Shown here: positions 1-64,000 of the stretch, piece after piece | Numbering within the stretch: position 1 is the first letter of the stretch | Layout of the letters: each line of letters opens with the position of its first letter | Source: Bacteroidota bacterium | Lineage (GTDB): Bacteria > Bacteroidota > Bacteroidia > Bacteroidales > F082 | Assembly: GCA_018830105.1 (NCBI GenBank) | Contig: JAHJTC010000014.1 | Span: 107,716 to 171,715, forward strand | Length of the DNA: 64,000 bases | Direction: 5' to 3' | The notes under the pieces: model-generated | What the model saw: only the letters and a program-made list of their open reading frames with translations | What the model was told of the DNA's origin: nothing | The model's database searches: none | Program-made: the position numbers and the translations under genes

Positions 1-280
1 GCTTGCGTCCAATTTTTACTCCATCTCCCAAATCAATTTCAGTGTCGTAAACCCGCCATTTTTTTGAAACCAGCTTGTAGGCATCCGAAACCCGATGAAT
101 ATCAATAATGCCGGGGAGCTGGCCAATCCGCCTGATATCAAATTCTGCTTTTCCTACGGCGATCAAAAAGTTGCCGCTTTGCGTTTTTACAGCGTTGGTT
201 TGATAGCCTATTTGGTTTACGGTTTTTTTTATCTGGGCGATTTCGGAAGTTTTTACATTTTTTTCGAGTTGTATGATCAT
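1..280 (-). CDS. aroF: 3-deoxy-7-phosphoheptulonate (DAHP) synthase, N-terminal part (partial, runs off window start)
   Basis: Not in the ORF track because it is truncated. My translation is MIIQLEKNVKTSEIAQIKKTVNQIGYQTNAVKTQSGNFLIAVGKAEFDIRRIGQLPGIIDIHRVSDAYKLVSKKWRVYDTEIDLGDGVKIGRK. It resembles the N-terminal ferredoxin-like/ACT regulatory domain plus linker (..YKLVSREF..DTVIDLGD.KIG) of Thermotoga-type class I-beta DAHP synthases. The ATG at 280-278 overlaps the trpA stop at 279-277 (ATGA). Confidence 0.65.
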   Translation of the reverse strand, partial: MIIQLEKNVKTSEIAQIKKTVNQIGYQTNAVKTQSGNFLIAVGKAEFDIRRIGQLPGIIDIHRVSDAYKLVSKKWRVYDTEIDLGDGVKIGRK

Positions 281-1056
281 AGAGGTTTGTTTTTTAGATT
301 GTTGAAGAATTCAGAAACACCCAGATCAGCTTTTTTTTCATCAAGCTGCCGGATAAAGGCACTTCCGATGATGGCACCTTTAGCAAACTGTTGAATGGTA
401 GCAATTTGCTCTTGACTATTGATGCCAAAACCGACCATTACCGCTTGTTTTAAATGGAGGGATTGAAGGCGTTTGAAGAAAGCAAGGTGTCCGGTGTCGA
501 AGCCTTTTGTGCTGCCTGTTGTGGAAGCGGACGAAACGGCATAGATAAATGAGCTGCTCAGCTTGTCAATATAGTGGATGCGTTCATCGCTACTTTGAGG
601 GCTTACCAAAAAAATTAGGGGGATTCCGCTGTCAGTAAATTGTTTGCGATAGTGTCGCTCATAAATTTCGGGAGGCAGATCGGGTAAGATTAAACCGTTG
701 ATGCCACATTTTTTAGCCTCATGCAAGAATTTTTCCAGGCCAAATTGTAAAACAGGATTAAAATATCCCATTAATATCAAGGGTTTTCTGGTGTGTTTTC
801 GCGCTTGTTTAAGTTGACTAAAAAGCAATTTGAGATTCATGCCATTTTGCAGCGCTTTACGACTGCTTTCCTGAATCACAGGGCCATCTGCCAGGGGATC
901 GCTAAATGGTATGCCGATTTCAATGATATCAATGGGTTGTTTATCAAGTAATTGAATCAATGTTTCTGTCGATTCGAGCCTGGGATAACCAGCAGTGAAA
1001 TATATGGCAAGCAGCCCATTTTTATTGTTTAATGTTTGCTGAAGAAGTTCATTCAT
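277..1056 (-). CDS. trpA: tryptophan synthase alpha chain
   Basis: 259 aa with typical TrpA motifs (YFTAGYP, EIGIPFSDPLADGPVIQ, GFGI). 8-nt overlap with trpB. Confidence 0.95.
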   Translation of the reverse strand: MNELLQQTLNNKNGLLAIYFTAGYPRLESTETLIQLLDKQPIDIIEIGIPFSDPLADGPVIQESSRKALQNGMNLKLLFSQLKQARKHTRKPLILMGYFNPVLQFGLEKFLHEAKKCGINGLILPDLPPEIYERHYRKQFTDSGIPLIFLVSPQSSDERIHYIDKLSSSFIYAVSSASTTGSTKGFDTGHLAFFKRLQSLHLKQAVMVGFGINSQEQIATIQQFAKGAIIGSAFIRQLDEKKADLGVSEFFNNLKNKPL

Positions 1057-2254
1057 TGCGCAGGTGTTTTTGGTAAGTATCCATATCTTTATCGCCTCGG
1101 CCTGAAAGGTTTATTACAACAATTTCATTTTTTTGAAAGCTAAGTTTCTTAAGTGCTGCCAACGCATGAGCCGATTCCAAAGCAGGAATTATGCCTTCAA
1201 GCATGCTCAGCTCGAATGCTGCTTCAAGGGCTTCTTTGTCTGTGGCGTGCAAGTATTTCGCGCGGCCGGTATGGAACAGATAGGCGTGTAGGGGGCCAAT
1301 TCCCGGATAATCAAGTCCGGCCGAAATGGAGTGTGGTTCGGTGATCTGTCCGTCAGAGGTTTGCATCAGCGGAATCATGCATCCGTGCAAAATTCCTTTT
1401 GATCCCAGGTGTAAGGTGGCTGCTGACTTACCGCTCTTTAGTCCCAATCCGGAAGCTTCCACACCGATAATATCCACTTTTTCGTTATTGATAAAATGAA
1501 AGAAAGCGCCGGCAGCATTGCTTCCCCCGCCAACACAAGCAATAATTTTATCGGGGGCATCACATTGGTAGTTGTGTTGCAATTGTTTAATGATTTCTTC
1601 GCTGATTACGGCCTGAAACCTGGTTACCAGATCGGGATAGGGGTGAGGGCCGATGGCAGAACCTATGATATAATGTGTGCTCTCCGGATGGCTGATCCAA
1701 TCGCGAATGGCTTCGTTTGTGGCGTCTTTTAGTGTTTGGCTACCGCTATTGGCAGGTCTTACTTCTGCGCCCAGCATTTGCATACGAAGCACATTTGGAA
1801 GCTGGCGCTGCATGTCTTTAGCGCCCATATACACCACACATTTTAGTTGCATCAAAGCACAAACTGTTGCTGTAGCCACGCCATGCTGGCCGGCACCGGT
1901 TTCGGCTATGATGCGTTTTTTTCCCAGTCGCTTGGCGAGGATGATTTGCCCAATGGTGTTGTTGATTTTATGGGAGCCTGTATGGCTGAGGTCTTCACGT
2001 TTGATTAATATTTTTGCACCATATTTTTTTGAGAGGTTTTTGGCCTCATAGAGCGGTGTTGGGCGCCCAACATAATCACGCAAGAGCTTGTTGTTCTCTT
2101 GTTTAAAGCTTTTATCGGCGAGTAGATGCTTGTAATTGGTCTTTAATTCGAGCAAATTTTTCTGCAGCATTTCAGGAACGAAAGCTCCACCAAAATCGCC
2201 ATAAAATCCGTAATTATCCGGATGGTTTTGTAGTTTATTGCTGCTTGATGTCAT
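1049..2254 (-). CDS. trpB: tryptophan synthase beta chain
   Basis: 401 aa with GDFGGAFVPE, the PLP-lysine region HTGSHKINN, and GGGSNAAG. Confidence 0.97.
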   Translation of the reverse strand: MTSSSNKLQNHPDNYGFYGDFGGAFVPEMLQKNLLELKTNYKHLLADKSFKQENNKLLRDYVGRPTPLYEAKNLSKKYGAKILIKREDLSHTGSHKINNTIGQIILAKRLGKKRIIAETGAGQHGVATATVCALMQLKCVVYMGAKDMQRQLPNVLRMQMLGAEVRPANSGSQTLKDATNEAIRDWISHPESTHYIIGSAIGPHPYPDLVTRFQAVISEEIIKQLQHNYQCDAPDKIIACVGGGSNAAGAFFHFINNEKVDIIGVEASGLGLKSGKSAATLHLGSKGILHGCMIPLMQTSDGQITEPHSISAGLDYPGIGPLHAYLFHTGRAKYLHATDKEALEAAFELSMLEGIIPALESAHALAALKKLSFQKNEIVVINLSGRGDKDMDTYQKHLRNE

Positions 2255-2867
2255 GGATGAATTTTTTTAATATGCTGATGTTTTTAAGCCCGGGTTTTAT
2301 TTCAAAACGACTATTAAGATCTATTCCAACCATTCCGGGGTGGTCTATTTCTTGTATTTTGCTGGCGTCTTCAACTGAAATTCCTCCGCTAAGGAAAAAA
2401 CCCGTTGTCGAAATGTAGTGCTTTAACCACTGCCAATTGAACGGTATTCCGCTGCCTCCTCCAAGCTTGCTGGCGGTATCGAAAAGCAGAAAATCTACTA
2501 CCTCCCCATAGGAGGTTGCTGTTTGAAAATCGTCCTCAGTGCTTATTGAGATGGTTTTTATCAGCTGAAATCCTTGGTTCTTATAGTGGGTGCAAGTTTT
2601 AACAGATTCATTGCCATGTAATTGCAGCCATTTTATGGCGTGTTTTTTTGCAAGGAAAGTTAAACGCTCTTGCTGCATATTCTTTGTTACCAATACCTTT
2701 TCTGCTTTGGTGGGCACGCGGAGTAGCTGTGTTTCTTTTAGATGCCTTGGGGAGGCTTCATGGATGATGAAACCCAAATAGTCAACGCCCAGCTGATCAA
2801 TGTCTTGCATGTTTTGCAGCGAGCCCATGCCACACACCTTAATTTTTATCTTATCAAGATTGTTCAT
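2235..2867 (-). CDS. trpF: phosphoribosylanthranilate isomerase
   Basis: 210 aa. KVCGM start motif and LQLHG, positioned between trpC and trpB. Confidence 0.9.
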   Translation of the reverse strand: MNNLDKIKIKVCGMGSLQNMQDIDQLGVDYLGFIIHEASPRHLKETQLLRVPTKAEKVLVTKNMQQERLTFLAKKHAIKWLQLHGNESVKTCTHYKNQGFQLIKTISISTEDDFQTATSYGEVVDFLLFDTASKLGGGSGIPFNWQWLKHYISTTGFFLSGGISVEDASKIQEIDHPGMVGIDLNSRFEIKPGLKNISILKKFIHDIKQQ

Positions 2868-3678
2868 GGCATTTGTCTTTTGTGTTTTGGAGGGCTTTCA
2901 CTTCCTGAATAAATTTGCGGCAGGCTATCTCGGGGCGTACTTGCTGCATAAAGTGTTCACCGATTAGAAAACCTTCATAGCCGGCCGCTTTAAGCTGAAC
3001 GACTGTTTGCGGATCTTTTAATCCGCTTTCGGCTACCTTAACCATTCCCGCCGGAAGCTTTTTGGCCAGTTCAAAAGCTGTTTCGACTTGGGTTTCCATT
3101 TGCTGAAGATTGCGGTTGTTTACACCGGCCAAAAACCGGTCGTCACAGATTTTATCCAGTTCATGCTCATGATGGATTTCCAGCAGCACTTCCATTCCCA
3201 GGGTCATTGCCAGCTCACCAAATCGCCGTATTTCTGCTTTGCTCAATGCTGATGCTATCAGCAGTATGGCGTCTGCACCTATTGATTTTGCTTCGATAAC
3301 CTGATATTCGTCGATGATAAAATCTTTGCGCAAGATAGGACAGTAATTGTACTTACGCGATGTGATCAGATCCTGGTTTTTGCCTCCAAAAAACGATTCA
3401 TCCGTAAGTACCGATAAGGCAGAAGCTCCGGCCTGCATATAACCGATGGTAGTCCGTTCAACAGGGGCGTAAGGATTAATAGCGCCACGAGAAGGCGATT
3501 GCCGCTTGAATTCAGCGATAATGCCTGTGAGATCCGGACGGCAGATATATTTTTTAAGCGATAGAGGCAGTGTCTTGAAATAGATACTTTTCTCAAGCAA
3601 TTTGATTGGATAGAGGCTTTTACGCTCATCCAGCTCAGTACGTTTAGTGCTAATTATGCGATCGAGGATAGTGTTCAT
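2854..3678 (-). CDS. trpC: indole-3-glycerol phosphate synthase
   Basis: 274 aa with IIAEFKRQSPSRG, LSVLTDESFFGG and PILRKDFIIDEYQ motifs. Confidence 0.93.
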   Translation of the reverse strand: MNTILDRIISTKRTELDERKSLYPIKLLEKSIYFKTLPLSLKKYICRPDLTGIIAEFKRQSPSRGAINPYAPVERTTIGYMQAGASALSVLTDESFFGGKNQDLITSRKYNYCPILRKDFIIDEYQVIEAKSIGADAILLIASALSKAEIRRFGELAMTLGMEVLLEIHHEHELDKICDDRFLAGVNNRNLQQMETQVETAFELAKKLPAGMVKVAESGLKDPQTVVQLKAAGYEGFLIGEHFMQQVRPEIACRKFIQEVKALQNTKDKCHEQS

Positions 3679-4667
3679 AGGTTTATTTCAAGTAGTTTTT
3701 TAAAAATTTGAAAAGCTTTTTTGTCTTGCAGCGACTCGCGGGCACGTGCTACACTGTCGATAAGACTTTCGTTGTGAAAGTGTTGCAAGGCAAGTGCAGC
3801 GTTTGCGATTACCGTATGTTGCTGAGCTTCGGTACCTTGTCCTTTAAGAATCGTTAGAAATAGTTGTGCTGCTTCAGCGCTGTTATTGCCACCAATGATG
3901 GCGGTGGGTTGGTTTTCAGAAAGTCCGAAATCCGAAGGGGAAAGCCAATATTCCTGATTGGTTTTCAAAACCCTTGTTTCTGCAGTAAGCGTGCATTCAT
4001 CATAGCCGTCAAGGCTATAAACAATGGTGGCTTCCTGCTCTCCGCGCTGAAAGATATATTGGTATTTGCGCGCAATTTCCAGGTTGAAAACACCGCTCAG
4101 CTGATAGGTTGGTTTTGCGGGATTGACCAGTGGACCAAGCATATTGAAGAAAGTTTTTACGCCTAATGCACTTCTTACCGGTGCCACAGTTTTCATGGAA
4201 GGATGAAAAAGCGGTGCATGCAAAAAACAGATACCGGCCTGGTCTAATTCCTTTTGCAGCTGACTTTCTTTATTCGTAAAACGGTACCCAAGGGCTTCCA
4301 GCACATTGGATGAACCGCTTACAGATGAAACACCGTAATTGCCATGCTTGATCACTTTCTGCCCGGCGCCTGCTACCACAAATGCTGTTAAAGTGGAAAT
4401 ATTAAAGGTGTTTTTGCCATCACCGCCAGTGCCACACAAATCAATTGCCGGCTCTGATGTTAGTTTTAGTGGGATACAAAGTCCGAGCAGGGCATCTCTG
4501 AATCCGCTGAGTTCTTCAACAGAGGGGGGGCGCATGATAAATGCCGTCATAAATGCTGCTATCTGTGGTTGGTTGTATTGCCCGGCTGTTATGCGAATCA
4601 AGACGTCTCTGGCTTGATCATAGCTCAGCTGCTGATATTGAAACAGTTGATCTAATATTGCTTTCAT
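3675..4667 (-). CDS. trpD: anthranilate phosphoribosyltransferase
   Basis: 330 aa with DLCGTGGDGKNTFNISTL and KHGN motifs. ATGA overlaps on both sides. Confidence 0.95.
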   Translation of the reverse strand: MKAILDQLFQYQQLSYDQARDVLIRITAGQYNQPQIAAFMTAFIMRPPSVEELSGFRDALLGLCIPLKLTSEPAIDLCGTGGDGKNTFNISTLTAFVVAGAGQKVIKHGNYGVSSVSGSSNVLEALGYRFTNKESQLQKELDQAGICFLHAPLFHPSMKTVAPVRSALGVKTFFNMLGPLVNPAKPTYQLSGVFNLEIARKYQYIFQRGEQEATIVYSLDGYDECTLTAETRVLKTNQEYWLSPSDFGLSENQPTAIIGGNNSAEAAQLFLTILKGQGTEAQQHTVIANAALALQHFHNESLIDSVARARESLQDKKAFQIFKKLLEINL

Positions 4668-5278
4668 TTGCTATGCTGTGTTGAGGTGCTGTTTTTAGTA
4701 ATTTTTGTTTTGCCTGTCTTGAGCCAATTCTGAATAATCATTTCACCCTCAGGCGTTAAGATCGATTCAGGATGGAATTGCACAGCACATAAATCATGGG
4801 TTTTATGCTGAATAGCCATGATCTGGTGGTTTGCATCTTCCGCCGTAATTTCAAGACAATCGGGTAATGTATCCACATCAGCAACCCACGAATGGTAGCG
4901 TCCTGCAATAAATGTGGGACTAAGTCCGGCGAGTATATAGCTGTTCCTGATTATGTTAACAGGAGTTGCCACACCATGAACAACATGGGGAAGGTTGTAG
5001 AGTTTGCCGCCATAGACTGACGCGATGGCCTGCAATCCAAGACAAACACCAAAAATGCTTTTTGAAGGAGCATACTTCTCGATGAGTTGCATCAAAATGC
5101 CTGATTCCTGCGGTAAACCGGGGCCGGGCGAAAGCATTATTTTATCGTACTCAGCCACCTTGTCCAAGCTGATTTTGTCGTTGCGGAACACCTCAACAGT
5201 GGCCTTGCTGTTTTCGGTAAGCAGCTGAACCAGATTGTAGGTAAAAGAGTCGTAATTATCTAAAACGAGAATTTTCAT
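4664..5278 (-). CDS. trpG: anthranilate synthase component II (glutamine amidotransferase)
   Basis: 204 aa. MKILVLDNYDSFTYNL, GVCLG (nucleophile Cys) and FHPES triad motifs of class-I GATase TrpG/PabA. Confidence 0.9.
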   Translation of the reverse strand: MKILVLDNYDSFTYNLVQLLTENSKATVEVFRNDKISLDKVAEYDKIMLSPGPGLPQESGILMQLIEKYAPSKSIFGVCLGLQAIASVYGGKLYNLPHVVHGVATPVNIIRNSYILAGLSPTFIAGRYHSWVADVDTLPDCLEITAEDANHQIMAIQHKTHDLCAVQFHPESILTPEGEMIIQNWLKTGKTKITKNSTSTQHSK

Positions 5279-5288
5279 AGCAAAGGTT

Positions 5289-6671
5289 TTATTTTTCCGG
5301 TTGATTGATGGCTTTCATAAGTGCGGCAAGCTTGTTATTGACTTCCTGAAGCTCATTTTCTTCGTTGGAAGCTTCTACAATGCCGGCACCTGCCTGAAAA
5401 CTTAACACATTGTTTTTGCTCAAAAAGCTACGGATCAGAATAGCCAGATTTATATCGCCGTTTAGTCCGATAAATCCTGCTGCGCCGCCGTAGTAGCCTC
5501 TTTTTGAAGGTTCATACTTGTCGATAAGCTGCAAGGCGCGATGTTTTGGGGCGCCACTTAATGTTCCGGCAGGAAAGGTGTCGGCAACAACATCCAGGGG
5601 ATGGTTTTCGGGGCGGAGCTGTCCGCTTACTTTAGAAACCAAATGGATCACATGACTAAAATACTGCACCTCTTTGAGTTTATCAACCTTTACCGCGATG
5701 CAGCTGCGGTTTAAATCGTTACGTGCCAAATCCACAAGCATGGCGTGCTCGGCATTTTCTTTGGGGTCGTTGAGGAGTTTTTGCGCCAACTGACGGTCTG
5801 CTGCATCTTCTCCGCTGCGGCGGTAGGTGCCGGCAATGGGATTTAAGCTGGCGCTGTTTGAAGCTATCTTTAGCTGACTTTCAGGAGAGGAACCAAAAAG
5901 CCGGAATTTTCCAAAATCAAAATAGAAGCCATAGGGTGAGGGATTTATCGTGCGAAGCCGTCGATAGACCTGAAAATCATCGCCCTGATAATCAATTTGA
6001 AATCTACGCGACAGCACCAATTGAAACACATCGCCCCGGCGGCAATGATGGCGTGCTTTTCCTGCCATCGCCAGGAATTGATCATCAGTAAGGTTAGAGC
6101 GCAGACTTCCTTTTGTTTGAAATGGATAGGCAGTGGATGTGCTTATCTGAATGCGATTTAGCAGCTGATCCAGTTTGGATGACTCACCATCAGGAAGGTA
6201 TTCACTCAGCTGCATGGTATCGGTGTAATGATTGATTTTTATCACATAGCGAAAAAGCGAAAACTGCAGGGCAGGAATAGCAAAATTGCTATCTGTAGGG
6301 CTTTGCAGTTCGATATCCTCCATAAATTCAATGGCGTCGTACCCAAAGTATCCAAAAAGCCCATCGGTATTTTCTTTTTCAGAAAGTTCGAAGCTGTTCA
6401 GGTAGCTTTTTAAATGTTGTAAAACGGCTTTGGGTTCCTGTAGCAAAACTGTTTTCTGCGATTTTCCCTCATGTATTGTAAGCCGCTTTTCTTCGAGGTT
6501 GATGCTGCTAATGGGTTCCAGACAGATAAAGCTCAAGCTGTTTTGTGCCGATTGGTAGTCAGAGCTTTCGAGCAGTAAAGCTCCTGGATAAATATCTCTG
6601 AGCTGAAGGTATAAACCAACAGCAGTATGCAAATCTGCCAGGCTTTGATGCCGTTTAACCGTTATTTTCAT
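5289..6671 (-). CDS. trpE: anthranilate synthase component I
   Basis: Chorismate-binding family motifs (LLESS, GAPKHRA, RGYYGGAAGF, AGAGIV). I moved the start to the internal ATG (MKITVKRHQS, 6671). The 40-codon upstream extension of the tracked ORF runs through an intrinsic terminator. Confidence 0.92.
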   Translation of the reverse strand: MKITVKRHQSLADLHTAVGLYLQLRDIYPGALLLESSDYQSAQNSLSFICLEPISSINLEEKRLTIHEGKSQKTVLLQEPKAVLQHLKSYLNSFELSEKENTDGLFGYFGYDAIEFMEDIELQSPTDSNFAIPALQFSLFRYVIKINHYTDTMQLSEYLPDGESSKLDQLLNRIQISTSTAYPFQTKGSLRSNLTDDQFLAMAGKARHHCRRGDVFQLVLSRRFQIDYQGDDFQVYRRLRTINPSPYGFYFDFGKFRLFGSSPESQLKIASNSASLNPIAGTYRRSGEDAADRQLAQKLLNDPKENAEHAMLVDLARNDLNRSCIAVKVDKLKEVQYFSHVIHLVSKVSGQLRPENHPLDVVADTFPAGTLSGAPKHRALQLIDKYEPSKRGYYGGAAGFIGLNGDINLAILIRSFLSKNNVLSFQAGAGIVEASNEENELQEVNNKLAALMKAINQPEK

Positions 6672-6727
6672 TGGATTTAGGTATTTGAATTGAGTTTTTT
6701 GAGCTTCATTTATTAAAATTTTGACAA

Positions 6728-6759
6728 CAAAAAAGGCCTGCCGCGAACGACAGACCTTT
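6728..6759 (-). terminator. intrinsic terminator of the trp attenuator
   Basis: Minus strand reads AAAGGUCUGUCG-UUCG-CGGCAGGCCUUUUUUU. This is a 9-bp stem (three G-U pairs) with a UUCG tetraloop and a U7 tract. It lies 33 nt after the leader-peptide stop and about 55 nt before the trpE ATG. Confidence 0.75.
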
Positions 6760-6792
6760 GATTTATTTTGTACAAATACAAGCAGGGTCACA

Positions 6793-6858
6793 TCACTTCA
6801 TCAGCTCTATGCTTAATGAATGACGCCACCACCAGAATTGATTTGCTTGTTGAATCAT
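6793..6858 (-). CDS. trpL: trp operon leader peptide (21 aa, MIQQANQFWWWRHSLSIELMK)
   Basis: Hand-translated from the minus strand: ATG ATT CAA CAA GCA AAT CAA TTC TGG TGG TGG CGT CAT TCA TTA AGC ATA GAG CTG ATG AAG TGA. It has three consecutive Trp codons (6826-6834), an in-frame stop upstream, and a terminator downstream in front of trpE. Confidence 0.75.
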   Translation of the reverse strand: MIQQANQFWWWRHSLSIELMK

Positions 6859-6862
6859 GCCG

Positions 6863-6870
6863 CAAAAATA
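6863..6870 (-). promoter_or_regulatory. candidate Bacteroidota -7 promoter box (TATTTTTG) for the trp leader
   Basis: Minus strand reads TATTTTTG CGGC ATG. It matches the TAnnTTTG consensus. Only 4 nt separate the box from the leader ATG. Confidence 0.3.
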
Positions 6871-7035
6871 ATTTTATTTTGTAAGGAGACAACTTTTTTT
6901 AATTTTTTTTTCGCAATTTATTTTATCCCAGTGAAAATAAGCATAGTGCACTGTATAAGGAAATCTAACTTAGATCAATCAAAAATTTCTGTGGGGAAAC
7001 AGCCTAAATCATTGATAGTATATTTTAAAATTGTT

Positions 7036-8049
7036 TTAAGTCTGATCCTTTTCATTGATGATTTCCTGTAATGCTTTTGCCCAGTAATCTTCATCGTTCA
7101 AACTTGCAACAAGCTGTAACCTCTGTCCGCCATGCTGCCTGAAAAGTGCATTGTATTCAACACCAATTTCAATGCTGGTTTCCAAACAGTCAGTAACGAA
7201 AGCAGGCGCAACCACCAGCAATTCTTTAACCCCCTTTCTAGCGAGTTCAACGATCTGTTCATCGGCGAAAGGCCTGAGCCATTTTTTTGTTAGGCGCGAC
7301 TGAAAGGCAATGCTGGATTTAGTTTCAGGAATATTACATGCGTTTTGGAGCAAACGTGTTGTAGCAAAACAAGTGGCGCGATAACAATATTTTCCATGTG
7401 CAGGAAATTCAAGATGGCAGTTGCATTTTTCTATTGTCGTATGCGGATGGATGCGACTGATATGCGATTCGGGCAAGCCGTGATAGGAAAATAGCACGTG
7501 ATCAAACAATTCCGGTTTATAAGCTTGAATTTTTTGCTGAAAAGCACCAATAAATGCTGGATGATTATAAAACTGTCCAATGATTTTCAAACTTGGAATT
7601 ACATCCCAGTTTTTAATAACACGCAAACAGTCCTCGCTAACGGTACCTGTTGTAGATTCAGCATATTGTGGGTACATGGGCACGATGATTATTTCGTCCG
7701 GTTGCTGCAACCGCACTTGTTCCAGTACCTTTTTTATTGAAGGATTTCCATAGCGCATAGCAATTAAAATACGGGTTTCGGCCCTGCTTTTAGCTTGCAT
7801 TTTCTTTGCCAGATTAGCAGTGATATAGCGCAGTGGTGAGCCGTGTTGTGTCCACAATTGCTCATAAAGCTTTGCTGATTTAGGAGCACGAAAAGGTGCG
7901 ATAATCAAGTTTACCAGCATCCAACGTGGTATGGCAGGAATATCTATTACTCTTCGATCTCCAAGAAATTCACGCAAATAAGTCCTTACATCTTTCGTTT
8001 TCGGAGAGTCAGGTGTGCCTACATTAATGAGGATAATTGCACGCTGCAT
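7036..8049 (-). CDS. hemH: ferrochelatase
   Basis: 337 aa. MQRAIILINVGTPDSP start, FSYHGLPE and other typical ferrochelatase segments. Confidence 0.93.
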   Translation of the reverse strand: MQRAIILINVGTPDSPKTKDVRTYLREFLGDRRVIDIPAIPRWMLVNLIIAPFRAPKSAKLYEQLWTQHGSPLRYITANLAKKMQAKSRAETRILIAMRYGNPSIKKVLEQVRLQQPDEIIIVPMYPQYAESTTGTVSEDCLRVIKNWDVIPSLKIIGQFYNHPAFIGAFQQKIQAYKPELFDHVLFSYHGLPESHISRIHPHTTIEKCNCHLEFPAHGKYCYRATCFATTRLLQNACNIPETKSSIAFQSRLTKKWLRPFADEQIVELARKGVKELLVVAPAFVTDCLETSIEIGVEYNALFRQHGGQRLQLVASLNDEDYWAKALQEIINEKDQT

Positions 8050-8083
8050 ATTTCATTCTTTTTAATTAGTAGAAGAGAAACTC

Positions 8084-9463
8084 TTATTTTGACAGGATTT
8101 CAGCCAAATGATAGGCCTGTTTGATGCGGTCGGCCATGCCAATACCATCCCGGATATTGCCGGCCAGAAAGACACCCGGATGATTTTCTTCAATGGCTGA
8201 AATAGCCGCCAGACGTGCCTCTGAGCTGCTATCGTATTGAGGAATGGCTTGCTGATAACGGAAAAGTTCAAAAAGATCAGGCGATAAGGTTTCATCATGA
8301 AAAAGCTCACGAAGCGCTTTCAGGGCAATGGCTTTTAATTCCTCATCAGTTTTATCGTAGAGGTCGGGTTTCTTAATTCCACCCATAAATACCGACATCA
8401 GCGCTCCGCCTTCAGGCGCCCTGCCGGGAAAAATGGAAGCAGGAAACAGAACGCCCAGGATGTCTCTGTTTTCCTTCTCAGGAATCAAGCCGCCAAATGC
8501 ATTGAGTTTAGTGCCCTTCCAGTGATTGAACCCAACAGCAATCTGAATAACTTTGGCATAACGCAGGTTTACGATATCAGTGAAAAGCTGAGGCTGTATG
8601 AAGTCGAACAAATTTTTGAGATAACTACCTCCACTGCTTGTTACCACGCGCTCTGCTTCGAAGAATTTGTAACGATCCCCTTGTTTTATTTTGAGACTGA
8701 ATCCGTTGCTTGTTTTAGAAATGTGCCGCACTTCGCTTCCTGTATAGAGTGCCTCCTGATCCAATTTTGAGGTAATAGATTCAATGAGGGATCCCAGCCC
8801 TCCTTTTGCCGAAAAAACGGCTTTATTAGCTTTCTTCTCAAGTGCTGTTTTTGGAAGCTTACTTTTTTTGATGGCACCTTTTATAAAACTACCATAGCCC
8901 TGTTCCAGCTGATATAACTTTGGAAGTGCATATTTTGTGATGAGTTGATTGGGATCACCGGCATAGATTCCACTGATAAAAGGATCAACGGCATAATCCA
9001 GAAAGCTTTTTCCCATGCGCCTTACAACAAGTTCAGCCAATGTTTCCTTGGGGTTTCTGCCTTTTTTTCTGAAGGGCTCTCCTAAAAGCCTGAGCTTGTC
9101 TTTAAAACTAAATAGGGGCGTTGTTACACCTGCCCAAAATCCTGCGGGAAGAGCAACCCATTCACCCTTTTTTAAAATCCAGCGATTGGCAGCCGCCGGA
9201 TTTGCAATTTCTGTCGGACATCCAATGTCCTCGAACAACTCAACAGTTTCTGTGGTTGACAACACACCTGTGTTTGGACCTTCTTCATATTGAAAACCGG
9301 CTTTTCTGATTGTGTTGATTACGCCGCCCAGTCGATCGTCTTTTTCAAAAAGCAGAAAGGGAATACCTTTCTGTTGGAGCCTGAAAGCCAGACTTAAACC
9401 TGTTAGTCCACCACCAATTATTGCGACGCTGCCCGGCTGAAAATTGCTTGTTTGCACTGTCAT
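8084..9463 (-). CDS. hemY: FAD-dependent protoporphyrinogen oxidase (HemY type)
   Basis: 459 aa. N-terminal dinucleotide fold VAIIGGGLTGLSLAF, a C-terminal GNIRDGIGMADRI-like segment, positioned between hemN and hemH. Confidence 0.85.
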   Translation of the reverse strand: MTVQTSNFQPGSVAIIGGGLTGLSLAFRLQQKGIPFLLFEKDDRLGGVINTIRKAGFQYEEGPNTGVLSTTETVELFEDIGCPTEIANPAAANRWILKKGEWVALPAGFWAGVTTPLFSFKDKLRLLGEPFRKKGRNPKETLAELVVRRMGKSFLDYAVDPFISGIYAGDPNQLITKYALPKLYQLEQGYGSFIKGAIKKSKLPKTALEKKANKAVFSAKGGLGSLIESITSKLDQEALYTGSEVRHISKTSNGFSLKIKQGDRYKFFEAERVVTSSGGSYLKNLFDFIQPQLFTDIVNLRYAKVIQIAVGFNHWKGTKLNAFGGLIPEKENRDILGVLFPASIFPGRAPEGGALMSVFMGGIKKPDLYDKTDEELKAIALKALRELFHDETLSPDLFELFRYQQAIPQYDSSSEARLAAISAIEENHPGVFLAGNIRDGIGMADRIKQAYHLAEILSK

Positions 9464-9472
9464 AGGTTTACT

Positions 9473-10846
9473 TTAAATAGTTTTTGAGTAAAGACGATCA
9501 GGATTTACCTGCAAAGGATCTAAAGAAGCCGCGATATTTCGAATAAATAATTGGCCTGCATCTGTAATCTCAAGTCTATTAGCATTCATTTTTAATAAGT
9601 TATCTGCTTCAAATTCAGCCAAAGCATTTTTATCGAGATGAATGCTGTTTTTGAGTGTATCTAAGGATATGTTTCTGCGCATGGCTAAGCTTTCCAAATC
9701 CAGTACCTTATTACACATTAGGTCAGTTATGGCTTCTCTCACAATCATTTCCTGCTTGCTAAGTTCATATCCTTTGACGGTAGCGGCGTTTCCTTGCGAA
9801 ATTCTTTCAATATAGTCATCCACAGATTTGGTGTTCTGCAAATAGGCTTGCTCGAGTTGGCTGATAGCCGAAACGCCTACTGCGTATACCTGTCCGGTGG
9901 TTGCACGCGTGCAGTATCCCTGAAAATTTCTGTGTAATTTTTTTGAATCCAGCGCCCTGAAGAGCTCATCATTGGGCAGCACAAAATGATCCATTCCAAT
10001 TGCTTTATAACCGGCCTCAGCCAATATCATAGCAGCTTTGTTGTACATTGCAACTTTTAGATTGCTATCAGAAAGCCCTCTTTTTTCGAGGATTTCCTGG
10101 TTTTTGAACACGGAAGGAAGATGCGCATAAGAAAATGTTACCAAACGATCAGGTTTGAGCTTTGCTGCTGCTTCGATGGTTTCTGCAAAAGAATCTAAAG
10201 TTTGTGCAGGAAGGCCATAAATAAAATCGAAGTTGATGGCATTATTGGGCTGTCCGTTTTTGATAATAGCCATAATATCAGCAATTGGCATGGCCGAAGG
10301 ATCCCGGTTTACAAGTCGCAGGACGTCTTTGTTAAAATCTTGAATACCAAGGCTGAAGCGATTAAATCCGGCCTGCTTCAAATCCAGCAGGTATTGTTCA
10401 TCCAGATAGGCCGGATTTGTTTCTATGGCAACTTCAGCATCATCGGTCAGTTCGAATGCATCAAATATCATTTGGTTGAGCGCTTGTAAATGCTGGGCTT
10501 CGATAGCGTTTGGAGTGCCTCCTCCATAGTGTATCTGCGACACTTTACGGTTTTTGTCGAGTAGGTTGATCAGCCGGCTAAGCTCAGTTTTCAACGCTGC
10601 CAGATAACTTTTCACTTGATTTGCTTTTCCCATCGGACAAGTGTTGCAACCACAGTAAAAGCAGAGTTTTTTACAGAAAGGAATATGCAGGTAAAACGAA
10701 ATATTCTGAGGCTTAAAGCTATTTGATTTTCTTACAGCTTCCTCATAATTGCTGCTGTTAACTTCTTCAGTGAAATGATTTGCAGGCGGATAGCTTGTGT
10801 ATCGGGGAGCTGCTTTATTGTATTTTTTGATCAGATCAGTATTCAT
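9473..10846 (-). CDS. hemN: oxygen-independent coproporphyrinogen III oxidase (radical SAM)
   Basis: 457 aa. YTSYPPA and HIPFCKKLCFYCGCN carry the full CX3CX2CXC signature that separates true HemN from HemW-like proteins. GGGTP also present. Confidence 0.9.
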   Translation of the reverse strand: MNTDLIKKYNKAAPRYTSYPPANHFTEEVNSSNYEEAVRKSNSFKPQNISFYLHIPFCKKLCFYCGCNTCPMGKANQVKSYLAALKTELSRLINLLDKNRKVSQIHYGGGTPNAIEAQHLQALNQMIFDAFELTDDAEVAIETNPAYLDEQYLLDLKQAGFNRFSLGIQDFNKDVLRLVNRDPSAMPIADIMAIIKNGQPNNAINFDFIYGLPAQTLDSFAETIEAAAKLKPDRLVTFSYAHLPSVFKNQEILEKRGLSDSNLKVAMYNKAAMILAEAGYKAIGMDHFVLPNDELFRALDSKKLHRNFQGYCTRATTGQVYAVGVSAISQLEQAYLQNTKSVDDYIERISQGNAATVKGYELSKQEMIVREAITDLMCNKVLDLESLAMRRNISLDTLKNSIHLDKNALAEFEADNLLKMNANRLEITDAGQLFIRNIAASLDPLQVNPDRLYSKTI

Positions 10847-12044
10847 GGTGTTTGTAAACTTTTTTGAGTGAAAAAGTGAGTATTATCATGGCCAGGATGC
10901 TGAACATGATTTCAATGAGGAATAAATTGGTATAACCCAGCACATCTGCAACTTTTCCGCTAAGAATAGCCATGATAAGACCGCTTAAGTGTGTGATTAC
11001 AATTTGTAGGGTGAAATCTGTTCCTTCTCGCCCACTACGCACAAGATCCATCGAGCTGGTGTAAATGGCAACAGTTGACATACCATAGGATGACCATAGT
11101 AAAAATATTCCCAAGTAAATTAAATGAATGCCAGGGGTTTGCATGCTGATAAAGTAAAAATAGACTCCGGCAAGCAAACTGAGTGTGAGGAAGCTGTATA
11201 AGGCAATTTTTTTGCCTGCTTTTTTGATGAACCAGCCGGCTCCCATGGCAGAAACTGCTGCTATGGCTGTGCCAAAGATTCCGGCCATAAATCCAATATC
11301 TTTGGCGGTATAACCTAAATCTACCAGCCAGGGTTTCAGCATGGCTAAAATCCCTATGATTCCTGAATAATAGAAGAATAGCAGTAAAATCCACCAAGGG
11401 ATGCCCGGTACTTTGAAAAATGATATCAAATCACCCAAACTAACTTTTAGCTTCTCCTTTTGCGCTTTGGGCTCGTTGAGTTTTACAAAGCGAAGAGGAA
11501 TTAGCGCGATTAGTACAAAAAGTGCCAGACAAATCAGCAAGTAATACCAGCCAAGATAGTAGTAAACAATTAAAAGCACGCCGCTTCCGAGTAGCGTGCC
11601 TATAAAGCTTCCTGCAGATTGCATGCTGTTGCCAAGACTTCGTTCGTTTTTTTTAAGTAAAAGAATAGCAAAGGCATCAGTAGCGATATCCTGGGTGGCA
11701 GATGCCGTAAAAGCGATCAGCATCAAGGCGACAATCAGCGTGAAATCAGTTTGTAAACTGAAAAAGCCAATATGTAAAATAATCAGGGCGTAAAAAAACT
11801 CCGAAAGATAAATCCAGCGCTTATACTGACGCATAGTTGATGCGTTATTGTCAACCAGAGGCGCCCATAAAAATTTCAGTATCCAGGGGAGCTTTACCAA
11901 TTGCAACAATCCAATCGACTCCAAAGAATAGTTTTCCTGGCGCATTATTACAGGCACCACGGTTGAAAAAAAACTCATGGGCACCGATTGTGCGATATAT
12001 AAGCTGAATAAGACTGGAAATTTAGGCCAGTTGGCTTGCTTCAT
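10836..12044 (-). CDS. MFS permease of the AmpG/PAT family
   Basis: 402 aa with about 12 predicted hydrophobic segments. The motifs LPWILKFLWAPLVD and ASATQDIATDAF align to E. coli AmpG (FKFLWSPLMD, CSASQDIVFDAW). Confidence 0.8.
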   Translation of the reverse strand: MKQANWPKFPVLFSLYIAQSVPMSFFSTVVPVIMRQENYSLESIGLLQLVKLPWILKFLWAPLVDNNASTMRQYKRWIYLSEFFYALIILHIGFFSLQTDFTLIVALMLIAFTASATQDIATDAFAILLLKKNERSLGNSMQSAGSFIGTLLGSGVLLIVYYYLGWYYLLICLALFVLIALIPLRFVKLNEPKAQKEKLKVSLGDLISFFKVPGIPWWILLLFFYYSGIIGILAMLKPWLVDLGYTAKDIGFMAGIFGTAIAAVSAMGAGWFIKKAGKKIALYSFLTLSLLAGVYFYFISMQTPGIHLIYLGIFLLWSSYGMSTVAIYTSSMDLVRSGREGTDFTLQIVITHLSGLIMAILSGKVADVLGYTNLFLIEIMFSILAMIILTFSLKKVYKHHEY

Positions 12045-12047
12045 GGA

Positions 12048-14144
12048 TTATATTTTTAAGGACAAATCAATGCCAAATTGAGCTGGCTTGCCCGATTGCA
12101 TATAACGGTTTCCAAGCGCTTCAAAATAGAATGAGGTGTATTCTTCACCAAAGATATTTTCTCCAAACAGCCTGATTTCAAAATTGTTCTTTGTGAAAGC
12201 AATATTTAAATCAATAAGGTTGTAGGCTTGTTGTGAAAAATTGTTTTGCTCGTTCCAGAACAGCTCTCCTGTGCTTTTCCATAGGCCTGTAATCCTGATT
12301 CGATCAATAAATCGCGTGTTGACTTTGATGGTCTTGTTGAGTTGTAAAGCCAGCGTATGTCTTGGCACATAGGGTAAAAAGTTGCCGTTGTAGTTTTTTG
12401 TAGAATCAACAATGTGCGATAGAAAACTGGCGTGGGTATAACCATAGGCTACAAATACTTCAAAATTTAAAGGAAGCGAGCTTTTTACTGACACTTCAAA
12501 TCCTTTGCTCAGGCTATGACCTGCATTTTTTAGCATCGAACCTCGCCCGCTGGGAACGGTTTGATAAATCTGCTGGTTAGTCCAGTCGATATAAAATAGC
12601 GAAAGCTCAGCAAAAGTTCTTTGCTCAAAGAGAGAAGTTTTGATGCCAAGTTCATAATTCCAGCTTTGTTCGGGCAAGAAAGTTAGATCTTCCGGACGCT
12701 CAAAAGTAGAGTTAAAACCTCCTGTCTTAAAACCTTTTGCAGCTAATGCATATACGGAAGTCTGATTGGTGAGGGCATATGAGAGGGCGATTTTTGGTGA
12801 AACCTCATTGTAGTTTAACAGGGGATAAGTGGTGTCAGCAATACTGTTATTCTGACCATTTCTTAACATATCGTATGTGTAGGATAGCTTGCTTTGCTCG
12901 AAGTCGATACGAATACCGGCAGTAAGTGTTAAGCCGTTGATCAGAAAGTTATCCAGCATCGATTGGTGGAATAAGGCAAAGCCCGAATTGATTTCGTCGT
13001 AGCTTTTAAACATCCGAAGCTTTTGAGCATAAACATCTACATCAACCGATTTATCAAGCAATTGCGTGAATCCAAAAACACCTGCAACCCATTGGTAATT
13101 TCCTGCATAGGCTGATTTAAATACAAACTCCTGCGAAAGCATGTGCTGCTGCTGTTTCTGCGTGACAAGGTAAAGAGAGTCAGCAGTAAAATCCTGGTCA
13201 ATTTCCTGAAAATCAACCAGTGCCTGATAACTTGTCGTAGATATCATTTCTATACGAGGGCCTTTGTAATTTAATATCAATCCATTAGATAATAAATTTC
13301 TTTCATAACCTGATGGCTGATTGTAATTGATAAGCTCAGCTTTTTCCAATGAATCATTATAAACCGCATAGGGATAACCACCTTGTTTGCTGTATTCGTA
13401 ACTGAGAATGTTAGACAACTGCCAGCGCTCGTTGATTTGCCAGCTCAAGCGGTTGCGCATTCCCAAAGCATCCATATAATCAACCTGTTCGTTATTATAG
13501 GTGTTGGTAAAGAAGCCATCGGTATGTCTGTAATTGAAAGACAGGCTATAGCCTAAGTCTTTACTGATTTTATTGTAGTGACTTAATCCGGCTGCATATT
13601 CTCCATAAGTGGCTGCAGAAAGCCTAAAACTGGTTTCCGGTTTTTCGCCGGGAGCACGCGTAATAATGTTGATAATGCCTCCCATGCTATTGCGTCCGTA
13701 AAGGCTTCCCTGAGGGCCACGCAACACTTCAACACGTTCAATATCAAAGAAGTCGAAATCAAAAGCTGATTTTTCAAAATAGGGAATTTGATCCACATAA
13801 AGTCCCACCGAAGGCGAATTGATACGCGATCCGATTCCCCGGATGTAAACCGGTGAAGTGAGCTTTGATCCGTAATCAGGCATAAATAAATTGGGCGTAA
13901 TGGCTGATATATCCTTGATGGACTCGATGCGGTTTTCCTTGAGGGTTCGCGCCGTAAGCACAGTAGCTGCCCCGGTAAGCGATTTTAGTTCAATCCGCTC
14001 TTTTGGTGCACGGATTGTGATTTCGTCCAGAACTATTTCAGGAACACCGGTGCTGTCGTTAAGAATAAAGTGCATTTGCTGGGCATGGATAGGGTGTCCA
14101 AAAGCCCAAGAAAATAAGATGATAAATATTATTAATCGGTACAT
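12048..14144 (-). CDS. TonB-dependent receptor (plug + 22-strand barrel type)
   Basis: Signal peptide, plug motifs (ITIRA.., RVEVLRGPQGSLYGRNSMGGIINIITR), and a C-terminal barrel ending in an aromatic-rich strand. I moved the start to the ATG (MYRLIIF); the tracked start is a TTG. Confidence 0.9.
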   Translation of the reverse strand: MYRLIIFIILFSWAFGHPIHAQQMHFILNDSTGVPEIVLDEITIRAPKERIELKSLTGAATVLTARTLKENRIESIKDISAITPNLFMPDYGSKLTSPVYIRGIGSRINSPSVGLYVDQIPYFEKSAFDFDFFDIERVEVLRGPQGSLYGRNSMGGIINIITRAPGEKPETSFRLSAATYGEYAAGLSHYNKISKDLGYSLSFNYRHTDGFFTNTYNNEQVDYMDALGMRNRLSWQINERWQLSNILSYEYSKQGGYPYAVYNDSLEKAELINYNQPSGYERNLLSNGLILNYKGPRIEMISTTSYQALVDFQEIDQDFTADSLYLVTQKQQQHMLSQEFVFKSAYAGNYQWVAGVFGFTQLLDKSVDVDVYAQKLRMFKSYDEINSGFALFHQSMLDNFLINGLTLTAGIRIDFEQSKLSYTYDMLRNGQNNSIADTTYPLLNYNEVSPKIALSYALTNQTSVYALAAKGFKTGGFNSTFERPEDLTFLPEQSWNYELGIKTSLFEQRTFAELSLFYIDWTNQQIYQTVPSGRGSMLKNAGHSLSKGFEVSVKSSLPLNFEVFVAYGYTHASFLSHIVDSTKNYNGNFLPYVPRHTLALQLNKTIKVNTRFIDRIRITGLWKSTGELFWNEQNNFSQQAYNLIDLNIAFTKNNFEIRLFGENIFGEEYTSFYFEALGNRYMQSGKPAQFGIDLSLKI

Positions 14145-14383
14145 AATCAGCAAACTATAAATATAATAAGTTAAATATCTTTCGCAATTGGTCGGATGGA
14201 AAGCTAATGTCGTGTCTGTGCTACTGTGTCGGTTAAGTCGTAGTAATTTTTTCTCAAATCAAAAAAGAAATTCTGCGCATAGCCCATGTTAAGTAAAGGA
14301 TTTATTTTGCAGAGTTAGGAAAAAAGAACAAGACTTGAGCCGGCTAAAGCTAGTGTTGACATGACACTAGGGAATAAAACTTA

Positions 14384-14737
14384 TTATATTGCCGGAGGTG
14401 GCCTGCTGAAAAGAAAATGCGAGATAAACTGTTTGGGAATTCGAGTGGAGAGCTCCGGATTAAAAAGCGCTAACAGATAACGAATCGTAGTGTCAGAACT
14501 AAATATTTCTTGTTTTTGTGCAATTTGATTGCCAATCTCATCAAGGTAATAAAAACAATCAGCTAAATTATCAGCTGATTTTTCTGATTGCAGAATGATT
14601 TGTTTTGTCAGTAGTTCTGCTTCGGCCATTGCCTCATGCTCCAATGCCTTGAGCGAAAATGAGGCAAAGCTTACCAGATACACTACACCAAGCAGTATGT
14701 AAGGCAAGTTAGTTGAAAGTAATCCGAAGAAAAACAT
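14384..14737 (-). CDS. hypothetical small membrane-anchored protein
   Basis: 117-aa ORF with one N-terminal hydrophobic helix. It is the only ORF in an otherwise gene-poor stretch of about 860 bp. No recognisable motif. Confidence 0.3.
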   Translation of the reverse strand: MFFFGLLSTNLPYILLGVVYLVSFASFSLKALEHEAMAEAELLTKQIILQSEKSADNLADCFYYLDEIGNQIAQKQEIFSSDTTIRYLLALFNPELSTRIPKQFISHFLFSRPPPAI

Positions 14738-15009
14738 GCTATTAATCCTTTTTCAAGCGCAAAGAAAATACTTTTTTATGATATCAAGCATTTAATTACT
14801 TAATTAGGTTCAATTTAGAAATTCTCTAAATAGTGTCTGTCTATAATGTCCGATATATGCGCCCTGCCTATCTGCTGAAGGCAGGCAGGCTTGATCTCGA
14901 CCATTTTGAATCAGCCGCTGGACTTTATTGACAAACGTTAAATTGCTTATACAGGCACAAAATCAGCATCAATTTTATCAGCATTAATAGTTTATAACCA
15001 GATTTGCCT

Positions 15010-15017
15010 TAAATTTG
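15010..15017 (+). promoter_or_regulatory. candidate -7 promoter box (TAAATTTG)
   Basis: Matches TAnnTTTG, 23 nt upstream of the ATG at 15041. It overlaps the tracked GTG start, which argues for the ATG start. Confidence 0.35.
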
Positions 15018-15040
15018 TGATTGCCAAATTAAAACCTGAA

Positions 15041-15550
15041 ATGAAAAAAATTATTCCTGGATTTTTATTGCTGTTTCTGCTGATTTTTATTACTTCCTGC
15101 GAACAAAAAGAAGAACTATCTCCGGATGAAATCCTTGTCTGGAATAAGCAAATTGCGGAAGCTTATGTAAAGACCATGGCAGCCTCCATTGGTGAAGCTG
15201 CTACTGAAATAAGTGATAGTGTTGAATTGGTGAGTTTTATTCGCAGAGTAATTGATCCGATAAGCTTTTATCCGGATAGCTCGGGTTATTTTTATGTGTA
15301 TAACTTCAACTGTGTAAACATAGCTCATGCGCGCCAAAAGGACTTAGAAGGACAAAACTTACACGATTATACCGATTCGCGTGGAAAATACGTGATTCGT
15401 GAACTTTCAGCTGTTGCCCAAAGTGGTGGAGGCTATGTAGTTTTTTATTGGATAAAGCCCGGCGAAACCGGTGAAAAACGCAAGCTTGGCTATGTTAAGC
15501 CTATTCCCAATACCGAATACTTTATTGGAACCGGTGTTTATCTTGAATAG
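15041..15550 (+). CDS. stand-alone Cache (sCache_2-like) domain lipoprotein
   Basis: MKKIIPGFLLLFLLIFITSC lipobox. GYFYVYNFN..NIAHA, the DSRGKYVIREL region, and GGGYVVFYWIKPGETGEKRKLGYVKPIPNTEYFIGTGVY are the classic Cache_2 signature. No transmitter domain follows. Confidence 0.7.
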   Translation: MKKIIPGFLLLFLLIFITSCEQKEELSPDEILVWNKQIAEAYVKTMAASIGEAATEISDSVELVSFIRRVIDPISFYPDSSGYFYVYNFNCVNIAHARQKDLEGQNLHDYTDSRGKYVIRELSAVAQSGGGYVVFYWIKPGETGEKRKLGYVKPIPNTEYFIGTGVYLE

Positions 15551-15640
15551 GTTTCAGAAAAAAATATTCTAATTATAAGTGCAAACAAAAAATCCTCATT
15601 AGTTGTTATTAGCATTGACAAATCGTAAACACGTTTTAAT

Positions 15641-16225
15641 ATGCGTATTGTATTGAGCCTCATCTTGATGTTTTCATCGTTTTTTGTTTTCGGTCAATCG
15701 GGGATAAAATATGAAAAAGAAGAATCAGTATGCAGGGAAGCCTTTCCTGATGAGGCCTTGTTGCAGCTGCAGCCCCTGTTGGACCAGTCAAAAAGAATTC
15801 GTTTTTACAAAGAAACGGATCAGGATGGGATTAATTATGAAGTTAAATTGAAATTTGAGGGCAACTTTTACAGTATTGAGTACGACTCCTCTAACAACTT
15901 AAAGGATATTGAAAGGTTAATGAGCTGGAAAAAATACAATATGCCGGCCAAGTTAGTGATGCAACAATTTATGGATTCTTTGTTTATCAAGTACAAAGTG
16001 AAGCGATTTCAAATACAGGATGTGCCAAATTCAGCGCTCGAATCGATACACTATTTGCCATTGGAGAAGGATTTTTTGATTGGCAGGAATTACGAACTGG
16101 AGCTGGATGCTATTTTAAAAGGCCAGCACAAGCCTTTAAGTTTTGAATTATTGTTTGATAATTCAGGGGTTTTATTGCAAAGACGAATCATTTCCAGTGA
16201 CTTGCAGGATAATTTAATTTACTAG
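15641..16225 (+). CDS. secreted hypothetical protein, possibly PepSY-like repeats
   Basis: 194 aa with a signal peptide. Two YE(V/L)xL...FD/YD segments resemble PepSY-like (DUF2874-type) repeats. The function call is weak. Confidence 0.5.
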   Translation: MRIVLSLILMFSSFFVFGQSGIKYEKEESVCREAFPDEALLQLQPLLDQSKRIRFYKETDQDGINYEVKLKFEGNFYSIEYDSSNNLKDIERLMSWKKYNMPAKLVMQQFMDSLFIKYKVKRFQIQDVPNSALESIHYLPLEKDFLIGRNYELELDAILKGQHKPLSFELLFDNSGVLLQRRIISSDLQDNLIY

Positions 16226-16226
16226 C

Positions 16227-16928
16227 ATGAGAGGGATAGCATTCGGTTTTTTAATGACATTGTTGTTGCTTTTTGTGGCTTCAAGCGCTTGGTCGCAACG
16301 TATTCCTTTTTATGCCGAACCGGCGCTCTCGGTTGGTAAACAATTGAAAGGCAGGTTTTCAGTCAATGCCAAATTCGTTTTTCGGCAGCAGTTTGCCAGT
16401 ATAAATGAACAACAACTCGACTGGTTTTCACAAAGTGATGTGGTTGAGGTACAGCTTTTTCTGAATTATAAAATCCTGGGTAGCAAACGGCTTACTTTCG
16501 GGTATCTATATGGTCTTGATGATCCGTTTCTTACTGATCCGGCATGGGAACACCGGCTGATGCAACAATTTACATTTCAAAGCGGAAATCGGTTTAAGTG
16601 GGTAAACAGGTTGCGATTGGAACAACGTTTTAGTGCAAACCAATTCAGAAATCGCATAAGATATCGGTTTACTTTTGATAGCCCGCTATCAGGCAGCAAA
16701 CTTGACCCGAAGGAGTGGTATTTTGTTGCAGGCGACGAATGGCTTTATAATTTCACCGGAAAGCCCGGCGAAGACCATCTTGAAAATCGCATTCAGGCAG
16801 GACTCGGGTATTTGTTCGATAACGGACATAAAGTCCAATTCGAAATACAGTATCGTTGGCTAAGAATGCTTTCTTCCCGGGAAGCTTCTGCCTGGCATTT
16901 GCTGCTTACTTACAACCTGAATCTGTAG
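16227..16928 (+). CDS. putative outer-membrane beta-barrel protein (DUF2490-like)
   Basis: 233 aa with a signal peptide, alternating amphipathic strands, RLRLEQRF and IRYRFTF motifs, and a C-terminal aromatic strand. Starts 2 nt after the previous gene. Confidence 0.5.
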   Translation: MRGIAFGFLMTLLLLFVASSAWSQRIPFYAEPALSVGKQLKGRFSVNAKFVFRQQFASINEQQLDWFSQSDVVEVQLFLNYKILGSKRLTFGYLYGLDDPFLTDPAWEHRLMQQFTFQSGNRFKWVNRLRLEQRFSANQFRNRIRYRFTFDSPLSGSKLDPKEWYFVAGDEWLYNFTGKPGEDHLENRIQAGLGYLFDNGHKVQFEIQYRWLRMLSSREASAWHLLLTYNLNL

Positions 16929-17120
16929 TGCTATCCTGAAAAAGCCTCGTTTTATTGCGGAGGCAAAATAACTTGTTTATCGCCGTTGAAACAAGGTATT
17001 ACAGTATTATCAAGCCTTCCGCCTAAAACGATTGCATTAAGCTTATTTAGACTGATTCTAATATACTATCGTTCGCGCGAATATCCTTAGCTTTGTTTGG
17101 TAAAGTAAGTCTAAAAACTG

Positions 17121-17140
17121 TAATTTTGCCTTGTTAACAA
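17121..17140 (+). promoter_or_regulatory. candidate gdhA promoter -7 box (TAATTTTG) followed by perfect palindrome TTGTTAACAA
   Basis: TAATTTTG lies at 17121-17128. The 10-bp palindrome at 17131-17140 covers the expected transcription start. A TGTTAAT half-site follows about 10 nt later. Confidence 0.35.
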
Positions 17141-17187
17141 AATAACACTGTTAATTAGTAACAGGCATAATTTATATAAATCATTAA

Positions 17188-18537
<1,350 letters not shown>

Positions 18538-18575
18538 TCCTTGTTTTCTGTGACCTACAGGTCCAAACCAAATGT

Positions 18576-18610
18576 AAAAAAGGTCGTTGTTTATCAACGG
18601 CCTTTTTTTT
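18576..18610 (+). terminator. intrinsic terminator after gdhA
   Basis: AAAAAAGGTCGTTG-TTTAT-CAACGGCCTTTTTTTT: a 9-bp stem (one G-U) followed by T8. Confidence 0.8.
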
Positions 18611-18703
18611 GAGCCTGCTACGGAGTATCTCTCAGACGAAGAAACGCTACTTTCGGTTTTAATTGTAAATTTGTCCACTTCAAAAAAAGCTTTTTTTGTT
18701 ACA

Positions 18704-20740
18704 ATGGAATTCTTAAACCCCCAAATGCTGTACGGACTTTTTGCACTTGCTATCCCTGTTGTGGTGCATTTGTTTAATTTTCGCCGGCACAAATTGGTTT
18801 ATTTTAGTGATATTACACTGCTCGAAAATCTGAAACAGCAAACGGCACGAACAAACAAGCTGAAGCATTTGTTGGTTTTGCTGTTACGTTTGTTAGCGAT
18901 TGCCGCCCTTGTTCTGGCTTTTGCCCGCCCGTATTTTCCGTCAGAAAGCAATATGCAACAATCAGAAAATGAGATTGTAATGCTTTATCTGGATAATTCG
19001 ACGAGTATGCAATCAGCCGGTATTTATGGCGCCCTGCTGGATGATGCGCGTAAATCGGCTTTTGAAATAGTTAATTTTTTTGGGCCGGATAAGCAGTTTA
19101 TTCTGTTGACAAACAGTTTTTCATTGCGACAGGAACGCCCCATGAATCGCGATGAAATGAAGCAGCAGTTGGCTTATGTTATGCCCGACGCACCGCCGGT
19201 TGAAGCAGATGAAATTTTCAGGAGAGCCAAAAGTCTGGCAGCTAAATTTGAACAAAGTAAGTCGAGGTTATTTTTATTTTCCGACTTTCAGAGGTCTTCT
19301 TTTAATACACTAAACACAGAACCGGATAGTAGCCTTTCGCTTTATCTGCTGCCTTTTAGTTCGGGATTGCGATCCAATGTTTTTATCGACTCCTGCTGGC
19401 TTGAGAGTCCTGTTGTTCAGGTTGATATGCCTGTTGTGCTTAATGTTCGACTTAAAAATCATGCCGATGAGGGTTTGAAAGGCTTAGCGGTCAGTCTGGA
19501 AAACGAAAACAAAACGCTGGCTGTCTCAAACACGGATATCGATGCCTGGGGCGAAAATAGGGTAAGTCTGAGTTTTGTGCCCGAAACCAGTGGCAATTTC
19601 AGGGCAAATGTGCGCATCTCTGATTACCCGATTGTGTTTGATGACAATTATTTTGTCAACCTGAATATTGCGTCTAGTCTGCGTGTTCTGGAATTATTTG
19701 AAGATAGTCCGGATCAGTCTTTGGAGTATCTTTTTGCAGAAGATACGCTCTTCAATTTTGACCGGCGCAATGTGCTTCAGTTCGATATTCAGTCACTTTC
19801 GCAATACAATCTGGTAATAGCTCCTTATTCGGAAAAGCTCAGCGAAGGTTTAAAACTGGCCTTAACAGCATATGCTGATGCAGGTGGCGCGCTGCTATTG
19901 CATGCTCCATTGCTGGCAAGCTCCTTGACCGCGAGTTTGGATCCTGCACTTGAAACGCAAATAGGTACATTTGCTGATACTGCTTCAACACGCCTCAATA
20001 TGATTACGGATGAGCATCCTTTTTTTAAGAATGTGTTTACAAAGGTGCCCACAAATGTTGATCTTCCAACTGTAAATAAATATTTTGCGCTCAAATCAAC
20101 AACTTCGGCAGCGGTACTGATTAATATGCTCAATGGGAATCCTTTTCTAATGCTTCAAGATGTTGGGCAGGGTTCGGTATTTCATTTGGCCGTAAATTTG
20201 AATGAGCGCTGGTCAGGTCTGACCGAAAGCAGTCTTTTTGCTCCATTGCTGGTACGAATGGCTTTTTGGGGAACTGGGGGCAATGCATTGGCTTACGAAA
20301 TCGGCATTGACAGGCGTATTCCTTTAAAGATGAAACCAAGCAGCATAGATGATGTGCTGAATATTAAATCATTGTCTTCCGGTTTTGAGTTTATTCCGGC
20401 TACTGAACGCAGAGGTCAGCAGCTGTTAATAAGTATGGCTGATCAGCTTCCCGAGCCGGGTTTTTATGGTATTTATAATGCAGATAATTTGGTTAGTATG
20501 ACCGCTTGGAACGAGAGCAGGAGGGAGTCGGAAATGGTTTTTTTGTCAGGAGATGAAGTTGCTGAAAAATTATCAGACAAAGGTTTTAATCTTGTTAAAA
20601 CATTGTCGTCCGGTCAGTCGGATGCATACGGGAGCCTATCTGATGAACTTCAGGAAGCAACACAATGGTGGTGGTTTATTTTGGCAGCTTTAGTGTTTCT
20701 GATTGCTGAGACTTTAATTTTGCGCTTTTGGAAAAGTTAA
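18704..20740 (+). CDS. BatA-like aerotolerance-regulator N-terminal domain membrane protein
   Basis: MEFLNPQMLYGLFALAIPVVVHLFNFRRHK is the BatA_N signature. It has a C-terminal TM helix. The start is moved to 18704 because the tracked 5' extension covers the gdhA terminator, and a TAAATTTG -7 box sits at 18666-18673. Confidence 0.8.
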   Translation: MEFLNPQMLYGLFALAIPVVVHLFNFRRHKLVYFSDITLLENLKQQTARTNKLKHLLVLLLRLLAIAALVLAFARPYFPSESNMQQSENEIVMLYLDNSTSMQSAGIYGALLDDARKSAFEIVNFFGPDKQFILLTNSFSLRQERPMNRDEMKQQLAYVMPDAPPVEADEIFRRAKSLAAKFEQSKSRLFLFSDFQRSSFNTLNTEPDSSLSLYLLPFSSGLRSNVFIDSCWLESPVVQVDMPVVLNVRLKNHADEGLKGLAVSLENENKTLAVSNTDIDAWGENRVSLSFVPETSGNFRANVRISDYPIVFDDNYFVNLNIASSLRVLELFEDSPDQSLEYLFAEDTLFNFDRRNVLQFDIQSLSQYNLVIAPYSEKLSEGLKLALTAYADAGGALLLHAPLLASSLTASLDPALETQIGTFADTASTRLNMITDEHPFFKNVFTKVPTNVDLPTVNKYFALKSTTSAAVLINMLNGNPFLMLQDVGQGSVFHLAVNLNERWSGLTESSLFAPLLVRMAFWGTGGNALAYEIGIDRRIPLKMKPSSIDDVLNIKSLSSGFEFIPATERRGQQLLISMADQLPEPGFYGIYNADNLVSMTAWNESRRESEMVFLSGDEVAEKLSDKGFNLVKTLSSGQSDAYGSLSDELQEATQWWWFILAALVFLIAETLILRFWKS

Positions 20741-20813
20741 GGTCGAGGCCAGGTTATTTTAAATTTTTTATTATCAATAGCAAAGAGAAGAACGAAAGGA
20801 TAAGTAGTATAAA

Positions 20814-23534
20814 ATGAGCGAGATTGATGACTATACACCTCACAATGAGGGATCAGAGACTTCAGATAAGGGCGATATTCATCGCACTATACAACTATCG
20901 GGCATGTACGAGAGTTGGTTTCTGGATTACGCCTCTTATGTAATTCTGGAACGTGCTGTACCGGATATTCAGGATGGCTTGAAACCTGTTCAGCGTCGTA
21001 TCATGCATTCTATGAAGAATTTGGATGATGGACGCTACAACAAGGTAGCTAATATCATTGGAAATACCATGCAGTTTCATCCGCACGGTGATGCTTCTAT
21101 CGGTGACGCGCTGGTGCAATTGGGACAAAAGGAGATATTGATTGATGCACAGGGAAACTGGGGCAATGTACTTACAGGCGATAGCGCGGCCGCATCACGT
21201 TATATCGAAGCCAGAATCTCTAAGTTTGCCGCTGAGGTCGTCTTTAATCCGAAAACAACTGCATGGAAACTTTCTTACGACGGAAGAAATAAGGAACCCA
21301 TTGCTTTACCTGTTAAGTTTCCCTTACTATTGGCGCAGGGCGTTGAAGGAATTGCTGTTGGACTGGCCTCTAAAATCCTTCCTCATAACTTTAACGAGCT
21401 AATTGACGCTTCTATCAGTTGTCTTAAAAACGAGGATTTTGAGCTGCTCCCCGACTTTATAACCGGAGGCATGGCCGATTGTTCTAAATACAATGAGGGA
21501 TTAAGAGGTGGAAAAGTAAGGGTGCGGGCAAAGATTAGTCAGGTCGATAGAAAGATGTTGGTTATTAATGAGATACCCTTTGGAACAACAACAACCAGCC
21601 TGATTGAAAGTATTATAGCAGCAAACGATAAAGGAAAAATTAAGGTAAAGAAGATAGATGACAATACAGCTGAAAAAGTTGAAATTATGATCCATCTTGC
21701 TTCGGGAGTTTCACCGGATCAAACTATTGATGCGCTTTTCGCTTTTACACAGTGTGAGGTTTCTATTTCACCCAATTCATGTGTGATCGCCGAAGGCAAG
21801 CCGGCTTTCTGGAGTGTTCATAAAATACTCGAATACAACACAAACCGAACACTTGAACTGCTGCAACAAGAGCTGCAAATCAGGCTGCAGGAGCTCGAAG
21901 CCGATTGGCATGGCTCATCTTTGGAGAAAATATTTATTGAGCAAAGAATCTACCGGGATATTGAGCAGTCAGAAACCTGGGAGGATGTGATTCTGGCAAT
22001 TGATGCCGGCTTGAAACCCTTTATAAAAAACCTGCGCAAAGAGGTCACCAGAGATGATATTGCCAGACTCACAGAAATAAAAATCAAACGGATCTCAAAA
22101 TATAACACCTTCAAAGCTGACGAGCATATCCGATCGCTTGAAGAAGAGATGGAGGAGGTTAAAAATCACTTGGATCACATTGTTGATTATACCATCAATT
22201 TTTTCAGGCAGATAAAAAAGAAATATGGAGCCGGCCGCGAACGCAAAACCGAATTGCGGAGTTTTGATAATATCGAGGCTGCTTCCGTTGCCGCCAATAA
22301 CGAAAAGCTGTACGTCAACAGGATTGAAGGTTTTGCAGGTACCTCGCTCAAAAAGGATGAGTTTGTGTGCGATTGCAGCGATTTGGACGATATGATTGTT
22401 TTTCGCGAGAATGGAACTTTTCTGGTGACAAAGGTGAACACAAAAACCTTCGTTGGAGAAAATATTATTCATATTGATATTTTCCGAAAAAATGATGATC
22501 GCACCATCTATAATATGGTGTATCGCGATGGCAGAAAAGGACCCTGGTTGATCAAACGATTTGCAGTTCTTGGCGTAACACGCGATAAGGAATATCAGCT
22601 CACTGCCGGCACTCCCGACTCGAAAGTTGTATATTTCAGTGCCAATCCTAATGGAGAAGCTGAGACCATTAAAGTGCTGCTTCGGCCAAAGCCTAAATTG
22701 AAGAAACTGTCTTTTGAGTTTGACTTTGCTGAACTGGCTATCAAAGGCCGCAGCGCCAAGGGAAATATACTTACAAAGCATGCGGTTAGGCAAATCAGTA
22801 AGCGTGATGAGGGTGTTTCGACCTTGAAAGCCAGGGATATATGGTACGATGAGTCGGTAAAAAGGCTCACAACGGATGAGCGTGGTAATTATCTTGGCGC
22901 TTTTGGTGCCAATGATAAATTGTTGCAAGTATTTGGAAATGGAGAGTTTAAGCTAACTGGTTACGAGCTTTCCACGCATTTTGATGATGACCTGAAATTG
23001 CTACGTAAATTTGATCCTGATGAGGTATTAAGTGTCATTTATGTTGAGGGTGAAACGCAGAAAATCTATCTCAAGCGTTTCCAGATCGAAGAGGATATTG
23101 TTCTCAACAGGCGCTATTCCAGCATTGGCGAGCATCCACAGTCGGTTTTCAAACATATTGTTTTCGACAGATTCCCAATGCTTGATCTGGAGTTTGATGC
23201 CAATGGCAATGGCAAAAAACCTGAGGATGACAAAGTTTCTGTAGCGGAATTCATTGGCTTGAAAAGCTACAAAGCCAAAGGTAAACGGCTTTCTAATAAA
23301 GAGATTATCAAAGTCACTTTTTTGGAACCTTTGACGCCTCCCGATGAAATACAGGCTGAAGAAGAGCAAATTGAGGAAACATCGACTCAGCATGATGACG
23401 TTGAGCAGGACGTTATTGAACCGAATACTGAAACCAGTGAACAGGTTGAGAAAGAAGAAGAGAACAAAACGGAGCCAAAAACTTCGGGCAAAAAACCACT
23501 CGATCCACCAGCCCAAATGGAACTGGAATTTTAA
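20814..23534 (+). CDS. parC: DNA topoisomerase IV subunit A
   Basis: 906 aa. MYESWFLDYASYVILERAVPDIQDGLKPVQRRIMHSM and AASRYIEARISK (catalytic Tyr) fit the Bacteroidota ParC pattern. Long acidic/Lys-rich C-terminal tail. Confidence 0.9.
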   Translation: MSEIDDYTPHNEGSETSDKGDIHRTIQLSGMYESWFLDYASYVILERAVPDIQDGLKPVQRRIMHSMKNLDDGRYNKVANIIGNTMQFHPHGDASIGDALVQLGQKEILIDAQGNWGNVLTGDSAAASRYIEARISKFAAEVVFNPKTTAWKLSYDGRNKEPIALPVKFPLLLAQGVEGIAVGLASKILPHNFNELIDASISCLKNEDFELLPDFITGGMADCSKYNEGLRGGKVRVRAKISQVDRKMLVINEIPFGTTTTSLIESIIAANDKGKIKVKKIDDNTAEKVEIMIHLASGVSPDQTIDALFAFTQCEVSISPNSCVIAEGKPAFWSVHKILEYNTNRTLELLQQELQIRLQELEADWHGSSLEKIFIEQRIYRDIEQSETWEDVILAIDAGLKPFIKNLRKEVTRDDIARLTEIKIKRISKYNTFKADEHIRSLEEEMEEVKNHLDHIVDYTINFFRQIKKKYGAGRERKTELRSFDNIEAASVAANNEKLYVNRIEGFAGTSLKKDEFVCDCSDLDDMIVFRENGTFLVTKVNTKTFVGENIIHIDIFRKNDDRTIYNMVYRDGRKGPWLIKRFAVLGVTRDKEYQLTAGTPDSKVVYFSANPNGEAETIKVLLRPKPKLKKLSFEFDFAELAIKGRSAKGNILTKHAVRQISKRDEGVSTLKARDIWYDESVKRLTTDERGNYLGAFGANDKLLQVFGNGEFKLTGYELSTHFDDDLKLLRKFDPDEVLSVIYVEGETQKIYLKRFQIEEDIVLNRRYSSIGEHPQSVFKHIVFDRFPMLDLEFDANGNGKKPEDDKVSVAEFIGLKSYKAKGKRLSNKEIIKVTFLEPLTPPDEIQAEEEQIEETSTQHDDVEQDVIEPNTETSEQVEKEEENKTEPKTSGKKPLDPPAQMELEF

Positions 23535-23606
23535 AGCTTGCACTATTGTCTTTTAACGCAATACTGCAAACTATTTAGAATGATTCCATCAATCATTTGT
23601 GCTAAT

Positions 23607-23621
23607 TTTGCACGTACAATT
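23607..23621 (+). promoter_or_regulatory. inverted repeat GTGC-N7-GCAC overlapping a -7 box (TAATTTTG, 23611-23618) upstream of fprA
   Basis: Read directly as GTGCTAATTTTGCAC, 24 nt before the ATG at 23645. Confidence 0.3.
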
Positions 23622-23644
23622 TAGCTTTTAGAACTAAAATATTT

Positions 23645-24856
23645 ATGAAAGAACCTTATATTCTTGATGTTACAAAAGATGTAAAATGGATTGGTGCAAT
23701 CGATCACGACATTGTCACTTTTGATGTGGTCATGGAAACTAAGTTTGGCACAACCTACAATTCCTATTTTATTGATGCGGATAAAAAAGCTGTTTTTGAA
23801 ACAGTAAAAGAAAGATTTTGGCCGGAGTATGAAGCGAAGCTCAGGGCTTTGATTAATCCTGAAGATTTAGCTTATATCATCATGAATCACACTGAGCCTG
23901 ATCATTCGGGCTGTGTGGGTAAGCTACTCGAAATTGCACCTCAGGCAGTTGTAGTAGGCACGGGTACAGCCATTCGGTATTTGAAAGACCTTGTTGCCGT
24001 TCCTTTTAAGAGCCTTCAGGTGAAGGATGGGATGGAGCTTGATCTTGGCAATAAAACTGTCCGCTTTGTCAGTGCGCCAAATTTACATTGGCCTGATACG
24101 ATGTATAGCTATCTGCAAGAGGATCAACTGCTTTTTACCTGTGACTCGTTTGGTGCGCATTACGCAGACGAACGCATGTTTGATGATGAAGTAGGAAATT
24201 GGGACGAGGCCTTTAAGTATTATTTCGATGTTATCCTCAAGCCTTTTAGTAAGTATATGCTGAAGGCCATCGAGAAAATCCGACCCTTGTCCATCAAGAT
24301 GATTTGTACGGGTCACGGACCTATTTTGCGCTCCAACTGGAAACGATATGTTGATTTGTCGGAGCAATTTGCCAATGAGGAATTGCAGATGCCCCAAACA
24401 AAACGGGTTTACATTCCTTATGTTTCGGCTTATCATAAAACGGGTCAACTTGCCGAGGCTATCGGCAAAGGTGTGGAGTCAGTTGAAGGACTTGAAGCCG
24501 TGGTTATGGATGTGGAGCATACACCACTGGGCGATATTGATATGCAGGTGTCTATGGCCAGCGGACTAATTATCGGTTGCCCTACCATCAATCAGAATAT
24601 CTTGCTGCCAATTTATCGCATATTTGCTGTTGTAAACCCATTGCGCGATAAAGGAAAACTTGCCGGAGGGTTTGGTTCTTATGGCTGGAGTGGCGAAGGA
24701 ATGAAAATTATCAGGACAAATCTGGAGAACCTGAAGCTCGCCTATACCGAAACGGATGTGTTCGTTAAGTTTAGTCCGAATGATGACGATTTGCAGCGTG
24801 CCGAAAACTATGGCCGCCGATTTGGAGAATTATTATTGGAAAAAGTAACAAATTAG
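23645..24856 (+). CDS. FprA-family flavodiiron protein (O2/NO reductase)
   Basis: 403 aa. Metallo-beta-lactamase-like domain with HTEPDHSG plus a C-terminal flavodoxin-like domain (GCPTINQN, GSYGWSGEG). Confidence 0.9.
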   Translation: MKEPYILDVTKDVKWIGAIDHDIVTFDVVMETKFGTTYNSYFIDADKKAVFETVKERFWPEYEAKLRALINPEDLAYIIMNHTEPDHSGCVGKLLEIAPQAVVVGTGTAIRYLKDLVAVPFKSLQVKDGMELDLGNKTVRFVSAPNLHWPDTMYSYLQEDQLLFTCDSFGAHYADERMFDDEVGNWDEAFKYYFDVILKPFSKYMLKAIEKIRPLSIKMICTGHGPILRSNWKRYVDLSEQFANEELQMPQTKRVYIPYVSAYHKTGQLAEAIGKGVESVEGLEAVVMDVEHTPLGDIDMQVSMASGLIIGCPTINQNILLPIYRIFAVVNPLRDKGKLAGGFGSYGWSGEGMKIIRTNLENLKLAYTETDVFVKFSPNDDDLQRAENYGRRFGELLLEKVTN

Positions 24857-24905
24857 GACTGTTTTCGTTTATTTTGTGAAACTTTTGCATTGAAATTAAA
24901 CGATC

Positions 24906-25763
24906 ATGAATTTGAATCCAATAAATAAGATTTGGTTCTTTATAGGTAGTCTGAGTTTTGTTTTGGTTATGCTACTCAGCAGCTGTAGTCCTCAGCGGAA
25001 ACTAGCCAAAGAACTTGTTGATCAAACTCCCGAATGGGGCGTGCTGGCGCTGATGCCGGAGCAAATATTTATGATCAATAACCGCTACGACAGCAATGAC
25101 GAGAATATGGAGGGACTTTCCGAGTATGTGAAAAATCAACAATTGTTAGAACAAACTTTGCTATTGAGCAAGGTGGATGATACCCTCGTTCGCAGGCTTT
25201 TCGAAACAGCTTACCTAAGTACGCTCAGGAGTTATGGCGTACTTGTTTATGAAGAGAGCGCATTTGAAGATTTCTACGAGCGCGATAGCCTGAGTTGGGT
25301 GGTGAATATTGCCCAACTCGAACTTCAGGAGTTTATCGAAAACTATGAAGACGAAGAAAACTTTTTCGGAATGCGATATTTACAGACGATCCCGCTTAAT
25401 GCTGTAAATATTGGAGTATGGGTTGAAATAAGTCGCTTGAACGGCAGCAGTCAGAAAGCGCCGGTTTATTTTTCAGATCAGAATTTATTTGACGCGCTTG
25501 AGAGCGATTTTGTGTTTGACTTTTCCACAAACAGCGTAAATTACTACTACAATATTGACAGCCTGACTCCACAAAATGTCTATGACTTTTCGGGCTTTAT
25601 GGGTCGCCTGACAGCTGCTTATACCTATGATCAAATTCTCAATAACCAACTGGAGCAGCAGCAGGGAATCTCTGATGAAGATCCTGTATTTTATCGCTAT
25701 GATCCATACCTTAAACGCTTGTTTCCAACTGAGTACGACAGGTTTATTTTGATGGAAGAATAG
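24906..25763 (+). CDS. hypothetical lipoprotein
   Basis: 285 aa. Signal peptide with a Cys lipobox (LLSSCSPQ). No recognisable domain. Confidence 0.6.
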   Translation: MNLNPINKIWFFIGSLSFVLVMLLSSCSPQRKLAKELVDQTPEWGVLALMPEQIFMINNRYDSNDENMEGLSEYVKNQQLLEQTLLLSKVDDTLVRRLFETAYLSTLRSYGVLVYEESAFEDFYERDSLSWVVNIAQLELQEFIENYEDEENFFGMRYLQTIPLNAVNIGVWVEISRLNGSSQKAPVYFSDQNLFDALESDFVFDFSTNSVNYYYNIDSLTPQNVYDFSGFMGRLTAAYTYDQILNNQLEQQQGISDEDPVFYRYDPYLKRLFPTEYDRFILMEE

Positions 25764-25778
25764 ATTTTTTCCTGAAAT

Positions 25779-28598
25779 TTAACGGTTGCAAATGCCTGCA
25801 AAATCGCAATAGCTGCAGTACTTTGTTTCGGTGGTTTGAACAACAGGAGTTTCCGGATCATAGATTTCACCAATTACGATGTTGAGTTGCTGGATGATGC
25901 TGTCAGCCAAACTTGCAGATTCTTCGGGATCAGGAAGGTTTAAGTTGAGCATACCCTTGCCTGGTTTTTGCAGGCTGATAATACCACACTCCATTTCTTT
26001 TCCAGAAAATGTTAAATCCGATTTAAGGATAAGAAGCTGATAAATGGCCAGTTGCAACGCCTTACTTTTTGCGGGTTTAAGTAACTCATCCCATGCTTTT
26101 AAAGACAGGTCAGTTTCATGGACACTGCCGGTTTTGTAATCGATCAAACGAATCTTATCATTCTGCTGATCAATACGGTCGATAGTGCCTTTTATCTTGA
26201 TTTTCTGCCCCTTGGATTCAATGAAAACTTCGAGTTTCTTTTCCAGTCCTTTAATAGTGATTTCGTTACTGACAAGATTTTTTTTCTCGTAGCTCAAAAA
26301 ATTCTGTACAAACTGTCGGGCCACTTCCTTCATGAGCAAGCTATTTCCAAAATCTGCCAGACCGGCAGGGTAAATCTCCAGAAGATGTTTATTTAAGACA
26401 TTTTCTGATGACTCAGTCATTTTATCAATTGCTGTTGGCGTGATTTTTTTATCAACAAATTCTTGGTAAAGGGTTTCCAGCGTATTGTGTACAGCAGTTC
26501 CCAGATCATTGTATTGAATAGCATCGGAATATTTTGCCTGGACTTGCAAGCCGACAACATTACCCAAATAAAACCTGAGCGGACAAATAATATAGTTGGC
26601 CAGGCTGGAGGGAGACAGGCCCGTTTCTCCTTTTTTCTTGAGCAGTTCCATCACAGGAATACTTTTCGCGATGGTGATTGCATTATCTTGTTTATTAGAT
26701 GGCGGAGGAAGCTCAAAAAGTTGATTACGCAAGCTTATTTTTGGGTTTAGTTTGAGCAGCTCGAAGCGAATTTGCTGGATAAACCTGCTTTGCTCTCCGC
26801 TTCCGAATGAACCTGGCTCGTTGTTATAGTAAAGGTGAATGGTTTCTGCTTTTTGCAGTAGTCTGAAAAAATGATAGGCATAAACGGCTTGTCTGTCAAA
26901 GTGGTTTGATAAGTCGAATGCCTTTCTGATGTCGGGAGGAATAAGGGATTGATAGGACTTTTCGTGCGGCAGGATACCTTCGTTAACGCTTAGTATATGA
27001 ATATTTTTGAAATCAAGGTTTCTGGTTTCTAATAAACCCATAATCTGAAGACCTTGAAGCGGTTCGCCCGAAAAAGGAACCTTAAGGCTCAGTGCGAGTT
27101 TATTGAATAAGGAACTGAAATCTTCAAAATTGAGGATGGCGGCATTTGATTTCGTTAGCTGTTGGATTTTGATCAACAACTTTTTTGAGGCAATAAATTG
27201 ATTGACAATCGTATGCTTTTCCGGTTTTTTGCTTTCAAGCACCCAATCGCTCAACTGATTGATGAATGAGATAATTTCGCCCAGTTGTGCACTGATGTCA
27301 TCAGTAACAGGTTTTAACAGGGCTTCAAACAGAACCGCTAAACGGGAATTTTTGTCAAAGCTTTTCTTTATTTCTTCTGCTTCAGCAAATCGCTGGCTGT
27401 TATTCAATAGTTGTTGCTTCCAGCGCATAAGCTGTTGCATGCTTTCATCATCAAGCAAATAGGTGTTCAATTCGTGCGAACTCAGTTGCAGCAATGGTTT
27501 CAGGTGATACCTGGTATTGAGCTGTACTTTTCGTTGCTTCAGATGAACATTGATGTAGGTGCTAAGGTATTGGAATACAGCAGTTTTATTAAAAGGAAAC
27601 CCAAGCGTTACATTAAAATGCCCAACAGAATCAGGAATGGCATTTAACACCGGAATCAATAAATTTTCATCTGCAAGCACAATGGCAGTGTTGTTGTCGG
27701 CCTCGCTATGCATAAGTTCATGACCCATCGCTTTGGCTTGTGTCGCATTTCCGGGTATCGGATGAACAATAATTTGTTTGCTGCTATTAATTAAATCGTC
27801 TGATATAAAGTTCCTTACAGCATTTGGAAAACGATCGGAAAACTTCCTGATAAAATTTCCGGCTTCATGTAATCCAAATGCATTGGCCTTGAAATAATAA
27901 GTATCGATATCCCAAAACAACAGGGCTTTTTCGGCCTGAAACAGCTTAACCACGATTTTCTCCTCAGCCTTAGTCAGCGCATTGAAACCTGCAAAAATTA
28001 TTAACTTGTCAGCCGTTCTATTGATAAGTTCCCCATCTTCAAGATCAGCTAAATATCTTGCAACCATGCCGCTGTACGCCATGCCTTTTTCAGTTAAGCG
28101 ATTGCGCAGCGCATGATAATCTTTTTCGAGTAAGCGATAAAAACTGAGAAAGCGCTTTTCGCTATCACTTAGGGCTGTTCCATCCGGATGCCATATCTCC
28201 AGTGCTTTAGCTTCTTTGAGGTAGCCAAAAACTGCGCTGGCATCTGCCATTTGCTGGTCAATCTCATTGTAATCCTCTGCCATTTGTGCGGCAAGACCGG
28301 CATATTCTGCCAAACTGAAATCATCGGCAGTAAGCTGCGCGGCCTTCATCTCGAGTAGTTCAAACTGCACGCTAAGGGAATCGGCTAGCTCCCACGGACT
28401 CCAATCGGCAAAGGCTTGTTCTATCGTGCTGATCTGAGGCAGCCAGGAAGCTTTGGAAAGGCTTTGGGAGAGCGCTTTCTTGAAGAACAATCCGGCGCGC
28501 TTATTGGGGAAAAGCAGGATTATATCCCGAAGCCGATCAGCATATGTTACGGCAATATGCTCAGCAAGAAGTTGGATAAACGGTTTATTTGCAGACAT
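25779..28598 (-). CDS. AddB-like PD-(D/E)XK nuclease family protein with Fe-S cluster cysteines
   Basis: RecB-type nuclease motifs GTIDRID...LIDYKTG and QLAIYQLL. Cys in YIICPLRFY plus the terminal CSYCDFAGIC form a 4-Cys cluster as in AddB/Cas4. I prefer the start at MSANKPF (28598), which avoids overlap with murU. Confidence 0.85.
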   Translation of the reverse strand: MSANKPFIQLLAEHIAVTYADRLRDIILLFPNKRAGLFFKKALSQSLSKASWLPQISTIEQAFADWSPWELADSLSVQFELLEMKAAQLTADDFSLAEYAGLAAQMAEDYNEIDQQMADASAVFGYLKEAKALEIWHPDGTALSDSEKRFLSFYRLLEKDYHALRNRLTEKGMAYSGMVARYLADLEDGELINRTADKLIIFAGFNALTKAEEKIVVKLFQAEKALLFWDIDTYYFKANAFGLHEAGNFIRKFSDRFPNAVRNFISDDLINSSKQIIVHPIPGNATQAKAMGHELMHSEADNNTAIVLADENLLIPVLNAIPDSVGHFNVTLGFPFNKTAVFQYLSTYINVHLKQRKVQLNTRYHLKPLLQLSSHELNTYLLDDESMQQLMRWKQQLLNNSQRFAEAEEIKKSFDKNSRLAVLFEALLKPVTDDISAQLGEIISFINQLSDWVLESKKPEKHTIVNQFIASKKLLIKIQQLTKSNAAILNFEDFSSLFNKLALSLKVPFSGEPLQGLQIMGLLETRNLDFKNIHILSVNEGILPHEKSYQSLIPPDIRKAFDLSNHFDRQAVYAYHFFRLLQKAETIHLYYNNEPGSFGSGEQSRFIQQIRFELLKLNPKISLRNQLFELPPPSNKQDNAITIAKSIPVMELLKKKGETGLSPSSLANYIICPLRFYLGNVVGLQVQAKYSDAIQYNDLGTAVHNTLETLYQEFVDKKITPTAIDKMTESSENVLNKHLLEIYPAGLADFGNSLLMKEVARQFVQNFLSYEKKNLVSNEITIKGLEKKLEVFIESKGQKIKIKGTIDRIDQQNDKIRLIDYKTGSVHETDLSLKAWDELLKPAKSKALQLAIYQLLILKSDLTFSGKEMECGIISLQKPGKGMLNLNLPDPEESASLADSIIQQLNIVIGEIYDPETPVVQTTETKYCSYCDFAGICNR

Positions 28599-28602
28599 AT
28601 AA

Positions 28603-29343
28603 CTAGGTTTCTCGCTGTTTAAAAAACTGTTCGATCTCCTCAATTTGGCTCTTCTTGCCTAAATCGAACCAAAAACCTGTTTTGATTGGTTTTGATCTGA
28701 TCTGTTGATGCCTTGCCAAATTCAGATAAAGGTCAATTATACTGGTTTTTCTGACGGGTAAACCGGCAAGTAGTGCAGGTTTTAAAAGGTGAATACCACT
28801 GAATGAAAACTCCTGATAGTCTTTGGTCGGTTTGTCGACCCATTTGTAGCTTTCTATGCGCTTGTCTTTCCATCCGCACAGCTGTTCAAAGGGATCAAAA
28901 AGCAATTGGCGATTGCTCACTCGTTTCTGTGTGAGCAGCCAGGCCATTGCCTCATCACCTTCAAAATCATTAATGATCGATGCGATGTTTAAATCACTGA
29001 TAATATCTACGTTATGTATCAAAACCGATTGGCTGTCAATGAAATAATCCCGGGCTTTTAAAATGCCGCCTCCTGTGTCTAAAAGTTCGTTGCTCTCATC
29101 GGAAATGTAAAGATCAAGCGCGCTAAACTTTGGTTGATTCAGAAATTGGATGACTTGTTCAGCAAAGTGATGTACGTTGACAATGATCGTTGAAACACCG
29201 GCAGCCAATACTTGATTTATCGCCCGTTCGAGCAGCGTTATACCATTAATTTCGAGCAGTGCTTTGGGCCTGGCAGCAGTCAGGATTTCTAAACGAGTGC
29301 CTTTGCCCGCTGCCAATATCATTGCAGTGCGCTTTTTTTTCAT
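28603..29343 (-). CDS. murU: sugar-1-phosphate nucleotidylyltransferase, MurU-like (MurNAc-1-P uridylyltransferase)
   Basis: 246 aa with the N-terminal ILAAGKGTRL motif, a short single-domain NTP-transferase. Lies directly downstream of an AmgK-type kinase, as in the AmgK-MurU recycling pathway. Confidence 0.7.
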   Translation of the reverse strand: MKKKRTAMILAAGKGTRLEILTAARPKALLEINGITLLERAINQVLAAGVSTIIVNVHHFAEQVIQFLNQPKFSALDLYISDESNELLDTGGGILKARDYFIDSQSVLIHNVDIISDLNIASIINDFEGDEAMAWLLTQKRVSNRQLLFDPFEQLCGWKDKRIESYKWVDKPTKDYQEFSFSGIHLLKPALLAGLPVRKTSIIDLYLNLARHQQIRSKPIKTGFWFDLGKKSQIEEIEQFFKQRET

Positions 29344-29468
29344 TTAGGTTGTTTTTCGGCCTTACACAAACGGCTGGTTTTGTTTGAAGTCTGTTTGCAT
29401 TTCAGGCAAAAATACCGTTTATCTTTGTTGATGACCTTTTTATCACTTTTACATTTTTTGTCACTCAT
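29340..29468 (-). CDS. 42-aa Lys-rich, 4-Cys mini-protein (MSDKKCKSDKKVINKDKRYFCLKCKQTSNKTSRLCKAEKQPK)
   Basis: It fills the 117-nt gap between the kinase and murU. Its ATG (29468-29466) overlaps the kinase stop region (ATGAGTGA). Its TGA overlaps the murU ATG (ATGA). Cys spacing is CX14CX2CX10C. Confidence 0.45.
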   Translation of the reverse strand: MSDKKCKSDKKVINKDKRYFCLKCKQTSNKTSRLCKAEKQPK

Positions 29469-30918
29469 GATTAAAATGTTGCTCTTTATGAACACAATTA
29501 ACAAGCAGACTGGGGTATTTTGTTCGGAGATACTGGCTGATTTTATCGGCGCAGTAAACCGATCGATGCTGTCCGCCCGTGCAACCAAAATTAATCATTA
29601 AGTGCTTAAAATCCCGCTTCGTATAATTTTCCACACTTTGCGATACAATAGCCTTAACATTGTTTAAAAACTGATCTACTTCCGGATGGGCTTCTAAAAA
29701 CCGGATTACTTCCGGGTCTCTGCCGGTGAGCATTTTATATTTAGCTTCCCGGCCGGGATTCGGCAAATGCCGGCAATCAAAAACAAAGCCGCCTCCGTTG
29801 CCTGTCAGGTCATCGGGTATGCCGCCCTTTTTATAGGAAAAACTATTGATGCTCAGCAGAAAAGGCGCAAAAGGTGTTTTTTCAATGATAGGGTACTGTG
29901 TTTTTAACTTGCCCAATTGCAAAAAAACGCCTTTTAAACTAACCAATGGCAAGGGGATATCATAATTCGCCGGTAGGCCGTTTAAGGCATGGATGGCATA
30001 AGGAATACTTTCAATAAAGTGTTTCTTTTTCTGTATTAACCCCCTGTAACCATAAGCTCCCATCACTTGCATCAATCGCAGGTAAACAAAAGCCGGATAA
30101 TAGTAATTGAATTGAATATATTTCGGATCGATATAGTGGGCGAGTTTTTTTTGATAAAAATTCAACAGATGTTCTTTCACAGCTTCAGGAATACGGGCCT
30201 TAACCTGAAAAAGCAAGGAAACCACATCATATTGCAGCGGGCCTTTTCGGCCACCTTGAAAATCGATAAAGTTTGTTTTCCCTTCATGGATCATGATATT
30301 TCTCGATTGGAAATCGCGATACATAAAAAAATCGGCAGGGGCTTGCGCAATAAACTGAGCCAATTTGGCGAAATCATGATCCAATTCAGCTTCGTTATAG
30401 ATGATGTCTTTCTGGAGTTTTAGAAAGTAGTACTTGAAATAATACAGATCGTCTAAAATGGCTTTATAATCAAAACTACCCGCAGGATAAGCTTTGCTGT
30501 AATCGAGGTTTGTGTGGCCTTCAAACTGAAATTTGAGCAGATTTGTTAATGCTTCTTCATAGTAATCGACCAGCATAGGATGAAAATCACCTTGCTGCCA
30601 GGCATTTTGAACCAGCGTAAACAGGCTGGTATCGCCAAAATCTGTTTGCAAATACGCACTAAAATCGTATGAAACGGCAATTATTTCCGGAACGGCAAGA
30701 CCTGCTTTTTTGAAGTGTTTTGCGAAGCTCACAAAAGCGTGGTTTTCTTCTACGATGGTGTGATAAGTGCCGATATAGCTTTTGTTGCCGGATCTTAGTC
30801 TGTAATATTGTCGTGCCGAACCAGATTCGGCAAGCGGGCTGATGCTGTCAGGAACATCGCCGGTAGCCGAACGAAACAATTGTTCAAACATTTTGGCTTG
30901 TTCCTTAATGTTTTGCAT
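29461..30918 (-). CDS. AmgK-like anomeric MurNAc/GlcNAc kinase (APH fold) fused to a RapZ C-terminal-like domain
   Basis: The N-terminal ~330 aa carry GSARQYYRL, YRDFQSRNIMI and IDFQGGRKGPLQYDVVSLL (AmgK/APH catalytic motifs). The C-terminal ~145 aa, SFSYKKGGIP..FVFDCRHLPNP..LTGRDPEVIRFL..INFGCTGGQHRSVYCADKISQYL, align to RapZ/YvcJ CTD (SFGFKYGIP..FDVRFLPNP..LTG.D..V..FL..IGCTGGKHRSVY). Confidence 0.8.
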   Translation of the reverse strand: MQNIKEQAKMFEQLFRSATGDVPDSISPLAESGSARQYYRLRSGNKSYIGTYHTIVEENHAFVSFAKHFKKAGLAVPEIIAVSYDFSAYLQTDFGDTSLFTLVQNAWQQGDFHPMLVDYYEEALTNLLKFQFEGHTNLDYSKAYPAGSFDYKAILDDLYYFKYYFLKLQKDIIYNEAELDHDFAKLAQFIAQAPADFFMYRDFQSRNIMIHEGKTNFIDFQGGRKGPLQYDVVSLLFQVKARIPEAVKEHLLNFYQKKLAHYIDPKYIQFNYYYPAFVYLRLMQVMGAYGYRGLIQKKKHFIESIPYAIHALNGLPANYDIPLPLVSLKGVFLQLGKLKTQYPIIEKTPFAPFLLSINSFSYKKGGIPDDLTGNGGGFVFDCRHLPNPGREAKYKMLTGRDPEVIRFLEAHPEVDQFLNNVKAIVSQSVENYTKRDFKHLMINFGCTGGQHRSVYCADKISQYLRTKYPSLLVNCVHKEQHFNHE

Positions 30919-31044
30919 AAATATCTATTTTTTTTCAGTTAGTTTCTGTTCATCCCGAAACAGGGCAGCTAAACTAAACATTTTTTTTGAACAGCTTTGT
31001 GCAAAAATAGCCTTATAAATGATCAGTGCGAAAGGATAAATTTG

Positions 31045-31052
31045 TAACTTTG
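31045..31052 (+). promoter_or_regulatory. candidate -7 promoter box (TAACTTTG)
   Basis: Matches TAnnTTTG, 30 nt upstream of the ATG at 31083. Confidence 0.35.
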
Positions 31053-31082
31053 GCTTCTTGAAACAAATAAAAAATCTGCACT

Positions 31083-31589
31083 ATGGAAACTGGAAAATCA
31101 GCTACTGACATTTTAAAAACTGCCATTTTATTAGAACGAAGAGGCAAAGCCTTTTACACACAAATTGCACGTCAAACAGAAAGTAAATCAGCCCGGAAAA
31201 TATTTGAAATGATGGCTGAAGAAGAAGATGAACATGTGGCTTTTTTGTCCAAACAGTATGCCTATTACACTAAAAACAACGCTTTTATGAAGAATGAACT
31301 TCATGAAGAAGTTGACGATACGGATGCGGTAAAGATTTTATCAGAGGAGATTAAGAAAGAAATTTCTGCTGCCAGTTTTGAAGCAGCCGCTATTTCTGCT
31401 GCCATCGACTTTGAAAATAAAGCCATTGAGGTGTATTCCAGTCGCGCCAAAGAAGCTACTGATGAAAACGAGAAAGAGATGTATCAAATGCTTGCCGATT
31501 GGGAGAAGACCCACCACACTTTGCTCCACCGTTTGAATGAAGACCTGAAGGAACAAATTTGGAACGATAATCAGTTTTGGCCATTTTAG
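31083..31589 (+). CDS. ferritin-like / rubrerythrin-family diiron protein (no rubredoxin domain)
   Basis: 168 aa. Two ExxH-type segments (EEEDEHVAFL; ADWEKTHHTLL) in a four-helix-like repeat. Confidence 0.75.
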   Translation: METGKSATDILKTAILLERRGKAFYTQIARQTESKSARKIFEMMAEEEDEHVAFLSKQYAYYTKNNAFMKNELHEEVDDTDAVKILSEEIKKEISAASFEAAAISAAIDFENKAIEVYSSRAKEATDENEKEMYQMLADWEKTHHTLLHRLNEDLKEQIWNDNQFWPF

Positions 31590-31606
31590 GCAAAATTATA
31601 ATCACT

Positions 31607-31630
31607 AGCCGGCGAAAAGCCGGTTTTTTA
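31607..31630 (+). terminator. intrinsic terminator
   Basis: CCGGC-GAAAA-GCCGG followed by TTTTTT, 18 nt after the stop codon. Confidence 0.6.
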
Positions 31631-31661
31631 TTTACTTACGTTTTTAAAATCAATTGATATC

Positions 31662-32843
31662 ATGCAAGACGAAAATTTGGGATTTAACTCAAAGGCAGTC
31701 CATGCCGGAGGTTTTGAAGATCCCCTGGGAAGTGCGGTAACTCCTATTTACCAGACTTCAACATTCAAGTTTGAAACTGCCGATCACGGAGCAAAATGCT
31801 TCTCGGGCGAAGAGGATGGCTACATCTATACGCGTATCGGAAATCCTACCATTGAGGAATTGGAAAATGCCGTATCAGCACTCGAAGGAGGATACCGTGG
31901 AATTGCCACGAGCTCCGGAATGGCTGCAGTTAACACGGTGTATCTGGCTTACCTTGGTGCCGGTAAGCATTTGGTGGCACATAATTCGCTTTATGGGCCT
32001 TCGCGAGCCATTATGGAATCCTTGTATCCAAAATATGGCGTCGAATCAAGCTTTATTGATGCTACTGATCCCGAAAATGTAAGGAAAGCCATTAAGCCGA
32101 ATACAAGCTTGATATATCTTGAAACACCGGCAAATCCTACAATTGGAATTACCGATATTGCTGAAATCTGTAAGATTGCCCACGAACATAATATCCCTGT
32201 TTGTGTGGACAATACTTTTTGTAGTCCTTACTTGCAAAAGCCCCTGGAGCTTGGTGCTGATATTGTACTCCATTCCATGACAAAGTTTATCAACGGCCAT
32301 GCAGATATTGTTGCAGGTATGGTGATTGCTAAGGACGAAAAGCATTATAAACTGATGCGTCCGGTGATGGTAAATATGGGTTTCAATATGGATCCACATC
32401 AGGCTTGGCTTACCCGCCGGGGGTTGAAAACATTAGGAATTCGCATTGACAGGGCGCAGCAAAATGCGCAAAAAGTTGCTGAATTTCTAGAAAATCACCC
32501 AAAAGTTGAATGGGTGCTTTATCCGGGTTTGGCTTCTCATCCACAATATGAGCTGGCTCAAAAGCAGATGAAAGGCCCTGGAGCGATGATCAGCTTTGGC
32601 CTAAAAGGTGGCTTAGATGCAGGAAAACGCATGATGGATCATGTAAAGATGGCGCTGCTTGCTGTTTCGTTAGGCGGCATTGAGACCTTGATTCAGCATC
32701 CGGCAAGCATGACTCACTCCAAGCTTAGTAAAGAGGCTAAAGATGCGGCAGGTATCTCTGATGGATTGGTTCGTCTGGCCGTTGGTATTGAAGATTTAGA
32801 GGATATTATAGCAGATATGAAGCAAGCCTTAAATAACGTTTAA
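31662..32843 (+). CDS. PLP-dependent Cys/Met-metabolism enzyme, methionine gamma-lyase-like
   Basis: 393 aa with YTRIGNPT and HSMTKFINGHADIVAG (PLP lysine). The family call is firm. The choice of gamma-lyase over sulfhydrylase or cystathionine enzymes is inferred from resemblance to Bacteroidota MGL. Confidence 0.85.
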   Translation: MQDENLGFNSKAVHAGGFEDPLGSAVTPIYQTSTFKFETADHGAKCFSGEEDGYIYTRIGNPTIEELENAVSALEGGYRGIATSSGMAAVNTVYLAYLGAGKHLVAHNSLYGPSRAIMESLYPKYGVESSFIDATDPENVRKAIKPNTSLIYLETPANPTIGITDIAEICKIAHEHNIPVCVDNTFCSPYLQKPLELGADIVLHSMTKFINGHADIVAGMVIAKDEKHYKLMRPVMVNMGFNMDPHQAWLTRRGLKTLGIRIDRAQQNAQKVAEFLENHPKVEWVLYPGLASHPQYELAQKQMKGPGAMISFGLKGGLDAGKRMMDHVKMALLAVSLGGIETLIQHPASMTHSKLSKEAKDAAGISDGLVRLAVGIEDLEDIIADMKQALNNV

Positions 32844-32865
32844 GTGTTTTTTTTTGTAATATTGA

Positions 32866-32907
32866 GCCGTTGCAAAGGGATTTATTAACTTCGCAACGGC
32901 TTTTTTT
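32866..32907 (+). terminator. intrinsic terminator after the PLP enzyme, abutting the next ATG
   Basis: GCCGTTGC-(19-nt loop)-GCAACGGC followed by T7. The T-tract ends 2 nt before the ATG at 32910. Confidence 0.7.
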
Positions 32908-32909
32908 AT

Positions 32910-35201
32910 ATGAACAACAACCTGCTAAAATCGACTTTAATTGCAGCTTTGATGATGATTGCTTTGCAGGCATCAGCACAAAGTGTAGCCCTTGTTTTAA
33001 GCGGTGGTGGCGCCAAAGGGCTTAGCCATGTTGGTGTACTCAGAGCGCTGGAAGAAAATAATATTCCCATCGATTATGTAGTAGGGAATTCTATGGGTGC
33101 AATCATTGGTGGTTTGTATGCCAGCGGCTATTCTCCCAAAGAAATAGAAGCGTTCGTAAAGAGTAGAGATTTTAAGGAATGGGTTACCGGCAGGCTGAAT
33201 GAACAGGATTTTTCAAACGATCTGGAAGATGCAAATGCCTCCTGGATTAATGTTCCGTTCAGTATCGAAAGCCGGATAGTTTCGCGCTTGCCCTCGAGTA
33301 TAATTTCCAGTTTTTTGATGGATTATGCCGTGATGGAAGTTTTTGCAGGGCCATCGGCTGTCGCCAGCTATGACTTTGATAGTTTGTTCGTTCCATTCCG
33401 CTGTGTGGCGTCAGACATTGATTCTTCTCAATTGGTGGTTTTGCGCGAAGGACAGTTAGGCACTGCCATAAGGGCTTCGGCAACTTTTCCGCTGCTTATC
33501 CGACCCGTTAAAATTGATGGAAAACTGCTATTTGATGGTGGAATGTATAACAATTTCCCTGTTGATATCGCTGAATCTGAGTTTGCGCCTGATCTTATTA
33601 TCGGCAGTAAGGCTGTCGGAAATTATGATGCTCCCAGACAGAACGACATCCTTTCGCAACTTCAGAATATGTTGATGAGAAAAGCAGATTATACGGTGCC
33701 CGGAGAAAATGGGATACTTATTGAATCGAAAATGGGACCTGCGGGTGTTTTGGATTTTAGCCGCATAGATACCTATATAGATAGTGGATATAATGCAGCA
33801 CTACGCCAAATACCTGCACTTGAAACTAAGTTGCAGCGAAGGATGAGCACTGATAGTCTTGCTGCCGAAAGGATGAAGTTTCGTTCAAAAATTGCCAAGC
33901 TGAATATTGGACAGGTAAATGTTTTTGGGGTGAATAAAAAACAGGCTGGGTACATCAAAAATAAATTTAATTTTAAAAACCGATACAGCAGACTCGATAC
34001 CCTGAAAGCGGCTTATATGAGTTTGCTGGCTGATGATAAAATAAGCTATATTTTCCCTGAGTTGGTCTATAACCCGCAGCAAGGTAACTTCGATCTTAAC
34101 CTTGATGTTTCGCTAGCAAAGCCATTCCTGGCCGAAGTGGGCGGAAATGTATCTTCAGCTGCTACCAATCAGGCCTTTTTAGGGCTGTATTACCGAAACC
34201 TGAGCAGCATTGGAAGTCGCTTTGGTGTTAATGCTTACTTTGGACGATTCTATTCTTCTGTTCAAGGGCTCGCCCGCTTTGATTTGCCGGGCGCTATGCC
34301 GTTTTTTCTCGAAACCAAAGCAACACTCTCCCGTAAGGATTATTTTAGAAATGCCACCTATTTTTTTGAGGATCCAACGCCGGCATTTCTGATTAACGAT
34401 GAAACCTTTCTGCAGCTGGAAGTGGGGCATTTGATTGGAAAAAACAGAAAAGTGAATATTGGTTTTGCAGCTGGAAGACGCGGGTTTGAATATTATCAAA
34501 CCAATGTTTTTGGTCGAAATGATACTTCCGATGTGAATCAGTTTGATTTTTTACGGCCACAAATTCGATTCGAGTATAACTCACTCAACAGAAAGTACTT
34601 TTCTTCAGCAGGAATGAATTGGAAAATACAGGTCTCAATTTATGATGGCACCCAAAAAAATATCCCCGGCACGGAGGCAAACAAGTCTTTTATCGAAGAT
34701 CGGAGACAAACTTTTTTCAGACTTAAGTTACACTACGACAACTATTTCGCACATGCGGGAAACTGGCATTTTGGACTACTTACAGAGGCCATGATAACAA
34801 ATCAGCCTTTGCTGAGCAATTACACAGCAACAGTTTTATCAGCACCTGTTTTCGAACCGGTTTCCGAAATGAAGGCCATGTTTTTGGATAACTATCGTGC
34901 GTTTAGTTATTTAGCAGGTGGATTGAAGTTTATTTATAGTCCTGCCCGAAATATTGACATCCGAATGGAAGGCTATGTTTTTCAGCCATATCAGCGTATT
35001 TTAGATCAGGGACCTTATGAGCAACCCAAGTTTGGCAGTAAATTTAGCGATCAATTCTATACTTTTTCATCACGTGTGGTTATTCATACACCATTGGGGC
35101 CATTGAGTGCTTCACTTAACTATTTTGATAAGTCGGACAATCATTTTTCTGCAGTTGTAAGTTTTGGATATCTGATATTTAACCGTTCAGCTTTTGAATA
35201 A
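32910..35201 (+). CDS. patatin-like phospholipase with C-terminal Omp85/BamA-like beta-barrel (PlpD-like architecture)
   Basis: 763 aa. Signal peptide, GGGAKG oxyanion motif, GNSMGA nucleophile elbow, DGG catalytic Asp, and a long beta-rich C-terminus ending in F. Confidence 0.88.
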   Translation: MNNNLLKSTLIAALMMIALQASAQSVALVLSGGGAKGLSHVGVLRALEENNIPIDYVVGNSMGAIIGGLYASGYSPKEIEAFVKSRDFKEWVTGRLNEQDFSNDLEDANASWINVPFSIESRIVSRLPSSIISSFLMDYAVMEVFAGPSAVASYDFDSLFVPFRCVASDIDSSQLVVLREGQLGTAIRASATFPLLIRPVKIDGKLLFDGGMYNNFPVDIAESEFAPDLIIGSKAVGNYDAPRQNDILSQLQNMLMRKADYTVPGENGILIESKMGPAGVLDFSRIDTYIDSGYNAALRQIPALETKLQRRMSTDSLAAERMKFRSKIAKLNIGQVNVFGVNKKQAGYIKNKFNFKNRYSRLDTLKAAYMSLLADDKISYIFPELVYNPQQGNFDLNLDVSLAKPFLAEVGGNVSSAATNQAFLGLYYRNLSSIGSRFGVNAYFGRFYSSVQGLARFDLPGAMPFFLETKATLSRKDYFRNATYFFEDPTPAFLINDETFLQLEVGHLIGKNRKVNIGFAAGRRGFEYYQTNVFGRNDTSDVNQFDFLRPQIRFEYNSLNRKYFSSAGMNWKIQVSIYDGTQKNIPGTEANKSFIEDRRQTFFRLKLHYDNYFAHAGNWHFGLLTEAMITNQPLLSNYTATVLSAPVFEPVSEMKAMFLDNYRAFSYLAGGLKFIYSPARNIDIRMEGYVFQPYQRILDQGPYEQPKFGSKFSDQFYTFSSRVVIHTPLGPLSASLNYFDKSDNHFSAVVSFGYLIFNRSAFE

Positions 35202-35271
35202 AATTTGTTGGTTTTTAGCATGGATTAAACCAAACAGTGAAATACCTGTTTAGTTACTTAGATTTAACGGA

Positions 35272-37581
35272 ATGGATATTTTTACAGCAATACTTTTATT
35301 ATTTCTGTTGGCAGCGGTGGCGCCTTTTATCAACGCTTCCTTTCCACGTATTTCCGGCTGGATTTTGTCATTGCCTCCGATTGGTATTTTTCTCTGGCTA
35401 TTAAGCCTTGTGCAAGGGGTCTCTCAGGGTGAAATTCACGCTTTTGCCATTGAATGGTTGCCGGCACTTGGCATCAATCTTATGTTCAGGCTGGATGGGT
35501 TGTCCCTGCTTTTTGCCCTATTGGTCACAGGAATAGGTGGTCTCATCATGATTTATGCTGGATATTATATGCGCAGTTACCAAAAGACAAATCGTTTTTT
35601 TGGTTACCTGGTGTTTTTTATGGCTAGTATGCTTGGTTTGGTAGCGGCAAACGATTGGATCAGTCTTTTCATGTTTTGGGAGCTAACCAGCTTAAGCTCT
35701 TTTCTGCTAATTGGTTTTAAGCATGAGAAGGAGGCGGCACGAAAAGCGGCCTTGCAGGCGTTGCTGATTACCGGATTGGGTGGCTTGGCCTTGTTGGCCG
35801 GGCTGATATTGATGTCATTACCCTATCAAAGTTTTGCTTTTGATGCGGTATTTAGTAATCCTGATTTGTTTACTCAAAGCCCGCTGTTTATTCCAGCCAC
35901 TGTTCTATTGTTAATAGGAGCCTTTACGAAATCGGCTATTTTCCCGTTTCATTTTTGGTTACCCGGAGCTATGCAAGCTCCCTCGCCCGTGAGTGCCTAT
36001 TTGCACTCGGCAACAATGGTTAAAGCAGGAATTTACCTGATTGCCCGTTTGCATCCAGTCATGGAAGATCAGGCTTTTTGGACTTATTCATTGTCGTTAT
36101 TTGGAGCTTTTACGATGTTCGTGGGAGCCTGGTTTGCTGTTTCACAACAGGATATTAAAAAAATCCTGGCTTATACAACCGTCAGTGCTCTAGGAACCTT
36201 GGTTTTGCTGATCGGAACTTCTACAGCATACTCAGTCACCGCAGCTTTGGTTTTTTTACTTGTTCATGCCTTTTACAAGGCTACTTTATTTATGATGGCT
36301 GGTAATATCGAAAAGAAAACATCAACAAGGGATATCAGGCTTTTAGGAGGGTTAAGTCATTTTATGCCAATAGCAGCTTTGATCTCGATGCTCGCCTTGT
36401 TATCCATGTCCGGAATTCCGCCAATGCTGGGATTTATTGGGAAAGAACTGATGTACGAAGCCAAGCTAAATGCGCCAAAAGCGGGTAATTTTATACTTTT
36501 AATGGGCTTTTTGGCAAATGCCTTTACCGTTTTTGTGTCAGCCCGAATTGCTTTTGATGTGTTTTATGGTAAATGCAAATGGCCTGGCCAACTTCCCAAA
36601 GAACCTGCACTCTCCTTATCGACCGGGCCAGCTGTTTTGGTCATTATCAGCCTGCTTTTTGGTGTTTTTCCTAACAGTGCAGCAGTACTTCTCGAACCGG
36701 CGCTCAAATCCATTTTGCCTGCACAGACGCTGATTCATTTGAAACTATGGCATGGTTTCAACGAGATACTTTTGCTGAGTGCTTTGACTGTTTTATTAGG
36801 TGCTGTTTTGTTTGCTTTTCGAACCAAAGTGATCGCCATGGTTGGATTGTTGAATGGCAAGTATTTCAACCTGAAGTTATCAGAACGATTTTTTTTAGGA
36901 ATAGATTTATTTATTCGATTGACGAAGAAAAAAACAACATTTATACAGCATGGATACCACCGGTTTTATTTAATGACCATACTTATCACTGCTTCAGTTT
37001 TGCTTTTCTTAAGCATTTTCAAATTGTCGTTCCCCCTAGCTGAACAGCTGGAACTCAATAGTTGGACCATAATATTGCTGGCAGCAGCTGTCTTAATTAT
37101 GGTTGGAGCTATAGCTACTGTGGTAGCTCAAAGCAGGCTTGTTGCGCTGGTGTCAACGGGGATTTCAGGGATTGGAATTACAGTTATTTTCGTGCTCTTT
37201 AGTGGTGTTGATTGTGCAATTACCATGATAATGGTAGAAACCTTAACGATTGTAATTGGAGCAATGGTGGTTTATCATCTGCCCAAATACCTGAGTTTTT
37301 CCAACAAATTTGCCCGATGGCGCGATATGAGTATAGCCCTGTTATTTGGGGTGGTAATGGGAACACTTGCTTTTTTGTCGGCCAACAAAAAACCAATGGA
37401 AAAAGTTTCAGATTATTACCTCGAAAACAGCTTATCGAAAGGCTATGGAGAAAATGTTGTCAATGTTATTCTTGTTGATTTTAGAGCCTTGGATACGCTT
37501 GGAGAGATCATTGTACTGGGGCTTGCAGCGATAGGAATTGTGGCACTTCTGACGTTAAACAAAACGAAATCTAAAAATTAA
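35272..37581 (+). CDS. mrpA: Na+/H+ antiporter (Mrp/Mnh) subunit A
   Basis: 769 aa polytopic protein, NuoL-like ([25 protein letters not shown]) with a C-terminal MrpB-like extension. Confidence 0.9.
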
Positions 37582-38000
37582 TGGAGACAGAAATACTAAA
37601 AATAGCAGCCAAACACCTTAAGCCGTTTCTGTTGATTCTGAGCCTGTTTGTGTTTTACAGAGGGCACAATGAGCCGGGCGGAGGGTTTATTGGCGGACTC
37701 ATGGCTGGGATGGCTTTGGTGTTGTATGCTGGTGCTTTTGGTGTAGAAGAAGCTAAAAAGCTACGACTTGCGAAACCCTTGTTTTTTATTGGATTAGGCT
37801 TTGGCCTGGCTTTGATTAGCAGCCTGCTGGGCTTGTTGGTCGGGCAGGGGGGCTTTATGACGGCTGTTTGGAATCAATGGCAGTTTGCTGGTTTCTCATT
37901 GAAGCTCGGAAGTCCTTTATTGTTTGATTTGGGAGTGTATTTCGTGGTAGCCGGGATGTTGGTAAAAGTGATTTTTTCTGTAATGGAGGAGGATGTATGA
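37581..38000 (+). CDS. mrpB: Mrp antiporter subunit B
   Basis: 139 aa with [13 protein letters not shown], the MnhB motif. Confidence 0.85.
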
Positions 38001-38341
38001 ATTTGATAATAGCTGTTTTGATTGGGTTATTATATGCAACAGGAGCCTATTTGCTGCTGCGAAGGAGTATTGTAAAGCTCGTGTTGGGTATTTTGTTTTT
38101 GAGTTATGCTACTAATTTGCTGTTGTTTTTTACCGGTGGATTAAGTTTGATGAGTCCTGCTTTTGATGATGGAAGCTATCCTGATTTGAGCCAACTTAGC
38201 GATCCGCTGCCACAAGCCCTGATCCTGACGGCCATTGTGATCGGTTTTGGCCTCGCAGCATTTAGTATGGTGCTTATTTATAGGTTTTTTAAAGAAACCG
38301 GTACGGTTGATCTGGATGAACTTTCTGATAATAAGAAATGA
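37997..38341 (+). CDS. mrpC: Mrp antiporter subunit C (NuoK-like)
   Basis: 114 aa, three TM helices, with a [16 protein letters not shown] motif. Confidence 0.88.
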
Positions 38342-39840
38342 TGATACTGTTTTTACCAATATTAATCCCACTGCTGACAATAATACTGTTGCTAATTGTC
38401 AGAAAAAAATTGGCTTATCAACATATATTGAGTGTGTTGTCCGTAGTAGCTCAATTGATTGTAGCACTGTCAATTTTCAACAAACTTGGCGAGTCAACGA
38501 TATTGGTTGCTCAGGCTGGAGGCTGGCCTGCTCCTTTTGGAATTAGCTTTTTAGCGGATTACACAGCAACGATATTGTTAATTGCTGTTGCTTTACTTGC
38601 TTTGCCTATTGTAATATACAGCATTGGATTTATTGATAAAGTGCGCCAGCAGGGTGGGTTGTTTGTTTTATATCAGGGATTGATTTTGGGAGTGAATGGC
38701 GCTTTTCTTACTGCTGATATCTTTAATCTCTATGTTTGGTTCGAGGTCATGTTAATCTCTTCTTTTGTGCTTATTACGCTTGGCGCAGCCAAACAGCAAT
38801 TGCGTGGTTCTGTGAAATACCTGGTCATGAATCTGCTCGGATCTTCGCTGTTTGTTGCAGCTATTGGTCTGACGTACAGTCAGCTGGGAACACTTAATAT
38901 GGCTGATATTGCGGATAAGATAATGAAACAAGGCAGTACTCCCTTGTTGAACAGCGCCATTATGTTGTTCTTTATCGCTTTTGGAATAAAAGCAGCTGTT
39001 TTCCCGTTTTTCTTTTGGTTGCCAGCGTCCTATCCCACACCCCCAATCGCAATTACTGCATTTTTTGGGGCAACTCTTACAAAAGTTGGTGTTTATGTAA
39101 TGTTGCGATTCTACAGCCTTTTTGCCAATATGGATGAGGCTTTTTGGCAGCCGATTATATTTATTGTTGCCGGCCTCACTATGCTTTTTGGTGTGCTAAT
39201 GGCCGCCTCATCTTACGATATTCGTAAAATCCTATCCTTTCATATCATCAGTCAAATTGGGTATATGTTAATGGGAATAGGCTTGTTTTCTTTAATAGGC
39301 CTTGCCGGGGCACTGTTTTTTATTGTGCATAATATGTTTTCGAAAACAGCTGCTTTTATGGCAGCAGGTTTGATAAAACGTTTCAAAGGCAGCTACGATC
39401 TCAATATGCTTGGCGGGCTCTATAAATCTAAGCCCATACTGGCGTTTCTGTTTTTAATCCCGGCACTTTCTCTGGCAGGAATACCCCCGACATCAGGTTT
39501 TTTTGGAAAGCTTTTTCTAGTGATGGGAGGTTTTCAGTCGGGTGAATGGCTTATTACGATCGTGGCTATTGTCGTTAGTATTTTAACCCTGTTTTCGATG
39601 ATTAAAATTTGGAATGAGGCAGTATGGAAACCGGCAGAAGAGAAAGCAGTTGAGCCTTCAAATCAAAAATTGAACCCCTTGATTATTGCAGCATCATTTG
39701 CGATGACTGTTTTTACGTTATTTCTGGGGCTAACGGTATTTTGGACTTTTGACAGTTTTACAGAAGCTGCTGCACAGTTGCTTAATCCGCAGCTGTATAT
39801 TGATGCTGTGTTGAATAATAATAGGCCTGCACTAAACTAA
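38338..39840 (+). CDS. mrpD: Mrp antiporter subunit D (NuoN/M-like)
   Basis: 500 aa with FGIKAAVFPFFFWLP. ATGA overlap with mrpC. Confidence 0.92.
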   Translation: MMILFLPILIPLLTIILLLIVRKKLAYQHILSVLSVVAQLIVALSIFNKLGESTILVAQAGGWPAPFGISFLADYTATILLIAVALLALPIVIYSIGFIDKVRQQGGLFVLYQGLILGVNGAFLTADIFNLYVWFEVMLISSFVLITLGAAKQQLRGSVKYLVMNLLGSSLFVAAIGLTYSQLGTLNMADIADKIMKQGSTPLLNSAIMLFFIAFGIKAAVFPFFFWLPASYPTPPIAITAFFGATLTKVGVYVMLRFYSLFANMDEAFWQPIIFIVAGLTMLFGVLMAASSYDIRKILSFHIISQIGYMLMGIGLFSLIGLAGALFFIVHNMFSKTAAFMAAGLIKRFKGSYDLNMLGGLYKSKPILAFLFLIPALSLAGIPPTSGFFGKLFLVMGGFQSGEWLITIVAIVVSILTLFSMIKIWNEAVWKPAEEKAVEPSNQKLNPLIIAASFAMTVFTLFLGLTVFWTFDSFTEAAAQLLNPQLYIDAVLNNNRPALN

Positions 39841-39847
39841 CAAACTG

Positions 39848-40219
39848 ATGAAGAGAAAAGAAAATAGAGTAATTGGCAGAACAAAGCGGTTTCTGAAAAG
39901 ACTGGTTGGTATTGTGCAATTTGTCATATTCTATATCATAGAGCTTGTCGTTTCGAGCAGCATATTGGCTTACGACATCATGAGGCCACGCAAAAGTTTT
40001 CAGCACGGAATCGTTGCAGTTGATATCGATATGAAATCAGATACGGCACTGTTGGCGCTGATTAATTTTGTTTCGATGACCCCCGGTAGTTTGGTAGTTG
40101 ACCTGAGTAAAGATAAAAAAACACTTTTTATACACACGATGTATTTGGATGATGTTGAGGAATTTAAAAAGATTTTCAAGCATGATTTCCAAAGACGTAT
40201 CGAAAAAGTATTTCAATAA
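39848..40219 (+). CDS. mrpE: Mrp antiporter subunit E
   Basis: 123 aa. Contains SMTPGSLVVD, similar to the MnhE motif (LTPGT), and sits at the expected operon position. Confidence 0.8.
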   Translation: MKRKENRVIGRTKRFLKRLVGIVQFVIFYIIELVVSSSILAYDIMRPRKSFQHGIVAVDIDMKSDTALLALINFVSMTPGSLVVDLSKDKKTLFIHTMYLDDVEEFKKIFKHDFQRRIEKVFQ

Positions 40220-40518
40220 TGGAAACAACATACAGTTTATTTGATTTTGCAATTACTTTCTCCTTTTTTAGCATTACAGTGGCATTTTTAGCAGTGCTTT
40301 ACAGGTTAATAAAAGGGCCTGAAATAACCGACAGATTAATCGTTTTAGATCTTGCGGCTTCATCGCTGATAGGGTTGGTTCTGCTAGTAATTATTTTCTC
40401 CGGAAAATCAGTATATCTCAATGTGGCACTAATCACAGGCCTGATTATTTTTATGGGAAATATTGCTTTTGCGCGTTATCTCAAAAAAACCGTTAGCAAT
40501 GAGAGAAACAATAGTTAG
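40219..40518 (+). CDS. mrpF: Mrp antiporter subunit F
   Basis: 99 aa. GPEITDRLIVLD resembles the MnhF motif. Confidence 0.85.
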   Translation: METTYSLFDFAITFSFFSITVAFLAVLYRLIKGPEITDRLIVLDLAASSLIGLVLLVIIFSGKSVYLNVALITGLIIFMGNIAFARYLKKTVSNERNNS

Positions 40519-40864
40519 TTTGTTTTTGATTTTAGGAGCCTTATTTACCTTGGTTTCAGCACTTGGAATTATCAGGCTTCATGATGTTTATATGCGGATG
40601 CATGCCATTACAAAATCTTCGTCCTTAGCCACGATTTTGTTTGTTATAGCGATGATTATTGCAGTCCCTGGATGGAGGGTTTTATTGGGAGGGCTTTTGC
40701 TAATCGCCTTTGTTACCGCTACTGCACCCATTTCAACACATGTACTGGCCAGGGTTTCTTTTTTGTTGGGCATCAAGATGGCTCCGGGATTTAAACGAAA
40801 CGATTTGGAGACTTACAATAAGAAGAAAGATGAGGTTTCCAAATCTTTTAATCAAAAGAATTAG
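40499..40864 (+). CDS. mrpG: Mrp antiporter subunit G
   Basis: LGIIRLHDVYMRMHAITKSS resembles the MnhG motif. I prefer the start at the internal ATG (MRETIVSLF). Confidence 0.85.
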   Translation: MRETIVSLFLILGALFTLVSALGIIRLHDVYMRMHAITKSSSLATILFVIAMIIAVPGWRVLLGGLLLIAFVTATAPISTHVLARVSFLLGIKMAPGFKRNDLETYNKKKDEVSKSFNQKN

Positions 40865-40957
40865 CCTTTATTGTTATTAATTCACAATGAAGAGGTTACT
40901 TTTTTATTTTTGTTGAGCGGCTTTTTCAGTGAATGATTTTTTTTGCCAAATAATTGC

Positions 40958-41019
40958 TACTTTTGCAACCTTATTTTTAGGATAACTTCTTAAAGGAGCA
41001 GCGCTAAACGTTGCTCCTT
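40958..41019 (+). promoter_or_regulatory. candidate -7 box (TACTTTTG, 40958-40965) and 11-bp 5'-UTR hairpin (40993-41019) upstream of the DUF349 gene
   Basis: AAGGAGCAGCG-CTAAA-CGTTGCTCCTT forms an 11-bp stem with one G-U pair and no T-tract. It lies 24 nt before the ATG at 41043. Confidence 0.35.
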
Positions 41020-41042
41020 ATCGTGCAAACAATTAATGTATA

Positions 41043-43091
41043 ATGGACAACAAAGATCAACTTCATTCATCCGACGCCACTCAAAAGAGCGAGAACGGAA
41101 TGCCTACAGCCCAGCCGGCTGCTGAAAATGTACCTGAAAATCAATCTACTGACAGCCTTCAATTATCAGATGCTGATATCCAAACGATTCGAAGGCTGAT
41201 AGCAACTAATCTTGTTCCTGAGGATAAAGTAGCTTCAGTTAAAAAAGAAAAAGCTGCCAAAGTAGCTGAAAAACCTGAAGCAGCTGCTGAGGTGATTAAG
41301 CCTGCTGAGGTGTCGGAGATTCAACAACTCATCGCTCCGGATCAATCTTTTGATGATGATGACGATGATGAGGAACCAGAACACGACTTTTCTACACTCA
41401 ATAAATTACAACTCGTTGAGAAGCTTGAAGAACTTGTTCAAGACGCTGATATAAAGAAAATTAAGGAAACAGTTTCAGCAATTAAGGTGTTTTTCCTAAA
41501 GTTGAACAAGCAAGATATTGAACATGAGATGGAGCAGTTTATCGCTGATGGTGGCGATAAGGATTCCTATGAACATGTCGATGATCCTTTAGAAACGCGT
41601 TTTAAGGCAGCCTTCGGAAAATACAAGGAAAATAAGGCGCACTACAATGAGTTGTTGGAAAAACAAAAACAGGAAAACCTGCAGGCAAAAAACATCATAC
41701 TGGAAGATCTGAAGGTCTTGATTGCTTCAGAAGAAACCCTGAAGAAGACCTATGATGAGTTTAAAGTCCTACAGGATAAATGGAAAGAAATAGGACAAGT
41801 CCCTGCCGGAGAGGTAAATAACCTTTGGAATAATTATCACTTCCTGGTAGAGAAGTTTTTTGATAAGGTGAAGATTAATCGTGAGCTCCGCGATCTGGAC
41901 TTAAAGAAGAACCTGGAATCGAAAATCGAGTTGTGTGAGAAGGCTGAAGAATTATTGCTTGAGAAGTCGATTACCAAATCCTTCAAAATGCTTCAGAAAT
42001 ATCATGATGACTGGAAGGAAATTGGTCCTGTACCTCAGGAGAAAAAGGATGAAATCTGGGATCGGTTCAAAACTGCTACGGATAAAATAAACCAGCTTCG
42101 ACGTGAGTATTATTCGAAGATACAGGAAGAGCAAATGGTTTATTATGAGGCAAAACTTGCCTTGTGTGAAAGAGCTGAGGAAATTTCAACAGATAATTTG
42201 AACACCGTTTCGGCCTGGCAAAAAAAATCTAACGAAGTAAATGATTTGTTTAAGCTTTGGAAATCAATTGGCCAGGCCCCCAAAAAGCTGAATGATGAGG
42301 TTTGGAATCGTTTTAAGGCTTCAATGGATAATTATTTTAATGCTAAGAAAGAGTTCTTTAGTGTTATAAAAGATCAACAACTTGATAACTATAACCGTAA
42401 ACTCGATCTCTGTGTTGAAGCTGAGTCAATGAAGGATTCAACGGATTGGCGAAAAACTACTGAACAGCTAAAACGCCTTCAGCAGGAATGGAAAAAAGTT
42501 GGTCCGGTGCCACGGCGTCATTCCGACAAAATATGGAAAAGATTCAGATCAGCTTGCGATGATTTCTTTAACCGCAAATCGGCGCATTTTACCGGCTTAA
42601 AAGCCAGTGAAGAAGATAATCTGAACAAGAAAAAAGAATTGCTTGCCCGTATCGAGGCTTTTGAGGTGAAGAAGAACAGATCGGAAAATTTGGAGGCAGC
42701 TAAAGCTTTTCAGCGCGAATGGATGGAGATTGGTTTTGTGCCTATCAAAGTAAAAGACGTTCTGCACCAGCAGTATCGTAAGGCTGTTGATGCGCTTTTC
42801 GATAAAATGAAAATTTCTGAGACAGAGCTTACTGCATCTGAGTATCGTGGCATGGTCGAAAATATGAAAGATGATCCCGATTCGCGCGACCGCATCAGAA
42901 GAGAACGCAGTGCACTGTCAGGTAAAGTGTCCAAACTTAGAGAAGAGATTAACCTTTGGGAAAATAATATTGGTTTCTTTGCGCAAAGCAAGCAAGCTGA
43001 AATTATGAAAGCTGAATATGAAAAGAAAATCTCACGGGCAAAAAATGATCTTAAAATACTGGAAACTAAGCTGAAAGTTTTGTCAGATTAA
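41043..43091 (+). CDS. DUF349 repeat protein
   Basis: 682 aa. Disordered acidic N-terminus, then about 5 repeats of the pattern W+.IG.VP......+W.RF..A.D.FF, typical of DUF349. Confidence 0.85.
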   Translation: MDNKDQLHSSDATQKSENGMPTAQPAAENVPENQSTDSLQLSDADIQTIRRLIATNLVPEDKVASVKKEKAAKVAEKPEAAAEVIKPAEVSEIQQLIAPDQSFDDDDDDEEPEHDFSTLNKLQLVEKLEELVQDADIKKIKETVSAIKVFFLKLNKQDIEHEMEQFIADGGDKDSYEHVDDPLETRFKAAFGKYKENKAHYNELLEKQKQENLQAKNIILEDLKVLIASEETLKKTYDEFKVLQDKWKEIGQVPAGEVNNLWNNYHFLVEKFFDKVKINRELRDLDLKKNLESKIELCEKAEELLLEKSITKSFKMLQKYHDDWKEIGPVPQEKKDEIWDRFKTATDKINQLRREYYSKIQEEQMVYYEAKLALCERAEEISTDNLNTVSAWQKKSNEVNDLFKLWKSIGQAPKKLNDEVWNRFKASMDNYFNAKKEFFSVIKDQQLDNYNRKLDLCVEAESMKDSTDWRKTTEQLKRLQQEWKKVGPVPRRHSDKIWKRFRSACDDFFNRKSAHFTGLKASEEDNLNKKKELLARIEAFEVKKNRSENLEAAKAFQREWMEIGFVPIKVKDVLHQQYRKAVDALFDKMKISETELTASEYRGMVENMKDDPDSRDRIRRERSALSGKVSKLREEINLWENNIGFFAQSKQAEIMKAEYEKKISRAKNDLKILETKLKVLSD

Positions 43092-43255
43092 GTAGTAGCT
43101 GCGCAAAATTTCGGGTAGCTGTTTTGGTGTAATGATTGTTAAACCTCGAATAAAATAGTAAACTACGGTTTAAAATTTATTAACGCCCTGATCCTGAAAA
43201 TACTGAAGCAATAACTGGAATCTATTGACAAAATCTAATCAGTTTGATTGTAAAT

Positions 43256-43292
43256 GAAAAAGCCGGAAATGCCATACATTTCCGGCTTTTTT
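43256..43292. terminator. bidirectional intrinsic terminator between convergent genes
   Basis: GAAAAAGCCGGAAATG-CCATA-CATTTCCGGCTTTTTT: an 11-bp stem with A/T tracts on both sides. Confidence 0.8.
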
Positions 43293-43335
43293 ACGCGAGG
43301 GAAATAATAAGAAACCACCATTAAAAACGAATGTT

Positions 43336-44034
43336 TTATTTCTCCCAACGACTTTCGGTAAGGACATTAACGTCGTAACTATTTAAAATCCAATCGACTG
43401 AGTCAACGGCCGTATATCTTTGGTAACGAATAATCCCAACGTTTTTTGCCAGATAAAAATGCAGGTAGGAGGTGTCGTTTTCGTTAAAATAATCTTTAAT
43501 AAGCACTTGATAAACACCAGAATAAGCTCGGCCATCAAGTTCAAAGTTGTTATAGAAAGCAACATTGGTGTAATTTCCTTCGTTGATTCCTAAAAGCTGC
43601 TCTTCGCCAATGGTATATTTTGGGGTGAGTATGCTAAAATATCTTCCGTTTTGAAAATATATTCTGTAATTTTCAGGAAGAGAATCGGTAGCATCATCAG
43701 CATAGCCTCCTGTTACTTCACCTCTTACAATGCCAATCTCATCTGATAAATATAACAATTCGTAAGCATTGTAATAAAATCCCGGATTACTATTCAGTGG
43801 GTTGTGAAACCGACGTTCCATGTATAGGTCACTCACAGTAAGGGTATCTATTTTGCTGTTTAATTGATTGCGATAGACCCAAAAACTATTGGTATCAAAA
43901 ACAGTATAAGATTTAAAGGTGGCAGAAACCTCACTGATAATGGGTTCTTTGAAATTGTCGCTGGAGGTTGTGCAGCTCAATAGAGAACTTATAATTACAA
44001 CTGATAGAATTATTTTTTTGAAGAGCATGTTCAT
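43336..44034 (-). CDS. hypothetical lipoprotein
   Basis: 232 aa with signal peptide and lipobox (LLSCTTSS). No recognisable domain. Confidence 0.6.
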   Translation of the reverse strand: MNMLFKKIILSVVIISSLLSCTTSSDNFKEPIISEVSATFKSYTVFDTNSFWVYRNQLNSKIDTLTVSDLYMERRFHNPLNSNPGFYYNAYELLYLSDEIGIVRGEVTGGYADDATDSLPENYRIYFQNGRYFSILTPKYTIGEEQLLGINEGNYTNVAFYNNFELDGRAYSGVYQVLIKDYFNENDTSYLHFYLAKNVGIIRYQRYTAVDSVDWILNSYDVNVLTESRWEK

Positions 44035-44325
44035 AATACAAAGCTTTGTTTTTTCTATTCAATAGGATTTTTCTTTGATGCGTTATATGGGCCGGGATAT
44101 TAAACGCAGTTTTAATGAATCGTGGGCTAAAATGGTTTGCATAAGACTGTCATTGGATGTTAATTTTTAGATCACTATTCAGACTAATTGACCTGCTAAA
44201 TTAAAGAATATGAATGGTTTTGAAACTAAAAGCTAAATTATTTGTTGTAGAAGGGAACATAAAGACTAAATTTTTACATTCGTACAAGATATTAACCATG
44301 AAAGTATAACCATCATTTTAAGATT

Positions 44326-45411
44326 ATGCCGGCAAACACATTTGGAGAGATTTTCAGACTAACAACTTTTGGCGAATCACACGGAAAAGCCATAGGAGGT
44401 ATTATTGATGGCTGTCCTCCGGGACTTTTACTCGATCTCGAAATGATACAATCAGAACTCAATCGCAGGCGTCCGGGCCAGTCTAACATAAGTTCTCCAC
44501 GCAATGAGCCGGATGAAGTAGTGTTTTTATCCGGGCTTTTTGAAGGTAAAACAACGGGCACGCCGCTGGCATTTATGATTAATAGTAAAGACCAGCAATC
44601 TAAGGATTACAGTCATCTTGAAACGGCTTTTCGTCCATCACATGCAGATTACACCTATCAGGTCAAATATGGCCTCAGAGATTATAGGGGAGGCGGTCGT
44701 TCTTCGGCACGCGAAACAGCGTCGAGGGTGGTTGCTGGTGCTATTGCCAGACAATTTTTAGCGAGTCAGCAGGTATCTTTTACCGCCTTCGTGACGCAAA
44801 TAGGAATTGAGAAATTGCAAGATTATCCCGAAATTGTTAGTTCTTTGGAGATTGAAAAATCTCTGGTGCGCTGCCCGGTTCCAGAAGCATCTGAACGTAT
44901 GCAGCAACTTATCGAGGAAATGAAAGAAAAAGGAGATACACTTGGTGGTGTTATCACGTGTTATATTGATGGTTTACCAGTGGGTTTAGGTGCACCCGTC
45001 TTTGATAAATTCCATGCAGATCTTGCCAAAGCGATGCTGAGTATAAATGCTGTTAAGGCTTTTGAGTACGGCAGTGGTTTTGCTGGTGTTGAAATGCCTG
45101 GCTCGCAGCACAATGATAGTTTTACCAGCCGGGATGGGAAGCTGCGTACTTTGACAAATAATTCGGGTGGTGTGCAGGGAGGCATCACCAATGGGGAACG
45201 GCTTTATTTTAGAACCGCATTTAAACCTGTAGCCACGATAATGCAAAAGCAACAAACTGTCGATAAATTTGGTAAAGACATACTACTTGAAGCCAAAGGT
45301 CGTCATGATGTTTGCGTTGTGCCACGCGCTGTTCCTATTGTTGAGGCAATGGCAGCGCTGGTAACCATAGATCATTTTCTTCGTCATAAAATATACCAAC
45401 ACACACAGTAA
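44326..45411 (+). CDS. aroC: chorismate synthase
   Basis: 361 aa with TFGESHG, RPGQS, GGGRSSARET and GRHD motifs. Confidence 0.97.
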   Translation: MPANTFGEIFRLTTFGESHGKAIGGIIDGCPPGLLLDLEMIQSELNRRRPGQSNISSPRNEPDEVVFLSGLFEGKTTGTPLAFMINSKDQQSKDYSHLETAFRPSHADYTYQVKYGLRDYRGGGRSSARETASRVVAGAIARQFLASQQVSFTAFVTQIGIEKLQDYPEIVSSLEIEKSLVRCPVPEASERMQQLIEEMKEKGDTLGGVITCYIDGLPVGLGAPVFDKFHADLAKAMLSINAVKAFEYGSGFAGVEMPGSQHNDSFTSRDGKLRTLTNNSGGVQGGITNGERLYFRTAFKPVATIMQKQQTVDKFGKDILLEAKGRHDVCVVPRAVPIVEAMAALVTIDHFLRHKIYQHTQ

Positions 45412-48269
45412 TGAAAAAGTTTTTAAAAATTTTGGCTATTGTAATAGCCTTTGTATTTGTCCTGATATTAATTCTTCCCTTTTTCTTCAAATCAGAAATT
45501 GTGAAGCTTGTCAAAAAAGAATTAAATAGTCAGGTGAATGCCAAAATTGATTTTGAGGATGCAAGCCTAAGTATGCTCAGGCAGTTTCCAGATTTTACGC
45601 TGGATTTAAATGAGTTATCCGTTGTTGGAAATCCGCCCTTTCAGGAGGATACCCTACTATTATTGGAATCACTTAGTTTGCGCATTGACGTGATAAAGGC
45701 CTTTAATGGAAACTTTGAACTTAAAGCAGTAAAATTGATTCGTCCTATTTTAAAGCTTAAGGTGCTTGAAGACGGCGCTGTAAATTGGGATATCGCCCTA
45801 GCTGCTACAGATACGGAACAAAAGGCCTCCGAGCCGGATACTTCAACCTTTGAATTGAAGCTTAAGAAACTTACTGTGGAGGATGGGTTTGTGCTTTATG
45901 ATGACAAATCGATGAATATGATAACGCGGGTCGATGGATTGGATGCTACCGTGCGTGGTGCTTTATCCACAGATCAATCCGAAATTTCCACTCAATTAAA
46001 AATAAGAAGTTTAAACGTAAACTACGAGGGAATACCCTATTTGGTAGCTGTAAAAACCAATTTTCAGGCTAGTTTTCTTGTGGATTTAAAAAGTGATATT
46101 TATACCTTTAAGAATAATGTGTTGTTCTTGAATGATTTAGAGATTGGCTTTGATGGGTCGGTTGGCCTGAATGATGATAATTATACGATCGTACTTAATT
46201 ATGAAACCCGGAAAACGGAGTTTAAGAGCCTACTTTCGTTGATTCCAGCAATCTACGCAACAACATTTGAGGATGTTACAGCTACCGGAAAATTCGATTT
46301 GAGAGGATACGTTAAAGGAACCTATAGCGAAACCCAAATGCCTGCCTATGGCTTTAATTTAGCGGTGAATAATGCTGCATTTAAATATCCCGAAATGCCA
46401 GTAGGAGTAAATAACATCAATGGAAAAGCAAGTGTTGAGAGCAAAACCGGAAAGCCTGATGACACCCATTTGAATGTAGAAGATTTTCGCTTTAAAATTG
46501 CCGAGAATGAATTTAAGATGGGTTTGACGCTGCGTACTCCGGTGTCTGATCCTCAGTTTGATATGTTTGCCAACGGCTTACTTGATTTTAGTAAGATCAA
46601 TAAAATACTACCAAACAATTCACTGGCTAAATTGGAAGGCCAGTTACAGACCGATTTGCGTCTTAAAGCAAAGATGTCTGATATTGAAAATGAGAGGTTT
46701 AGTGATGTGAATGCGAGTGGTAGTATGGTGATGCGGAATTTTAACTATGAAAATGCTGAAATGCTGCAATTGCCTATTGCTATTTCTAATGCACAGCTAA
46801 ATTTCTCTCCTTTGTTTTTCGATTTAATCAATACCGATATGCAAGTTGGGAAAAGCGATTTTAAATTAAATGGCCGCGTTGAAAACTACTTAGCTTATTA
46901 TCTGAAGGATGGTGTATTGCAGGGAAATCTTGACCTGAAATCATCATTGATAGATGTGGATGAATTGTTGAATCTGATGGTTGAAGAAGATTCGCAGGAA
47001 GCAGTAACTGTTGACACTGCTGACACTGCTGCTGTTTCGCATTTAGACTTACCCCAACGACTAAAACTTCGTTTTAATGCACAAATAGACTCTGTAATAT
47101 ACAATCCTTATCGACTCAGCACGGTAACTGCGGCAATCACCTATGAAGATCAGAGAATCGTGTTCGATCCGCTAAGCGCAGATTTACTGAAAGGTAATGT
47201 GAGTATGGACGGTGAATTTTTTGCTCCAAAAGCGGATAGGCCATCTGTAGCATTGAATTTTCAGATTGTAGACTTTGATATTCCTCAGGCCTATCAAACG
47301 ATTGGATTATTACGGGAAGCAGCTCCGGTGGCGGCTCAGGCCACAGGAAATTTCTCGACCAGTTTTAGTATGAAAGGAAAACTTGATAGTGAATTGAGCC
47401 CGGTATATGAAACGCTGGAAGGTGAAGGAACTCTGAAAACAAGTCAGTTAGAGTTGGAGTCTATTAGTAGTCTTAAGAAAATTACACAACTGCTTGGCAC
47501 TGAAAAGTACGACCGCATGGTAACTGACGGTTTGAATTTTTCGTTTGAGTTTTTGAATGGTCGTATTTTTCAAAAACCCTTTAACATGAATTTGGGTAAT
47601 TATGATGCAGTGCTAACCGGAAGCCTTGGTTTTGATAAAACACTCGATTACGATATGGTTATTAAAGTGCCTTTCAGTGAGTTGGGTGGAGACATTCAAA
47701 GTGGTATTAGTCAACTTACCAAGTTGGCTGAAGATAATAATGTGGGGATTTCTCCAGCAGAAACGATAAATGTAAAGGCCAGGATTACCGGAGTAGTTTC
47801 TGACCCTAAAGTTTCTATCGATTATAAAGATTATGCTGCTGATTTAGGCAAGATGTTAAAAGATGAGGTAAATGCACGCATCGAAAAGGAAAAAGAAGCC
47901 TTGAAGGATAAATTGAATGAAGAGGTCCAGAAAGTTGTGGAACAAGCAGAAAATGAGGCTGAAAGCATTGTAAACAAAGCCAGGGCAGTCGCTAATGATA
48001 TGCGTGAGGAAGGTAAAAAAGCAGCGCAGCAAGTTAGGGACGAAGCGGCACAACAAGCAGCAAACCTAATCGCTGAAGGCAAGAAAAATGGTATGATAGC
48101 AGAAATGGCTGCTAAAAAGGCTGCCGAGTCACTTCAATCTGAAGCTGAGAAGCAGGCTTTAAATATTGAAAAACTGGCCAATGATCGTGCGCAACAACTA
48201 GAAAATCAGGCACAGCAAAATGCGGATAAAATCATAGAGGAAGCCCAAAAAAAGGCTGGTAATAATTAA
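45411..48269 (+). CDS. AsmA-family protein with C-terminal Ala/Lys/Glu-rich coiled-coil tail
   Basis: 952 aa. N-terminal TM anchor, long beta-rich AsmA-like body, last ~140 aa low-complexity helical. The start shares one base with the aroC stop (TAATG). Confidence 0.75.
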   Translation: MKKFLKILAIVIAFVFVLILILPFFFKSEIVKLVKKELNSQVNAKIDFEDASLSMLRQFPDFTLDLNELSVVGNPPFQEDTLLLLESLSLRIDVIKAFNGNFELKAVKLIRPILKLKVLEDGAVNWDIALAATDTEQKASEPDTSTFELKLKKLTVEDGFVLYDDKSMNMITRVDGLDATVRGALSTDQSEISTQLKIRSLNVNYEGIPYLVAVKTNFQASFLVDLKSDIYTFKNNVLFLNDLEIGFDGSVGLNDDNYTIVLNYETRKTEFKSLLSLIPAIYATTFEDVTATGKFDLRGYVKGTYSETQMPAYGFNLAVNNAAFKYPEMPVGVNNINGKASVESKTGKPDDTHLNVEDFRFKIAENEFKMGLTLRTPVSDPQFDMFANGLLDFSKINKILPNNSLAKLEGQLQTDLRLKAKMSDIENERFSDVNASGSMVMRNFNYENAEMLQLPIAISNAQLNFSPLFFDLINTDMQVGKSDFKLNGRVENYLAYYLKDGVLQGNLDLKSSLIDVDELLNLMVEEDSQEAVTVDTADTAAVSHLDLPQRLKLRFNAQIDSVIYNPYRLSTVTAAITYEDQRIVFDPLSADLLKGNVSMDGEFFAPKADRPSVALNFQIVDFDIPQAYQTIGLLREAAPVAAQATGNFSTSFSMKGKLDSELSPVYETLEGEGTLKTSQLELESISSLKKITQLLGTEKYDRMVTDGLNFSFEFLNGRIFQKPFNMNLGNYDAVLTGSLGFDKTLDYDMVIKVPFSELGGDIQSGISQLTKLAEDNNVGISPAETINVKARITGVVSDPKVSIDYKDYAADLGKMLKDEVNARIEKEKEALKDKLNEEVQKVVEQAENEAESIVNKARAVANDMREEGKKAAQQVRDEAAQQAANLIAEGKKNGMIAEMAAKKAAESLQSEAEKQALNIEKLANDRAQQLENQAQQNADKIIEEAQKKAGNN

Positions 48270-48307
48270 TTAGTGTCTGTCGATAAAGTTAAGTGGCAGA
48301 AGCAATT

Positions 48308-49657
48308 TTATTCTTTTTCTATAATCACTTCGTATTGAAGCTGATCATTGGTGTCGTAACAGTACACTTCCAGCTTTCGTTCAGATAAAGGGCCGCTAAC
48401 TTTTATCAGCCCAAAATTTCTGTCTGTATAAACTTTGCCCAGCACTCGGAAAGAATTATCCCATTCGTGTCCCCTTTTATTAGGGCCTGCACTCATTGTC
48501 GAAAAAGTCAAGTCCCAAATTGTAGGACAGTCTGCTTCTGCATATTTGCTGACTTCAGAGAAATGTACATCCCCAGTGATGAACACAACATTTTTTAGGT
48601 GATGCTTTTTGATAAAATCAATAATTTTTAATCTTTCATCATTAAATCCATTGGCAGAATAAGTTTCATACAAACCTACATCGCTTAAAAATTGTCCGCC
48701 AAGTGCAATAATTTTGAAACTGGCCTGGGAGGCGAGAAGGTTATCAAAAAGCCATTCTAATTGTTTTTGGCCCAAGATAGTTTTGTCTTCTTTTTCAAGG
48801 CCGTTAGCATCACGATACCACCTGTTATCAAGCAAGAAAAAATCAAGATCAGCCCATTGAAAAGCTGTTATAGCACCCTCGATTCCATGTACCCCTGTTG
48901 TTGGGTTTGCCCAAAACAAATCAAATGCTTCATGAGTTAAATGCTTGTTTATAAATCCTTTATCGCTGTTATTAGGGCCGTAATCATGATCGTCCCAAAT
49001 GGCGTAATTACTTCTGGAACCTAATAATTCCTGCATTTCAGCGATGGAGCGGGTGTGCGTGTAACGATTTTGAATACCTGTTTTGGTGTTCCAATCGGGC
49101 TCGCGCAGGTAAACATTATCGCCCAGCCAAAGCATAAACTCTGTATCATGTCCTGCCATATTCTCAAAAATCTGGTATTCTCCGCCATAAGGATCTCCCG
49201 GCCTGTCGTGTTCCGTTTGATTGATGTAGGCACAACTTCCGGTTAGAAAACTAAAATCAGGCGCATCTCCGCGCCATTTCCAAATTTCTTGAGTCTCGAA
49301 CTGAGTAGGATAGGGGAGTTTGATAAATTCTCCGTTGATCAGCAGCCTGTAAATGTAAGTCTTTCCTGGTTCAACTTTGTCGGCAATTAATTTTGCCGTA
49401 AAGGCTTCTTCAGGAGATGTGGTTTTTTCTGCCGTGAGCATCAGGTTTTGCTCCTTGCCTGGCTCGTGATATGCAAATTGAACTTTTGCTGATTTGGATG
49501 TTTGAACCCAAAGCATTACTTCCTGCATATCCGCATAACCAACCATTGGTCCCGACTGGAGCAATCCTGCTTGTTGACCAGATACAGAAATTGCAATGAG
49601 CAGCAAACTGCCGAAGATAAGAGATTTGAGGTTTTTTGCAATCATTAGTGCTTTCAT
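48308..49657 (-). CDS. PhoD-like alkaline phosphatase / phosphodiesterase
   Basis: 449 aa. Signal peptide and metallophosphatase motifs (WLGDNVY, WDDHDYGPNN, ITGDVHFSE). Confidence 0.85.
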   Translation of the reverse strand: MKALMIAKNLKSLIFGSLLLIAISVSGQQAGLLQSGPMVGYADMQEVMLWVQTSKSAKVQFAYHEPGKEQNLMLTAEKTTSPEEAFTAKLIADKVEPGKTYIYRLLINGEFIKLPYPTQFETQEIWKWRGDAPDFSFLTGSCAYINQTEHDRPGDPYGGEYQIFENMAGHDTEFMLWLGDNVYLREPDWNTKTGIQNRYTHTRSIAEMQELLGSRSNYAIWDDHDYGPNNSDKGFINKHLTHEAFDLFWANPTTGVHGIEGAITAFQWADLDFFLLDNRWYRDANGLEKEDKTILGQKQLEWLFDNLLASQASFKIIALGGQFLSDVGLYETYSANGFNDERLKIIDFIKKHHLKNVVFITGDVHFSEVSKYAEADCPTIWDLTFSTMSAGPNKRGHEWDNSFRVLGKVYTDRNFGLIKVSGPLSERKLEVYCYDTNDQLQYEVIIEKE

Positions 49658-50874
49658 TTTAAAATTTCTTTGATACTGTCAAAGCTTCCATCAACAGGAG
49701 CAGGTTCAATATTTAAAATATGCGCCATTAATGGATATAAATGAATATTTTGAAAGGGTTTCACTTCAATATTTTCCTTGAATGAAGGACCGGTAGCGTA
49801 AAAAATGGCATGAACATCAGTATTTCTGGTATCGTAACCATGTGTTCCTTTTGCATTGTTCACAGTCCACGACCAGAATAAACTCCAGCCATCCTCAGCT
49901 AAAAGCGTCATATCATGAGTTCTGGGATGCGTGCCGTGGTTTAGGTGTGCAGGGGCTTCGCCATGTTTCCATACACGCAAATGGGGCACTTTTGAAAATA
50001 TACTATAAACACTGTCTTCGAACCCATCTTTCACAATGAGGTTCATTGTTGGATTCCAGCCATCTATTAGCTTGATCATGCTGGTGTCAACATACTGATC
50101 AAGAATAATCCTTCTATCTGACGAAAGGCTAGCCATTCCATGATCCGAAACAACGATAAAATCAACTTGATCTGCATTTGGGAGCTTAGCCAGTTTGGCT
50201 CTGAAAACGCCTACTAAGCTATCCATCCGGTGAATTACAGGCTGCAGGCTGTCATTTTCCGGTCCAAAGTGATGACCACTTGAATCGGGTTCGTCAAAGT
50301 ACCACATAATCAGCCGTGGGCGTTCTTCTTCAGGAAGTTGCAACCAGGCTATAACAGTATCAATTCTTTGCTCATAGGGAAATCCGTGGTCGTATTTTTT
50401 CCAGATGGAGGGTCTGATTCCTTTTACGTCTGCTTCGCTTCCAACCCAGAAAAATGTAGCCGTTTTGACGTCTTGTTTTTCTGCAGTAACCCAAATAGGT
50501 TCGCCGCCATAGAATTTCCCTTCTTCTACAGTACTTCGTTTTCCAGGTTCGTTATAGGTTTCATCAAGTATCGGGTCGTAAAACCTGTTTACTAAAATGC
50601 CATGATGATCCGGGTATAATCCGGTGGCCATAGTGTAGTGATTGGCAAAAGTAGTGGAAGGAAAACTGGGTATCATGCTTTCAGCTTTTACTCCTTCGCT
50701 AGCAATTTGTTCCAAATTTGGAGCTCCAAAACGATCGGAATAATCCCAACGGAAACCATCGAGTGACAAAACAACAAGAATGCGTTCATCGTTTTTATTT
50801 TCTTGACTGATTTGGGTACAACTGATAAGACCTGTGAGGCTGATAAACAGTGCAAAAAACAATACTTTCTTCAT
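49654..50874 (-). CDS. ectonucleotide pyrophosphatase/phosphodiesterase (NPP, alkaline-phosphatase superfamily) lipoprotein
   Basis: 406 aa with SLDGFRWDY, PSFPSTTFANHYTMATGLYPDHHGI (nucleophile Thr), SDHGM and GTHGYD motifs. Confidence 0.88.
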   Translation of the reverse strand: MKKVLFFALFISLTGLISCTQISQENKNDERILVVLSLDGFRWDYSDRFGAPNLEQIASEGVKAESMIPSFPSTTFANHYTMATGLYPDHHGILVNRFYDPILDETYNEPGKRSTVEEGKFYGGEPIWVTAEKQDVKTATFFWVGSEADVKGIRPSIWKKYDHGFPYEQRIDTVIAWLQLPEEERPRLIMWYFDEPDSSGHHFGPENDSLQPVIHRMDSLVGVFRAKLAKLPNADQVDFIVVSDHGMASLSSDRRIILDQYVDTSMIKLIDGWNPTMNLIVKDGFEDSVYSIFSKVPHLRVWKHGEAPAHLNHGTHPRTHDMTLLAEDGWSLFWSWTVNNAKGTHGYDTRNTDVHAIFYATGPSFKENIEVKPFQNIHLYPLMAHILNIEPAPVDGSFDSIKEILK

Positions 50875-50908
50875 AAGTTATCTGTGGTTAATTTTCTTAC
50901 GAAAATAC

Positions 50909-50941
50909 AAAAAAAAGAGGCCCGAAACCGAGCCTCTTTTT
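50909..50941 (-). terminator. intrinsic terminator between the Oar-like receptor and the NPP gene
   Basis: Minus strand reads AGAGGC-TCGGTTTCGG-GCCTCT followed by T8. Confidence 0.7.
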
Positions 50942-50962
50942 AAGAATAGTTTAAACTTAAGT

Positions 50963-53900
50963 TTAGTTAAAGATGTATCTGATACCAATCTGACCAGTCC
51001 AACGTGAACCATAGATACCAACATCGCTTACATTGTAAACTTCTTCAACATCAGCAGGACCGCTGTAGCTAAAGGTTGCTTTACCATCTGCATCAGTGCC
51101 TTCATAGTCAACAAGCTGAAGTGCATCGTTTGTGATATAACGACGGATACCCCATTCTGGGTTGAGCAGGTTAGTGAAGTTGAAGATATCCAAAGTCAAC
51201 TGCAGAGTATGACGTTTACCGGCTGCATTGATATAGAAATCCTGAATAAGTTTCAAGTCGATCACGCTTTCGAAAGGAAGACGACTTCCGTTTCTTACTG
51301 CATAGTCGCCACGGTTTTCGCTGAGGTATTTATCACTTTCGATAAAGCTATTCAAATCAGCCCATTGCTGCGCTGCAGTCTTCGTTACATTACCATCATC
51401 ATCAACCAGGTTGATAAGGTTGATTTGACTTTCATTTGCAGGAATCCAGATCAGGTTACCGGCGTTTTCGCCTTCCCCATTCATATTACCACGGTCGTTA
51501 TACACGTATGAATAACGTTGTCCACTTTGTCCGTTGTAAACAAGACTCAAAGTAGTTGCGAAATTATTGGCATACTCTAAGCGATAGGAAAGGAAAGCCA
51601 GCACGCGGCTGCCCAAATCAAAGTCTGAATAGCTACGATCAAGGTGATTCAATCCGCGAACGTTTTCCATGTAACGCCACTGTGAACTGTTTTGTGAAGA
51701 TGTACCATCATTCAATGAAGTAGCACGTCCGAAGGTGTAAGCAAAAGTACCACTAATTCCTTTGCTGATTGGTTTAGTTACCTGAGCAGTAAGGTTATAG
51801 GTGTATCCTTCACTTGTATTTGTTCCGTAAATGATACGGGTATAATTACCCTCAATACGTTCTCCTGGATAATATGGACGTTGGTCAGGGCCATTATTTA
51901 CAGTAGTACCATATGCCGGTTTTTGATTCACGTCATAGTAAAGAACATTATTGATATTTTTGGTGTAGATTGCTTCAACTGATCCGACCAAACCCCACCA
52001 AGGTAGTTTGTGGTCAAGGCCAAGGCTTGTTCTGAGTACCTGAGGATTTTTAAAGTCTTTGGCAAACAAATCAACCTGTCCGCTTGGGATAGCATCTGCC
52101 TGACCAAAATCTGTAGCAGTGTATTGATTGTCCCATTCAGGTCTGAAATCAACATCACCTCTGTAATAAACACCACCAACAGTTACACCATTATTGGTAT
52201 AGGAACCGCCGGGCCAAACCAATGGCAATCGGCTGGTAAACAGTCCAATACCACCACGAACCTGTGTAGTTTGATCACCATTAACATCCCAGTTGAAACC
52301 AAGACGTGGGTTAACACTTACATAAGCTTTTGGCATTTCACCAATTTTGGCGTCTTTCAGGTCATAGCCATAAGATTCGATCAAAGGTATGGTGTTGTTG
52401 TTGAAATCATCCCATACAGCCTGGTTGCTTCCTGCATTTGGAGTATCGAGGTATTGAGGAACATCGAAACGTAAACCTGCTGTCAGTTTGAAGTTGTCAG
52501 TCAATTGCCAATCATCCTGAATATAAAAACCGTACTGCATTGTTCTGAAGTCTGCAGCAGCAGCGGAACCATCACCAACAATATTATCAACTAGTGAATA
52601 GCCTCTTTCGTACTGGAAGGCAGGAGCACCAGTCATAAAGTCATTAAGTGAATTGAAACGGTATTCGCCAAATGCTTTACGCATAAAGAGGTTGTAAGTT
52701 TTTCCGTATTCAATATTAATGCCGAATGTTACAGTATGCGCACCTTTGTAAATGGTGAAATTGTCATTGATTGTTAAAATGTCCTGATCAAGCTGGTTTC
52801 CTGTTGAATAAGGCTCTGATCCTGCATTAATCGTTCCTGCACCATCATAAATGATCAAATTCGGGAATTTGTCACCCATCTGGTCGCGCTGGTCGCGTAC
52901 AGTCGTGTAACCAATTATCAGGTTATTGGACATGGTATTCCAGTTACTTTTCAACTCAAGAGCAGAAGAGTTTGTTGTACTAGGAAAGAAAACACCTCTG
53001 TTATAGTAATTGATTGATCTGCTGGAAGAGCGACTGGGGCCAATAGAAGTACTTTTGGTGTACGAATGGCGCAGTGTCAATTTATGATTCTGGCTGATAT
53101 TCAGGTCGAAACGAGCAAGAAATTTATCACTGTTCAACTCAGCTGTATTATTAAGAAAACCACCTGGATCATATCCGTACGTACCAAGTTTAGCTGAGAA
53201 GGCTTCCAACTCTGCTTGGGTTGAGTTTCCTGTGTAGTCAGCAAAACTGAATGGCTGCGGTGTTTCATCACGTTGGAATTCAGCATTCAGGAAGAAGAAG
53301 AGTTTGTTTTTGATGATGGGGCCGCCAATACGCATACCATAAGTTTTGGCAGTGAATTCATCCAGTTTGGTTCTGTCTTCTACACCTTCACCAGGAGTTT
53401 TTCCGGCCAGGCTTTCATTGCGATAAAGCAGATATGCTGAGCCTTCAAATTCGTTTGTGCCACGACGTGTTACAGCATTGATGCTGGCTCCGGCAAATCC
53501 ACCCTGACGAACATCGTAAGGAGCAATAACGATCTGAAACTGGTCGATAGCATCCAAACTGATTGGTGTGCCACCAGTTTGACCGCCGTTTGTTCCTGAT
53601 GCAGCCAAGCCAAATACGTCGTTGTTCACAGCACCGTCAAACGAAATGGCATTGTAGCGGTTGTTGATACCGGCTACTGTAATTGCTCCTGTACCACCAC
53701 TAACGCTGGCTTGAGGTGTTAAACGCACAAAATCGCCAATTGAACGGCTGAGTGTTGGCAACTTGCCAATTTCGGCATTACTTACATAAGTTTCTGCACC
53801 TGTACGGTTACCATCGAAGATGTCGTTCAGGGAAGCTACTACTTCCACATCGGCAAGTGTGATGGCTGATTCGCTGAGCTTTACATCAAGTTTTAAAGTC

Positions 53901-54208
53901 TGACCAAGTGTGAGGAAAATATCATCCTTCACATAAGGTTGAAAACCAACAAATGAAACAGTTACTTTGTAAGGACCACCAACGTTCATGTTCGGGATCC
54001 TATAATAACCGCTTGCATCCGTTACGGTTCCAAACTGAGTTCCTGTAGGCATATCAACTACCACAACGGTAGCTCCTGGAAGCGTTTCTCCACTGGCATC
54101 ATGCACTCTTCCATTCATACCGGAAGTTGTTGTTCCTTGTGCATAAATGTTCTGCCAACCGAAAATCATCATTGCTGCTAAAAAGCTGATGAGTAGGTTT
54201 TTTTTCAT
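50963..54208 (-). CDS. Oar-like TonB-dependent receptor with CarboxypepD_reg N-terminal domain
   Basis: 1081 aa. Signal peptide, GRVHDASGETLPGATVVVVD..GYYRIPN (carboxypeptidase regulatory-like fold), plug and long barrel, ending in RYIFN. No SusD-like partner. Confidence 0.9.
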   Translation of the reverse strand: MKKNLLISFLAAMMIFGWQNIYAQGTTTSGMNGRVHDASGETLPGATVVVVDMPTGTQFGTVTDASGYYRIPNMNVGGPYKVTVSFVGFQPYVKDDIFLTLGQTLKLDVKLSESAITLADVEVVASLNDIFDGNRTGAETYVSNAEIGKLPTLSRSIGDFVRLTPQASVSGGTGAITVAGINNRYNAISFDGAVNNDVFGLAASGTNGGQTGGTPISLDAIDQFQIVIAPYDVRQGGFAGASINAVTRRGTNEFEGSAYLLYRNESLAGKTPGEGVEDRTKLDEFTAKTYGMRIGGPIIKNKLFFFLNAEFQRDETPQPFSFADYTGNSTQAELEAFSAKLGTYGYDPGGFLNNTAELNSDKFLARFDLNISQNHKLTLRHSYTKSTSIGPSRSSSRSINYYNRGVFFPSTTNSSALELKSNWNTMSNNLIIGYTTVRDQRDQMGDKFPNLIIYDGAGTINAGSEPYSTGNQLDQDILTINDNFTIYKGAHTVTFGINIEYGKTYNLFMRKAFGEYRFNSLNDFMTGAPAFQYERGYSLVDNIVGDGSAAAADFRTMQYGFYIQDDWQLTDNFKLTAGLRFDVPQYLDTPNAGSNQAVWDDFNNNTIPLIESYGYDLKDAKIGEMPKAYVSVNPRLGFNWDVNGDQTTQVRGGIGLFTSRLPLVWPGGSYTNNGVTVGGVYYRGDVDFRPEWDNQYTATDFGQADAIPSGQVDLFAKDFKNPQVLRTSLGLDHKLPWWGLVGSVEAIYTKNINNVLYYDVNQKPAYGTTVNNGPDQRPYYPGERIEGNYTRIIYGTNTSEGYTYNLTAQVTKPISKGISGTFAYTFGRATSLNDGTSSQNSSQWRYMENVRGLNHLDRSYSDFDLGSRVLAFLSYRLEYANNFATTLSLVYNGQSGQRYSYVYNDRGNMNGEGENAGNLIWIPANESQINLINLVDDDGNVTKTAAQQWADLNSFIESDKYLSENRGDYAVRNGSRLPFESVIDLKLIQDFYINAAGKRHTLQLTLDIFNFTNLLNPEWGIRRYITNDALQLVDYEGTDADGKATFSYSGPADVEEVYNVSDVGIYGSRWTGQIGIRYIFN

Positions 54209-54247
54209 AGGTTTTAAAGTTTGATTAATGGGTTTTTTTTAACAGTT

Positions 54248-54296
54248 CAAAAGTAAATTATTGTGGGTAGCTTTAGTTTAATTAATTGTTAACAAT
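54248..54296 (-). promoter_or_regulatory. candidate -7 box (TACTTTTG on minus, 54248-54255) with upstream palindrome ATTGTTAACAAT (54285-54296)
   Basis: Read directly from the sequence. The box lies 40 nt upstream of the receptor ATG (54208). Extra TGTTAA half-sites lie further upstream in the 54300-54350 region. Confidence 0.3.
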
Positions 54297-54402
54297 ATTT
54301 CACGTTTTTTCACAATAAGTGTTAAAATAATTGTTAATCAGTTTATTAGGTTTTTTAAATTGTTGAAAACTTATTTCTAGGGGCCTGATTCTATGTTGTT
54401 TG

Positions 54403-56967
54403 TCAAAATCTATACCTTATTCCCATGTCAAATGTGCGGCCAAAAGACCAAAATCCTCTAAAATCTTCTAAATTATGCTGAGTTCCATCCTCACCTTTAA
54501 TGATGTAGGTGTCGTCCAACAGATTATTGCAGTTTACATACAATGTTACTAATTGTTTGTTCAGGGGGTAATTAAATGAGAGGTGCATATTGATCAAAGT
54601 GCTTGATGGTATGCGATAGCTCTGATTTCTATCGGTTTCATCCTGACGACCGGAGGGGTCAAAATCTGCATAATGCTGATCGGAATAAGTGGCGTTAATC
54701 GCTAAATTGAAAAAATCCAGCAGAATAAAATCTGCAAAAACGGCTGTTTGAAACTGGGGTTGTCCGCCAACTTTCAATCCGTTGGCAAACACGCTTACTG
54801 TGTCCACTGCAACATCAAGGTGATTAAATAAGGTAGCCTGAACATCATTTTTCCATTTCCAATCGCCCGAAGTAATGAAAAAACCTGCTTTAAAATTTCT
54901 TGATATTTTGGTGTTGGCTTCCAATTCAATTCCGCGGTGTAAAGCATTTAACCCTTTTACCATGGCGCGACTTTGCTGGTCGTTCTCCAACTGCACGTAT
55001 TCGTTCGACAAAAATGAAACATCTTCCCAAAGGGTATAATATCCATTTATATTTACCGAAAATTGCTCATTGCGGAAGCCGTATCCAGTTTCAATACTGC
55101 TGACCTTTTCGTTTTTCGGGTCTTTGACAGGTGTATTGCTGAAGTTTCCAAAAACGAACTTATAATAAGGTGCCTTGCTAAAATGGCCCGCATTGAAGTA
55201 AAAATGTTGTTTTTCGTCTAAATTGAAATTGAGCCCTCCTTTTATGTCGAACCCACTGATGCCAACCCACTCACTCCACTTATTATTTGGGTAATTGTAA
55301 CTGTCATGTCTTTTGTATTGGTTCTCAGAAAGGGTTCCGCCAGCAAAAAAAGTAAATGCTCCGGTTTTATATTCCCATTGGGCAAACAAGCTACTTTGGT
55401 GCAAAAGGGCTCCATTATTTATTCTGATCAAATCTCCGGGCATTTTAACTTGTTCACGGCCAGCTACTCCTGCTGCCGACCAACTGAAATCGTCTAAATA
55501 AAAATTTCCTCCCAACAGATCATCAACACGCTGCGTAAGACTGCTTTGAAAATAGCGGTAATGGAGACCGGCAGTGATTTTTTGATTTTGTGTTAAATTG
55601 ATTTCGGCCGAGCTCATTACACCTCCCCACATATGACTGGCCAAAAAGTTGGTTTGCACCAATTTGGAGTAACCAGTTACGGTTTCGCCATTGGCTAGGG
55701 TATAGGAGTCAGTGTTTTGTGCATTGTAGTTGTAGATCGACTCCCAATCAATTTGTCCTGAAGGATTCCGGAAATCAAATACGCCAGGCCCATAGTTGAA
55801 GCTGTCGCTCCATTTTCCGCCTCCCCATCCCGGCGAGAGATAAGCGGCAGATGAAAGCAAAACTTTGTCGCTGATATCCCAATAGTGGTTTATGGAGAAA
55901 TGGGGTTTGTGATAAAAGTTCTCTGAAGCATTTTTAATTTGCCCGTTATAACTGCCCCAGTCTTTGTTAAACTTAGTGCCATGAAGGCTAATATCTTGTT
56001 CGCTGAGCTTCAAATTTCGTTGACCATGCCGCTCCGGGCCTCCCAACAAACTAAGTACGATCCTCTGATTCTTGCCAATTTCGCGCGCAGCACTTATAAA
56101 ATAGGCCCAGGCATCAACATAGGTAGCATCAATATAGCCCTCGCCTTTTAGTCGCGATCCCAGCAGTGAAATACTCCAGCCGTTTTCCATTCTGCCTGTT
56201 TGATAGGCGAAAGTGAGCTTTTGGTTGCCATAACTTGTTGTAGAAACACTTAAAAAACCAGCCTTTTTAGGATATGCCAGATTGGTTAAAATATTTACGG
56301 TGCCACCCACTGAATTTAGTGCAACTTTTGAAGCACCTATACCTCTTTGGACCTGAATACCTGCGGTTGCTTCGGTGAGTCCAAGCCAGTTATTCCAATA
56401 GATTAAACCGTTTTCGGCGCCGTTGATCGGCACTCCATTTAATAGAACGGCAATATTTTCTTGTTTAAAACCACGAATAGATAAACTGGCATCGCCCGAA
56501 CCGCCTCCATCCCGGCTGGCAAAAACACCGGGAATACGATCCATGATGGCAGGAAATGGCTTGTCGCCCAGTTGTGTACTGATTTTCTCAGCATCTATCT
56601 TGTTAAAAGATAATGGATTATACCTTTCCTGAGCGATATCAGCAAGTATGCTGACCTCCTGCAAATTGATATTTTGGGGTTTTAACTGGATCTGGATCGG
56701 AAAATCAGTGTCTTGATTTATGGCTATTTCAGCTTGCTCAAATCCAAGATGCGTGATAAGAAGTGTTGCTGGTAATTTTGCGTTTTCAAGCTTGAAATAG
56801 CCTTGAAAATCTGTACTAACTCCCACCGCTTGACTACTGATGTTGACGTTTACAAAAGGCAAAGACTCGCCGGTGTTTTGGTGCGTAATAAATCCATCAA
56901 TTTGATGCTGTGCCGTGGCGGTTCCCAACCCGAAAAGAACAAATAGTAAAAAACAAACTGTTTTCAT
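54403..56967 (-). CDS. TonB-dependent receptor with CarboxypepD_reg-like N-terminal domain, FMN-riboswitch controlled
   Basis: MKTVCFLLFVLFGLGTATA signal peptide, GFITHQNTGESLPFVNVNI, plug (GGSGDASLSIRGF), and a barrel ending in IRYRF. The start is moved to 56967 because the tracked 5' extension covers the riboswitch terminator. Confidence 0.9.
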   Translation of the reverse strand: MKTVCFLLFVLFGLGTATAQHQIDGFITHQNTGESLPFVNVNISSQAVGVSTDFQGYFKLENAKLPATLLITHLGFEQAEIAINQDTDFPIQIQLKPQNINLQEVSILADIAQERYNPLSFNKIDAEKISTQLGDKPFPAIMDRIPGVFASRDGGGSGDASLSIRGFKQENIAVLLNGVPINGAENGLIYWNNWLGLTEATAGIQVQRGIGASKVALNSVGGTVNILTNLAYPKKAGFLSVSTTSYGNQKLTFAYQTGRMENGWSISLLGSRLKGEGYIDATYVDAWAYFISAAREIGKNQRIVLSLLGGPERHGQRNLKLSEQDISLHGTKFNKDWGSYNGQIKNASENFYHKPHFSINHYWDISDKVLLSSAAYLSPGWGGGKWSDSFNYGPGVFDFRNPSGQIDWESIYNYNAQNTDSYTLANGETVTGYSKLVQTNFLASHMWGGVMSSAEINLTQNQKITAGLHYRYFQSSLTQRVDDLLGGNFYLDDFSWSAAGVAGREQVKMPGDLIRINNGALLHQSSLFAQWEYKTGAFTFFAGGTLSENQYKRHDSYNYPNNKWSEWVGISGFDIKGGLNFNLDEKQHFYFNAGHFSKAPYYKFVFGNFSNTPVKDPKNEKVSSIETGYGFRNEQFSVNINGYYTLWEDVSFLSNEYVQLENDQQSRAMVKGLNALHRGIELEANTKISRNFKAGFFITSGDWKWKNDVQATLFNHLDVAVDTVSVFANGLKVGGQPQFQTAVFADFILLDFFNLAINATYSDQHYADFDPSGRQDETDRNQSYRIPSSTLINMHLSFNYPLNKQLVTLYVNCNNLLDDTYIIKGEDGTQHNLEDFRGFWSFGRTFDMGIRYRF

Positions 56968-56982
56968 AATGATGATTTGTTT

Positions 56983-57014
56983 AAAATAAAAAACCCCGCA
57001 ATAAACTACGGGGC
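56983..57014 (-). terminator. expression-platform terminator of the FMN riboswitch
   Basis: Minus strand reads UGCCCCG-UAGUUUAUUG-CGGGGU followed by UUUUUAUUUU. It ends about 15 nt before the receptor ATG. Confidence 0.7.
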
Positions 57015-57101
57015 ATATTACTTTAAACAAAATACATTACAATAATACCAATGATATCCATAGCAAACTACTATAGACTCAAGCATTATAATGCATGATG
57101 T

Positions 57102-57220
57102 TATTCTCCTCCCATCCAGACTATAACTGTCGGTAACGTAATTGAAACGTTTCAATCCTGCATTTGCAGGACTCGCGGACTTTACCGCCGATCGGGAATT
57201 TCACCCTGCCCCGAAGAATA
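57102..57220 (-). promoter_or_regulatory. FMN riboswitch (RFN element) aptamer
   Basis: Minus strand reads UAUUCUUCGGGGCAGGGUGAAAUUCCCGAUCGGCGGUAAAGUCCGCGAGUCCUGCAAAUGCAGGAUUGAAACGUUUCAAUUACGUUACCGACAGUUAUAGUCUGGAUGGGAGGAGAAUA. It is near-identical to the conserved RFN cores of the B. subtilis ribD leader (CUUCGGGGCAGGGUGAAAUUCCCGACCGGCGGUA ... GCCGACAGU..AAGUCUGGAUGGGAGAAG), with closing helix UAUUCUUC/GGAGAAUA. Confidence 0.92.
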
Positions 57221-57229
57221 ATTACGCGG

Positions 57230-57237
57230 CAAAAATA
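57230..57237 (-). promoter_or_regulatory. candidate -7 promoter box (TATTTTTG) for the riboswitch transcript
   Basis: Matches TAnnTTTG on the minus strand, 9 nt upstream of the P1 helix and downstream of the trxB-like stop (57295). Confidence 0.45.
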
Positions 57238-57294
57238 ATCCTTTTCCTAGAACAATTTGTTTGAATGGAATATTTAGAAATATTACAAATAAGC

Positions 57295-58254
57295 CTAAAT
57301 GTTCACAGCTGAGCTACTTTTGGTTTTCTTCTGATTGATGTATTCCATCGCGTTTAGAGCTGCAATGGTGCCATCGGAAACAGCTGTGGTAATCTGCCTG
57401 AAACGTTTTGCCAGTGCATCACCTGCTGCAAACACTCCGTTTATATTAGTCTGAAGTCTTTCGTTGGTAATGATTTCGTTGCGTTCGTTCAATTCAATAC
57501 ATTTTCCTTGCAAAAAATCTGTATTTGCTTCGTAACCAATAAAGACGAAAACACCATCGAGTTTTTGTTCGTACTGCTCCTTGGAATTGATGTTTTCGAT
57601 TGTAATAGAGTTTATTTTGTCGCTTCCATTGAACGACAGGATGCGGCTGCTCAACTTAATATCAATTTTTTCGTGCTTCAGCACTTCCTCCTCAGCCTCT
57701 TTAAATGCCTGAAAATGATCAAACTGATGTATAAGTGTCACTTTTGAAGCATATTTAGTTAATGAAACAGCTTCTTCGAGCGCAGTATTGCCGCCGCCAA
57801 CAACTGCTATTTCTTTATCCTGAAAAAAATCACCGTCGCAAGTAGCACAGTAGGAAATGCCTCGGCCTTTGAAGCTTGCTTCACCTGGCACGCCAAGCGT
57901 ACGAGAACGGCCTCCTGTAGCCAATATTATGGTGTCGGCAGTAAATGTTTTACCATTGGATAAGCCAATGCTTTTTGTCTCGGATTCGAAATCGATAGTT
58001 GAAATTGAGATTCCGGACATAATATTACAGCCAAACTTTTTTGCTTGATTACGCATATTGTTGCTGAGTTCATAACCAGAAATTGATTCAAAGCCCGGAT
58101 AATTGGCGATTTCATGTGTTAAATTCATTTGTCCGCCAGCCACACCCGAATCTACAATAAGCGTTTTGGCTTTGGCACGCGAGAGATAAATTCCTGCTGT
58201 TAGTCCGGCAGGTCCAGCGCCGATAATGATGCTGTCAAAATGTTTTGTTTCCAT
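57295..58254 (-). CDS. thioredoxin-reductase-like flavoprotein lacking the NADPH-binding HRRxxxR signature
   Basis: 319 aa with GAGPAGLTAG (FAD), the redox CATC (SYCATCDG), and GGGNTALEEA. Where E. coli TrxB has HRRDGFRA, this protein has HQFDHFQA (57709-57729). Confidence 0.85.
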   Translation of the reverse strand: METKHFDSIIIGAGPAGLTAGIYLSRAKAKTLIVDSGVAGGQMNLTHEIANYPGFESISGYELSNNMRNQAKKFGCNIMSGISISTIDFESETKSIGLSNGKTFTADTIILATGGRSRTLGVPGEASFKGRGISYCATCDGDFFQDKEIAVVGGGNTALEEAVSLTKYASKVTLIHQFDHFQAFKEAEEEVLKHEKIDIKLSSRILSFNGSDKINSITIENINSKEQYEQKLDGVFVFIGYEANTDFLQGKCIELNERNEIITNERLQTNINGVFAAGDALAKRFRQITTAVSDGTIAALNAMEYINQKKTKSSSAVNI

Positions 58255-58271
58255 AGGTTTGTTAGCATTTT

Positions 58272-58307
58272 AAACCCGGATTGTAGGTAAATTCTAAATC
58301 CGGGTTT
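58272..58307 (-). other. perfect 11-bp intercistronic stem-loop between the Trx-like and TrxR-like genes
   Basis: AAACCCGGATT-(14 nt)-AATCCGGGTTT, in the 76-nt spacer. No U-tract follows on the coding (minus) strand. Confidence 0.5.
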
Positions 58308-58330
58308 ATAGTTTTGCTTGTGTTTGGAAA

Positions 58331-58681
58331 TTAGTTCTTTCCAAATTCTTTATCAAGAATAGTAGTTATCTGATCTCTGTTTTGAATACTGCTTGTTGCT
58401 GCTGCTACCTTTCCATTTTTGAAATATACGGTAAAAGGCAAGCCCATAAAGCTGCTGCACTCTGGCAAATTACGAATGGCATGCGCTTCAGGAGAATCAA
58501 ATGCCATGTCTCTGAAATCGACGTGGGCATATTCTTCCTGTAATTCTTCCATTACACCATAAACAGGAATACACATTGGTCCCATTCGGCCACAGCAAAC
58601 CATTACATTTTCGTTTTCATTGATGATTTTTGTCAGTTCATCAGCTGTTTCAACATGTTTTAAAGGAGTCGGTAAAACCAT
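58331..58681 (-). CDS. thioredoxin-fold protein with atypical active-site region (CCGRMGPMC)
   Basis: 116 aa. Trx-like beta-alpha-beta layout (VMVCCGRMGPMCIPV..; later LPFTVYFKNGK). The canonical WCGPC is replaced by CCGRMGPMC (58571-58597). Confidence 0.65.
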   Translation of the reverse strand: MVLPTPLKHVETADELTKIINENENVMVCCGRMGPMCIPVYGVMEELQEEYAHVDFRDMAFDSPEAHAIRNLPECSSFMGLPFTVYFKNGKVAAATSSIQNRDQITTILDKEFGKN

Positions 58682-58792
58682 AATTGTAAATTTTAAATTA
58701 GTTTTTCACCAATCAATAGCATAAAACATGCCAAATAGTGATACTAAAGCGATTTAGAAATAATTCTAAATAAGGAAAACGGAGGGATTGAT

Positions 58793-59569
58793 TCAGCTTA
58801 AGCGGCGAATAAACCGTAATTTATGAGTATAGCTTTGGATATCAGAATTATAGATTCCATGGTGGTCTATATTATCCATTCTTACTTTTCCTGAAGCGTG
58901 AATTATTTTTTGTTTTTCAAGCAATATGCCTACATGGATAATTGTCCCCTCTTCATTGTCGAAAAATGCCAGATCTCCGGGTTTGGCTTCCTCCAGAAAG
59001 TCAATGATTTCGCCTTGTGTAGCTTGTTGACTAGCATCTCTAAACAACTGGTAACCACTAAGTTTTGCGCACAACTGTACCATTCCGGAACAATCCACTC
59101 CCAAAACCGATTTGCCTCCCCACAGATAGCTGCTTCCGAGCCATAAGCTGGCATAAGCTGTCATTTTGTCCGCATCAAAGCTGTCGGGCAATTCAATACG
59201 ATCTTCTTTTGGGAAAATAAATCCGGATTCCGGAAAAATATTTTTGATTTCAGAACTAATGCAGCTACCAAAACTCAGAAACATGGGAGGTAAATCTTCT
59301 CTGACAATAGCCGTTACTGGTTTTGACAGGAAGGTTTTTGGAGCTTTGAGGTATTGAATCCATTGATTTTTGCTGATTGTTGTATTTTGGACGTGATCAA
59401 TCCAGCCTTCGTAGCCATCCGAGTCGGACACAATTAAAAGCCATTTGCCTTTTTCTGCCAGAATTTTATAAGTTTCGCCAAACAATAATTGATTCACCAT
59501 TTCAGCCTTATCAGATGGCTGCGATCGCATTGGAATAACTGCTAAAGTGCTTATGCCGTATGTTGTCAT
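58793..59569 (-). CDS. NlpC/P60 (C40) peptidase with N-terminal SH3-like domains
   Basis: YLWGGKSVLGVDCSGMV (catalytic Cys) and IIHVGI..HASG (His). I prefer the start at MTTYGIS (59569), supported by a TACTTTTG -7 box at 59590-59597. Confidence 0.85.
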   Translation of the reverse strand: MTTYGISTLAVIPMRSQPSDKAEMVNQLLFGETYKILAEKGKWLLIVSDSDGYEGWIDHVQNTTISKNQWIQYLKAPKTFLSKPVTAIVREDLPPMFLSFGSCISSEIKNIFPESGFIFPKEDRIELPDSFDADKMTAYASLWLGSSYLWGGKSVLGVDCSGMVQLCAKLSGYQLFRDASQQATQGEIIDFLEEAKPGDLAFFDNEEGTIIHVGILLEKQKIIHASGKVRMDNIDHHGIYNSDIQSYTHKLRFIRRLS

Positions 59570-59589
59570 TATTACCTGTTCTTCTTTTA

Positions 59590-59597
59590 CAAAAGTA
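59590..59597 (-). promoter_or_regulatory. candidate -7 promoter box (TACTTTTG)
   Basis: Matches TAnnTTTG on the minus strand, 20 nt upstream of the ATG at 59569. Confidence 0.4.
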
Positions 59598-59733
59598 GAA
59601 AATTGAAGCTTATACAGCCTGATTATCGCAAATTTTAAATCTAAAGTGATTAGCGCAAGTGCTTTAATCCTCCAAAAAGCTTTACTTTCGCATTGGTTTT
59701 TATAGTATCTTACCAAGAAATAATAGGACTTAC

Positions 59734-61800
59734 ATGATAAAAAAGTTGTTTAGTTATCTTCAGCATAATTACTATGAGCTGTTTAAAATCAGTTTGTTTG
59801 TGCTAACAGCTTTCATACTAATCTGGCAGATGCCAAGTAAAGGAAAATTTAAGTATGAATACAGCAAGGGAAAACCCTGGCAACAGGAGCGCCTTTTTGC
59901 ACCCTTTGATTTCGCTATTTTCAAGAATGATGAGCTATTAAAAAAAGAGCAGCAAGCTTTAGTTGATAAAGTATATCCTTATTTTATTCTTCAGGAGGAG
60001 CTAAACAAGACAGGTAGAGAAAGACTTATAGAAAATTTTAAAAAAGAATCTAAATTTGACAGTACAAAAAATCTTCCTGCTCAAAATGAACAACTGAAGC
60101 TTTTGGTTTCAATTTATGATTCTATTCAAAGCCGTGGTGTATTAGCATATCATCCGGCTATTGAAGATCTAACAGCTGTTGATCCCATTCATTTAGTTAA
60201 AAATAAGGTTGTAATTGATCGCAAATTTGGTGATGTTTTTACGGTGAAATCTGCCTATGATCACGCATTAAACATTATCGACACGCTTGAAGGCGATACT
60301 AAATCATTGTTTGCCAGTGTACTGGCTAATAGCTTTGTGCAAAACCTGAACTACGACAAGCGAATGACTGATGCTGAAAGGAGTGCAGCTATCGCTCAAA
60401 TTTCTCCAACCTATGGAATGGTGCAACAAGGTGAATTAATCATTTCTGAAGGAGAATTGGTTGACGATGAAAAGTTTGCAGAGCTAAGATCTTTGCAAAA
60501 GGCTTATGAGCAGCGTGTTGGCACACTTTCTGAACAAAATGCTATTTTGGCAGGTCAGGCGATCTTGGTATTCGCCATAATATTTGCTTTGTTTTTCTTT
60601 CTCCGAATCATACGACGAGATGTGTATGACGAGCTGAAGAAAATCAATATGCTGCTATTACTCATGTTGCTGATACTATTGCCTTCTTATTTTATTCTTG
60701 ATTTCAATCCGCAGCTTATTATTTTGATGCCTTTTGGATTGCTGCCGATCATTCTGATCACTTTTTTCGATACCAGAATGACGATGATGGTTCATTTGCT
60801 GACCATTACTATCTTAGGATTAGTTGTTCCAAATCCTTATAATTTCATGTTTGCCCAATTGGTAATAGGCTTTGTCGTTTTGTTTGGTCTTGAAAAACAC
60901 AATAAAAGAATTTATTATTTCCGAACTTCTGTTTTAATTTTTGTGGGTTACGTGCTTGTTTATATGGGATTTAACCTTATTCAAGAACGCAATGTAGATA
61001 ATTTCAGCTGGATGATAATTGGAGGTTTTGCACTTAGTGCACTTTTTACTTCACTGGCTTTGCCGTTGATTTACTTATTGGAACGTATTTTCGGAACAAT
61101 AACCGACCTGACTTTATTGGAATTGAGCAACACCAACAATCCATTGCTTCGCGAGTTGGCACAGAAAGCGCCTGGCAGCTTTCAGCATTCGATGCAGGTG
61201 GCAAATTTATCGGAAGAAGCGCTGTTCGAAATTGGCGGGGATACATTGTTGGCGCGTACAGGAGCGCTTTATCATGATATTGGAAAGATGGATAACCCCA
61301 TTTATTTTATTGAAAATCAGATGGGAGGATATAACCCACATGATGATATTTCGGCTACTGAAAGTGCCAGAATAATTGTTGAGCATGTTACAAAAGGGAT
61401 AGAGAAAGCTCGCAAGGCAAAATTGCCCGAACAGATTATTGATTTTATCCGCACGCATCATGGAAACAGGAGGGTTGAATATTTTTATTTTATGGAGCAA
61501 AAAGCACATCCCGGCCTAACACTTGATGAGCGCGACTTTAGCTATCATGGCCCTATTCCGTTCTCCAAAGAAACAGCAGTTGTAATGATGGCCGATTCTG
61601 TGGAGGCAGCATCGAGAAGCTTGAAGAATCCGACCGAGCAAAAAATTAATGATCTGATTGAAAATATAATTAGTAAGCAATTGGCGGCCAATCAGTTTGT
61701 AAATGCTAACATTACATTTAAGGAAGTTAATACCGTGAAAAAGGTATTAAAAAAGAAACTCATGAATATTTACCATGTCAGGATTGCCTACCCTGACTAA
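59734..61800 (+). CDS. 7TM receptor with intracellular HD/HDIG hydrolase domain (PgpH/YqfF-like)
   Basis: 688 aa. N-terminal extracellular domain, 7 hydrophobic helices, then an HD domain (SFQHSMQVANL, ALYHDIGKM, THHG). Confidence 0.85.
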   Translation: MIKKLFSYLQHNYYELFKISLFVLTAFILIWQMPSKGKFKYEYSKGKPWQQERLFAPFDFAIFKNDELLKKEQQALVDKVYPYFILQEELNKTGRERLIENFKKESKFDSTKNLPAQNEQLKLLVSIYDSIQSRGVLAYHPAIEDLTAVDPIHLVKNKVVIDRKFGDVFTVKSAYDHALNIIDTLEGDTKSLFASVLANSFVQNLNYDKRMTDAERSAAIAQISPTYGMVQQGELIISEGELVDDEKFAELRSLQKAYEQRVGTLSEQNAILAGQAILVFAIIFALFFFLRIIRRDVYDELKKINMLLLLMLLILLPSYFILDFNPQLIILMPFGLLPIILITFFDTRMTMMVHLLTITILGLVVPNPYNFMFAQLVIGFVVLFGLEKHNKRIYYFRTSVLIFVGYVLVYMGFNLIQERNVDNFSWMIIGGFALSALFTSLALPLIYLLERIFGTITDLTLLELSNTNNPLLRELAQKAPGSFQHSMQVANLSEEALFEIGGDTLLARTGALYHDIGKMDNPIYFIENQMGGYNPHDDISATESARIIVEHVTKGIEKARKAKLPEQIIDFIRTHHGNRRVEYFYFMEQKAHPGLTLDERDFSYHGPIPFSKETAVVMMADSVEAASRSLKNPTEQKINDLIENIISKQLAANQFVNANITFKEVNTVKKVLKKKLMNIYHVRIAYPD

Positions 61801-62434
61801 AATCTGGTATCTGCTTCAAATAGAGTAAGCTTTGAGGGCCTTCGTTAAACAGTAAATCCAAAATACTTAGGTTGGCCTGGAAGTCGTATTTATGCCCAAA
61901 AACTTGATAATAAAAGGGAAATAGATTTGCTTTAAGTTGCTTTTTGGGATTGAAAAAGTTTCTAAAATCGATAGCTACGTTTGATTCCGGAAGATATGCT
62001 TCAGAAAAATAAAACTTTGGGTCAACTTTCAAAAGCTTAAAGATGATTTTCAATGCTTCGCGATTAAGGTTTAGTAAATTATCGTGCTTTGACTCGAAAA
62101 CCGCAAGCAGCTCGTGAATGTAGAAATCATAAAAGGGCGAAGCTTTATATGCTGTATGCAAAGCTCTTTGATGCAGGCGTTGCCATGGCTCGGCATAACT
62201 GATGGTTACCTCATGCGTAGGTGTGCGGTTTCCGTAAGGCTTTTTAATGGGAATAATAAGATTTTGCAGGCCGTTGGCAGTAGCAATTATGCAGCGATTA
62301 CGGTAACTTTGTTTAGGAAAAGTTTCGTATGCTTCAATGCAAAAGCCGGTATGTTTCAGGCATTGGCTGATGTAGCTTATTGGCGGAAAATAAGCCGTTG
62401 AAAAAAAGGGAAACTGGGAATCGTGCATGCGCAA
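61778..62434 (-). CDS. WbqC-family protein
   Basis: 218 aa. The YFPPISY...QSYRNRC pattern is typical of the WbqC-like family. Its 3' end overlaps the convergent HD gene by 23 nt. Confidence 0.75.
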   Translation of the reverse strand: MRMHDSQFPFFSTAYFPPISYISQCLKHTGFCIEAYETFPKQSYRNRCIIATANGLQNLIIPIKKPYGNRTPTHEVTISYAEPWQRLHQRALHTAYKASPFYDFYIHELLAVFESKHDNLLNLNREALKIIFKLLKVDPKFYFSEAYLPESNVAIDFRNFFNPKKQLKANLFPFYYQVFGHKYDFQANLSILDLLFNEGPQSLLYLKQIPDFSQGRQS

Positions 62435-62474
62435 AAATAGAAAAATACAGGGATCAATCGGCTGAATAAGGACA

Positions 62475-62510
62475 TAAAAAAAGCCGTTGCAGGATTAACA
62501 GCAACGGCTT
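62475..62510 (-). terminator. intrinsic terminator after the thioredoxin pair
   Basis: Minus strand reads AAGCCGTTGC-TGTTAATCCT-GCAACGGCTT followed by T6. Confidence 0.8.
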
Positions 62511-62527
62511 GTCGTAAAGTTAGTGAT

Positions 62528-62881
62528 TTAGTTTTTTAGTAAAACGTCTTCAATGGCTTTTTTCATGGTGTCTTTTGGAAGTGCACCCATGGCCATTTGT
62601 GGCTGACCATCTAGTGGGCAAAAAAGCAAAGACGGAATGCTTCTGATTCCAAAAGCACCGGCAAGCTCTGTTTCAGCTTCAGTATCAATTTTATAGATGT
62701 TAATCTTGCCTTCGTATTCTTTTGAAAGCTCTTCAAGAATAGGAGCAACCATTTTACAGGGCTGACACCAATCGGCATAAAAGTCGATCACACAAGGTAA
62801 GTCACCTTCAAATTTCCACTCTTTGTTCTGTTCGAAATTAAATACTTTTTGTAAAAAAGTTTCTTTTGTTAAATGTTCCAT
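62528..62881 (-). CDS. thioredoxin (cytoplasmic, WCQPC)
   Basis: 117 aa with VIDFYADWCQPCKMVAPIL and no signal peptide. Confidence 0.9.
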   Translation of the reverse strand: MEHLTKETFLQKVFNFEQNKEWKFEGDLPCVIDFYADWCQPCKMVAPILEELSKEYEGKINIYKIDTEAETELAGAFGIRSIPSLLFCPLDGQPQMAMGALPKDTMKKAIEDVLLKN

Positions 62882-62912
62882 ATTAATTATTTTCGGGATT
62901 CAATGTTTATTA

Positions 62913-63395
62913 TTATTTTTTAAGTAATTGCTCGTCAATAATTTGACGATACATTTCTTCGGTAAGCGCTCCGGCCTGCATCATTGGCTGACCTTCAAGG
63001 GGTGTAAACAAGACCGCAGGAATACTCTGAACACGAAATACTGCTGCGAGCTTTTGTTCTTCATCTACATCAATTTTATATATGTGTATTTTCCCTTCAT
63101 ATTCTTTCGCCAGTTTTTCCATGATAGGAGCAATCTTCCGACAAGGAGCGCACCAATCAGCATAAAAATCAATCACGGCGGGTAACTCGCCTTCATAAAC
63201 CCAGTTTTGTGGGCTTTCTTCAAAATTCCACACTTTGTCGACAAAAGTTTCATAAGTGAGATACTCAGGTTTCCCGCTCGTATCTTCTACTTTTAGCTCC
63301 TCGCTGTTATTGGTTTGTTCACCGGTGGTGGTGCCGCAAGCTGTCGTTAGAAGGAATAATCCGGTAAATAGAAAAAATAATTTTTTGATCATCAT
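62913..63395 (-). CDS. exported thioredoxin lipoprotein (WCAPC)
   Basis: 160 aa. Signal peptide and lipobox (LLTTAC). VIDFYADWCAPCRKIAPIM. Paralogous to the downstream gene. Confidence 0.9.
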   Translation of the reverse strand: MMIKKLFFLFTGLFLLTTACGTTTGEQTNNSEELKVEDTSGKPEYLTYETFVDKVWNFEESPQNWVYEGELPAVIDFYADWCAPCRKIAPIMEKLAKEYEGKIHIYKIDVDEEQKLAAVFRVQSIPAVLFTPLEGQPMMQAGALTEEMYRQIIDEQLLKK

Positions 63396-63428
63396 AAGTA
63401 TTTATCGTTGGGTTTTTAATAATCGCTG

Positions 63429-63436
63429 CAAAAATA
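63429..63436 (-). promoter_or_regulatory. candidate -7 promoter box (TATTTTTG) for the thioredoxin pair
   Basis: Matches TAnnTTTG on the minus strand, 33 nt upstream of the ATG at 63395. Confidence 0.4.
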
Positions 63437-63588
63437 GACAATTATTTTTTAAATCGCTTTAATATCACTATTTTTTTTACTTTTGTATCAAATATTGTTC
63501 CGAAAAACAGTTTAAATAGCAAACTAATGTTAAAAATTTACATAAGCTAGTTAGACATTTAAACAAACTCCGGGCATAAAAGTTTATT

Positions 63589-64000
63589 ATGACAGCTGAA
63601 ATTGCAAAGATTGAGTCGCAAGCGAATGAGCGTTCTAACGCTGAAGAGCAAATGCTTTCAGCCTTGGCTGATCACAAATGGCGTGATGGTTTTAAGTGCA
63701 GAAAATGTGGACATGATCATTATTGTAAGGGGAAGAAACCCTTTTCCAGAAGATGTACAAAGTGTAAATCTGAAGAGTCTGTGACTTCTCATACAATTTT
63801 TCACCGCTGTAAAATTCCGATAATTGAAGCCATTGAATTGGCTCAAATGGTGTGTAACCAACCCGATGTTTCTTCTTATGAAATTAGTCGTGTATTCGAC
63901 AAACGACAAATGACCTGTTGGAAATTTAAAACCCGTATTAGTGAATGTTTGCAGGATGATGAAAAGGCAGCCTTGTTAAAGAAGCTGATCACTGTACTAC
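63589..64000 (+). CDS. IS1595-family transposase-like protein, N-terminal zinc-ribbon domain (partial, runs off window end)
   Basis: Not in the ORF track because it has no stop in the window. My translation is MTAEIAKIESQANERSNAEEQMLSALADHKWRDGFKCRKCGHDHYCKGKKPFSRRCTKCKSEESVTSHTIFHRCKIPIIEAIELAQMV... It fits the Zn_Tnp_IS1595 pattern (F.C.KCG...R.C.KC....S.TS.TIF....P...A). A TACTTTTG box lies at 63478-63485. Confidence 0.55.
   Translation, partial: MTAEIAKIESQANERSNAEEQMLSALADHKWRDGFKCRKCGHDHYCKGKKPFSRRCTKCKSEESVTSHTIFHRCKIPIIEAIELAQMVCNQPDVSSYEISRVFDKRQMTCWKFKTRISECLQDDEKAALLKKLITVL

Follow-up and report, generated by a model that had tools for sequence, protein, structure and literature searches.

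We identify, on the minus strand of a 64-kb window (the whole stretch of DNA analysed) from a groundwater Bacteroidales bacterium, an apparent six-gene operon for a leader peptide, a TonB-dependent receptor, an RhtX/FptX-like MFS permease, HemN, HemY and HemH. On a modest balance of probability, its sequence points to a unit that takes up coproporphyrinogen III, or a tetrapyrrole close to it, and carries it through to heme, under the control of an arrest-peptide switch. Bacteroidales, many of which are heme auxotrophs, are dominant in guts, rumens, digesters and anoxic sediments. How they acquire the porphyrin ring is only partly understood: heme receptors are known, and we know of no transporter identified for metal-free heme precursors.

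Gene layout, enzymes and transporters

The genes, with the hairpin that follows them, are arranged as follows.

14384..14737, minus strand: leader ORF, 117 aa, with an N-terminal anchor, a variable middle and the C-terminus ...HFLFSRPPPAI, then stop
12048..14144, minus strand: TonB-dependent outer-membrane receptor, 698 aa, with signal peptide, plug and 22-strand-type barrel
10836..12044, minus strand: MFS permease of the AmpG/PAT/RhtX-FptX superfamily, 402 aa (MFS_1 and Acatn), 3 nt after the receptor gene
9473..10846, minus strand: HemN, a coproporphyrinogen III oxidase of the oxygen-independent type, 457 aa (TIGR00538, 453.6 bits, cut-off 325)
8084..9463, minus strand: HemY-type FAD protoporphyrinogen oxidase, 459 aa (TIGR00562, 274.1 bits against 97.85; Amino_oxidase)
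7036..8049, minus strand: HemH ferrochelatase, protoporphyrin type, 337 aa (PF00762, 317.8 bits; TIGR00109, 223.8 against 124.6)
6732..6759, minus strand: terminator-like hairpin, 12-bp stem and T tail (consensus scan), between hemH and the trpE start

The ORF list contains five of these minus-strand genes (receptor, MFS permease, HemN, HemY and HemH) and agrees with the first-pass annotation on the coordinates of the set (7036-14144) and on its spacings: a 3-nt gap between receptor and permease, an 11-nt overlap between permease and HemN, a 9-nt gap between HemN and HemY, and a 34-nt gap between HemY and HemH. Such tight junctions suggest a single transcript with translational coupling; a search of RNA runs returned none that contains this sequence. 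The earlier operon claim was right about these five linked genes but missed a sixth, the 117-aa RPPP leader at 14384-14737. The receptor ORF spans 12048-14153 (701 aa) if read from a TTG; public gene calls use the ATG at 14144, which gives 698 aa. Downstream of hemH, set apart by a gap and the terminator-like hairpin, lies trpEGDCFBA, with TrpE called publicly as 460 aa from a start at ~6671; the hairpin could mark where the heme unit ends or serve as a trp attenuator. The organism also encodes two anaerobe hallmarks, rubrerythrin and a flavodiiron protein.

HemN, HemY and HemH each pass their equivalog cut-offs, and thus the three steps that follow coproporphyrinogen are all present. The CX3CX2CXC motif reported for HemN is found as CKKLCFYCGC at residue 58, with the fourth Cys in place, and RYTSYPP at residue 15 marks an N-terminus that HemW lacks. 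The HemY assignment is accompanied by a clear amine-oxidase fold (PF01593, E-value 1.6e-45), and HemH scores only 34 bits against NF009095, the Firmicute coproporphyrin-ferrochelatase-like model. HemY enzymes normally use O2, an odd match for an oxygen-independent HemN where the host bears anaerobe hallmarks, and this counts against our main reading.

The receptor had been described as a plug-and-barrel protein, and it matches both domains, PF07715 (Plug, 64 bits) and PF00593 (TonB_dep_Rec_b-barrel, 115 bits). With its N-terminal signal peptide, MYRLIIFIILFSWAFGHPIHAQQ, it belongs among the TonB-dependent receptors. Among NCBIfam models the TonB-siderophore subfamily scores highest, with 175 bits, below its cut-off of 223.5, and the closest solved structure is FyuA (4epa, 121 bits). 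A motif search of the receptor sequence returned no FRAP, NPNL or NPxL heme-receptor box. Assignment as a TonB-dependent heme/hemoglobin receptor was rejected on these absent boxes and on a TIGR01785 score of 68 bits against a cut-off of 317.

These features of enzymes and receptor bear on one alternative, namely that the pair takes up heme or a metalloporphyrin (Zn/Co-porphyrin), with the enzymes serving as a HemW/ChuW-like chaperone or degrader and HemH as a dechelatase. Bacteroidales are known for heme uptake, and the HemN family includes the look-alikes HemW and ChuW/HutW. Here those look-alikes match weakly, as HemW reaches 157 bits of the 205 required, HutW 173 of 400 and HemZ scores far lower too, whereas HemN clears its own cut-off and has the diagnostic fourth Cys and N-terminus. 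Imported heme would require none of the three enzymes, and the receptor has neither the boxes nor the score of a hemin receptor. We regard this explanation as very improbable.

The permease contains the previously noted motifs KFLWAPLVD and SATQDIATDAF. Its earlier description as AmpG-like is sound at the superfamily level but imprecise: the best-scoring curated family is RhtX/FptX (TIGR02718, 159.9 bits), though far below the cut-off of 356, while the AmpG model (TIGR00901) gives 140.1 bits, also below its cut-off of 350. RhtX/FptX outranks AmpG in 15/15 clade members scored. We therefore rejected both assignments, as an AmpG muropeptide transporter and as a full RhtX/FptX family member. Kinship with the AmpG anhydromuropeptide permease is nonetheless apparent in the MFS fold, the KFLWAPLVD-type loop and the closest solved structure, which is AmpG itself (8zgz, 79 bits), but the window permease is ~90 residues shorter than that E. 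coli chain of 494 residues.

In having a cognate TonB-dependent receptor next to it, the permease shares a trait of the RhtX/FptX type. FptA/FptX (pyochelin), RhtA/RhtX (rhizobactin 1021) and FyuA with YbtX (yersiniabactin) are the same combination of a TonB receptor and a single-component AmpG-related MFS importer, and they too do without a periplasmic binding protein or an ABC system. Since for both transporters the closest relatives that have been characterised import siderophores, homology alone predicts a metal chelate as the ligand. The pair could accordingly serve iron supply, importing a ferric siderophore or iron chelate and being co-expressed with ferrochelatase so that the enzyme receives iron during heme synthesis. 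The top models of both proteins, the 15 concordant clade members and the FyuA structure all favour this, as do more distant plasmid relatives in cyanobacteria and rhizobia, which are receptor-MFS pairs annotated RhtX/FptX. Yet both window proteins score well below the siderophore-family cut-offs (160 against 356 bits for the permease, 175 against 223.5 for the receptor), and the pair sits in a heme-enzyme operon rather than in a siderophore-synthesis cluster.

Conserved linkage and a mobile cassette

Relatives of the permease are encoded in 396 species-level genomes. Linkage was counted at 80 of the 396 species-level loci, each gene being scored where the flank sufficed. The receptor lies upstream of the permease in 66/66 cases; downstream, HemN is present in 70/72, HemY in 66/66 and HemH in 59/61. 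This arrangement is far beyond chance. Beyond receptor, HemN, HemY, HemH and leader, no other flanking gene is conserved at the 80 loci, and the flanks differ. The survey of this MFS clade thus bears out the proposed linkage with hem genes as recurrent and not peculiar to one genome. Muropeptide or peptidoglycan-recycling genes are absent from the conserved neighbours at the 80 loci, where few neighbour clusters are annotated. Nor is any siderophore-biosynthesis or ferric-reductase gene a conserved neighbour at the loci retrieved, for which part of the flanks is annotated; downstream in the window there is the trp operon.

A shorter form of the unit, receptor-MFS-HemN-HemY-DUF4491, without HemH and without the leader, is mobile in gut Bacteroides, and Prevotella and Xylanibacter chromosomes hold receptor-MFS-HemN-HemY, likewise without HemH. 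A conjugative Bacteroides xylanisolvens plasmid carries the receptor-MFS-hemN-HemY-DUF4491 form, its first four proteins being 39, 49, 47 and 45% identical to those of the window. The exact permease sequence of the plasmid is indexed in 8092 assembly blocks. At 5/5 places inspected the cassette is identical in layout, and relaxase or integrase genes adjoin it at 4/5. As the gut cassette is only 39-49% identical, applying its substrate inference to the window operon is an extrapolation.

The hosts of the cassette are informative. The gene hemH is missing from Bacteroides spp., Prevotella intermedia and Tannerella forsythia, and HemA/L/B/C are missing from most Bacteroidota analysed (PMC13096392). 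Bacteroides require porphyrin, and precursors secreted by E. coli cross-feed them (PMC4696147); a rumen Bacteroidales that uses coproporphyrinogen and uroporphyrinogen was described by Caldwell in 1965, as cited in PMC8699415. Because the cassette hosts are reported to be devoid of the early heme enzymes, HemN and HemY there would depend on imported substrate; and because these hosts have no HemH, the transporter pair cannot supply iron to HemH in them. It is HemN and HemY, and not HemH, that constantly accompany the pair, which travels with these two even where ferrochelatase is absent. Together with the lack of conserved siderophore or reductase neighbours at the loci retrieved, this makes iron supply an unlikely function of the pair.

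The linkage kept in relatives, and the presence of the cassette in heme-auxotrophic gut Bacteroides without HemH, are best fitted by tetrapyrrole import. The earlier proposal of a two-membrane importer of late tetrapyrroles, coupled to finishing enzymes, is hence the one that agrees best with these data, although its ligand stays putative.

Queries with E. coli HemA/L/B/C/D/E have no match inside the 64-kb window, nor up to 8-10 kb from 80-plus loci, and any early heme genes would therefore sit elsewhere if present. Were they present, heme would be made de novo and the pair might re-import porphyrinogens leaked by the cell or its neighbours, or another tetrapyrrole such as protoporphyrin(ogen) or uroporphyrinogen. 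The unit would then simply be a late-heme operon with an economy device, and no sign of auxotrophy. We give this recapture a small share of the probability. Recapture is not truly exclusive with tetrapyrrole import, as the importers carry a tetrapyrrole either way; but with protoporphyrin as the substrate, HemN and HemY would need no co-inheritance in a mobile cassette.

The leader gene and its predicted RNA pairing

Three further features surround the end of the leader gene and the start of the receptor gene.

14393..14410, minus strand: F-S-R-P-P-P codons, a putative ribosome-arrest motif, two codons before the stop
14378..14411, minus strand: 5' arms of a predicted long-range RNA helix, UUUCAGCAG (14403-14411) and AAUAUAAUAAGUU (14378-14390), spanning the arrest codons and the leader stop
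14146..14172, minus strand: 3' arms of that helix, AACUUAUUAUAUU (14160-14172) and UUUGCUGAU (14146-14154), ending 2 nt before the receptor ATG at 14144

The leader has no Pfam or NCBIfam match. Its residues 1-30 are hydrophobic (mean hydropathy about 1.7-1.9), and the variable middle includes an aromatic patch, CFYYLDE. At 66 non-redundant places a homologue lies immediately upstream of the receptor, and it is the C-terminus of these homologues that is held constant: PPP stands 2-6 residues from the stop in 65/66 leaders, and 64-66 of the 66 retain the Arg and Pro, although these are written with 6 different Arg codons and all 4 Pro codons, a synonymous variation. RPPP occurs 57 times among the 379,000 residues of the locus ORFs, each time at the leader C-terminus, where ~1 would be expected. 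In two lineages (L023 and L062) RAPP replaces RPPP.

Arrest peptides with RAPP-like C-terminal motifs form a class already described in print, which includes examples encoded upstream of TonB receptors; the survey extracted only RGPP and RAPP, and RPPP is unmentioned (PMC12992588). The leader shows the layout of this class: its ORF is small, carries a localisation signal, has R-x-P-P near its stop and lies upstream of a receptor gene. CruR of Bordetella pertussis, other RAPP/RGPP uORFs, SecM and MifM have the same small ORF, signal and motif, and with CruR-type uORFs the leader further shares its place directly upstream of a TonB receptor gene and an arrest region complementary to the downstream start region. 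It differs from the RAPP/RGPP class in having RPPP (RAPP in the two lineages), an N-terminal anchor and no Cys/His metal site, and from CruR and SecM in that the genes behind it have to do with heme and not with copper or secretion and that stalling is here a prediction.

The helix appears in the minimum-free-energy fold of 14130-14410 (z = -2.3). The duplex between leader end and receptor start has a computed energy of -20.6 kcal/mol, matched by 0.2% of 2000 shuffles. Across 45 non-redundant loci, cognate leader-end/receptor-start duplexes exceed non-cognate pairings in strength (Wilcoxon p = 2e-4), with the cognate duplex in the best 10% at 22/45 loci, so that the signal is clear in only about half. 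These results argue that the leader is probably the switch of the operon, and its conserved end leads us to infer ribosome stalling at RPPP.

A model for tetrapyrrole import and its regulation

In the model of tetrapyrrole import that we favour, the receptor would move an exogenous late tetrapyrrole, made by other microbes, through the outer membrane. The likeliest substrate is coproporphyrinogen III, which is tetra-anionic and, at ~660 Da, too large for porins; it is also oxygen-labile, which counts against this model. The MFS permease would then carry the tetrapyrrole through the inner membrane, where HemN would convert it to protoporphyrinogen IX, HemY this to protoporphyrin IX, and HemH, with iron, would yield heme. 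By default the leader 3' end would pair with the receptor start region. A ribosome stalled at RPPP would cover the leader 3' end and so expose the receptor start, turning on the translationally coupled genes by the logic of SecM, MifM and CruR. The substrate is inferred, and so are the direction of regulation and the signal that would be sensed. In its most specific form, the proposal is that the pair is a dedicated Bacteroidales coproporphyrinogen III importer and that, in environmental lineages, a heme- or porphyrin-responsive RPPP arrest peptide unmasks the receptor start on stalling; this form we advance tentatively, as a possibility on the doubtful side.

The model departs from the siderophore pairs in its putative ligand, a tetrapyrrole precursor instead of a ferric siderophore. 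It comes closer to the HusA/HusB and HmuY/HmuR systems of Porphyromonas gingivalis, an organism of the same order that obtains the porphyrin ring externally via a TonB-dependent receptor. For Hus, uptake of coproporphyrinogen III or PPIX feeding HemN/HemG/HemH has been proposed, as a hypothesis only (PMC12094164). Unlike Hus and Hmu, the window operon has no hemophore-like lipoprotein, its receptor is of the siderophore type without heme-receptor boxes, the inner-membrane step would fall to an MFS protein, and the importer genes are joined to the enzyme genes.

An importer linked to HemN-HemY(-HemH) is a concrete and testable candidate for the porphyrin importer of Bacteroidales, one found in hundreds of species from the environment and, as a mobile cassette of very wide distribution, in Bacteroides of the human gut. 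If the model is correct, the pair would be the missing transport step for the precursor use described in rumen Bacteroides in 1965 and for porphyrin cross-feeding in the gut, with a bearing on such cross-feeding as a force that shapes communities. Tetrapyrroles would also join siderophores as cargo of the RhtX/FptX-type receptor/MFS design, and the newly recognised class of RAPP-like arrest-peptide switches would gain a member linked to heme.

Organization and conservation of the operon

Six co-oriented genes on the minus strand lie between positions 7036 and 14737 in the ORF list of the window. In the 5' to 3' order of the operon they are:

14384-14737, minus strand: leader ORF of 117 aa from the ORF list, with no family match
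12048-14144, minus strand: TonB-dependent receptor, taken from the ATG (the mechanical ORF list has a TTG start at 14153)
10836-12044, minus strand: MFS permease, 402 aa
9473-10846, minus strand: HemN, scoring 453.6 against a curated equivalog cut-off of 325
8084-9463, minus strand: HemY-type protoporphyrinogen oxidase, scoring 274 against a curated equivalog cut-off of 98
7036-8049, minus strand: ferrochelatase HemH, scoring 224 against a curated equivalog cut-off of 125

The receptor and permease genes are 3 nt apart, permease and HemN overlap by 11 nt, and gaps of 9 nt and 34 nt separate HemN from HemY and HemY from HemH. The first-pass annotation had placed these five genes at the same coordinates and spacings, with which the ORF list agrees exactly, and the permease motifs that it had read (KFLWAPLVD and SATQDIATDAF) are found in the permease sequence. 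The CKKLCFYCGC motif of HemN is complete and its N-terminus has RYTSYPP; its scores with the HemW, HutW and HemZ models are far lower than with the HemN model. A coproporphyrin-dependent pathway was ruled out because HemH is unlike the Firmicute type and the HemN is genuine.

The window lies on a 234-kb contig (k141_521352) of ENA metagenome assembly ERZ27247117, and the public runs that contain it are groundwater and sediment DNA metagenomes only. The closest genome relatives are Lentimicrobiaceae/Bacteroidales MAGs, with permease identities of 80-83%. Our search of the literature on heme biosynthesis in Lentimicrobium, Paludibacter or Prolixibacter found nothing usable.

Among species each represented by a single genome, a scan identified 396 genomes that encode relatives of the permease. 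The best 80 of these 396, with identities of 58-83%, were extracted including 10-kb flanks, and neighbors were counted only where the contig was long enough. Among these 80 the receptor is directly upstream of the permease at 66 of 66 loci, and downstream of the permease come HemN (70/72), HemY (66/66) and HemH (59/61). Clustering of the flanking ORFs of the 80 loci shows that, beyond the operon genes, only the small upstream ORF is conserved; the operon is therefore a self-contained unit that moves between genomic contexts. For the first-pass annotation, a linkage unique to this contig and a permease clade that keeps company with muropeptide-recycling genes elsewhere would have spoken against salvage. 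In the survey the linkage recurs, and no conserved neighbor at the 80 loci, where only a few neighbor clusters are annotated, is a peptidoglycan-recycling or siderophore-synthesis gene. A full-text literature search found no paper on this receptor-MFS-hemN operon.

In a Paludibacter-like subgroup (L011, L031, L033, L046, L071, L074 and L095) the order is HemN, ferrochelatase, HemY; the HemN shows 41% identity and the 312-aa ferrochelatase is divergent, at 24-27% to the window HemH, though still PF00762. In one MAG (L015, 779-1510; L016, 74-661) the leader and receptor have just upstream of them a gene of the CcsA-like type for cytochrome c assembly, with the WGRYWGWDPKETW motif, a neighbor that ties the operon to cytochrome c maturation in that MAG. 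The record titles of the operon-carrying MAGs at L020, L043, L044 and L057 name Thiohalospira, Chitinophaga or Synergistaceae. Since these MAGs encode proteins with 61-63% identity to the Bacteroidales clade, binning or labelling errors are the probable cause.

The trp operon is the downstream neighbor of the heme operon, past a gap with a terminator-like hairpin at 6732-6759 (minus strand). This hairpin is strong and has a T tail; it lies 5' of the publicly called trpE start and within the longer mechanical trpE ORF, and could be the heme operon terminator or a trp attenuator. Divergent from the operon are:

15017-15550, plus strand: short stand-alone Cache-domain protein (169-177 aa), sensor domain only
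15641-16225, plus strand: 194-aa protein with no family match
16227-16928, plus strand: DUF2490 protein

Outside the operon the genes of the 64-kb window are of housekeeping and anaerobe type, and further heme genes were not found among them. Searches by tblastn with E. coli HemA, HemL, HemB, HemC, HemD and HemE gave no match at 1e-5 in the window or in the 8-10 kb around the 80-plus loci searched. At 57100-57222 (minus strand) there is an FMN riboswitch (108.8 bits, gathering score 66.2); directly 3' of it is a TonB-dependent receptor gene with CarboxypepD_reg and Plug domains (54403-57030, minus strand), after which comes a second large outer-membrane barrel gene (50963-54208). Together they are a candidate riboflavin-regulated outer-membrane uptake system.

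The leader ORF and its complementarity to the receptor start

A leader-type ORF of about 106-125 aa stands directly 5' of the receptor at 66 non-redundant places. The peptide has a hydrophobic N-terminus (MFxFGLFSTxLPYI...), a hypervariable middle with an aromatic patch, and a C-terminal (F/Y)SRPPP located 2-6 residues before the stop. Its arginine and proline codons vary synonymously, with six Arg codons and all four Pro codons in use, and selection therefore acts on the peptide. RPPP occurs 57 times in the 379,000 ORF residues of these loci, where about one occurrence is expected, and 57 of 57 are at the leader C-terminus; RAPP replaces it in two leader lineages. C-terminal RAPP or RGPP in small membrane or secreted proteins defines a class of ribosome-arrest peptides that includes uORFs of TonB-dependent receptors and the copper-responsive CruR (PMC12992588). 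That survey took only the RGPP and RAPP motifs, and RPPP is unmentioned (PMC12992588). Compared with the RAPP-type leaders, the window leader is a new variant.

In the window, the 3' end of the leader is complementary to the region just upstream of the receptor ATG. Two leader segments take part, UUUCAGCAG at the F-S-R codons and AAUAUAAUAAGUU across the stop; their complements are UUUGCUGAU and AACUUAUUAUAUU, and the duplex of leader end and receptor start reaches -20.6 kcal/mol, a strength matched by 0.2% of shuffles. In a comparison of 45 non-redundant loci, leader ends form stronger duplexes with their cognate receptor starts than with non-cognate ones (Wilcoxon p = 2e-4), and 22 of the 45 fall in the best tenth; about half give no clear duplex signal, given the start codons chosen. 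Leader and pairing together match the SecM/MifM arrangement: stalling of a ribosome at RPPP would open the helix and expose the receptor start. It is speculative that release from the stall would depend on heme or porphyrin, via the hydrophobic anchor and the aromatic patch. No riboswitch or other RNA family was found at the operon with Rfam, sigma-70 promoter matches were fewer than in shuffles, and no Bacteroidetes TAnnTTTG box was found upstream of the leader.

Seven leader homologues were checked in their contigs. Six stand before the same operon, one precedes a small beta-barrel protein, and none of the seven was found ahead of early heme genes. At the one exception, L087 (JGI Ga0371482_10000021, 10001-11128), the gene after the RPPP leader does not begin a receptor operon but encodes a protein of 191 aa that matches an outer-membrane beta-barrel weakly. 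The RPPP leader family may control other outer-membrane uptake parts too.

Transporter families and the probable substrate

The permease had been annotated as AmpG-like, a label that holds at the superfamily level but not at that of the family. Its best curated family is the RhtX/FptX siderophore importers (160 bits, cut-off 356), with AmpG second (140 bits, cut-off 350), a ranking repeated in 15 of 15 clade members tested; among solved structures, its relatives are limited to AmpG and the acetyl-CoA transporter. The muropeptide reading was rejected on score and on genomic context, the latter from the few neighbor clusters annotated. The best solved relative of the receptor is the yersiniabactin/pesticin receptor FyuA (121 bits), and its best curated model, under cut-off, is the TonB-siderophore subfamily. 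By homology alone, these matches suggest a siderophore-type receptor/permease pair, and the pair in the operon is a new variant of the siderophore receptor/RhtX-FptX design. A distant receptor/MFS pair (25% and 33% identity) on cyanobacterial plasmid A of Trichormus variabilis (L100, NC_007410.1 199020-214183) adjoins a BlaI/M56 regulator pair and a heme-copper oxidase cluster. A heme receptor was ruled out by motifs and scores, as neither FRAP nor NPNL boxes were found in the receptor and the heme-receptor model gives 68 bits where 317 are needed; on the same grounds, import of heme or a metalloporphyrin is very improbable.

A search of annotated plasmid proteins located a shorter form on a conjugative Bacteroides xylanisolvens plasmid (L099, NZ_CP045613.1 30478-36830), between transfer genes and a relaxase: receptor, MFS, hemN, a 449-aa protoporphyrinogen oxidase and DUF4491. 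Its receptor, MFS, HemN and HemY are 39, 49, 47 and 45% identical to those of the window over their full length. The exact sequence of the plasmid permease is recorded under the names Bacteroides ovatus and "Bacteroidales", with counts of at least 1000 contigs and 8092 indexed assembly blocks. Among the matches listed, all five places (L105-L109) carry the same five-gene cassette, and four adjoin relaxase, integrase or excisionase-type genes. Relatives at 80% identity are found on Prevotella and Xylanibacter brevis chromosomes as receptor-MFS-HemN-HemY. Neither HemH nor the leader was found in the Bacteroides cassette or in the Prevotella and Xylanibacter versions examined.

According to published work, hemH is absent from Bacteroides species, Prevotella intermedia and Tannerella forsythia, and HemA, HemL, HemB and HemC are absent from most Bacteroidota analysed (PMC13096392). 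Bacteroides needs heme or protoporphyrin, can metallate protoporphyrin without a ferrochelatase homologue, and benefits from cross-feeding by E. coli, which secretes porphyrins (PMC4696147). A rumen Bacteroidales is reported to use coproporphyrinogen and uroporphyrinogen (Caldwell et al. 1965, as cited in PMC8699415), and in Porphyromonas coproporphyrinogen III uptake via the Hus system is a proposed hypothesis only (PMC12094164). A host without the early enzymes makes no substrate for HemN and HemY and must obtain it externally; the co-inherited transporter pair is the obvious route.

The siderophore-type homology of both transporters would fit import of an iron chelate. We regard this as unlikely, since in cassette hosts there is no ferrochelatase that could use the iron, and it is HemN and HemY that constantly accompany the transporter pair. 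The mechanism best supported, which we favor with moderate confidence, is import of a late tetrapyrrole and its conversion to heme under an arrest-peptide leader. The receptor and permease would import the tetrapyrrole, and HemN, HemY and HemH would convert it to heme; retention of all three of these enzymes makes coproporphyrinogen III the likeliest substrate. The porphyrin salvage proposed in the first-pass annotation is partly supported: its core, import coupled to the finishing enzymes, best fits the conserved linkage and the HemH-less cassette. Recapture or supplementation in a de novo heme producer is a lesser possibility, though largely compatible with tetrapyrrole import; if the relatives make heme de novo, the environmental operon would supplement synthesis, not replace it. 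The operon design is widespread, in hundreds of environmental species and in a very common gut mobile cassette, and is worth experimental testing.

Follow-up and report, generated by a model that had tools for sequence, protein, structure and literature searches.

A probable cell-wall-sugar recycling kinase carrying the phosphate-binding half of RapZ, encoded beside a MurU-like gene

The AmgK-MurU pair, which recycles MurNAc anabolically in Pseudomonas putida and P. aeruginosa, is found also in Caulobacter and Legionella and is reported for Tannerella forsythia; in it a MurU-type nucleotidyltransferase comes after an APH-fold sugar kinase. Proteobacterial AmgK is ∼340 aa long, with a mass of 38–39 kDa (PMC11957156) and no extra domain. 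AmgK/MurU pairs serve as tools for peptidoglycan metabolic labelling and modulate fosfomycin sensitivity. The RapZ C-terminal domain (RapZ_C) is best described in Escherichia coli RapZ/YhbJ (PDB 5o5o, 5o5s, 8b0i), an RNase E adaptor and GlcN6P sensor with a P-loop N-domain, whose genomic partner is the rpoN operon. Residues C247–S254 of this protein form a pocket that binds sulphate or malonate (PMC5737377, PMC9841335), the C-terminal domain binds GlcN6P (PMC7073468), and the H190A substitution abolishes RapZ function (PMC9841335). RapZ is well studied, yet the published work on its C-terminal pocket poses three puzzles: that GlcN6P binds there, that the C247S mutant is inactive and that the ligand in the crystal is 'transformed'. 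The same domain occurs in YvcJ, encoded in the yvcJ-glmR-yvcL operon of Firmicutes and Actinobacteria.

The window analysed here, a stretch of 64,000 nt from a Bacteroidota genome (contig JAHJTC010000014.1, positions 107,716 to 171,715), contains on its minus strand an ORF of 485 aa, with coordinates of exactly 29461..30918, in which a RapZ C-terminal domain comes after an intact APH-fold kinase. Each part has its own Pfam match (PF01636 and PF22740), confirming the fusion proposed in a first-pass annotation of the sequence, and every motif string quoted there was located in the protein (FFMYRDFQSRNIMI, IDFQGGRKGPLQYDVVSLL, LPNP, LTGRD and GCTGGQHRSV). The protein ends in the tail ...VHKEQHFNHE. 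The predicted model has a pTM of 0.70, a value that alone does not fix the contact between the kinase and RapZ_C domains. Two other ORFs, one of 82 aa (29340..29588) and one of 118 aa on the plus strand (30067..30423), overlap the kinase-RapZ_C gene or its spacer and were taken to be spurious. Scans for promoters and terminators around the genes gave fewer matches than shuffled sequence and nothing usable.

The kinase part comprises residues 1–340 (29899..30918, minus strand). PF01636 matches residues 26–256 (E = 3.5e-11), and residues 25–308 align by phmmer to the APH-fold protein 3csv in the PDB, which is also the top Foldseek match, followed by other APH-fold small-molecule kinases. The catalytic motifs D202-x4-N207 (YRDFQSRN) and D219 (IDFQ) lie at 30262..30315 on the minus strand, and D202, N207 and D219 are invariant in an alignment of 27 homologues. 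The top NCBIfam families are two AmgK models, NF045759 (45.4 bits) and NF045698 (40.3 bits), at scores far from the respective equivalog cut-offs of 550 and 500. The AmgK-like assignment made at first pass is thus borne out at the level of the closest curated family. Two features expected of an AmgK are present, namely an APH/protein-kinase-like fold in which the catalytic Asp, the Asn and the Mg-binding Asp are all intact, and genomic pairing with a MurU-type uridylyltransferase.

The paired gene is found 117 nt downstream in the same orientation (28603..29343, minus strand) and encodes a MurU-like sugar-1-phosphate uridylyltransferase of 246 aa. Its nucleotidyltransferase fold is given by PF00483 and its best family match is MurU: two MurU models are the top NCBIfam families (106.8 and 104.4 bits, missing equivalog cut-offs of 250 and 370, respectively), and in the PDB it is matched best by the MurU enzymes of P. 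putida (4y7t) and P. aeruginosa (8hhd), with low sequence identity to the structurally solved MurU enzymes. The locus differs from the described AmgK-MurU pairs in sequence similarity, which is far below the equivalog cut-offs, as well as in the 140-aa RapZ_C addition to the kinase. Because the AmgK and MurU scores are so far below these cut-offs, MurNAc can be named only as the probable sugar. The recycling genes of the genome are arrayed as in the Pseudomonas type: AnmK and MurA are present and a search for MurQ found none, a layout like that of anabolic recycling in Pseudomonas. Since MurA is present, salvage would run alongside de novo synthesis.

The RapZ C-terminal domain occupies residues 355–479 (29482..29856, minus strand), where PF22740 is matched with E = 7e-33 and 113.8 bits against a cut-off of 27. 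This is far beyond chance, and so the HMM detects the RapZ-like domain that had been read from the motifs. Residues 357–468 align to the E. coli RapZ C-terminal domain (5o5s) with E = 1.3e-16 (phmmer against the PDB), and when the domain is modelled by itself with AlphaFold (pLDDT 90.6), it fits the RapZ C-terminal domain (5o5s, 8b0j) with TM scores of 0.77–0.88 and rmsd of 1.6–2.1 Å. The NCBIfam RapZ model NF003828 is matched over its C-terminal half only (profile positions 158–277), missing the equivalog cut-off at 100.4 bits versus 244.

The conserved core of the domain is its phosphate-binding loop, C446-T-G-G-Q-H-R452-S453 (29560..29583, minus strand), a Cys-x5-Arg-Ser sequence equivalent to E. 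coli C247–S254 and placed in the model between strand 439–446 and helix 452–467. All but two of the 150 best HMMER representatives (148 of 150) have GCTGGxHRS, as do all nine canonical RapZ sequences compared. Of the E. coli pocket residues, C247, T248, G249, H252 and R253 are retained as C446, T447, G448, H451 and R452, and H190 is Gly389. Other residues shared with canonical RapZ, besides the G-C-T-G-G-x-H-R-S-V loop as a whole, are R383, N387-P388 and the dimer strand around F380-D381, where the E. coli sequence YVFD (179–182) becomes FVFD (378–381) with invariant F and D.

Two features set the fusion-type pocket apart from that of RapZ in column comparisons. A Gly-rich insert, G373-N-G-G-G377 (29788..29802, minus strand), is near-invariant in 84 fusion-type sequences, as it is in unbiased HMMER representatives, and is absent from the nine canonical RapZ proteins. 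Within L385-P-N-P-G389-R390 (29749..29766, minus strand), Gly389 stands at the position of E. coli His190, a column that is G in 99% of fusion-type sequences and H in 100% of canonical RapZ. The pocket has thus been remodelled, having Gly where RapZ has an essential His and gaining a Gly-rich insert, and the precedent of GlcN6P cannot simply be transferred; on these grounds the ligand is probably not GlcN6P.

The features of RapZ that are specific to RNA are lost as well. The P-loop (Walker A/B) N-domain PF03668 is absent from both the protein and the whole genome, GlmZ (RF00083) has no match in the genome, and the basic C-terminal RNA-binding tail of RapZ is missing from the kinase-RapZ_C protein. 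Three RNA-contact residues are changed relative to E. coli RapZ (H190 to G, R238 to F and K251 to Q). RNA sensing, which the first-pass annotation had entertained as one function of the domain, is therefore not upheld and is unlikely.

A census of domain architectures found the combination of APH with RapZ_C to be very common in sequence databases, with more than 8000 homologues carrying both domains across at least seven phyla. The copy described here is an ordinary member of this large and widespread family, whose database labels are 'RNase adapter RapZ' or 'phosphotransferase'. Within the literature covered by the search, no paper combines AmgK and RapZ and none describes RapZ_C with such a kinase, and a preprint on kinases of the oral microbiome makes no mention of the family. 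The suspected link between RapZ_C and the cell-wall sugar salvage pair holds across phyla. In 60 of 80 related loci, drawn from Bacteroidota, Ignavibacteria, Calditrichia, Acidobacteriota, Gemmatimonadota, Lentisphaeria and others, a MurU-like homologue lies directly downstream. The domain also occurs in other arrangements: three split forms, with a RapZ_C gene of 133–135 aa flanked by the kinase and MurU genes; five proteins that fuse all three modules (APH-RapZ_C-NTP_transferase); and one in which RapZ_C is fused to NTP_transferase only. In every fused, split or triple-fused form found, the order kinase, RapZ_C, uridylyltransferase is constant.

Co-occurrence of the kinase and the domain is near-obligate. 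In a set of 201 genomes from the phylum, both occur in 30, the kinase without RapZ_C in one and RapZ_C without the kinase in none (Fisher P = 6e-35), and the sampled Bacteroidia with an AmgK-type kinase always have it in the kinase-RapZ_C form. One genome, G028, contains a kinase-MurU pair and no RapZ_C anywhere, so the domain can be dispensed with. Eight genomes of Acidobacteriota or Eremiobacterota have the fusion together with a canonical RapZ, which adjoins rpoN or hpf in the three such loci examined and has both RapZ domains in the two that were scanned. This coexistence indicates that the two proteins are not redundant.

The best explanation, which we hold tentatively, is that the kinase-RapZ_C protein and its MurU-like neighbour make up a three-module unit for amino-sugar salvage. 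The kinase would, most likely, phosphorylate free MurNAc at the anomeric position, and possibly GlcNAc too; the MurU-like enzyme would then combine the sugar 1-phosphate with UTP to give a UDP-sugar for peptidoglycan synthesis. RapZ_C, in this scheme a dimerizing phospho-ligand-binding domain and no RNA adaptor, would hold a pathway sugar phosphate or UDP-sugar in the pocket formed around the Cys446-x5-Arg452-Ser453 loop, thereby coupling the two enzymes, whether through feedback on flux or by passing the intermediate on. Judged from the family assignments, the salvaged sugar is probably MurNAc; the position phosphorylated, a pathway metabolite in the pocket and the regulatory or hand-over role are what we infer from the arrangement of the modules. 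The suggestion that the domain mediates oligomerization is plausible, given the retained dimer strand.

Each of the described systems shares part of this arrangement. With E. coli RapZ the protein shares the C-terminal domain's fold, the Cys-x5-Arg-Ser loop, the His451/Arg452 pair and the dimer strand, but it has an APH kinase in place of the P-loop N-domain and a MurU-like gene in place of the rpoN operon as genomic partner. An inferred parallel is YvcJ-GlmR, in which a nucleotide-using domain joined to RapZ_C is likewise found beside an enzyme converting a sugar 1-phosphate into a UDP-amino-sugar. The partner folds, however, are unrelated (P-loop versus APH, and CofD-like GlmR versus the MurU nucleotidyltransferase). 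The family places a RapZ pocket, free of RNA-binding features, within a simple two-enzyme, small-molecule pathway, which makes it a much easier system for finding what the domain binds or does. An unrecognized third module could also affect the efficiency and regulation of AmgK/MurU labelling and the fosfomycin response.

A pocket that only binds its ligand has no obvious need of a near-invariant Cys, and this favours a different reading, possible though on balance doubtful, in which RapZ_C would contribute a third enzymatic step to the pathway, with Cys446 serving as nucleophile while a phosphoryl group is transferred on an amino-sugar phosphate. It might, for example, be a MurNAc-6-phosphate phosphatase that replaces MupP and feeds the kinase, or it might transfer phosphate from the 6- to the 1-position between the kinase and the uridylyltransferase. 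The C-x5-R-(S/T) spacing, set between a β-strand and the N-terminus of a helix, is that of Cys-dependent phosphatases (PTP, LMW-PTP, ArsC), and its conservation in the unbiased representatives extends to canonical RapZ. The C247S and C247A mutants of E. coli RapZ are inactive and a catalytic -SH was proposed by the authors, who also reported that the pocket contained a 'chemically transformed product' of GlcN6P (PMC9841335). Phosphatase activity has been reported for YvcJ and for Xanthomonas HpaP (PMC7525490, citing Luciano 2009 and Cui 2018), although the text consulted does not attribute these activities to the C-terminal domain. An enzyme would also fit the placement of RapZ_C, which in all arrangements separates the kinase from the uridylyltransferase and can be fused to either. 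It would likewise fit the set of recycling genes, in which AnmK, which makes MurNAc-6P, is present, MurQ is absent and no MupP model match was obtained among the four HAD_2-family proteins scanned of the six in the genome.

Several observations weigh against this catalytic role. Foldseek with the domain alone found only RapZ as a significant match in the PDB, the next matches having E above 0.7; a PTP-like fold was rejected, as no PTP, LMW-PTP, ArsC or rhodanese fold was recovered, and the similarity to Cys-dependent phosphatases is one of motif only, not of membership. The association of AnmK with the fusion is weak (25 of 30 genomes versus 112 of 171, P = 0.058) and thus not decisive on the MurNAc-6P phosphatase idea, and the control genome of B. 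thetaiotaomicron has RapZ_C and lacks AnmK. One of the scanned HAD_2 proteins is weakly Gph-like and could itself be the phosphatase, and G028 manages without the domain. The wider proposition, that RapZ_C is fundamentally an amino-sugar phosphate enzyme whose near-invariant loop transfers phosphoryl groups on a MurNAc or GlcNAc phosphate, and that kinase, RapZ_C and uridylyltransferase form a three-enzyme salvage line, we consider conceivable but doubtful. If it were true, the sRNA-adaptor role of enterobacterial RapZ would be a late specialization of a metabolic active site, and the same logic would extend to YvcJ-GlmR of Firmicutes.

It is unlikely that the kinase and uridylyltransferase use a sugar other than MurNAc, such as GlcNAc, GalNAc or another hexosamine, with RapZ_C a part of that pathway. 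APH-fold anomeric kinases of other sugar specificity exist. The scores of 40–45 bits for AmgK and 104–107 bits for MurU, against cut-offs of 250–550, leave room for such an enzyme, as does the low identity of the neighbour to solved MurU structures. However, AmgK and MurU remain the top curated families and PDB entries for the two genes, and the sampled Bacteroidia with an AmgK-type kinase have it only as kinase-RapZ_C. In the same order, AmgK/MurU orthologues of Tannerella forsythia (Bacteroidales), possibly members of the kinase-RapZ_C family, are reported to convert MurNAc to UDP-MurNAc and have been used in this way in E. coli (PMC10941766, PMC13691567).

That RapZ_C serves purely to oligomerize the protein, as a dimer module that takes no ligand, is improbable. 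The E. coli dimer strand YVFD (PMC5737377) is indeed kept as FVFD with its invariant F and D, but conservation is strongest in the phosphate loop and pocket (C446–V454, R383, N387-P388) and not just in the dimer strand, and conserved pocket residues are not expected of a pure scaffold.

Hardly credible, finally, is that the protein binds RNA and acts as an RNase adaptor as enterobacterial RapZ does: several homologues are so named by NCBI, R383 (E. coli R184) is kept and many sequences have Lys at the K170 position, but the P-loop N-domain, basic tail, GlmZ and the residues at 190, 238 and 251 are all gone, the tail is unconserved even among YvcJ homologues (PMC7525490), and the NCBIfam model for RapZ scores 100 where 244 is required. 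The name 'RNase adapter RapZ', carried by many database entries, is misleading for the kinase-RapZ_C family.

The first-pass annotation had proposed that the gene at 29461-30918 joins an AmgK-type kinase to a RapZ C-terminal domain. An ORF of 485 residues was recovered with exactly these boundaries, on the minus strand; every motif string quoted for it was found, and Pfam, NCBIfam, phmmer against the PDB and AlphaFold models concur on the fusion. The Pfam scan that it had suggested detected both APH (PF01636; residues 26-256, E 3.5e-11) and RapZ_C (PF22740; residues 355-479, E 7e-33, scoring 113.8 bits where the cut-off is 27). Two AmgK models, whose cut-offs are 550 and 500 bits, were the top NCBIfam kinase families but scored 45 and 40 respectively; the NCBIfam RapZ model aligned by its C-terminal half only (profile positions 158-277). 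By phmmer, residues 25-308 aligned with the APH-fold protein 3csv and residues 357-468 with the E. coli RapZ C-terminal domain 5o5s (E 1.3e-16). Both models were confident: the full-length one had a pLDDT of 89.3 and a pTM of 0.70, and the C-terminal domain alone 90.6 and 0.86. In the PDB, the domain model matched RapZ structures (TM 0.77-0.88, rmsd 1.6-2.1 Å) and nothing beyond them, the following entries having E >0.7.

The fusion gene is unsurprising in itself, being one ordinary copy from a large family. A word-indexed search gave at least 8000 homologues, with both Pfam domains in all 120 of those listed. Both domains are already annotated by sequence databases, and the homologues, where named, are called 'RNase adapter RapZ', 'phosphotransferase' or 'aminoglycoside/choline kinase family phosphotransferase'. 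With one genome scanned per species, at least 599 loci were found. The best 80 of these all match along almost the whole length and derive from Bacteroidota, Ignavibacteria, Calditrichia, Acidobacteriota, Gemmatimonadota, Lentisphaeria, Delongbacteria and one Eremiobacterota MAG. With the C-terminal domain alone, HMMER against 1.84 billion representatives gave 3239 matches at E ≤1e-3 and 224 at E ≤1e-30.

In the window, a MurU-like gene (28603..29343, minus strand, 246 aa) lies downstream of the fusion, co-directional with it and after a gap of 117 nt. NCBIfam places it closest to two MurU models, with scores of 107 and 104 bits that fall under their cut-offs, and in the PDB its closest entries are MurU from P. 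putida and from P. aeruginosa. The same arrangement, immediately downstream and on the same strand, was seen in 60 of the best 80 of the at least 599 loci. Among 201 good genomes drawn evenly from the phylum, 30 carry RapZ_C, each in single copy: in 27 the frame is of fused size (476-530 aa) and in three it is of 134-140 aa, with none of canonical RapZ size. In all three short-frame cases, a RapZ_C gene of 133-135 aa lies between a kinase gene of 327-339 aa and the MurU-like gene, two of them having an in-frame stop and a new start codon between kinase and RapZ_C. The best 150 HMMER representatives include five APH-RapZ_C-NTP_transferase triple fusions (712-768 aa), one RapZ_C-NTP_transferase fusion (387 aa) and some stand-alone RapZ_C domains. 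Fusion-type RapZ_C also follows HEAT repeats in one matched protein (P0223, 570 aa) and a ∼400-residue N-terminal region without a Pfam match in another (P0147, 545 aa).

The kinase part alone matched strongly in 31 of the 201 genomes, namely the 30 with RapZ_C and one other, G028 (Fisher p 6e-35 for co-occurrence). In G028 (locus L100, G028:C44:43000-50500) the orthologous kinase ORF (3090-4082, 330 residues) overlaps the MurU ORF (4079-4801) by 4 nt, and RapZ_C, absent from both the locus and the whole genome, has been deleted naturally. The fused, split and triple-fused forms, the 30/31 co-occurrence and G028 therefore make RapZ_C a regular, nearly obligate, occasionally dispensable third module. 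It always lies between kinase and uridylyltransferase, and fusions to each of them occur.

Canonical-size RapZ also occurs in eight of 16 non-Bacteroidia fusion genomes (seven Acidobacteriota and one Eremiobacterota MAG). In all three such loci examined (L107-L109, from Acidobacteriota genomes G211, G212 and G208) it adjoins hpf, encoding a ribosome hibernation factor, or rpoN, as in the proteobacterial-type context, and the proteins of L107 and L109, the two scanned with Pfam, each have both RapZ domains. Fusion and canonical RapZ are therefore paralogues with different partners, neither replacing the other.

We compared 84 fusion-type C-terminal domains with nine canonical ones: E. coli RapZ and eight canonical-size RapZ genes, in frames of 298-349 aa, whose genomes also carry the fusion. 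Common to both types are S359-F360, P368, D370, F380-D381 (the E. coli dimer strand YVFD 179-182; PMC5737377), R383, N387-P388, G399, H477 and the loop G445-C446-T-G-G-x-H451-R452-S453-V454; GCTGGxHRS was present in 148 of 150 unbiased representatives. Specific to the fusions are Gly389 at the position of the essential E. coli pocket residue His190, Arg390 for the canonical Trp or Phe191 that contacts the P-loop domain, Phe437 for R238, Gln450 for K251, and an inserted Gly-rich stretch of five residues, G373-N-G-G-G377.

The findings are read most economically as an amino-sugar salvage unit of three parts, in which a dimerising RapZ_C between an AmgK-type anomeric kinase and a MurU-type uridylyltransferase would use its Cys-x5-Arg-Ser loop to hold a phosphorylated metabolite of the pathway. 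T. forsythia AmgK and MurU orthologues have been used in E. coli to convert MurNAc to UDP-MurNAc (PMC10941766, PMC13691567). The E. coli RapZ pocket bound malonate or sulphate (PMC5737377), and the domain bound GlcN6P (PMC7073468). In Firmicutes a P-loop-RapZ_C protein lies beside GlmR, and here APH-RapZ_C lies beside MurU; we infer a parallel, in that RapZ_C would twice adjoin an enzyme turning a sugar 1-phosphate into a UDP-amino-sugar. Tentatively, we take RapZ_C to be a binding module, serving feedback or hand-over. That RapZ_C instead catalyses a step seems less likely. Its cysteine is near-invariant, E. coli RapZ function is abolished by C247S, as by C247A, H190A, G249W and R253A, and the authors suggest a possibly catalytic thiol, referring also to a pocket-bound 'chemically transformed product' of GlcN6P (PMC9841335); NTPase and phosphatase activity is reported for the RapZ homologues YvcJ and Xanthomonas HpaP (PMC7525490). 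However, the domain model has no fold relationship to Cys phosphatases, the phyletic association of fusion with AnmK is weak (p 0.058), and G028 has naturally lost the domain.

The source genome (94% complete) has a single RapZ_C domain, that of the fusion, and no RapZ N-domain or GlmZ was found in it. An RNA adaptor role for the fusion protein is very unlikely: the fusion family lacks the basic tail with which enterobacterial RapZ ends, and YvcJ homologues do not conserve the RNA-binding tail (PMC7525490). In the RapZ-GlmZ structure, the RapZ pocket touches the RNA backbone (PMC9841335). The genome also encodes MurA and AnmK (C31:98120-99154); for MurQ there was just a weak match, in a 614-aa frame with a SIS domain, and no MupP model match among four scanned of its six HAD_2 proteins. 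A weakly Gph-like HAD protein (C30:83753-84283) is one candidate MurNAc-6-phosphate phosphatase.

No description of the family's architecture, or of what its third module does, appears to exist in the literature searched, where no paper treating AmgK and RapZ together was found. Taken as a variant on the AmgK-MurU pathway, the family offers a tractable way into the role of the RapZ pocket.

One family of small genomes in the phylum (f19) holds a distant short APH kinase (e.g. G061:C9:21982-22848; frames of 335-406 aa) with 23-30% identity to the fusion's kinase part, and has neither RapZ_C nor AnmK; this kinase may be a plain AmgK-like enzyme. In the window, an AddB-like PD-(D/E)XK nuclease gene (25779-28643, minus strand, 954 aa) shares 41 nt with the end of the MurU-like gene. 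This synteny is conserved, since several Bacteroidales-type loci (L002-L006, L014, L028, L077) also have the order kinase, MurU, AddB-like; a functional link is not obvious. Upstream, 164 nt from the fusion and divergent from it, is a rubrerythrin/ferritin-like gene (31083-31589, plus strand, 168 aa). The sole Rfam family over threshold in the window is an FMN riboswitch (RF00050; 57100-57222, minus strand; 108.8 bits, the gathering score being 66.2).

Follow-up and report, generated by a model that had tools for sequence, protein, structure and literature searches.

In a 64,000-nucleotide stretch of a Bacteroidota contig (hereafter the window), a canonical FMN riboswitch with its own promoter quite probably gates a TonB-dependent receptor that imports flavin across the outer membrane. 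A complete aptamer and its covariation, a promoter box, a terminator, the complementarity needed for an antiterminator, a transporter fold and the linkage of the RFN element to the receptor across relatives were all observed. FMN binding by the element is putative and the direction of switching is predicted. The most likely function of the receptor is FMN-repressed import of flavin through the outer membrane, with the substrate assigned from the regulation alone, and among candidates for an outer-membrane flavin gate in bacteria, this receptor family is currently the strongest.

The FMN riboswitch and its expression platform

At gathering thresholds, a cmscan search of the whole window returned RF00050 as the sole Rfam match. 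The match identifies an FMN riboswitch aptamer (RFN element), with six helices around the ligand junction, at 57222-57100 on the minus strand (108.8 bits; gathering score 66.2; E = 2.2e-24). It lies 42 bits above the threshold against which the preliminary description of this DNA had proposed to judge it, and it covers model positions 1-138 of 138, so the aptamer is not truncated. The RFN cores claimed in that description were all found on the minus strand, and the closing helix P1 forms as it proposed, between UAUUCUUC (57220-57213) and GGAGAAUA (57109-57102). In the cmscan alignment, the window matches every junction position that the Rfam consensus marks as conserved (upper case); it departs from the RF00050 consensus only in one P-stem pair and in the P5 stem-loop at the periphery.

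The structure is also maintained among relatives. Under a purpose-built covariance model the window aptamer scores 121 bits. In an alignment of 76 RFN elements, paired cells amount to 96.7%, and 21 of the 38 pairs show compensatory changes. None of 500 shuffles attained the observed covariation values, and slid controls were only 32-57% paired. RNAalifold predicted 38 pairs and showed compensatory changes in 18. Across 19 aligned orthologs, the junction nucleotides do not vary. The P5 differences of the window are changes in the stem and the peripheral loop, and the orthologs keep a consensus P5. Many of the orthologous RFN elements carry an extra stem inside the P2 loop.

A putative Bacteroidota-type -7 promoter box, TATTTTTG, was recognised by sequence and by conservation in orthologous loci at 57237-57230 on the minus strand, 9 nt before position 57220, the spacing given in the preliminary description. 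The motif TAnnTTTG, the established consensus of the Bacteroides -7 promoter box, occurs in 73 of 74 orthologous loci no more than 50 nt upstream of the aptamer, compared with 2.7% of 56-nt windows drawn at random.

In the predicted fold of the 263-nt leader, the six-helix aptamer is followed by a terminator (-90.4 kcal/mol; z = -6.7 relative to 200 shuffles), and a spacer hairpin fills the interval between the two in both the MFE and the centroid fold (57089-57042, minus strand). The intrinsic terminator, given by a terminator scan as well as by the leader fold, spans 57014-56983 on the minus strand and consists of a stem (57014-56993) and a U-tract (56992-56983). In the terminator scan, the stem has 9 pairs, 5 of them G-C, and a 4-nt loop, with TTTTTATTTT directly 3'. 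A terminator about 15 nt before the ATG had been claimed; the U-tract stops 15 nt short of the start codon, at 56983, and the stem ends 25 nt from it. In the 210 nt that follow the aptamer, 61 of 74 loci have a hairpin with a U-tract at -8 kcal/mol or lower, compared with 6 of 150 control windows (4%). The other 13 of the 74 leaders show no clear intrinsic terminator and may work in a different way.

Complementarity points to the aptamer 5' segment CUUCGGGGCA (57216-57207, minus strand), made up of the P1 5' strand and J1/2, as the proposed antiterminator strand. This segment and the terminator 5' arm UGCCCCGUAG (57015-57006, minus strand) pair at 9 of 10 positions, which gives the arm two alternative partners, its own 3' arm or the aptamer 5' segment. 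The duplex amounts to -15.0 kcal/mol in the window and to a mean of -18.5 kcal/mol across 50 loci, against -9.5 kcal/mol for shuffled arms and -5.8 kcal/mol for the 3' arm; a GCCC(C/U)G terminator arm is present in 50 of the 74 loci. By computed folds and complementarity, the expression platform thus contains both of the mutually exclusive pairings, terminator and antiterminator. The terminator conformer is the more stable of the two in the window (-90.4 kcal/mol, compared with -78.5 kcal/mol for the antiterminator conformer), so that a switch would have to operate kinetically.

We propose that the riboswitch leader would be transcribed from its own Bacteroidota-type promoter. When FMN is plentiful, P1 would close and lock the aptamer 5' segment, the GC hairpin with its U-tract would form, and the transcript would end ~15-25 nt short of the start codon. 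Under FMN scarcity, the 5' segment would instead pair with the terminator 5' arm, no terminator would arise and receptor mRNA would be made. The receptor, energised by TonB, would then move flavin (riboflavin, FMN or FAD) over the outer membrane, and uptake would be finished by an inner-membrane carrier encoded elsewhere.

The receptor and its linkage to the RFN element

The receptor gene runs from an ATG at 56967 to 54403 on the minus strand and comprises 854 codons and a stop; an independent gene call in a JGI metagenome gives the identical 854-aa product. The protein is laid out as a signal peptide (residues ~1-19), a CarboxypepD_reg-like domain (23-106), a plug (117-223) and a beta-barrel (~235-854). 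Pfam assigns PF13715 to the N-terminal domain and PF07715 (Plug) to residues 117-223 (43.3 bits against 23.9). The N-terminus MKTVCFLLFVLFGLGTATAQ is a Sec signal peptide, modelled by AlphaFold2 as a helix over residues 2-16, and the C-terminal residue is Phe, an aromatic beta-signal.

The earlier assignment as a TonB-dependent receptor is borne out by the fold. The AlphaFold2 model (pLDDT 84.4, pTM 0.78) shows an unbroken strand array over residues ~235-854. Foldseek against the PDB gave 378 matches at E <= 0.001, and the best 50 of the 378 are all TonB-dependent transporters. The best match is PqqU (9c4o; E = 8.9e-39, TM 0.80 on the target), and TM values on FhuA, FecA, BtuB and PqqU are 0.74-0.83; identity to the TonB transporters among these matches is generic, at 12-17%. 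The segment LQEVSIL (102-108), a candidate TonB box that resembles those of Bacteroidota, sits in the sole long low-confidence linker of the model (98-109), which is disordered. Across 50 homologs, L102 is invariant and E104 nearly invariant.

The receptor family has no curated name. Searches with Pfam and NCBIfam returned plug, N-terminal-domain and TonB-receptor models only, and a sequence search of the PDB gave no match at E <= 0.01. The BtuB equivalog cut-offs were missed (TIGR01779, 37.7 against 599.7; NF007926, 26.7 against 836), with matches in the plug region only. Being a beta-barrel, the receptor falls outside the RibU, PnuX/RibM, ImpX, RibN, RfnT, RibZ, RibXY and RfuABCD families.

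To the question, raised in the preliminary description, of whether RFN elements are conserved upstream of receptor orthologs, the answer is clear. Upstream DNA was available for 75 orthologous loci at species level, and in 74 of them an RFN element lies on the same strand just 5' of the receptor. The covariance model yielded 76 RFN matches in 1.05 Mb, each on the receptor strand and immediately upstream of the receptor, with none elsewhere in that DNA; in a single orthologous locus (L078) it found no RFN element. A simple regular expression for the RFN cores recovered only ~50 of the 75 loci, and Rfam and the covariance model recovered the missed elements: among the loci undercalled by the expression, 18 of 21 carry a full-length RF00050 of 93-112 bits by Rfam. 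No regulatory element other than RFN was detected across the receptor loci.

An independent metagenome scan, with a pattern composed of the RFN 5' core and TAnnTTTG, added 31 further RFN-receptor pairs, with identities of 38-65%. The linkage is not peculiar to the source genome. The pattern is unspecific, and its matches outside the receptor family were mostly ribD, ribB and RibU-like genes of a taxon that could not be assigned; the scan found no inner-membrane partner of the receptor. The isolate and contig names of the MAGs suggest hosts from sludge digesters, sediments, lakes and groundwater.

Downstream genes and alternative readings

The preliminary description had called the receptor stand-alone. 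This stands in so far as there is neither a SusD partner nor a rib gene, and fails in that three same-strand genes come after it with no intervening terminator, encoding a second TonB-like barrel, a nucleotide pyrophosphatase and a PhoD phosphatase. A Pfam survey of the window ORFs of at least 110 aa found no rib gene and no dedicated riboflavin-transporter family, in agreement with the claim that no rib gene or flavin transporter is adjacent. Nor did Pfam give a SusD-family match downstream of the receptor, in the window or across the loci. An MFS gene of unassigned substrate lies in a heme cluster ~43 kb from the receptor.

The first of the downstream genes encodes OMP1081, a 1081-aa TonB-like outer-membrane barrel (54208-50963, minus strand; Pfam CarboxypepD_reg, Plug and OMP_b-brl_4) that is found downstream of the receptor in 36 loci. 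Next comes a 406-aa type I nucleotide pyrophosphatase/phosphodiesterase (NPP; 50874-49654, minus strand; PF01663, 290 bits), which carries the lipoprotein signal LTGLISC and is downstream of the receptor in 39 loci. The start of the third gene, which encodes a 449-aa PhoD-like phosphatase with a Sec signal in its translation (49657-48308, minus strand; PF09423), overlaps the NPP stop by 4 nt. No terminator was found in the gap between receptor and OMP1081 in the window, and a terminator after the receptor stop occurs in 5 of 75 loci, which equals background. The receptor gene is probably linked transcriptionally to its downstream neighbours, and OMP1081 is possibly co-transcribed with it by read-through. 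A candidate internal -7 box, TACTTTTG, lies at 54255-54248 on the minus strand, 47 nt before the start of OMP1081; in the window's clade, such a box stands 43-48 nt before the OMP1081 ATG in 17 loci and the window.

It is possible, though rather unlikely, that the receptor gene heads a larger unit for the salvage of flavin nucleotides, a reading that refines the best explanation and does not exclude it. FAD and FMN would enter by the receptor, and possibly by the second barrel too; NPP would cut FAD into FMN and AMP, and PhoD or PAP2 would then dephosphorylate the product to riboflavin for inner-membrane uptake. The order of receptor, second barrel (OMP1081 or its paralog TBDR2) and NPP, with or without PhoD, recurs in at least 39 loci and survives broken upstream synteny in four of them (L028, L034, L041 and L051), but the module is missing from about a third of the receptor loci, and in one locus (L085) the corresponding syntenic slot is occupied by OMP1081-NPP, while receptor and RFN element are both absent. 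Read-through is favoured by the background level of terminators after the receptor and by tandem TBDR2 loci, where the gap is without a promoter box in 11 of 14, whereas the fixed -7 box before OMP1081 in the window's clade suggests an independent promoter. Both NPP and PhoD carry export signals, and PAP2, another phosphatase, follows directly in L024, L026 and L032; however, NPP homologs of 51-53% identity occur in unrelated contexts (a kynurenine cluster, and beside miaA), and a TonB barrel with NPP and PhoD also resembles a generic organophosphate-scavenging set. A full salvage route in anaerobic Bacteroidales, with entry by the receptor, periplasmic stripping by NPP and PhoD or PAP2, and riboswitch-controlled read-through of the whole set, is a tentative and rather unlikely proposal. 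In view of the conserved internal promoter box and of L085, OMP1081-NPP-PhoD was downgraded as an obligatory part of the riboswitch unit.

We consider it decidedly unlikely that the riboswitch control is real but the cargo is something other than flavin, namely a nutrient in demand when flavins are short, such as iron, another metal or a different redox cofactor. There is a precedent in RfnT: RfnT-like transporters, predicted to carry riboflavin from their RFN/rib association, import copper and not riboflavin (PMC6362234), and thus substrate inference from regulation can fail. Iron and riboflavin regulation are, moreover, intertwined in several bacteria (PMC6041382). However, the riboswitch-gated TonB transporters for B12 (BtuB) and B1 (OMthi) carry the riboswitch's own vitamin (PMC6977713, PMC5613172), and RFN is the only regulatory element detected with the receptor, to which it is linked in 74 of 75 species. 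The nearest structures among the Foldseek matches listed are siderophore, copper and PQQ transporters, and some members of the receptor family are labelled iron-complex receptors in source databases, but the Foldseek similarity is generic at 12-17% identity and the database labels were assigned automatically. Unlike riboflavin, B12 exceeds the size that porins admit; at 376 Da, riboflavin is small enough for the general porins of many bacteria, so the need for a dedicated TonB gate is not obvious.

It is highly improbable that the element is an FMN-class specificity variant, of the rare kind with altered ligand specificity described in Clostridia, sensing a flavin analogue or breakdown product that the receptor handles: the P5 stem-loop of the window is off consensus, but its differences concern only the stem and peripheral loop and orthologs have a consensus P5, while the conserved junction positions are all matched in a hit 42 bits above the gathering threshold and are invariant in the 19 aligned orthologs.

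Known systems and biological meaning

The proposed FMN-repressed flavin import by the receptor has parallels in vitamin uptake systems already described. OMthi (BT2390), paired with PnuT in Bacteroides thetaiotaomicron, is, like the receptor, a Bacteroidota TonB-dependent transporter with no SusD partner (PMC5613172, PMC6977713, 10.1101/867226). OMthi is a thiamine transporter behind a TPP riboswitch, and in both cases the switch senses the cofactor form of the vitamin. It differs from the receptor in having a TPP and not an FMN riboswitch and in that no Pnu-type inner-membrane carrier adjoins the receptor here; transport by OMthi rests on genetics, that by the receptor on regulatory inference. 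No sequence-level family relationship between the two was detected. BtuB is a vitamin-specific TonB transporter as well, repressed by its cofactor via a leader riboswitch (AdoCbl), and it has the same plug-in-barrel fold (Foldseek 1nqe, E = 2.3e-30). However, the receptor is far below the BtuB model cut-offs, and control of E. coli btuB is mainly translational, whereas the receptor leader has an intrinsic terminator.

PqqU (YncD), the best Foldseek match, imports the small redox cofactor PQQ (~330 Da) with TonB, an example of a TonB transporter specialised in a redox cofactor of this size. It differs from the receptor in its 14% identity, in having no N-terminal CarboxypepD_reg-like domain and in having no riboswitch control, and its similarity to the receptor is no better than that of FhuA or FecA. 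The classical FMN regulon (ribDEAHT and ribB; the RibU, PnuX/RibM, ImpX, RibN and RibXY carriers) shares the aptamer family and an OFF-switch through a terminator, and its rib, ribB and RibU-like targets were also recovered in the metagenome scan. The target described here differs in being an outer-membrane TonB transporter.

TonB transporters are absent from surveys of riboflavin transporters (PMC4418817, PMC6593275) and, as targets, from surveys of riboswitch regulons too; the regulon survey lists no FMN riboswitch for Bacteroidaceae (PMC3766115). The preliminary description knew of no characterised flavin-specific TonB receptor. Our literature search likewise found none, nor one controlled by an FMN riboswitch, though an earlier mention in the subscription literature is possible; the receptor family is unmentioned in the searchable literature on riboflavin transporters and riboswitch regulons. 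To our knowledge, the bacterial riboflavin transporters described so far all act at the inner membrane, and passage of flavins through the Gram-negative outer membrane is left, presumably, to porins.

A TonB family under FMN-riboswitch control in ~75 Bacteroidales species provides a testable candidate for this missing outer-membrane step and, if true, would extend the paradigm of BtuB (B12) and OMthi (B1) to vitamin B2. FMN riboswitches exist in Bacteroidales lineages outside Bacteroidaceae, and in the loci sampled they control genes of uptake and not of biosynthesis. If the salvage route were true, it would bring the first outer-membrane flavin transporter and, as another first, a "flavin utilisation locus". 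Members of anaerobic communities trade flavins both as vitamins and as shuttles for electrons. A flavin gate of high affinity would matter for cross-feeding in these communities, and it may offer an entry for flavin-analogue antibacterials such as roseoflavin.

FMN riboswitch leader and its linkage to the receptor

In a cmscan search of the whole 64-kb window, a single match reached the gathering threshold: the FMN riboswitch (RFN element, RF00050) at 57222-57100 on the minus strand, with 108.8 bits (E = 2.2e-24, all 138 model positions; gathering score 66.2). On this strand, the P1 helix pairs UAUUCUUC (57220-57213) with GGAGAAUA (57109-57102), and a -7 box, TATTTTTG, lies at 57237-57230, 9 nt 5' of P1. 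A terminator scan located an intrinsic terminator with a stem at 57014-56993 (minus strand; 9 pairs, 5 G-C) followed by TTTTTATTTT, and 15 nt separate the end of the U-tract from the ATG at 56967. The 263-nt leader folds into a six-helix aptamer plus terminator at -90.4 kcal/mol (z = -6.7). The preliminary description had named RFN cores with a closing helix, a -7 box 9 nt upstream and a terminator about 15 nt before the ATG; its account of the window is confirmed as accurate, with every quoted motif present and the Rfam score bearing out the riboswitch class.

To place the window among related genomes, we compared the best 80 of 309 genome matches in GTDB, at species level (44-78% identity), whose hosts are Bacteroidales, Lentimicrobiaceae or unclassified Bacteroidota MAGs. 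A regular expression for two RFN cores matched about 50 of the 80 loci at a fixed upstream distance, and its misses arose because in many orthologs the P2 loop contains an additional stem, which covaries. Rfam, run on 21 loci missed or half-missed in this way, found full-length RF00050 in 18 (93-112 bits). A covariance model trained on 19 elements that Rfam had confirmed gave 76 matches over 1.05 Mb, all on the strand of the receptor and directly upstream of it, and none elsewhere. The co-occurrence of RFN elements with orthologous receptors, which the preliminary description had made a test of its reading, is thus seen in 74 of the 75 loci with upstream DNA (80 less five without), including one element clipped by a contig end and one broken by an N-run. 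The sole exception is locus L078 (1700-2200), whose receptor has no RFN element upstream; there, a crcB-like fluoride-channel gene stops ~70 nt short of the receptor.

In an alignment of the 76 elements, 96.7% of cells are paired, with compensatory changes at 21 of 38 pairs. None of 500 shuffles matched any observed measure, and slid controls were 32-57% paired. The extra stem in the P2 loop (6 bp, A3 columns 28-65) occurs in about 22 of the 75 receptor-linked elements (L071, L047, L027, L034, L035, L039, L023, L037 and others), with compensatory changes at every pair; the element in the window lacks it.

An independent scan of metagenome contigs, with TAnnTTTG followed by the RFN 5' core as the pattern, returned 119 stretches, 109 of them with a downstream ORF. 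The receptor family accounts for 31 of these 109 (38-65% identity), all with the RFN-linked paralog as best match. The remaining ORFs are mostly ribD, ribB or RibU-like, and their taxa are unassignable.

Predicted switching mechanism

TAnnTTTG is the -7 consensus of Bacteroidota. In 73 of 74 loci, the 50 nt preceding the aptamer contain such a box, compared with 2.7% of random windows. A hairpin of -8 kcal/mol or below with a U-tract, at most 210 nt past the aptamer, is present in 61 of 74 loci versus 6 of 150 control windows. In 50 loci, the 5' arm of the terminator reads GCCC(C/U)G, which is complementary to an invariant 5' segment of the aptamer, CUUCGGGGCA, which comprises the P1 5' strand and J1/2; in the window, the proposed partner of this segment is the minus-strand arm UGCCCCGUAG. 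The antiterminator duplex has a mean energy of -18.5 kcal/mol; shuffled arms give -9.5 and the 3' arm -5.8.

The leader has the design of a classical OFF switch, with predicted FMN binding and response. Upon binding of FMN, the 5' segment would be sequestered in the aptamer, leaving the terminator free to form and to end transcription ahead of the ORF. In the absence of FMN, the same segment would pair with the terminator arm and transcription would run on. For the leader in the window, the terminator conformer is the more stable of the two (-90.4 versus -78.5 kcal/mol for the antiterminator conformer), and therefore the choice between them must be made kinetically, as it is by other riboswitches that act on transcription.

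Genes around the receptor

The receptor had been called stand-alone, which is not strictly the case. A Pfam survey found no rib gene in the window, but three genes follow 3' of the receptor on the same strand: OMP1081 (a 1081-aa TonB-like barrel), NPP (a lipoprotein type I nucleotide pyrophosphatase) and PhoD (a secreted phosphatase). Among the compared loci, the next gene is OMP1081 in 36 and a paralogous receptor (25-42% identity) in about 15; NPP then follows in 39 and PhoD sometimes.

One possible reading is that the receptor and its downstream genes are one unit, a flavin-nucleotide salvage locus in which FAD would be converted to FMN and then riboflavin in the periplasm. We regard this attractive refinement as rather unlikely. 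In its favor, the arrangement outlasts upstream synteny in L028, L034, L041 and L051, and terminators past the receptor stop are no commoner than background (only 5 of 75 loci), so read-through into the downstream genes is likely. In addition, three related loci carry a PAP2 membrane phosphatase of ~205 aa directly after the receptor in place of OMP1081-NPP (L024 6027-6641, L026 8717-9340, L032 4520-5143), so this position has also recruited a phosphoesterase of another, unrelated kind. However, a -7 box that keeps a constant distance of 43-48 nt upstream of OMP1081 in the clade of the window argues against obligatory coupling, as do NPP homologs of 51-53% identity that lie in a kynurenine cluster or beside miaA. 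Furthermore, L085 (5624-11227) has OMP1081-NPP in the syntenic slot of the window, with two thioredoxins, WbqC, 7TM-HD and NlpC/P60, and OMP1081-NPP directly after NlpC; the 284-nt gap there holds neither an RFN element nor the 854-aa receptor. The RFN element goes with the receptor and not with the downstream module, and receptor and riboswitch together act like a cassette that can be inserted or deleted.

In two Saprospirales loci (L081 10001-16048, L082 316-6363), an NPP homolog 53% identical to that of the window heads a kynurenine-pathway cluster of tryptophan dioxygenase, amidohydrolase, kynureninase and FAD monooxygenase, a context that hints at a tie of the NPP family to NAD metabolism. 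In three further species (L070 8597-10012, also L072 and L077), a protein of 471 aa that matches no Pfam family and lacks an obvious signal peptide is almost certainly co-transcribed with the receptor under the riboswitch, because it starts 23 nt past the receptor stop.

Directly upstream of the riboswitch promoter lies a thioredoxin reductase, an FAD enzyme (57295-58254, minus strand), with no terminator predicted in between; it holds this position in 26 loci, a synteny that may be coincidental. A few kb beyond it are two thioredoxin genes (62528-63395, minus strand). Elsewhere, a tight minus-strand cluster at 7036-14153 encodes a 701-aa TonB receptor (12048-14153), an MFS transporter (10836-12044), a HemN-like radical-SAM enzyme (9473-10846), a protoporphyrinogen-oxidase-like flavoenzyme (8084-9463) and ferrochelatase (7036-8049). 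The combination of late heme-synthesis genes with two transporters, one for the outer and one for the inner membrane, suggests porphyrin or heme-precursor salvage. The window also contains a complete trpEGDCFBA operon (277-6791, minus strand), an Mrp-type multisubunit cation/proton antiporter cluster (35272-40864, plus strand), a flavodiiron-like protein with an ODP metallo-beta-lactamase fold and flavodoxin (23645-24856, plus strand) and rubrerythrin (31083-31589), the last consistent with an anaerobe host.

Receptor protein, cargo and prior literature

The receptor ORF has 854 codons (56967-54403, minus strand), and a public metagenome gene call has the identical product. Pfam places a CarboxypepD_reg-like N-terminal domain at residues 23-106 and a TonB-receptor Plug at 117-223, and no barrel model matched. 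An AlphaFold2 model from 50 homologs is confident (pLDDT 84.4, pTM 0.78) and shows a signal helix, a beta-sandwich, a disordered linker (98-109), the plug and a large barrel with terminal Phe. LQEVSIL in the linker is TonB-box-like, with L102 invariant and E104 nearly so. Among the matches listed, Foldseek against the PDB returned TonB-dependent transporters only, led by PqqU (E = 8.9e-39), YncD, FhuA, FecA and BtuB. ORF, Plug and fold thus agree with the TonB-dependent receptor first described; the fold is certain, yet the protein has no specific relative, as all these matches are at 12-17% identity. No PDB chain was found by sequence at E <= 0.01 and no NCBIfam family matched, BtuB models scoring 27-38 bits against cut-offs of 600-836. 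The family is large (>1000 database clusters at E <= 1e-10), the top 120 clusters are all ~855 aa with 48-100% identity, and its database names are automatic only.

On regulatory logic alone, the cargo is most likely a flavin, because the gene would be on at low FMN and, in the two known precedents, riboswitch-gated TonB transporters carry the cognate vitamin: B12 for BtuB, and thiamine for OMthi in Bacteroides (PMC5613172, PMC6977713). The caveat is real that such reasoning may mislead, as with RfnT, which was assigned riboflavin by the same kind of inference and imports copper instead (PMC6362234). A Pfam survey of the window ORFs found no rib gene or dedicated riboflavin-transporter family, as the preliminary description had remarked for the adjacent genes, and its proposal of a flavin importer has the support that computation alone can give.

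A survey of bacterial riboflavin transporters mentions neither TonB nor the outer membrane (PMC4418817), and a gut-microbiome vitamin reconstruction has inner-membrane carriers only (PMC6593275). The RegPrecise riboswitch regulons list no FMN riboswitch in Bacteroidaceae, and elsewhere its targets are biosynthesis genes and inner-membrane transporters only (PMC3766115). For the outer membrane, a review of B-vitamin uptake names BtuB and OMthi alone (PMC6977713). We found no paper joining FMN riboswitch, Bacteroidetes and TonB in a search of work outside subscription-only sources, where a prior mention is possible. Riboswitch-gated TonB transporters for vitamins are a known design, to which this vitamin, this riboswitch class and this receptor family are new. 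The case for an RFN-gated receptor is robust and clearly testable, and it fills a recognised gap, extending the existing paradigm rather than breaking it.
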